From: an uncultured virus (IMG/VR IMGVR_UViG_3300034092_002263)
Lineage: Duplodnaviria; Heunggongvirae; Uroviricota; Caudoviricetes
Virus record (IMG/VR): IMGVR_UViG_3300034092_002263
Length of the DNA: 20,000 bases
Strand: one strand, 5' to 3'
Made by a program: the position numbers and the translations under genes. This document shows positions 1-20,000 of the stretch, piece by piece (positions within the stretch are counted from its first letter, which is position 1; each line of letters begins with the position of its first letter). The notes below the pieces were generated by a model, which searched no databases, was not told where the DNA came from, and saw only the letters and a program-made list of their open reading frames with translations.

Positions 1-2988
1 ATCATTTATTGATGTGTTGTTTGAAAAACGTATGCTTCCTTTTACTCTTAAATCGCCATTAATTTGTGCATACGGCCTAGATGATGATGCAAAGTTCTCT
101 GTATTTGTTAGTGGCGCGTTATTATGATTTAATATTACAAGAGAGTTTTCTTGGTCATTGCTTCCACTAAACTTAATAGAAAATGAAGATCCACCATTCT
201 GTGACGCATTATCTTTTACTAGTAAGTAATTAGTATATAGATTAGTATATTTTGTTGCTGTTTCTTTAAGTCTTAAATATCCATTAACATTTAGATGTTT
301 ATTAGATACTAAGCTGCCTTCTAGCAATGGAGTTGTATCATATCCCAATAAGAACGTTTCAGAATATGTTCCAGTTTGTGCTAAATTACTACCTATAAAA
401 ATATTTTTTGATTGAGTTGTTACAGCTAGCCCATTATTAGAACCGACAAAGACATTTGTTGATCCTGTAGTTACATTTTTACCAGCACGATAGCCAATAG
501 ATGTATTATCGTCACCGGTTGTTAACTTCGATAATCCTTCATATCCTATAGATGTATTTCTAACTGTAGAACTTGTTAAGTTTGTTCTTAATTCTGGAGA
601 TCTAATGCCACCAAATGTATTACCTAGATCATCAAGACTTAAAGGCTTATCAACTATAGAACCGTCTGCGCTAGATGCTGTTAGGTCAACTGTAAATAAA
701 TTACCGCTACTATCTAAAAATGATAATGTTGAAGACTGTAACTCATTGTCTTCTAAATGTCTTACAAATAAATATCCATATCCAGATACCGCAACTGGAA
801 CACCGCTAGATTCATGAAATGCTATATTAGCTTCTGTATTATCTTCACTACCTATCGACATCATTGCGTTGATTGTGTTCTTATTCAATATGTGTATAGT
901 GCCATCGTCATCATTAATCGTCAATGAATCGCTAGTAACACCATCGTTGTATGTTGTAACATACATAGACCCACTATTCTTAATGTATTCAAATGATATT
1001 CCATAATGTAAGCAATTTTCCGCTCCTAACAATTGTATTCCAGCTTTACTATCATTATTATTTTCTGCTGTTATTCTAGCGATGGCGTTTCCAGTGCTTC
1101 TAATATTGAATATTGTATCTGGAAGCATTGACTCAGCATAATTAAAGTTACTTATACCAACATAACCCTCTGTCTCGTCTTGCATAAGAGTAAAGCATCT
1201 TTTTGCAAATGAGGTATTATTGTATGATGAAATTATATATCTGTGTGGCCTTTGCCCAACTTGCTCGTTAAAGAAGTTTGGTGGTTCTAAAAACGAATTA
1301 GCAATATATCCAGTTTTAAATCCTGTTACAATCTCAGATCCAAGATTATCTAAGTTGTAATTACTAGTATTAGTCAAAAACTTAGTAAATAAGTTAACTC
1401 CAGAATGTGGAGATTGTATAGATATTTCATATGGATTCAACTGACCGCTAGCGCATACAAAGTTTATATCGCCAATACCAACTAAAGTGTTTGGTGTATC
1501 TATATCATTTTCTTGTGCCAAATAAACAGTACCACTATTAATAAATAATCCTAATCCATCTTCATAAGTAACTAATGCTATTTTTTCTTTATTTATTACT
1601 CTATCTGTTTTAACATGCCTACCCTCTTCAGTTTGAATACTAATATTACTAAACCAAGAATTTCTACTATACTCATCATCAACAGATAAATTATCCCACG
1701 AAGAATCGCTAGATCTAAATGTAAATTCGTAATTTCTCAAATAATCTAAACCGCTGGCACCTATTTCAAATCCAGCGCCGTTCAATTCTTCGTCTAATAA
1801 ATATGGTTGTGGTTCTTTATACGACCCGCTTGCTACAAAATGATCATATAGAGATGTTGCCCCACCGCCGTCTATAACTGTAATATCTCCAGTAGACGCC
1901 AAGAATAATGTTTTATGTCTATAGTGTTCATGTTCTTGGGCTTGATATTTTTTAAAGTGTCCAACTCCGTCACAATACAAATTGTAAGTATATGCATTAA
2001 GCCATCTATCTCTAGTATCTCCAAGATTAAATACAACATCTGTCTTTGGCAATACATGTCCACTTGCTAAAATTCTTCCAATTGTATTTACCGGTCCAGT
2101 TGTCACTGCACCTTTTAGCGTCGAAACTCCGCTAACAACAAAATTATCAACTACATTCAAGCTTCCGTCAATATCTAATGTATTACTAAGAAAAAATCTA
2201 TTTGAGTTATAAACAAAGTTATTTGCTTCTGGAAATACTATAGACGAATAAAGATATAAGTTATTAAAACGAAAATTATTTGATCCAAGATTATAACTAT
2301 TGGTTACGTGTGGTATTGTATGACCACCTATTTGTAGCGTGGCACCTTCGTGTAGATCACGAATACCTATACCTAATCTCAAGTTATTAGAAGATAAATC
2401 TCCTTTTAACAATGGTTTTAGTCCAGATCCTAGCGGATTGGCACAAATAAAAGATGAATCAACTGGATGTGCTGCTACGAAAAATTGATAATCTATATCT
2501 CTATCAACATAATAACCAGCACCATGACCTAGGGCGATGTTGAAATTGCCCTCTTTATTATTAGATAATGCAAAACTTCCTAATCCAATATTTCCAAAGC
2601 CATTAATAGTACTACTTAAAGAGTGAAAGCCTACACCAACGTTGTCTTCGCCATACATGTTACAGCTAAGAGCGTATGATCCAACCGCTGTGTTTTGTAT
2701 GGCATCTATCTGCGAAGATAAAGCAGAATATCCAACTCCAACATTATCAACACTTCTATATCCAACGGCGTTTCTTTTTGATAGTGTTTCTTTACCAACT
2801 CTTACCGTTCTTAAATCTTCAGTAGAAATATTAAGAGCGTTGATATCATTAAATTCTGTTAACAAGCTAACAGAATCAATTAAATCAAGTAGGTTTCTTC
2901 TGATATCCTGTGGGGATATTGCCCCCACAGAATTATCTAGAATATCTCTCTTAATATTATCTACTAATACATCTTTTGGTATGATCAT
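1..2988 (-). CDS. Large tail-fibre/adhesin-like virion protein, 3'-truncated by window edge (>996 aa)
   Basis: Absent from the ORF track, consistent with no stop codon in the window. ATG at 2988 gives MIIPKDVLVDNIKRDILDNSVGAISPQDIRRNLLDLIDS; the same frame reads ...NGDLRVKGSIRFSNNTSIND at position 1. Two blocks of ~14-aa N-x-x-(V/I)-G repeats (NVGVGYSALSS, NTAVGSYALSC, NVGVGFHSLSS, NIGLGSFALSN; and NTSIGYEGLSK, NTSIGYRAGKN, NVFVGSNNG), as in YadA-head-like beta-roll fibres. Confidence 0.75.
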   Translation of the reverse strand, partial: MIIPKDVLVDNIKRDILDNSVGAISPQDIRRNLLDLIDSVSLLTEFNDINALNISTEDLRTVRVGKETLSKRNAVGYRSVDNVGVGYSALSSQIDAIQNTAVGSYALSCNMYGEDNVGVGFHSLSSTINGFGNIGLGSFALSNNKEGNFNIALGHGAGYYVDRDIDYQFFVAAHPVDSSFICANPLGSGLKPLLKGDLSSNNLRLGIGIRDLHEGATLQIGGHTIPHVTNSYNLGSNNFRFNNLYLYSSIVFPEANNFVYNSNRFFLSNTLDIDGSLNVVDNFVVSGVSTLKGAVTTGPVNTIGRILASGHVLPKTDVVFNLGDTRDRWLNAYTYNLYCDGVGHFKKYQAQEHEHYRHKTLFLASTGDITVIDGGGATSLYDHFVASGSYKEPQPYLLDEELNGAGFEIGASGLDYLRNYEFTFRSSDSSWDNLSVDDEYSRNSWFSNISIQTEEGRHVKTDRVINKEKIALVTYEDGLGLFINSGTVYLAQENDIDTPNTLVGIGDINFVCASGQLNPYEISIQSPHSGVNLFTKFLTNTSNYNLDNLGSEIVTGFKTGYIANSFLEPPNFFNEQVGQRPHRYIISSYNNTSFAKRCFTLMQDETEGYVGISNFNYAESMLPDTIFNIRSTGNAIARITAENNNDSKAGIQLLGAENCLHYGISFEYIKNSGSMYVTTYNDGVTSDSLTINDDDGTIHILNKNTINAMMSIGSEDNTEANIAFHESSGVPVAVSGYGYLFVRHLEDNELQSSTLSFLDSSGNLFTVDLTASSADGSIVDKPLSLDDLGNTFGGIRSPELRTNLTSSTVRNTSIGYEGLSKLTTGDDNTSIGYRAGKNVTTGSTNVFVGSNNGLAVTTQSKNIFIGSNLAQTGTYSETFLLGYDTTPLLEGSLVSNKHLNVNGYLRLKETATKYTNLYTNYLLVKDNASQNGGSSFSIKFSGSNDQENSLVILNHNNAPLTNTENFASSSRPYAQINGDLRVKGSIRFSNNTSIND

Positions 2989-2992
2989 TTTA

Positions 2993-3691
2993 TTACTTTA
3001 AGCTGATTTCTAGTTGAGATGGAATAAATTGTACAACATCGCCTTCACCAATAGACTTTTCTACTTCTAGTGGGGCATACATTAATATATTGCCCTGACC
3101 ATAAGTAGAACTGTCCATTATTGCTACAGCTTTGATAGTACCCCAACCACCCTTACCAGCTTGTGGAAAAGTAATATTTGTGAGATTTTGAATGAATCCA
3201 TTGCCATCATATTTACGATAAATTATTTCATCTGGATCTGGATTTGTACTAGAACCGGCAGAACCAATATTAGCTGGTCTATAAAAAGTTATACCGGGAA
3301 ATTCTGTGAACGTATGTGTAACAGTACTTCCATTTCCAGAGTCTTGAGCTTTAGCTTCTGTTAGATATAATGGATAAACATATACACCAACATTGTTTAC
3401 TGTGGTATAAACGTAGTAGGCAGAATGTGGATCATTACCAACTTCTGACCATCTGGCATTTCCATTATCTGCTGGATTTCCCAAGCTAACTCTTTCATAT
3501 TGTGTATAAGTAGAAATATTTGCATTATTTGTTATGAACTGTGGAACTTCATCCATTGTAGATCCATTATCATTATCTTTTGGTACTGTATTTAATAACG
3601 CAATTGAAATGTTAGTTGGTTTTGTAAATGTCCCTGTGCGAAATAAAAAATTCAATATTTTGCCTTCAAGATAATCCGATATTGCAGACAT
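2993..3691 (-). CDS. Minor virion / tail-associated protein
   Basis: SDYLEGKILNFLFR...YERVSL...NITFPQA..GWGTIKAVAIMDSST.G.GNILMYAPL pattern typical of a widespread phage structural family; lies directly after the capsid gene. AGGAG at 3699-3703 favours ATG 3691 over 3697. Confidence 0.65.
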   Translation of the reverse strand: MSAISDYLEGKILNFLFRTGTFTKPTNISIALLNTVPKDNDNGSTMDEVPQFITNNANISTYTQYERVSLGNPADNGNARWSEVGNDPHSAYYVYTTVNNVGVYVYPLYLTEAKAQDSGNGSTVTHTFTEFPGITFYRPANIGSAGSSTNPDPDEIIYRKYDGNGFIQNLTNITFPQAGKGGWGTIKAVAIMDSSTYGQGNILMYAPLEVEKSIGEGDVVQFIPSQLEISLK

Positions 3692-3730
3692 ATTCATTCT
3701 CCTTTGTCCAAAAATAACAATCTATGAGTA

Positions 3731-3740
3731 TATACACAAA
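3731..3740 (-). promoter_or_regulatory. Putative late promoter box TTTGTGTATA
   Basis: Same motif upstream of four late genes (3731, 6766, 8860, 17039). Confidence 0.65.
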
Positions 3741-3770
3741 AAGCCACCCCCAAAATGCTTTGAGGGTGGC
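3738..3770 (-). terminator. Rho-independent terminator after major capsid gene
   Basis: Minus strand GCCACCCTCAAA-GCAT-TTTGGGGGTGGC-TTTTT: 12-bp stem with one G.U pair, 4-nt loop, U5 tail, 25 nt after the capsid stop codon. Confidence 0.85.
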
Positions 3771-3795
3771 CCTGTGATTGGAACTAGATACTTAC

Positions 3796-4803
3796 TCAGA
3801 ATGAGCCGAGAATAATTCTACGATTATCTAGTACACCAAAGCCAAGCTCTGCAAAACCATAGTAACCGGCTCGCTGCTGGCGATGAAGAGTTGGATCTTC
3901 AAAGACCTGTAGCTGCTCTTTAACTGGCATTACGAAGCTATCATTTGATGATTGATCAAGACCAACAACGAGTTCTAGATCGCTACCTTGAACGTTTCCA
4001 GAAAGCTCGTTTGTGAAGAAGTCTTGATATTCTTGACCTTCGCCAAGTTCATCAAGGTCATGAAGATTTACGCCGAAGATGCGAGTAAGAGGAGCGCCAC
4101 CTTCTGATGCTGTATAAATTTCACGACGAGTAACTTCGTCCACTTGATCAAGACCCCAATTGCGAACATCTTCTAGTGCTTCTGGAGAAACATAGAGATC
4201 AGTTAGACGACCACGACCAACTGAAGCGCTATTACCACCAGAATTACGACGCATAACTGTCTGCATAAGAGAAACGAGTCTCTTTGTGAAAAGACCAGCA
4301 GTAGCATCGCCGTCATAAACTAGGATGTTACGATCAACGCCAGCAGCGAGTAGTGTGTGCCAAGCGTCGTCATTCATCTTCTTTGTAAAACCAGCTTCCA
4401 TCACCTGCATTGCACGACCAACGATATCCCATCGGGCTTCGCGGGCATAGCGTAGAAGATAATCTACGGACGATGCAATACTATATGTTGGAATCATAAC
4501 GTAGTCGCCTTCGACTGAACGCTCTGGAATTCTACCATGACCGGGATTGGTGTAAGCAACATGCTCACCCTCAAGGCCGGGACTGATTAAATCGAGAGGA
4601 AATTCAGTTGTTGAACCAGCTTCCACGTTGATGGTTTCGAAGATATTACCAAGGATGTTACCAACGAGAACACCCTTACGTAAAGGTAGTTCAAGAGCCT
4701 TTGCGAATTCACGCTGTGCAGCTTGAGCTACATTGATATCGGCATCCCCTGACTTTCGTAGGAGAGCGATAAATTCATCACTCGGTCTATTATTAATTGG
4801 CAT
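3796..4803 (-). CDS. Major capsid protein (probably HK97 fold)
   Basis: ~335 aa; position after protease/scaffold and decoration genes; strong RBS (AGGAG 4812-4816, 8 nt from ATG 4803); followed by a terminator; LYVSPEALEDVR and RQQRAGYYGFAELGFGVLD segments are typical of capsid proteins. Confidence 0.85.
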   Translation of the reverse strand: MPINNRPSDEFIALLRKSGDADINVAQAAQREFAKALELPLRKGVLVGNILGNIFETINVEAGSTTEFPLDLISPGLEGEHVAYTNPGHGRIPERSVEGDYVMIPTYSIASSVDYLLRYAREARWDIVGRAMQVMEAGFTKKMNDDAWHTLLAAGVDRNILVYDGDATAGLFTKRLVSLMQTVMRRNSGGNSASVGRGRLTDLYVSPEALEDVRNWGLDQVDEVTRREIYTASEGGAPLTRIFGVNLHDLDELGEGQEYQDFFTNELSGNVQGSDLELVVGLDQSSNDSFVMPVKEQLQVFEDPTLHRQQRAGYYGFAELGFGVLDNRRIILGSF

Positions 4804-4830
4804 ATTCATTTCTCCTTTGTTATTTTATAG

Positions 4831-5277
4831 TCAGGGTAGGTTAACTTCTACTTTGGCATAACCGTCTTCGTCTTTTGTTGAGACGAATGCGCCGATTGGA
4901 TTACCACTAGCAACTGTACTAACGTTGCCAGCCGTTACAGTGCATCGATAAGCGGTAGCACCCGCCGATGGTGCGCCTGTAACATTATTTGTCACGACGT
5001 AACCCTTACGTAGAACGGTTACTTTGCCGCCCTTCTGAACTTCATCCTTGTGCTGATTAAGATGAGTTCTTGTTAGATCCTTGTTAACTACATCGTTAAG
5101 AAGAATGCCAACTGGAACACCAGTTGTAGCATACTTAACAAGGTTAACACCTTGATCCATAGCAGCGCCAGAACCAGCAGTATCATATACAACTACCCCA
5201 CCGCGAGTTGCGGTGCCAGCATTGTAAAAGAAGCTAATGTCTGTCTGAAGTTCATATCTATCTGATTTTAGAGCCAT
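4831..5277 (-). CDS. Head decoration / capsid cement-like protein
   Basis: 148 aa, rich in G/A/V/T, PVGILLNDVV and GKVTVLRKGYVVT motifs, located between scaffold and capsid genes; AAGGAG RBS. Confidence 0.65.
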   Translation of the reverse strand: MALKSDRYELQTDISFFYNAGTATRGGVVVYDTAGSGAAMDQGVNLVKYATTGVPVGILLNDVVNKDLTRTHLNQHKDEVQKGGKVTVLRKGYVVTNNVTGAPSAGATAYRCTVTAGNVSTVASGNPIGAFVSTKDEDGYAKVEVNLP

Positions 5278-5294
5278 ATTTATTTCTCCTTATA

Positions 5295-6746
5295 TCACTT
5301 ACGAAGTACGTTGTTTTCAAGCCACTCTGCTACACTAGCTCTTGTGGCTAATAGTTCGTCTACATCATCAGAAGCATCGACTAGAGTGGCTTCAGTTGTT
5401 GAAACGCCTTCTAAAAGTTCTGCAACTTTTTCTTCAGCGACAGTTTCTTCTTCTGAAGTTTGTTCTGCCTTTGGCTTTTCTTCTTTCTTCATCATCTTCT
5501 CTTTGTCTTCTGACCACTTAGCCATTTTCTTTTTCATGGCTGTGATAACTGCGTCAAAAGTTTCGTCATCGAGAGAATCATAAGTAGCTAGTGATTCTTC
5601 TACTTCAGAATCATCAAAGCCAGCATCTAAAAGACTAGCCTTTCTCATAGCCATCTTTTCCTTTTTCTTCATCATGTACATTTCTTGATCCTTCTTCTTC
5701 ATTTCTTCATCCTTCATAGCAAGTGTTGCTTGAAGTTCAGAAACTGTAGCTTCTAATGTACTAATTGAAGTGTTTAAAGTTGTTATAGCTTGATCTTTTT
5801 CAGCCACTGTTGCCTCTAGCTTCGAAATAGAATCACTTTGCTCTTTCGATGTGAGTTCTTCTATTTGTGCGCGAAGAGTCTTATTTTCTTCTTTAGTAGA
5901 TGCTAGCTCACTACGCATGTCAGCAAGCTGCTTCTCTAAAAGATTTGAATCTGACATAATATCATCTCCTATTTGAAAATTAGTAATATCACTAACGTTT
6001 TTTTCAGTCGAGAAAGCCCTGCTTGCATCGAGAATAATACTTCTTGGATTAGCCGGTTTGGAAACCAAACCTTTTCCAGAAAATGAAATTTCTCTTAAAG
6101 ATCTACCAATTTTATAGCCTTCATACTCTCCTGTGCCGCCATATGCTCTTAGGTGTTTTGTTAAAAATGCAGAACCTTCGTTTCTCTCTAATAACTTAGA
6201 ATTGCCACTATTATCTATTAACGCATAATCAAAACCAGAAAATAAACATTCCATTGAGACAAACCACTTTCCTTCTTCTATTTCAGAAATGATTTTTTCC
6301 ATTCTGTCTCTGTTTTCTGGATTAGTCCAACTGTTATATATAACAGCCTCTGTGATTATATCAAACTCATTTGGTTTAACATCATCAGAAATTGGATTGC
6401 CGTTTTTGTCTACTACATAACTCCCGGTGATATGCCCTATGATATCATTTTCGTTGTGCATAAAATTAAATTGTTTGTCTTCTGGAGTATTTCTTGCCGC
6501 CCAAGTTTCTTCAGAAGAAAACACATCGTCATTTTTGTTCCATCCGGTTGATACTAATATTGATTTAATGTAGTATAAGTCTATTTGTTTTGGATTAGCA
6601 CTTTCTGCTTTAATCTTTTCTATGGCTAACGAAGAATTTAAATGACTATTTTCACATAATACTGCTGGCATACAATAAGCTATACTGGCTCTTGCTTGTA
6701 CAAGATCAGCTATGCCATCACGTATTTCTTGTTTAAATATTTTCAT
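5295..6746 (-). CDS. Prohead maturation protease fused to coiled-coil scaffold domain
   Basis: N-terminal half has FNFMHNENDIIGH, VSMEC and GLVSKPANPRS, resembling phage prohead (assemblin-like) protease motifs; C-terminal half is an acidic heptad-rich coiled coil; lies between portal and capsid. Confidence 0.75.
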   Translation of the reverse strand: MKIFKQEIRDGIADLVQARASIAYCMPAVLCENSHLNSSLAIEKIKAESANPKQIDLYYIKSILVSTGWNKNDDVFSSEETWAARNTPEDKQFNFMHNENDIIGHITGSYVVDKNGNPISDDVKPNEFDIITEAVIYNSWTNPENRDRMEKIISEIEEGKWFVSMECLFSGFDYALIDNSGNSKLLERNEGSAFLTKHLRAYGGTGEYEGYKIGRSLREISFSGKGLVSKPANPRSIILDASRAFSTEKNVSDITNFQIGDDIMSDSNLLEKQLADMRSELASTKEENKTLRAQIEELTSKEQSDSISKLEATVAEKDQAITTLNTSISTLEATVSELQATLAMKDEEMKKKDQEMYMMKKKEKMAMRKASLLDAGFDDSEVEESLATYDSLDDETFDAVITAMKKKMAKWSEDKEKMMKKEEKPKAEQTSEEETVAEEKVAELLEGVSTTEATLVDASDDVDELLATRASVAEWLENNVLRK

Positions 6747-6765
6747 TTGTGCCTCTCTTCAACAT

Positions 6766-6776
6766 TATACACAAAA
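6766..6776 (-). promoter_or_regulatory. Putative late promoter box TTTTGTGTATA(AT)
   Basis: Intergenic, ends about 20 nt before ATG 6746; same offset as the copy at 17039. Confidence 0.7.
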
Positions 6777-6794
6777 TAGCAAAAAAGTTATGTA

Positions 6795-8816
6795 TTATCC
6801 AATTTTTGACTCTATGTAGGCACCTATGACATATTTCCTAAAAGAATCTACATCCATTTCATTGACATCAATGTTGTTTTCTTTTAATTTCAACATTATT
6901 TCTTTTGGTGCTTTAACATTAGCTTTTAATAGAGAAATAATAGTACTATTTTCTACGTTGTCATAAGCTTCTAAGTTGCTAAATATATCTAACTTCATCA
7001 TTTCTAATTCTTGAAATTCTGCTTTAGTTAATTGCCTTAAATTCTTTTTTTGCTTAGTACCTAAATAAGCTTTAGTTATTAATTCAGAAACTTGATTCCA
7101 AGTTTTATCTGACCAAACTAAAATTTCAGCAACTCCGGGTTTTGACCTAGGTTGTTCAACCCTTTGTTTTCTAACCGTTTCATCTTGCTTTAGTGGAGGT
7201 CTTCCGTTTGGCTTAACTTCTGGTGGCTGACTTGTATTTTCCTTTTGTTTTTGCATTTTCATATTAAATTGATTTTGCTTGTCTATTTTCTCAAGATCGT
7301 TTTTATGATTTGCGTTATGAAATGGGCTAGCCTTTGGTGGCCCAGCGGTTTCTCTTTTTTCTAACTCTCTTTTTAGTCTAATATTCTCTATTTGTGGTAT
7401 CTCCTTAAATCTTTCTAGCAATGTCTCATGACTAATTATATCACGATCTGCCAGTTGAATTAATAGATTCTTTTGTGCAGCTTCATCAGATAACGTCATT
7501 TGATCAAATAATATGTGGGCTTTATGTCTAAATCCCATAGCCTGTCTAACTATCTCAACTTCTTTTTCCCAAAATCGGACTAGTTGATCTCTACCATATT
7601 GTAGTCTTTCAAGTAATGTTTTTAGAGAAATGAAGTTATTAGTAAAACCGCCACCATTATTAGCCATACCCGTTAGTGTTGGTGGAACGCCTAATCCAGC
7701 ATATATACTGTTAAGAACAGATGTATATTTTTCAGAACCTAAGAACTTATATACTTCACTGTTAGATTCTTTAAATTGTAATTCTGGACCCCAAACCAAC
7801 TCCATTGTGCCTCCACCAACATTGCTAGCTAAAATATCTCTTAATTTATTAATAGCAGCCTTATTTGGTAAAATCTTATGTTCTAAATTGCCAAGTGTCC
7901 ACAATCTAATATTTGATATAGCTCCATCTAATGCCGACAAGTCTGCCAATCTCATTTTTTCAAGCATTACTATATCGTCTAGAATGGCATAAATCATTGG
8001 GTTAGCCCACTGTTTCCAATCATCTTTCTTATAATAGAAAACGCTTAATCTTTCGGGATCTAGCGGAATATCTTTTTCTCCACGTAATAAACTCTGTTTT
8101 ATTGATGGTGGTAGTGTTTCTAAAACGTGATTTGGAATATCTCCAGCTTGAAATTTATCAAAAAAAGAATTGGTTGTAATAGTAAAGTTATTCAATCCCA
8201 TAAATAGTGACAAATTACCATCTTTAGATTTAACCGTAAGAGGATTGAAGAAATTATATCTCCAAGGTATTTCGTTAGATTTAGCATTTGGAACCTCAAC
8301 TCTGATGTCACTAGCCAAAGATTTCATATAAGTATTTAGTTGTGGTGTAATTTTGGCATAACTTCTGTATATAATCACATTGCCACATCTATAGAGATTA
8401 TTTAAAAATCTCTCTGATCTTTCTTTGCCATTAACATTTCTAAACCACTGTTGATAGAATTTCTCAACACTTTTATCTCTATGAACAATTTGTATACCTT
8501 GACTGCCAAAATCGCCCATTAGATCAATTATATTCCGAATAATTCCAACCTTATCATATGCATCCATGCACATTTTAATGATTTTTCTCTGTTGGCTTGG
8601 TACTGCCTCATCTGGCCTAAATGCGTAGTAATCTCTAGATGTAAATCCGGGTTTAACAGACCTATTTGGCTCAATATCTATAAAATGTCGATAATGATTT
8701 CCTTGAGTTTTATTTAATGAGGCATACGAGTCAACATTATCTGACAATTGTGACATAGCATTAGTTTTGCTGCTAAAATCTTCATCTCTCCATGTTATCA
8801 TTTCTTCATTATTCAT
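6795..8816 (-). CDS. Portal protein
   Basis: 673 aa between terminase and prohead protease; IIRNIIDLMGDF and IYAGLGVPPTL portal-like segments; low-complexity tail with GRPP. Confidence 0.78.
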   Translation of the reverse strand: MNNEEMITWRDEDFSSKTNAMSQLSDNVDSYASLNKTQGNHYRHFIDIEPNRSVKPGFTSRDYYAFRPDEAVPSQQRKIIKMCMDAYDKVGIIRNIIDLMGDFGSQGIQIVHRDKSVEKFYQQWFRNVNGKERSERFLNNLYRCGNVIIYRSYAKITPQLNTYMKSLASDIRVEVPNAKSNEIPWRYNFFNPLTVKSKDGNLSLFMGLNNFTITTNSFFDKFQAGDIPNHVLETLPPSIKQSLLRGEKDIPLDPERLSVFYYKKDDWKQWANPMIYAILDDIVMLEKMRLADLSALDGAISNIRLWTLGNLEHKILPNKAAINKLRDILASNVGGGTMELVWGPELQFKESNSEVYKFLGSEKYTSVLNSIYAGLGVPPTLTGMANNGGGFTNNFISLKTLLERLQYGRDQLVRFWEKEVEIVRQAMGFRHKAHILFDQMTLSDEAAQKNLLIQLADRDIISHETLLERFKEIPQIENIRLKRELEKRETAGPPKASPFHNANHKNDLEKIDKQNQFNMKMQKQKENTSQPPEVKPNGRPPLKQDETVRKQRVEQPRSKPGVAEILVWSDKTWNQVSELITKAYLGTKQKKNLRQLTKAEFQELEMMKLDIFSNLEAYDNVENSTIISLLKANVKAPKEIMLKLKENNIDVNEMDVDSFRKYVIGAYIESKIG

Positions 8817-8857
8817 GTTAAACCTTTTAATTGGATTGACAATGTGATTGATATAGA

Positions 8858-10831
8858 TTAATACACATCTTTCATATAATCTGAGAACCAGCTTGGTCCA
8901 GTATACATTTTGTCGTCATTTTTATTAGAATGACCACCAGTGGCAAATCCTCCATAGAATTTGTACTCTTCTTGTGTTGGTGTTCTTTGTTTTAGTCTAG
9001 ACGCCATATTAGCCATTAATAAAGCAGAATATCTATCTTTTCTCATTTTACTTTTTCTACCAGTACCAACTATTACTTCTGGCGTATCCCACCTATCTCT
9101 GCCATTTAATGTCTGCGTCATTTGTATCATAGATAATTCGTCTTTTAATTCTTCTATTTCAAGGACACATTCTTCTAAAGTATCAAACATTCGGTTTTTT
9201 ATATCGTCTTCGTGGTGTGACAGATCTATACTCAACGTATCAAAAAATGGAAATAATAGTACTTTGTCTTCAAAGTCTTTTCTCATTCCATGATTTGCTT
9301 CTGCTAACCATTCATGTTTAGCAAATTGACACATTTCTAATATGTGTAAACCTCTTTCTCCGTCAGTATCTTTTGGTTTTTCGTCATCTATCACGGGCCA
9401 TATTGCAATTTCACCATCTCTTAACTTATCCTTATCATGTAGAGACTCCATAACAGCAACTCCACCACCCTGCGCATCCATTGCTATGTGTACACATGGA
9501 AATAATTTCATTAAATCTCTAATTTTTCTAGCACAATAGGCATAAAAATCTGTTTCACTTACATATCCCTTTTTAACCTTTTCTTTGTGTTCTGTTCTAG
9601 TTGTTGTCCAACAGTGTACAATTCTTCTATGATCATTATTTAATTCAATAACGACAATGCTAAAGTTATCTACTTCAGAAGCCGGGTCTACGCCAAATAC
9701 ATATGTTTTATTTACATCACCAATTAATGAAGCTTCAAAATGTATTTCATTTCCAGCACTATCTTGAATTTGATTATCTGTAGACACAACACATGATTCT
9801 ATTAAAGATCTCTTAAAGAATCCTTGACTATCTCTCGTAAAACAAGCCCCATATTCCATTTGATAAATGCCCGTATGCACTGTTGCTTTTGATCTTGCAA
9901 CTTGATCTGCGTCCATGAAGCCTTTTGGTAGTAGTTCATATGGCATTCTAATAATAGAATATTGTGTCCAATCAAAGTTTTCTGGCGGATCTTCACTAAA
10001 AATTTCTCTTAGTTTTATGATATCTCCTCGACTTTTGATTATAGATTTCCACTTTTTCCAGTAAGCTGCAAAATGATTAAAATCATAATAAGCTGTACCA
10101 GATAAAACAATTTGATTATCTTTTTGTTCTATAACATCTGATTGAGCAAGCTCTATACCTAATTCTTTAGCTTTTTTTCTTGCAGCATACTTCTTTACAT
10201 TTTCTACTGGATCTGCGCTGACTGCTGCGAAACCAGCGACTACGTTCTCAAAAATTTCTCTTGGTATTGAAGCAAACTCATCAGCAATAATATCATTTGC
10301 TCTTTGTCCTCTAATTTTTTGACCATCTCCTAGCGGCAAACATGTTATAGTACTTTCATTAAGTCTTAAAGTACATCTATCCGTATCTCTTCTTGGTCCA
10401 CTATCTCCATCACAAATATCTCGTAACATTGGTGAGTTGCGCCATATGGTTTCCATATATTCAAATAATACTTTAGACTGCCTAAATGCTGCACCAACAA
10501 TAACAACTTTTCTCTTTGGTAAAATTAAAGCTCTAAGAATTGAATACAAAGATAACATAAATGATTTACCAAAACCTCGACTAGCAATTAACATTGGAAA
10601 TTTTCTATTCCAAATTTCGTTTAAGAACAAAGCTTGAGAAGGTAATAGTTGAATATTTAATATGTGGCTAGTCAAGAATGATAAATATTCTGGTCGAGTC
10701 ATTAACCAAGCAAGCCTAAGATTAAAATCTTCATGTGCTGGATTAGCTATAGACATTGGATTGAAAAAATCCGTATCTATATTCTCTAATCCCAGCCACG
10801 CTTCTTCAATATTTTTTAATTTAGTGGTCAT
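8858..10831 (-). CDS. terL: Terminase large subunit
   Basis: Q motif (LLPSQ), Walker A ASRGFGKS, Walker B IRGQRANDIIADE, coupling motif LSGT, RNase H-like nuclease FGVDPAS...MDAQGGG...KDRYSAL. Confidence 0.92.
   Translation of the reverse strand: MTTKLKNIEEAWLGLENIDTDFFNPMSIANPAHEDFNLRLAWLMTRPEYLSFLTSHILNIQLLPSQALFLNEIWNRKFPMLIASRGFGKSFMLSLYSILRALILPKRKVVIVGAAFRQSKVLFEYMETIWRNSPMLRDICDGDSGPRRDTDRCTLRLNESTITCLPLGDGQKIRGQRANDIIADEFASIPREIFENVVAGFAAVSADPVENVKKYAARKKAKELGIELAQSDVIEQKDNQIVLSGTAYYDFNHFAAYWKKWKSIIKSRGDIIKLREIFSEDPPENFDWTQYSIIRMPYELLPKGFMDADQVARSKATVHTGIYQMEYGACFTRDSQGFFKRSLIESCVVSTDNQIQDSAGNEIHFEASLIGDVNKTYVFGVDPASEVDNFSIVVIELNNDHRRIVHCWTTTRTEHKEKVKKGYVSETDFYAYCARKIRDLMKLFPCVHIAMDAQGGGVAVMESLHDKDKLRDGEIAIWPVIDDEKPKDTDGERGLHILEMCQFAKHEWLAEANHGMRKDFEDKVLLFPFFDTLSIDLSHHEDDIKNRMFDTLEECVLEIEELKDELSMIQMTQTLNGRDRWDTPEVIVGTGRKSKMRKDRYSALLMANMASRLKQRTPTQEEYKFYGGFATGGHSNKNDDKMYTGPSWFSDYMKDVY
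8860..8867 (-). promoter_or_regulatory. Variant late promoter box TGTGTATT overlapping the terminase stop codon
   Basis: GAT GTG TAT TAA at the end of terL, about 44 nt upstream of the portal ATG. Confidence 0.45.
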
Positions 10832-11472
10832 TCTTTGATATGCCAGTGATCTAATATTGCATCAGCAAAACCATAATACACGGCTTCTTCTGCGTTTAGA
10901 TACCAATCTCCATTTTTAAATTTTCTTATCAAAAATTGCTTAACTTGTTTTTCACTTGGTTTCTTTCCAAACTTCTCATAGAAAAACTTACCGTCAACAC
11001 ATCTTTTTGCATAAACATTAAACATCACATCACAAATTCGTTTTTCATAATCGGCTTGACTCATTGCGCTTAAATAATCTGTATTAATATCGGTAGATCC
11101 ATAGTGACACATAAAGTGAGCATTTGGAGTCATGTATCTATAATCCGCAGCTTGAAGAAAAATGCTACTCATAGATTCAGCTTGACCATAAACAATCATA
11201 GTAATATAAGATCTACACATTTGTATAGCATCATAAATAGCCATGCCGTCTGTCCATACTCCTCCAATACTATGAGAGTGTATTGTAATATTGGCATTAT
11301 TTCTTATATCTAAGGCTCTTAAATTTTTGATAAACGTATTAGACATTCTATATTCAACGCCGGGATTTTCGTTATCTTCGCTATTGTAGTGATTATGTAA
11401 AAATATTTCCCTAGTATTGATGTTGGCACCATAGTCGTGGAAATCTTTCAGTAATTCTGGTTCTGCCATCAT
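10828..11472 (-). CDS. clpP: ClpP-like serine protease (peptidase S14)
   Basis: REIFL, IHSHSIGG..DGMAIYDAI, GQAESMSSIFLQA (catalytic Ser), FMCHYGS (His), DWYLNAEEAVYYGFAD. Confidence 0.88.
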   Translation of the reverse strand: MMAEPELLKDFHDYGANINTREIFLHNHYNSEDNENPGVEYRMSNTFIKNLRALDIRNNANITIHSHSIGGVWTDGMAIYDAIQMCRSYITMIVYGQAESMSSIFLQAADYRYMTPNAHFMCHYGSTDINTDYLSAMSQADYEKRICDVMFNVYAKRCVDGKFFYEKFGKKPSEKQVKQFLIRKFKNGDWYLNAEEAVYYGFADAILDHWHIKE

Positions 11473-11966
11473 TTTTTCCTCCCTATAGTGTACATTTCAT
11501 TAATTCTTTTAAAGATACTACTAACAGCTAAAAATGCATTTCTCCTGTCTCCACAAAATAAAACATGCACATCGTTATACAGTTCAAACTCTATTAAACA
11601 TTTAAGCATATATTTACCAGTAATTTTTAAAGCAGACTTATTTCGCACCGGTATTCGCGTGTGTTGAGGAAAGTTAATTAAATCTTGTAAAGAAAATTCC
11701 AGTATTAAATACTTGTGAGGAAAAACTTTCATCCTTTCAATTTCATTTAAGAATGTATATTTCTTTTGTCCTAGATTAATAGCAAGTTCTTCAACACAGC
11801 CCTTTCTTTCTATACAGATTTTATCTTCCAAGCCTTGTATGGAATAATCTCCAGTGTCTAATTTCTGTTCTATCATGCCTGCGCATGTGTTGAAATTATT
11901 AAATTCATACCCTTCTTTTTCTCGGGTATCTCTAATAACAAAAAATTTAGGTGCGTTTGGTTGCAT
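11469..11966 (-). CDS. ERCC4-domain (XPF/Mus81-like) nuclease
   Basis: DTRE...KLDTGDYSI...ICIERK signature. Confidence 0.85.
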   Translation of the reverse strand: MQPNAPKFFVIRDTREKEGYEFNNFNTCAGMIEQKLDTGDYSIQGLEDKICIERKGCVEELAINLGQKKYTFLNEIERMKVFPHKYLILEFSLQDLINFPQHTRIPVRNKSALKITGKYMLKCLIEFELYNDVHVLFCGDRRNAFLAVSSIFKRINEMYTIGRKK

Positions 11967-12222
11967 TATGAATTATTTCTGTAAATACTACTTCGTAGTG
12001 GTTTTCTTTACCAGTTATTGATTCATGGCACTCTTTACAAAGCGTAATGCCATTTAATGGATCATATCTTAATGATGCTGCTTTTGACCAAGGTTTAATA
12101 TGATGTACATTTAATTTCTTTCTAGAGTTACAGTTTGGCATTTGACACTTGTATTTGTCTCTTTTTAATACTGACTTTCTAAACTCACTATAATCTTTAT
12201 CATTATAGTTTCTCTTCTTCAT
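11947..12222 (-). CDS. HNH endonuclease
   Basis: VLKRDKYKCQMPNC...HHIKPW...NGITLCKECH. Confidence 0.9.
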   Translation of the reverse strand: MKKRNYNDKDYSEFRKSVLKRDKYKCQMPNCNSRKKLNVHHIKPWSKAASLRYDPLNGITLCKECHESITGKENHYEVVFTEIIHNATKRT

Positions 12223-12467
12223 AATAATATTACCTTATATATTCTCATATGCCTATGTATTTTACGACACATAATTCGACTTTCTATAGAATTATCTTTT
12301 TCTACAATAGTATGAAGTAATCTTTGTGTAAATGTATAGCAAGCATCATCTGGATTATCTGCCTCAAGGAATACTAAAAAAAATGGAAAAGAATATTCTT
12401 TGATTAAGTTATCTTTTATTTGCATATATATACTAGATAAATCCACACTAAGTTTAAAGTTTTGCAT
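12219..12467 (-). CDS. Hypothetical protein (82 aa)
   Basis: Fills the gap and overlaps both neighbours; EADNPDDACY motif. Confidence 0.7.
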   Translation of the reverse strand: MQNFKLSVDLSSIYMQIKDNLIKEYSFPFFLVFLEADNPDDACYTFTQRLLHTIVEKDNSIESRIMCRKIHRHMRIYKVILL

Positions 12468-13494
12468 CTATCATCATTTTAACCAAATCTTCAAGACTGT
12501 ATTCTGCTTTCCAGCCTAATTTTTCTTGTGCTTTTGTACAATCCCCTCTTAGGAAATCTACTTCTGAAGGTCTATAAAATTGTGGATCTATGACAATTAG
12601 TTGTCTCCATTCTGTTAATCCAACATAATTAAAAGCAATATCTAAAAATTCAGCAACTGTGTGAGTCTTTCCAGTGCAAATAACATAATCGTCTGGATAA
12701 TCCTGCTGTAGCATTAACCACATAGCCTCTACATACTCTCCAGCATATCCCCAATCACGAAATGCTTCTAAATTTCCTAGTCTTAGTTTTGGAAAAATCT
12801 GTCCATTAATAATGATATTATCTTCATCAAACTTAATTTCTCCGTTATACTTAACATGTTTAGTCCATCTCACATAATTTGCAATCCAATTTATGATTTT
12901 TTGGGTAACAAAGTTGTCGCCCCTTCTTGGACTTTCGTGATTAAATAATATGCCAGAACTAGCATGTAAATTATGAGCATTGCGAAACAAACGCACGAAA
13001 TGATGAGCGGCACACTTAGCAATTGCGTATGGGGAATTGGGCATAAATTTTGTGTCTTCATCTTGATATTTTTCTCCACAGGCGTTTGTATCGTAAGAAC
13101 TTCCAAACATTTCGCTAGATGAAGCTTGATAAAATCTAGTGTTATATAGCCCAAGATCAACTATTGCTTGTAGAATAGTTAGACATCCTTTTCCAGTAAT
13201 ATCCCAAGTGAGTGCTGGTTGTGAAAAAGATGTGCCAACGTGAGACTGTGCAGCTAAGTTATAGATTTCATCTACATGATCGTTCCAAGAAAGAATATTG
13301 TATATATTGCTTGCATCTGTAATATCGCCTTCTATCAATCTGAAATTATCTGCATCTAATAAGTGTTTTATTCTTTGTGTGTTGTCTGTACTACACCTTC
13401 GTGAAACTCCAATGACTTCATAACCCTTACTCATTAGTAGGTCCGCTAGATAGCTTCCATCTTGTCCGGTAATTCCAAAAACGATAGCTTTCAT
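12454..13494 (-). CDS. gmd: GDP-mannose 4,6-dehydratase
   Basis: GITGQDGSYLA, EIYNLAAQSHV, FYQASSSEMFG, SPYAIAK, GILFNHESPRRG, LGNLEAFRDWG, YRPSEVDFLRGD. Confidence 0.96.
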   Translation of the reverse strand: MKAIVFGITGQDGSYLADLLMSKGYEVIGVSRRCSTDNTQRIKHLLDADNFRLIEGDITDASNIYNILSWNDHVDEIYNLAAQSHVGTSFSQPALTWDITGKGCLTILQAIVDLGLYNTRFYQASSSEMFGSSYDTNACGEKYQDEDTKFMPNSPYAIAKCAAHHFVRLFRNAHNLHASSGILFNHESPRRGDNFVTQKIINWIANYVRWTKHVKYNGEIKFDEDNIIINGQIFPKLRLGNLEAFRDWGYAGEYVEAMWLMLQQDYPDDYVICTGKTHTVAEFLDIAFNYVGLTEWRQLIVIDPQFYRPSEVDFLRGDCTKAQEKLGWKAEYSLEDLVKMMIDAKL

Positions 13495-14234
13495 ATATTC
13501 TCCTTATATTCTTCATATAAAAAATTCCTAGCCAACACATCTTCTTCATCATTAAGATCTAGATATTCTAAATGCTCTTCAAACTTTCTGTATGTTCCAG
13601 TGTCTGCTCTTCCTCTATTACACTTGATAAATAATTCTTCTTTTGTTTTTGATAGATAATGATTTAATTGTGCTATGGACCAATCAACTGGAGTATTAAA
13701 TGGACCTGTTCTTGGTTCTTTATTTAAGTTGTGCCAAGTAGTACCTAAATTATGTATATGAACCATATGATTAGTTGGAAGTTTAACAATAGATTTAATA
13801 TGATTATTGTGAGCATATGTTGATTTTCCTTTATGGGTAAATCTTTTTAATACGCTATATTCTCCATTTACAACTGATTTGTGTCCACTGTCTCCAAATA
13901 GCGCCCAGTTAATACCTATAGCAGCATAATCATTATAATCCTGTAAAAAACTTTTCACATGGTTGTGTTTCTTTAATACCAAAAATTCATCTACATCAAA
14001 AAAAGCAGCCCAATTATATCCGTTAGATTTAGTTTTAACAAAATCGTTATAAGCCTCAAGCTGTTTAGCAAATCCGTTATACTCATATATAGATACTTTT
14101 TTATTGTCGGTGCTATATTTCCAATCATTAGCATAAACAAACACATGATCAAATTCAAGTTTGATATGATAATCTATCCACTCTTTTATGTAGTGGTCTT
14201 CATTTTTAGCTATACAAACAAGAGCTGTTTTCAT
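13491..14234 (-). CDS. GT-A fold glycosyltransferase (GT92 / GT2-like)
   Basis: CIAKNEDHYIKEWIDYH, WAAFFDVDEF (DxD), INWALFG, KSIV, LNHY.SKT.EE. Start moved to ATG 14234 (ATGA overlap with upstream stop). Confidence 0.85.
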   Translation of the reverse strand: MKTALVCIAKNEDHYIKEWIDYHIKLEFDHVFVYANDWKYSTDNKKVSIYEYNGFAKQLEAYNDFVKTKSNGYNWAAFFDVDEFLVLKKHNHVKSFLQDYNDYAAIGINWALFGDSGHKSVVNGEYSVLKRFTHKGKSTYAHNNHIKSIVKLPTNHMVHIHNLGTTWHNLNKEPRTGPFNTPVDWSIAQLNHYLSKTKEELFIKCNRGRADTGTYRKFEEHLEYLDLNDEEDVLARNFLYEEYKENI

Positions 14235-14836
14235 TTTTGTAATATGCCTATATATATACCATTCCAAAAACCGTCTAGGCATCCATTTTTGTTAGTTAAT
14301 ATAGTACGTGAATCTATTACTTTTAGGTTACATTTTTTTATTCCAGACTCTGTTCCTTCTTGGACTTCTACCCAATTAAAATCATCACATATATACATAA
14401 AAGTTTCGTCCATACATTCATAGTAGTATGTTAAAGCCTGTTCTTGATCTTGCTTAGTATGCCCACCGTCATAAAAATAAATATTAAAGCTGTTTTTTAA
14501 CAGGCTTTTGTCAAACTTAAAGCAGTCACAATTAAAAAAGGAATAGTTTGTTTTTATATCGGACATATTAGAACTAAAGATATCAAAATTACCACTAAAT
14601 TGAGAAAAGTCGTCTATAGCTATTGCGTATTCTGGATTATTGTTACATAGTGCTGAATAAAAAGTTGATCCATGCCATACGCCTATTTCTAAATATTTAG
14701 CGCCCCTAAACGACACAGCTTTATTTAATAATCTACGAACTTTAGAACTAGACATGCCACGCATTGACAAAGCTTTACCATCTAACATAGCGCTATCATC
14801 GTTTGCAAAATTCAGTAGTGTATCTATGTTATACAT
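14231..14836 (-). CDS. Class I SAM-dependent methyltransferase (Methyltransf_24-like)
   Basis: YLEIGVWHGST, AIDDF, YFYDGGH, ICDDFNW motifs. Confidence 0.85.
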   Translation of the reverse strand: MYNIDTLLNFANDDSAMLDGKALSMRGMSSSKVRRLLNKAVSFRGAKYLEIGVWHGSTFYSALCNNNPEYAIAIDDFSQFSGNFDIFSSNMSDIKTNYSFFNCDCFKFDKSLLKNSFNIYFYDGGHTKQDQEQALTYYYECMDETFMYICDDFNWVEVQEGTESGIKKCNLKVIDSRTILTNKNGCLDGFWNGIYIGILQK

Positions 14837-14837
14837 A

Positions 14838-15623
14838 TTAATCCTTTACAGTATCTGGAGATAATAATGGCTGATCAATAGTTCCATCTTCATATTTATG
14901 GAAAGAACTTAATCGCTCTTCTTCTTTTTTCATTGCCACCCTCATCTTTTCCATTTCTATTCCGTATTTTTTCATTAAGTCTGGGCTTTGCAATAAATTA
15001 GCAACCCAGCTTGTAAAACTCTGTTTAGAGTCTTCTAACCTCTTTATGCGCTGTTCTCTTGTTCCCTTCATCTCCCTTAATATGGCCGCTTTCTTTGTCT
15101 GTAACTCCCTATAATCTCTATTCAAACTTTCTTGCGAAGCCCTTAGAGAGGCCACCTGTCTTTCTAAGTTAATAATATAATCCATATCTTGTTGATCTTT
15201 GTCTTTACTGCGTTCGTCGCGCACCATTTTTTCATAGGTACTAATTTGTTCTATATTATCCTTATTGCCCTTCAAGCATCTATTCATAAGAATCTCTAAT
15301 TTAATAACGTCGATTACTTGTAATTCTTCGGTGGGGAATACATCGTCCTTAAACTGTGAAATTATGCGCGACCAGTGATACTTAAATAGGTCGAGTTCCT
15401 CTTCAGTAAATTGTTCTTTTAGATCTAGCCAATATGGGCGATCTTCAAGTGAGAAGGCCGCAAACTCTTCTCCGGTTAAACCAACCTTAAATTTTCGTTT
15501 TATGAAATAGTCTACAGACTCAACGTCTCTATCTAATTGTTTGGCTATATCTTCTACGGTCAAACTGTTTACAAGTCTGCCAATAATGCGTTCTTCCTCT
15601 TTAGAGATTCTACCCTTTTTCAT
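14838..15623 (-). CDS. HTH plus coiled-coil protein; candidate terminase small subunit
   Basis: N-terminal KGRISKEEERII...TVEDIAKQLDR helix-turn-helix-like segment, long coiled coil; upstream of terL and no other TerS candidate is evident. Function is inferred. Confidence 0.45.
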   Translation of the reverse strand: MKKGRISKEEERIIGRLVNSLTVEDIAKQLDRDVESVDYFIKRKFKVGLTGEEFAAFSLEDRPYWLDLKEQFTEEELDLFKYHWSRIISQFKDDVFPTEELQVIDVIKLEILMNRCLKGNKDNIEQISTYEKMVRDERSKDKDQQDMDYIINLERQVASLRASQESLNRDYRELQTKKAAILREMKGTREQRIKRLEDSKQSFTSWVANLLQSPDLMKKYGIEMEKMRVAMKKEEERLSSFHKYEDGTIDQPLLSPDTVKD

Positions 15624-16101
15624 TTATGATATCCTTAATTTTTTTGATTAGGGCTTCACGTTTAGTACTAACTAAATTCATGCCGTTGATTAATTTCAAG
15701 AAGTCTTCTCTCATGGAAATTGGTAAATGCGCCTCCACCAATTGCATTAGTTGCTTTTGATCTATCTCCTCTATGTCCATCTCATAATATTGTGAGTTGC
15801 AATTTGTGTCATGAAAAAAACTTATAGGAGATAAGACTTTCTTTTTCTCTAAATCTTTAGCGTTTCCAAAATTATCCCTAACAAAATTCTTCAGTCGATT
15901 AGAAAGATTAACGGATAGAAAATTCTCAAGGGGCCGACAATTGTCATAGCGGTTTAGGGCGTCAACACATATAATAAACGCCTCTTGTTTTATATCATCT
16001 ACCTCGTATCCATTAAATGTATACCTTGGGGCGATTCTATTAATCACCGTTTGTATTATATGCATTGTTTCTTGCTCTGTCATATTCTTTGGTATTTTCA
16101 T
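15610..16101 (-). CDS. Phage-encoded sigma70-family sigma factor
   Basis: Region 2 pattern DDIKQEAFIICVDALNRYD..RPLENFLSVNLSNRLKNFVR; short C-terminal region. Start moved to 16101 (ATGA overlap). Confidence 0.8.
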   Translation of the reverse strand: MKIPKNMTEQETMHIIQTVINRIAPRYTFNGYEVDDIKQEAFIICVDALNRYDNCRPLENFLSVNLSNRLKNFVRDNFGNAKDLEKKKVLSPISFFHDTNCNSQYYEMDIEEIDQKQLMQLVEAHLPISMREDFLKLINGMNLVSTKREALIKKIKDIINEKG

Positions 16102-16883
16102 TTTAGATTCACCCACTCAGACCCGTTGTAGTATTTCAATACATTATCTGTTATGTCAAATACAACATCTCCAGCATCTGGTTTGCTTGGCTTTTCTGTA
16201 GAAGCAAAGGTGAGTTTATTTAATTCAAGCGTCTTGGTATATAACTTAGAGGTCTTTAGTATCAACTGATTTTTAAAGTCCTTGAGTGTTTTTACCACAC
16301 CCTTTGTAAAACTTTCTAAGGAAAATAAACTATCAAGAGATATATTTTCAATTCCATCATTTAGTCTACCGATAACGGAATTTGTTGAGGTGCGCAGCGC
16401 GGTTGGTCCGTTACTAGAGGTGTATGGTATGGTATTTTCTTCTATAAATAGTTGTAGAGCATTAGATACTCTATAAACATATATGTGTATGTATTCATCT
16501 AGACCTTGGGCGCGTACATTATAGAAGTGTGGGTTGGGGGTTGCGTCGTTGCCATGTTGATGAAACAGACAATACAATCTATTAATATACTGCTTTCCTT
16601 CTAATATTTCAAACTCTGCTAGTCCAACTTCTGAGATTAATAAATCAGACTTATTATAGTGCAATAATTCGTAGTAAAAAGTATATCCTTCTCCAATATT
16701 GGATAGAAAACTATTACACTCACAAGTATAGTGTGGGTTTACTTGTTGGTACTTTTGTATATTATTGCAGGCTTGATCACAACCAGTTAATAATAATCTA
16801 GGATACAGGGTGGGATCTGTAATAAGATTACATGCTTCCACTACTGTCTTGTGTGTCGTCTTTAGTGGTTTCTGTAGAATCAT
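16098..16883 (-). CDS. Hypothetical protein with virion-type C-terminal motif
   Basis: 261 aa; ends in GDVVFDITDNVLKYYNGSEWVNL, a G-x3-(F/Y)D...Y.G..W motif common in phage fibre/structural proteins. Confidence 0.6.
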   Translation of the reverse strand: MILQKPLKTTHKTVVEACNLITDPTLYPRLLLTGCDQACNNIQKYQQVNPHYTCECNSFLSNIGEGYTFYYELLHYNKSDLLISEVGLAEFEILEGKQYINRLYCLFHQHGNDATPNPHFYNVRAQGLDEYIHIYVYRVSNALQLFIEENTIPYTSSNGPTALRTSTNSVIGRLNDGIENISLDSLFSLESFTKGVVKTLKDFKNQLILKTSKLYTKTLELNKLTFASTEKPSKPDAGDVVFDITDNVLKYYNGSEWVNLK

Positions 16884-17019
16884 CTTGTTCCTTTCCTAAT
16901 ACTTCTTCCATTGGTCTATCTTCTTTAACGAGATCGCGTAAAGCTGACTCGCTGGCTTTAACAGAAGCCTTACAATGCAATTGACAATGTAATTTAATTG
17001 GATTATTTTGATTGTTCAT
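16828..17019 (-). CDS. Small hypothetical protein, first gene of the late block
   Basis: AAGGAG RBS 6 nt before ATG and TGTGTATA box just upstream. Confidence 0.65.
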   Translation of the reverse strand: MNNQNNPIKLHCQLHCKASVKASESALRDLVKEDRPMEEVLGKEQDDSTETTKDDTQDSSGSM

Positions 17020-17038
17020 ATGTTTCTCCTTGACTTAT

Positions 17039-17048
17039 TATACACAAA
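17039..17048 (-). promoter_or_regulatory. Putative late promoter box TTTGTGTATA(AT)
   Basis: Head of the minus-strand block, about 20 nt before ATG 17019. Confidence 0.7.
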
Positions 17049-17155
17049 GGTGCGAATAAATGCATTTAGGTTGGGTGCGATGCTAATGGATCGGGTAATA
17101 CATAAATATTTATATTGGTTATTGTGAATGAACCACCCCGCGTTTTTTGGCAGTT

Positions 17156-17171
17156 TGGCACGGTATTTGCA
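17156..17171 (+). promoter_or_regulatory. Sigma54 -24/-12 box (perfect consensus)
   Basis: TGGCACG-GTAT-TTGCA; GG-N10-GC. Confidence 0.75.
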
Positions 17172-17200
17172 CAGAAGATAAAACCCCCCTACCTAGCGGG

Positions 17201-17389
17201 TGTAGCAAAATGCTGTAGCAAAACGCTACACACTGTAGCAAAATGCCACACCGGTAAGAACCGAGTCTCATGTTGAGAATCGCGTAAGTCCATATGCCAC
17301 AAGCACTTAGGTAAAAAGAAAAATAATTTTGTCTTTGGCACGATATGTGCATATATATAGGACAACAAAGAAAGAGAGAGTGAAAGATG
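17201..17389 (+). repeat. Regulatory cassette copy 1: palindromic operators + dyad + sigma54 box + purine-rich leader
   Basis: TGTAGCAAAATGCTGTA 17201, TGTAGCAAAACGCTACA 17214, TGTAGCAAAATGCCACA 17234, AGTCTCATGTTGAGAAT 17264, 29-bp dyad 17283, TGGCACG box 17336, AAGAAAGAGAGAGTGAAAGATG. Imperfect direct repeat of 18429-18612. Confidence 0.85.
17336..17351 (+). promoter_or_regulatory. Sigma54 -24/-12 box
   Basis: TGGCACG-ATAT-GTGCA, about 35 nt before ATG 17387. Confidence 0.75.
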
Positions 17390-17584
17390 AATAGAAAGTT
17401 TCGCAGTGCTGCTTCTAACCTCCGAGCCTATCGGGCTTCCCGTACTTCCTCATACCGTCCATACGGTTCGGATGATGGATACGATTACCATAGGGACAAC
17501 CGTGATGGATCGGTTGACGATTACGTTGCATTCGTTGCAGAATGGAGAAAGAAGAAAGAAGAAGAAAAATCCAAGACCCCCTAA
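17387..17584 (+). CDS. Small hypothetical early protein (65 aa)
   Basis: Directly downstream of cassette 1 and its purine-rich leader; basic N-terminus, acidic middle. Confidence 0.65.
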   Translation: MNRKFRSAASNLRAYRASRTSSYRPYGSDDGYDYHRDNRDGSVDDYVAFVAEWRKKKEEEKSKTP

Positions 17585-17593
17585 GAGTGAGGG

Positions 17594-17621
17594 TTGCGGC
17601 GGCAGAAAAGTTTGGTAGGAT
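17594..17621 (+). promoter_or_regulatory. Sigma70-like promoter TTGCGG-N16-TAGGAT
   Basis: Near-identical to 18749-18776; intergenic; TGn before the -10 element. Confidence 0.6.
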
Positions 17622-17645
17622 CGTAGAAAAGAAAGAGAGAAAAAG

Positions 17646-17807
17646 ATGAAGCGTTGGACTCAAGACTATCGGTATATCGTTTGGACGGTGACCGAGGGTA
17701 CGCATGATCGGTATGATCTGTACGTTGCTGGTGTGCTGAAGTACACTAATCTTCCGTTTGAACAGTTCTATCCGATTTACAAAGTAGAATCCGCCAAGGT
17801 ATCCTGA
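17646..17807 (+). CDS. Small hypothetical protein (53 aa)
   Basis: MKRWTQDYRYIVWTVTEGTHDRYDLYVAGVLKYTNLPFEQFYPIYKVESAKVS; purine-rich leader; below the ORF-track cutoff. Confidence 0.65.
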   Translation: MKRWTQDYRYIVWTVTEGTHDRYDLYVAGVLKYTNLPFEQFYPIYKVESAKVS

Positions 17808-17825
17808 GAAAGAAAGAAAAAGAAA

Positions 17826-18143
17826 ATGGAAAAGTTCCCTATTGTCGAACAGTACAAGCGTACAGTGCGTGGTATCTTCTACGGTATTGCAATCCCTTGC
17901 GATAAGCGTACCGCTGATGGTAGTACGATTCGCAGCGAGAAGGTATTGAAGTTCAATCGTTCCGCTCTGCGAAAGATTGGCAAGCGTAAGGTCGAGAAGG
18001 TCGATCCTCGCGTTGTTGGTACTGTAGATCATATGCGGTTTCCCGTTGGCAAGCCCGGTTCCCCCGAAAGGGTGGCCGCTCTGGCAAAGCAGTATGCTAG
18101 CCTGAGTGAAGATGAGATGTCGCCCTTTATTGGAGATGAGTGA
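17826..18143 (+). CDS. Hypothetical basic protein (105 aa)
   Basis: A-rich leader, coherent ORF, C-terminal PGSPERVAALAKQY motif. Confidence 0.75.
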   Translation: MEKFPIVEQYKRTVRGIFYGIAIPCDKRTADGSTIRSEKVLKFNRSALRKIGKRKVEKVDPRVVGTVDHMRFPVGKPGSPERVAALAKQYASLSEDEMSPFIGDE

Positions 18144-18147
18144 GAAC

Positions 18148-18297
18148 ATGACCATTCAAGTACAAAATACGCTCCGTCGCCTTGTTGCTCATCATGGTTA
18201 TTCGGCTACATTTGTACAGCATATGGGAGAGGGTATATGTATGTACAGTATCGGAGGTATCATGTACCGCATAAGGGGGGATGGTACGATTCTCTAA
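18148..18297 (+). CDS. Small hypothetical protein (49 aa)
   Basis: MTIQVQNTLRRLVAHHGY...; ATG 4 nt after the upstream stop. Confidence 0.6.
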   Translation: MTIQVQNTLRRLVAHHGYSATFVQHMGEGICMYSIGGIMYRIRGDGTIL

Positions 18298-18305
18298 GAA
18301 CTCGA

Positions 18306-18387
18306 CGCAAACCCTTGTGGCGTAAGGACTTACGGCAAGGGCGGCGGGCCGGATTCGTCGTAAACCCTTATGCCATAAGGACTTATG
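18306..18387. repeat. Two tandem 29-bp dyad elements with GC-rich linker
   Basis: CGCAAACCCTTGTGGCGTAAGGACTTACG (18306-18334) and CGTAAACCCTTATGCCATAAGGACTTATG (18359-18387); same family as 17283 and 18510. Confidence 0.8.
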
Positions 18388-18428
18388 TCTCATCTAATGT
18401 AGACCGCTAGACGCACCCCACATAGTGG

Positions 18429-18612
18429 TGTAGCAAAATGCTGTGCAAAATGCAACGGTGTGTGGCAAAATGCTACAGTGCCACGAATCGCGTCTCAAAT
18501 TGAGAAAATCGTAAACCCTTGAAAATACTAGACTTACGATCCCAAAAATATTTTTCAGACTTTGGCACGGGAAGTGCATTATATAGAGACATAAGAAAGA
18601 GAGTGAAAGATG
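18429..18612 (+). repeat. Regulatory cassette copy 2
   Basis: TGTAGCAAAATGCTGTG 18429, CTGTGCAAAATGCAACG 18441, TGTGGCAAAATGCTACA 18461, CGTCTCAAATTGAGAAA 18491, dyad 18510-18538, TGGCACG box 18563, AAGAAAGAGAGTGAAAGATG. Confidence 0.85.
18563..18578 (+). promoter_or_regulatory. Sigma54 -24/-12 box
   Basis: TGGCACG-GGAA-GTGCA, about 31 nt before ATG 18610. Confidence 0.75.
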
Positions 18613-18732
18613 GAAAAGATGGTTGTGATTTACGTTTCCGATTGTTGTGGTTGTGAGAGTAATATGGATTATGAAGTGTGTTCTAGTTGTGGTGAACACT
18701 GTGAGATCATAAAGGAAGAATATTCCGTTTGA
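18610..18732 (+). CDS. Tiny Cys-rich zinc-ribbon-like protein (40 aa)
   Basis: MEKMVVIYVSDCCGCESNMDYEVCSSCGEHCEIIKEEYSV; directly after cassette 2. Confidence 0.7.
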   Translation: MEKMVVIYVSDCCGCESNMDYEVCSSCGEHCEIIKEEYSV

Positions 18733-18748
18733 TCCCTCACCTTGGGGG

Positions 18749-18776
18749 TTGCGGCGGCGGAAACGTTTGGTAAGAT
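18749..18776 (+). promoter_or_regulatory. Sigma70-like promoter TTGCGG-N16-TAAGAT
   Basis: Repeat of 17594-17621; 18 nt before ATG 18795. Confidence 0.6.
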
Positions 18777-18794
18777 TGAAGAAAAGGATTAGAA

Positions 18795-18989
18795 ATGACT
18801 GACAGCAAAAAGCAAGTTTTAGATTTTATTAGCAAGATGGAAACGAATATACTTGGAAGATGGATGGTAAACATGCAGAAAATTTCCAGTAATGTTTCCG
18901 TTCATGCTAGAGAGTTTCCTAACATGTGCGTTAGTTTAGCCGCTAGTGAGTTGCTTCGACGTTATCGTGAGAATAGAAATGACCGCTAA
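18795..18989 (+). CDS. Small hypothetical protein (64 aa)
   Basis: AAGGA RBS, promoter directly upstream. Confidence 0.65.
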   Translation: MTDSKKQVLDFISKMETNILGRWMVNMQKISSNVSVHAREFPNMCVSLAASELLRRYRENRNDR

Positions 18990-19134
18990 AACTAAAAGTG
19001 GAACCGCTGTAACCGTCAACACTTTCGATGTTATCATTGAAGATGGTAAGCCGGTTATTATGTTCTTTGTAAAAGATGAAAATGGTCAGTATGGTATCTT
19101 CAATCAAAACGAACTGCATGAATTCAAGGAGTGA
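18979..19134 (+). CDS. Small hypothetical protein (51 aa)
   Basis: MTAKTKSGTAVTVNTFDVIIEDGKPVIMFFVKDENGQYGIF...; short overlap with the upstream gene. Confidence 0.6.
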   Translation: MTAKTKSGTAVTVNTFDVIIEDGKPVIMFFVKDENGQYGIFNQNELHEFKE

Positions 19135-19136
19135 TA

Positions 19137-19298
19137 ATGCAAGATAATATCATTTTTCTAATCGGATGTTTTATTGTCGCCGGTCTTATGTGCGAGGTAG
19201 TGTGGAGCGTGTTTCTATATGTCGTCTCCCGCTTGGAATATTATTTTTACCACCGATACCTTGACAAGGTTTCTAAGTCTGGTACAATCGAGGAATGA
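19137..19298 (+). CDS. Small membrane protein (53 aa)
   Basis: MQDNIIFLIGCFIVAGLMCEVVWSVFLYVVSRLEYYFYHRYLDKVSKSGTIEE; AAGGAG RBS upstream. Confidence 0.6.
   Translation: MQDNIIFLIGCFIVAGLMCEVVWSVFLYVVSRLEYYFYHRYLDKVSKSGTIEE
19261..19288 (+). promoter_or_regulatory. Sigma70 promoter TTGACA-N16-TACAAT
   Basis: Near-consensus hexamers with extended TGn -10. Confidence 0.7.
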
Positions 19299-19384
19299 TA
19301 GCACTAATGACAGCGTTTCATGCGTTTATCGTTTTGACCGCGTGTGCGATTGGTATTTTCTCCCTATTTAGTGAAGAAGTATGA
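19295..19384 (+). CDS. Putative 29-aa hydrophobic peptide
   Basis: MIALMTAFHAFIVLTACAIGIFSLFSEEV; ATGA overlaps at both ends. Confidence 0.5.
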   Translation: MIALMTAFHAFIVLTACAIGIFSLFSEEV

Positions 19385-19686
19385 ATCACGAAACTAAACT
19401 TGTTATGATGTGGATTGACAATAGCGAAGCAATGCATTATTTCTGGCGTAATCGTGCGTATTGTACATATCTAAAAGCAGAAGAAACTAAGACGTTTTCT
19501 AAGTATGAGTCGGCCAAGTACGATCTGGCTACATACATGAAGGAAAAGTTTACAACCGATATGTACGAAATGTGTGAATCACACAATGTAAATGGACTGT
19601 GGGCCGATTTGCTTTCGTCTGCTTTGCAAGAAGTAAACTGGTCCGAAATTGCAGAATGTTATCTTGAAGGTCAACTCGTCTCTTGA
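19381..19686 (+). CDS. Hypothetical phage protein (101 aa)
   Basis: N.ET.LV..WIDN.E ... DLL..AL.EVNW.EIA pattern recurrent in uncharacterised phage early proteins. Confidence 0.75.
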   Translation: MNHETKLVMMWIDNSEAMHYFWRNRAYCTYLKAEETKTFSKYESAKYDLATYMKEKFTTDMYEMCESHNVNGLWADLLSSALQEVNWSEIAECYLEGQLVS

Positions 19687-19710
19687 CAAACCCAACCCAC
19701 ACGGTATAAT
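19683..19710 (+). promoter_or_regulatory. Sigma70 promoter TTGACA-N16-TATAAT
   Basis: Perfect hexamers, 18 nt before ATG 19729. Confidence 0.8.
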
Positions 19711-19728
19711 AGAGAAAAAGGAAAAAAC

Positions 19729-20000
19729 ATGGATACGTTCAACGTCGCCCTTGCTATTGCATTTCTTGTTCTGGTTGCTTGTATTGTTTTACTTCTTATT
19801 ACGGGAGGTGCATACGATAGTCTTTCTAATGCTCGTATTGGTAATGTGTACAATTTCTATTATCTCCAACCGTTAAATGGTACGAATAATCGTTATCTCG
19901 TCAAGGTACTAAACATTCGCACACTTGATAAAGAGGAAATTAATTCTCTTAACTGTTTTAGTTTGTACCGTCGATGGGATGATATATTCTTTCGCACTGG
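19729..20000 (+). CDS. Membrane-anchored hypothetical protein, truncated by window edge
   Basis: MDTFNVALAIAFLVLVACIVLLLITGGAYDSLSNARIGNVYNFYY...; open to position 20000; AAGGA RBS. Confidence 0.7.
   Translation, partial: MDTFNVALAIAFLVLVACIVLLLITGGAYDSLSNARIGNVYNFYYLQPLNGTNNRYLVKVLNIRTLDKEEINSLNCFSLYRRWDDIFFRT

Follow-up and report, generated by a model that had tools for sequence, protein, structure and literature searches.

The 20,000-nt window analyzed here, a whole stretch of DNA from an uncultured virus of the Caudoviricetes, carries two promoter cassettes, P1 and P2, that are best read as enhancer-dependent sigma-54 (RpoN) promoters working with a host activator. This is the best supported reading of the sequence, and we hold it with moderate confidence. 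Host RNA polymerase with sigma-54 would dock on TGGCA-N7-TGCA as a closed complex, and an AAA+ enhancer-binding activator would occupy three GCAAAATGC sites ~120-153 bp upstream of the start, with a second activator possibly bound around −90, on a TCTCA-N3-TGAGA palindrome. By looping over a dyad and an A/T tract, the activator would make contact with the polymerase and open the promoter. Each cassette would in this way drive one small gene from a start ~12 nt past the GC of its box (Table 1).

The boxes are far more frequent than chance predicts. The exact pattern TGGCACG-N4-KTGCA is found at 17156, 17336, and 18563, each time on the + strand, against 0.05 matches expected in the 20,000-nt window, and none of 200 shuffles gave three matches. 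An earlier, sequence-only reading of the window had picked out the boxes at 17336 and 18563 but left out 17156, which matches the same pattern exactly and is designated P0. Measured against TGGCAC-N5-TTGCW, the boxes place the −24 GG and the −12 GC exactly 10 bp apart; the −12 element of the cassettes is GTGCA or TCGCA rather than the consensus TTGCA, which counts against the assignment. No + strand pair of sigma-70 hexamers 16-18 bp apart overlaps the P1 or P2 box. A sigma-70 reading of the box itself (TTGGCA with TATATA) was ruled out by a spacer of just 12-13 nt. Pattern and spacing support the view that the P1 and P2 boxes behave as sigma-54 −24/−12 elements, and P0 is probably a sigma-54 promoter likewise.

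Each of the two later boxes, at 17336 and 18563, is part of a cassette that keeps three GCAAAATGC-type sites, then a TCTCA-N3-TGAGA palindrome, then a dyad, and finally an A/T tract at fixed distances from the box. The core pattern GCAAAAYGC occurs six times in the window (17205, 17218, 17238, 18433, 18445, and 18465) against 0.39 expected, always on the + strand and always inside one of the two cassettes. The TCTCA-N3-TGAGA palindrome occurs twice (17266 and 18493), once per cassette, against 0.02 expected. Relative to the predicted start, the cores of cluster 1 lie at about −153, −140, and −120, and within either cluster of the window 32-33 bp separate the outer sites. Most offsets from the box given in the sequence-only reading were reproduced (site 3 at 102 bp, the dyad at 53 bp, and the first repeat at 135/134 bp), with GTCTCA lying at 71 rather than 72 bp; the diverged linkers that it had described between fixed elements were also seen on aligning the two cassettes. 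The TGT-N11-ACA form appears at site 3 of both cassettes and at site 2 of cassette 1, and the A/T-rich tract at 17313..17331 may be intrinsically bent. An Rfam search of 16800-20000 returned 0 matches.

Table 1. Promoter elements, repeats, and neighboring genes in the window
Feature	Position	Strand	Description
P0	17156..17171	+	Solitary sigma-54-type box TGGCACGGTATTTGCA; repeat sites absent upstream
Upstream site cluster 1	17200..17250	+	Cores GCAAAATGC at 17205, GCAAAACGC at 17218, GCAAAATGC at 17238
Palindrome GTCTCA-N3-TGAGA, cassette 1	17265..17278	+	TCTCA starts 70 bp upstream of box
Dyad CGTAAGT...ACTTAGG, cassette 1	17283..17311	+	CAA-N4-TTA core within, 17297-17309
A/T-rich tract, cassette 1	17313..17331	+	Directly upstream of P1 box
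P1	17336..17351	+	Sigma-54-type box TGGCACGATATGTGCA; GG 17337-8, GC 17349-50; predicted start ~17362
First gene behind P1	17387..17584	+	65 aa, no family match
Hairpin, then candidate extended −10 promoter TTGCGG-16-TGGTAGGAT	17576..17621	+	Second copy at 18734-18776
Three small ORFs	17646..18297	+	53, 105, and 49 aa, no family match
Two tandem 31-nt palindromic units	18302..18385	+	Precede cassette 2
Upstream site cluster 2	18428..18478	+	Cores at 18433, 18445, 18465
Palindrome GTCTCA-N3-TGAGA, cassette 2	18492..18505	+	Pattern match
Dyad CGTAA...TTACG, then A/T palindrome CAAAAATATTTTTC, cassette 2	18510..18556	+	
P2	18563..18578	+	Sigma-54-type box TGGCACGGGAAGTGCA; predicted start ~18589
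First gene behind P2	18610..18732	+	40 aa, Cys-rich, no family match
Sigma-70-type promoter TTGACA-16-TACAAT	19261..19288	+	TG extension; 11/12 positions
Sigma-70 consensus promoter TTGACA-16-TATAAT	19683..19710	+	12/12 positions

The same arrangement recurs in related phages. The 17-mer that opens the cassettes was found at 26 loci on 18 IMG/VR contigs of 8-178 kb, and in all 11 distinct contexts that retain 165 nt or more it is followed, at offset 135-136, by a GG-N10-GC box; six further matches were too near a contig end and were left out. A collection anchored on the palindrome comprises 21 distinct cassettes, to which all counts out of 21 refer. Loss of GG-N10-GC in homologous cassettes had been named in the sequence-only reading as a finding that would speak against it; the spacing is instead kept in 21/21, with TGG and GCAT invariant and the intervening bases present in nine variants. 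Spacing upstream is co-conserved as well, a check that the same reading had proposed: TCTCA lies 70 bp from TGG in all but one of the 21 cassettes, where the distance is 69 bp. Centers of the three cores are found 126-127, 113-115, and 94-95 bp upstream of TGG, so that in every cassette all of them (94-127 bp) fall within the ~70-200 bp at which activator sites are placed. Mean pairwise identity across the 21 cassettes is 0.93 for the palindrome versus 0.63 (minimum 0.35) for the 57-bp linker. Because the structural genes of the carriers G002 (178 kb) and G003 (131 kb) are just 66-75% identical to those of the window, the geometry of the cassette has been kept through substantial divergence.

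Orientation bears on whether the boxes promote transcription at all. Sigma-54 polymerase could instead bind them as roadblocks or decoys that do not promote the downstream genes, with the repeats serving as operators of a phage regulator or as origin-like iterons. Sigma-54 holoenzyme can sit inactive on DNA, according to the part of the source available (PMC4591121), and some boxes in related phages point against gene direction. P0 itself is inverted between lineages: relative to the window, the P0-type box of the G003 lineage (TGGCACAGATTTTGCA) is flipped and points leftward, where it has a site cluster in common with a rightward cassette. Against this stands the uniformity of the cassettes, in which the box faces a gene in 21/21 and the first ATG follows a purine-rich leader 31-48 nt past the GC in 18/21 (the remaining three have no ATG inside the 220-nt extract). 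A placement of −94 to −127 bp relative to the box is, moreover, typical of activators and not of operators, and we regard the roadblock or decoy explanation as quite improbable. An observation of another kind also stands on the opposing side: the sole RNA-library contig over P2, among assembled contigs from four runs sampled in small shares, continues for 62 nt ahead of the P2 box.

The 9-bp core is the invariant part of the upstream sites, and its orientation is identical throughout (6/6 in the window and 63/63 in the 21 cassettes). Palindromes of the form TGT-N11-ACA are seen at site 1 in 0/21 cassettes and at site 3 in 7/21; site 2 is palindromic in 6/21 with N11 or in 10/21 with N10. On these counts, the upstream unit seems to be partly a direct repeat. 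Co-oriented cores are unusual for dimeric activators.

In composition, the upstream sites resemble a described type of activator site. At the glnAp2/NtrC and nifH/NifA-IHF promoters, activator sites have a 7-3-7 form and a bendable region lies between them and the box; the phage sites are likewise 7-3-7, with a candidate bendable region before the box. The comparison with NtrC drawn in the sequence-only reading does not extend to the bases themselves, as its consensus TGCACCA-N3-TGGTGCA is replaced in the phage by TGTAGCA-AAA-TGCTACA or variants that differ at symmetric positions. That reading had also placed IHF between enhancer and promoter. The full IHF consensus WATCAANNNNTTR occurs between the sites and the box in 0/21 cassettes (11/21 within one mismatch), whereas a CAA-N4-TTR core is present in 20/21. 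Because these cassettes form just ~four sequence classes, the recurrence of the core lends IHF weak support.

Known activator sites offer several partial parallels. The TGT-N10-12-ACA motif is that of 15 activator groups of Clostridiales, like NifA and FhlA, in the available portion of PMC6615313; the Clostridiales activator-site supplement gave 0 matches to the phage core. Vibrio fischeri qrr1 resembles the phage cassettes in having a sigma-54 promoter, upstream sites, and two site types within one promoter, as LuxO sites (TTGCAWWWTGCAA) and SypG sites (TTCTCANNNTGMDWN) both occur in Pqrr1 between −175 and −60, and the C and A of the LuxO motif are required for activation (PMC10162802, accessible portion). 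The phage core GCAAAATGC is identical to the central nine bases of the LuxO motif, and of the 12 positions that the SypG motif specifies, phage GTCTCA-N3-TGAGAA agrees at 11; both are resemblances of sequence alone. The inner GCAWWWTGC fits 60 of the 63 phage sites, the other three being GCAAAACGC, while the outer TT/AA of LuxO is not conserved. The phage differs from qrr1 in its three sites of a single orientation, in this loss of the outer TT/AA, and in a GC content of ~32%, and nothing was found that ties it to a Vibrionaceae host.

A triple arrangement is known from Escherichia coli norVW, where, in the accessible portion of PMC2831303, three adjacent activator sites stand upstream of a sigma-54 box and NorR requires exactly three sites, read as three dimers that form a hexamer, the active oligomer. 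The NorR site is unlike the phage site in sequence, and the NorR gene adjoins its target, whereas the phage cassettes have no activator gene nearby. A scan of bacterial genomes for TGTNGCAAAATGCNACA yielded at least 121 stretches. Among the 80 of these fetched, most matches look chance-like and five have a sigma-54 box nearby; three of the five are aldehyde dehydrogenase loci of Rhodanobacteraceae/Lysobacteraceae (Xanthomonadales), with the palindrome ~145-160 bp before the box. In two Rhodanobacteraceae genomes, TGTCGCAAAATGCGACA, which contains the phage core, lies between a gene for a 640-665 aa sigma-54 activator and a sigma-54 box that precedes an ExaC-like aldehyde dehydrogenase gene, ~145-160 bp upstream of that box. 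These divergent loci differ from the phage cassettes in having one perfect palindrome rather than three sites, a high-GC chromosome, and an activator encoded alongside. When 401 genomes of one class were searched for TGTNGCAAAATGCNACA, five matched, and the four new loci were without a sigma-54 box. For host control of a virulent phage, there is a precedent in Bacillus phages phi29 and Nf, whose early promoters carry Spo0A sites, so that phage transcription responds to the state of the host; the promoters there are of the sigma-A type and are repressed, in contrast to the enhancer-dependent sigma-54 activation proposed here (PMC2731898, accessible portion).

The cassettes sit beside genes with other transcription signals. 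From 1 to 17019 the window holds minus-strand phage genes, including those for tail-fibre-like proteins, a major head protein, a portal-sized ORF, the large terminase, a ClpP-like protease, a GDP-mannose dehydratase, and a sigma-70 region 2 protein (15610-16116). The plus strand from 17387 carries small ORFs without family matches, and GC content goes from 0.31-0.36 to 0.43-0.44 at 17-19 kb. GGAG ribosome-binding sites are present at several late genes. The leftward genes use another motif, TTTGTGTATAAT, found upstream of 17019 and 6746, with the variant TTTGTGTATATA upstream of 3697. The conserved hairpin and the candidate promoter TTGCGG-16-TGGTAGGAT are placed after the first gene of each cassette, and two further copies occur in G003. 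The phage therefore seems to have at least three promoter classes, of which the sigma-54 type would be one.

This variety bears on timing. The sequence-only reading had suggested that the sigma-54 cassettes could tie the onset of infection to a host signal; to make onset depend on sigma-54 claims too much: because strong same-strand sigma-70 promoters (19261 and 19683) and a candidate extended −10 promoter after each first gene are nearby, onset need not depend on sigma-54, and with at least three promoter classes the link is not established. Gene position suggests a possible early role for the cassette genes. Of the broader proposal that host sigma-54 polymerase and an AAA+ enhancer-binding protein drive phage early genes, the boxes, the rigid site distances, and the type of site hold up, whereas early timing, IHF, the likeness to NtrC, and the onset claim were unsupported or overstated.

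The same signals bear on which polymerase reads the boxes. A phage-specific factor or polymerase could do so, with the likeness to the sigma-54 consensus arising by convergence. The family does encode pieces of the sigma-70 family (the region 2 protein of the window and a region 4 protein in G002), and some of its large proteins lack annotation. The −24/−12 consensus, however, also occurs in two further, unrelated contexts of these phages, the P0-type TGGCACAGATTTTGCA and TGGCATGAAAATTGCT, so that three unrelated contexts show both elements with a spacing of exactly 10 bp. The leftward-gene motif TTTGTGTATAAT would be better suited to a phage sigma factor, and no RNA polymerase family was found among the G003 ORFs scanned. 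We consider a dedicated phage reader unlikely.

G003 encodes DnaB, a primase, a split PolIII alpha, a ribonucleotide reductase, and PhoH, and its 4746-aa tape measure protein marks it as a long-tailed phage. That protein had been a candidate virion RNA polymerase and was rejected on its identification as the tape measure. Two other G003 proteins, of 2600 aa and 1958 aa, have no family match and may hide a phage polymerase or activator.

On the preferred reading of sigma-54 promoters under a host activator, the phages themselves should be considered as a source of that activator. In agreement with the earlier statement that no enhancer-binding protein is encoded in the window, the activator AAA+ domain PF00158 was found in 0 of 28 window ORFs, as was rpoN. 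Extending the search to related phages, as had been suggested, gave PF00158 in 0/5 records of 66-178 kb, two of them at least 90% complete, and the RpoN DNA-binding domain PF04552 in 0/5 of these records. With no activator gene turning up in these phages, the likeliest source of the activator is the host, and a host activator would in turn make the cassette genes conditional on a host signal.

A different source of activator would leave the promoters as true sigma-54 promoters. The phage might supply a protein outside the recognized activator families, unrelated to known AAA+ enhancer-binding proteins, that enters with the virion or is expressed early, for instance from the sigma-70 promoters close by, and binds the GCAAAATGC triplet; the cassettes would then form a phage-timed middle switch that hijacks host sigma-54. 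Upstream sites that are identical across phages diverged to 66-75% would fit a conserved phage protein too, and family assignments are lacking for many phage ORFs, those of the 2600-aa and 1958-aa proteins among them. A preprint, in its accessible portion, also puts forward a protein of a T4-like phage that would have an activator-like fold but lack the GAFTGA motif. The absence of PF00158 from the five records argues the other way, and neither a Fis-type nor any other DNA-binding domain was found among the window ORFs scanned. G002 does encode a RuvB-like AAA+ protein, but its RuvB domains are complete and the Atlas clusters closest to it are viral RuvB families. A phage-supplied activator appears improbable, as does the phage-timed middle switch built on it.

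Searches for the host gave no lineage, whether by blastn, terminase, tRNA, the flank of G002, or the TGTNGCAAAATGCNACA genome searches. A blastn search of 4 kb against GenBank phages returned no match and hence no cultured relative; the best terminase matches, to Bacillus phages, are 26% identical; and just one tRNA was present in the loci scanned. The extra 35 kb at the far end of G002, a record labeled as a provirus, proved to be phage, its RuvB-like gene being nearest to viral clusters.

Phage early and middle transcription is usually ascribed to host sigma-70, phage sigma factors, or phage polymerases. A literature search for sigma-54 enhancer promoters in virulent phages found no paper; among the nearest items was Pectobacterium phage Q19, with a putative sigma-54-like protein (PMC7693777, accessible portion). 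The cassettes described here constitute a conserved, multi-copy enhancer unit of sigma-54 type in widespread uncultured freshwater phages of ~130-180 kb. As compact natural parts of fixed geometry, they are suited to the study of enhancer-promoter spacing rules. If the preferred reading is true, some phage genes would fire solely when an ATP-driven activator is on, which would make for a tight, signal-gated switch. If the host supplies that activator, the phage would be sensing the physiological state of its host, for instance through metabolic, stress, or quorum-type regulators.

Between the two lineages compared, a segment of about 35 bp that carries P0, the stand-alone sigma-54-type box, lies in opposite orientation (window 17144-17185 versus L049 2895-2945, L049 being a locus of the lineage of the related 131 kb phage record G003). 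The box reads rightward in the window lineage and leftward in the G003 lineage, and the outer flanks of the inverted segment keep their position in both. In the G003 lineage, the leftward P0 box and the rightward cassette have one cluster of upstream sites in common.

At loci from two Rhodanobacteraceae genomes (L171 and L172), TGTCGCAAAATGCGACA has the gene of a sigma-54 activator on one side and, on the other, a sigma-54 box that precedes a gene for an ExaC-like aldehyde dehydrogenase. TGTCGCAAAATGCGACA is probably the binding site of the adjoining activator.

The first gene of each cassette is followed by a hairpin and the motif TTGYGG-16-TGGTAGRAT, a candidate extended -10 promoter with conserved copies in L049; the element is possibly a processing site instead. 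Leftward genes are preceded by a different motif, which may represent a promoter type read via the phage-encoded sigma-70-family protein (15610-16116). On the small-gene strand, matches to the sigma-70 consensus suggest a host with canonical -35/-10 promoters.

Promoter-like and palindromic features of the window and L049
Feature	Position	Strand	Context
Hairpin, then TTGYGG-16-TGGTAGRAT	window 17576-17621; 18734-18776		3' of first gene, each cassette
Same, conserved copies	L049 about 3385-3430; about 4345-4395		
TTTGTGTATAAT	window 17037-17048; upstream of 6746	(-)	5' of leftward genes
TTTGTGTATATA, variant of TTTGTGTATAAT	upstream of 3697	(-)	
Sigma-70 consensus, near-perfect	19261-19288	small-gene strand	
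Sigma-70 consensus, perfect	19683-19710	small-gene strand	
Two tandem 31-nt palindromic units, CGTAAACCCTT...AAGGACTTA	18302-18385		ahead of cassette 2

The tandem palindromic units are related, in inverted orientation, to the dyad within cassette 1. GC content is 0.43-0.44 at 17001-19000 versus 0.31-0.36 across the structural genes. Most of the 18 IMG/VR contigs carrying the 17-mer that opens the cassette have their cassettes no more than about 5 kb from one end of the contig; either repeated cassettes broke the assemblies, which is probable, or the region may lie near a genome end.

Two tail proteins contain an Mtd_N domain (L048 2150-6582), and several G003 proteins contain FGE-sulfatase (C-type-lectin-like) domains, a combination known from targets of diversity-generating retroelements. 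The tape measure protein of 4746 aa (L173, G003 75004-89244) implies that the G003 phage has an unusually long tail.
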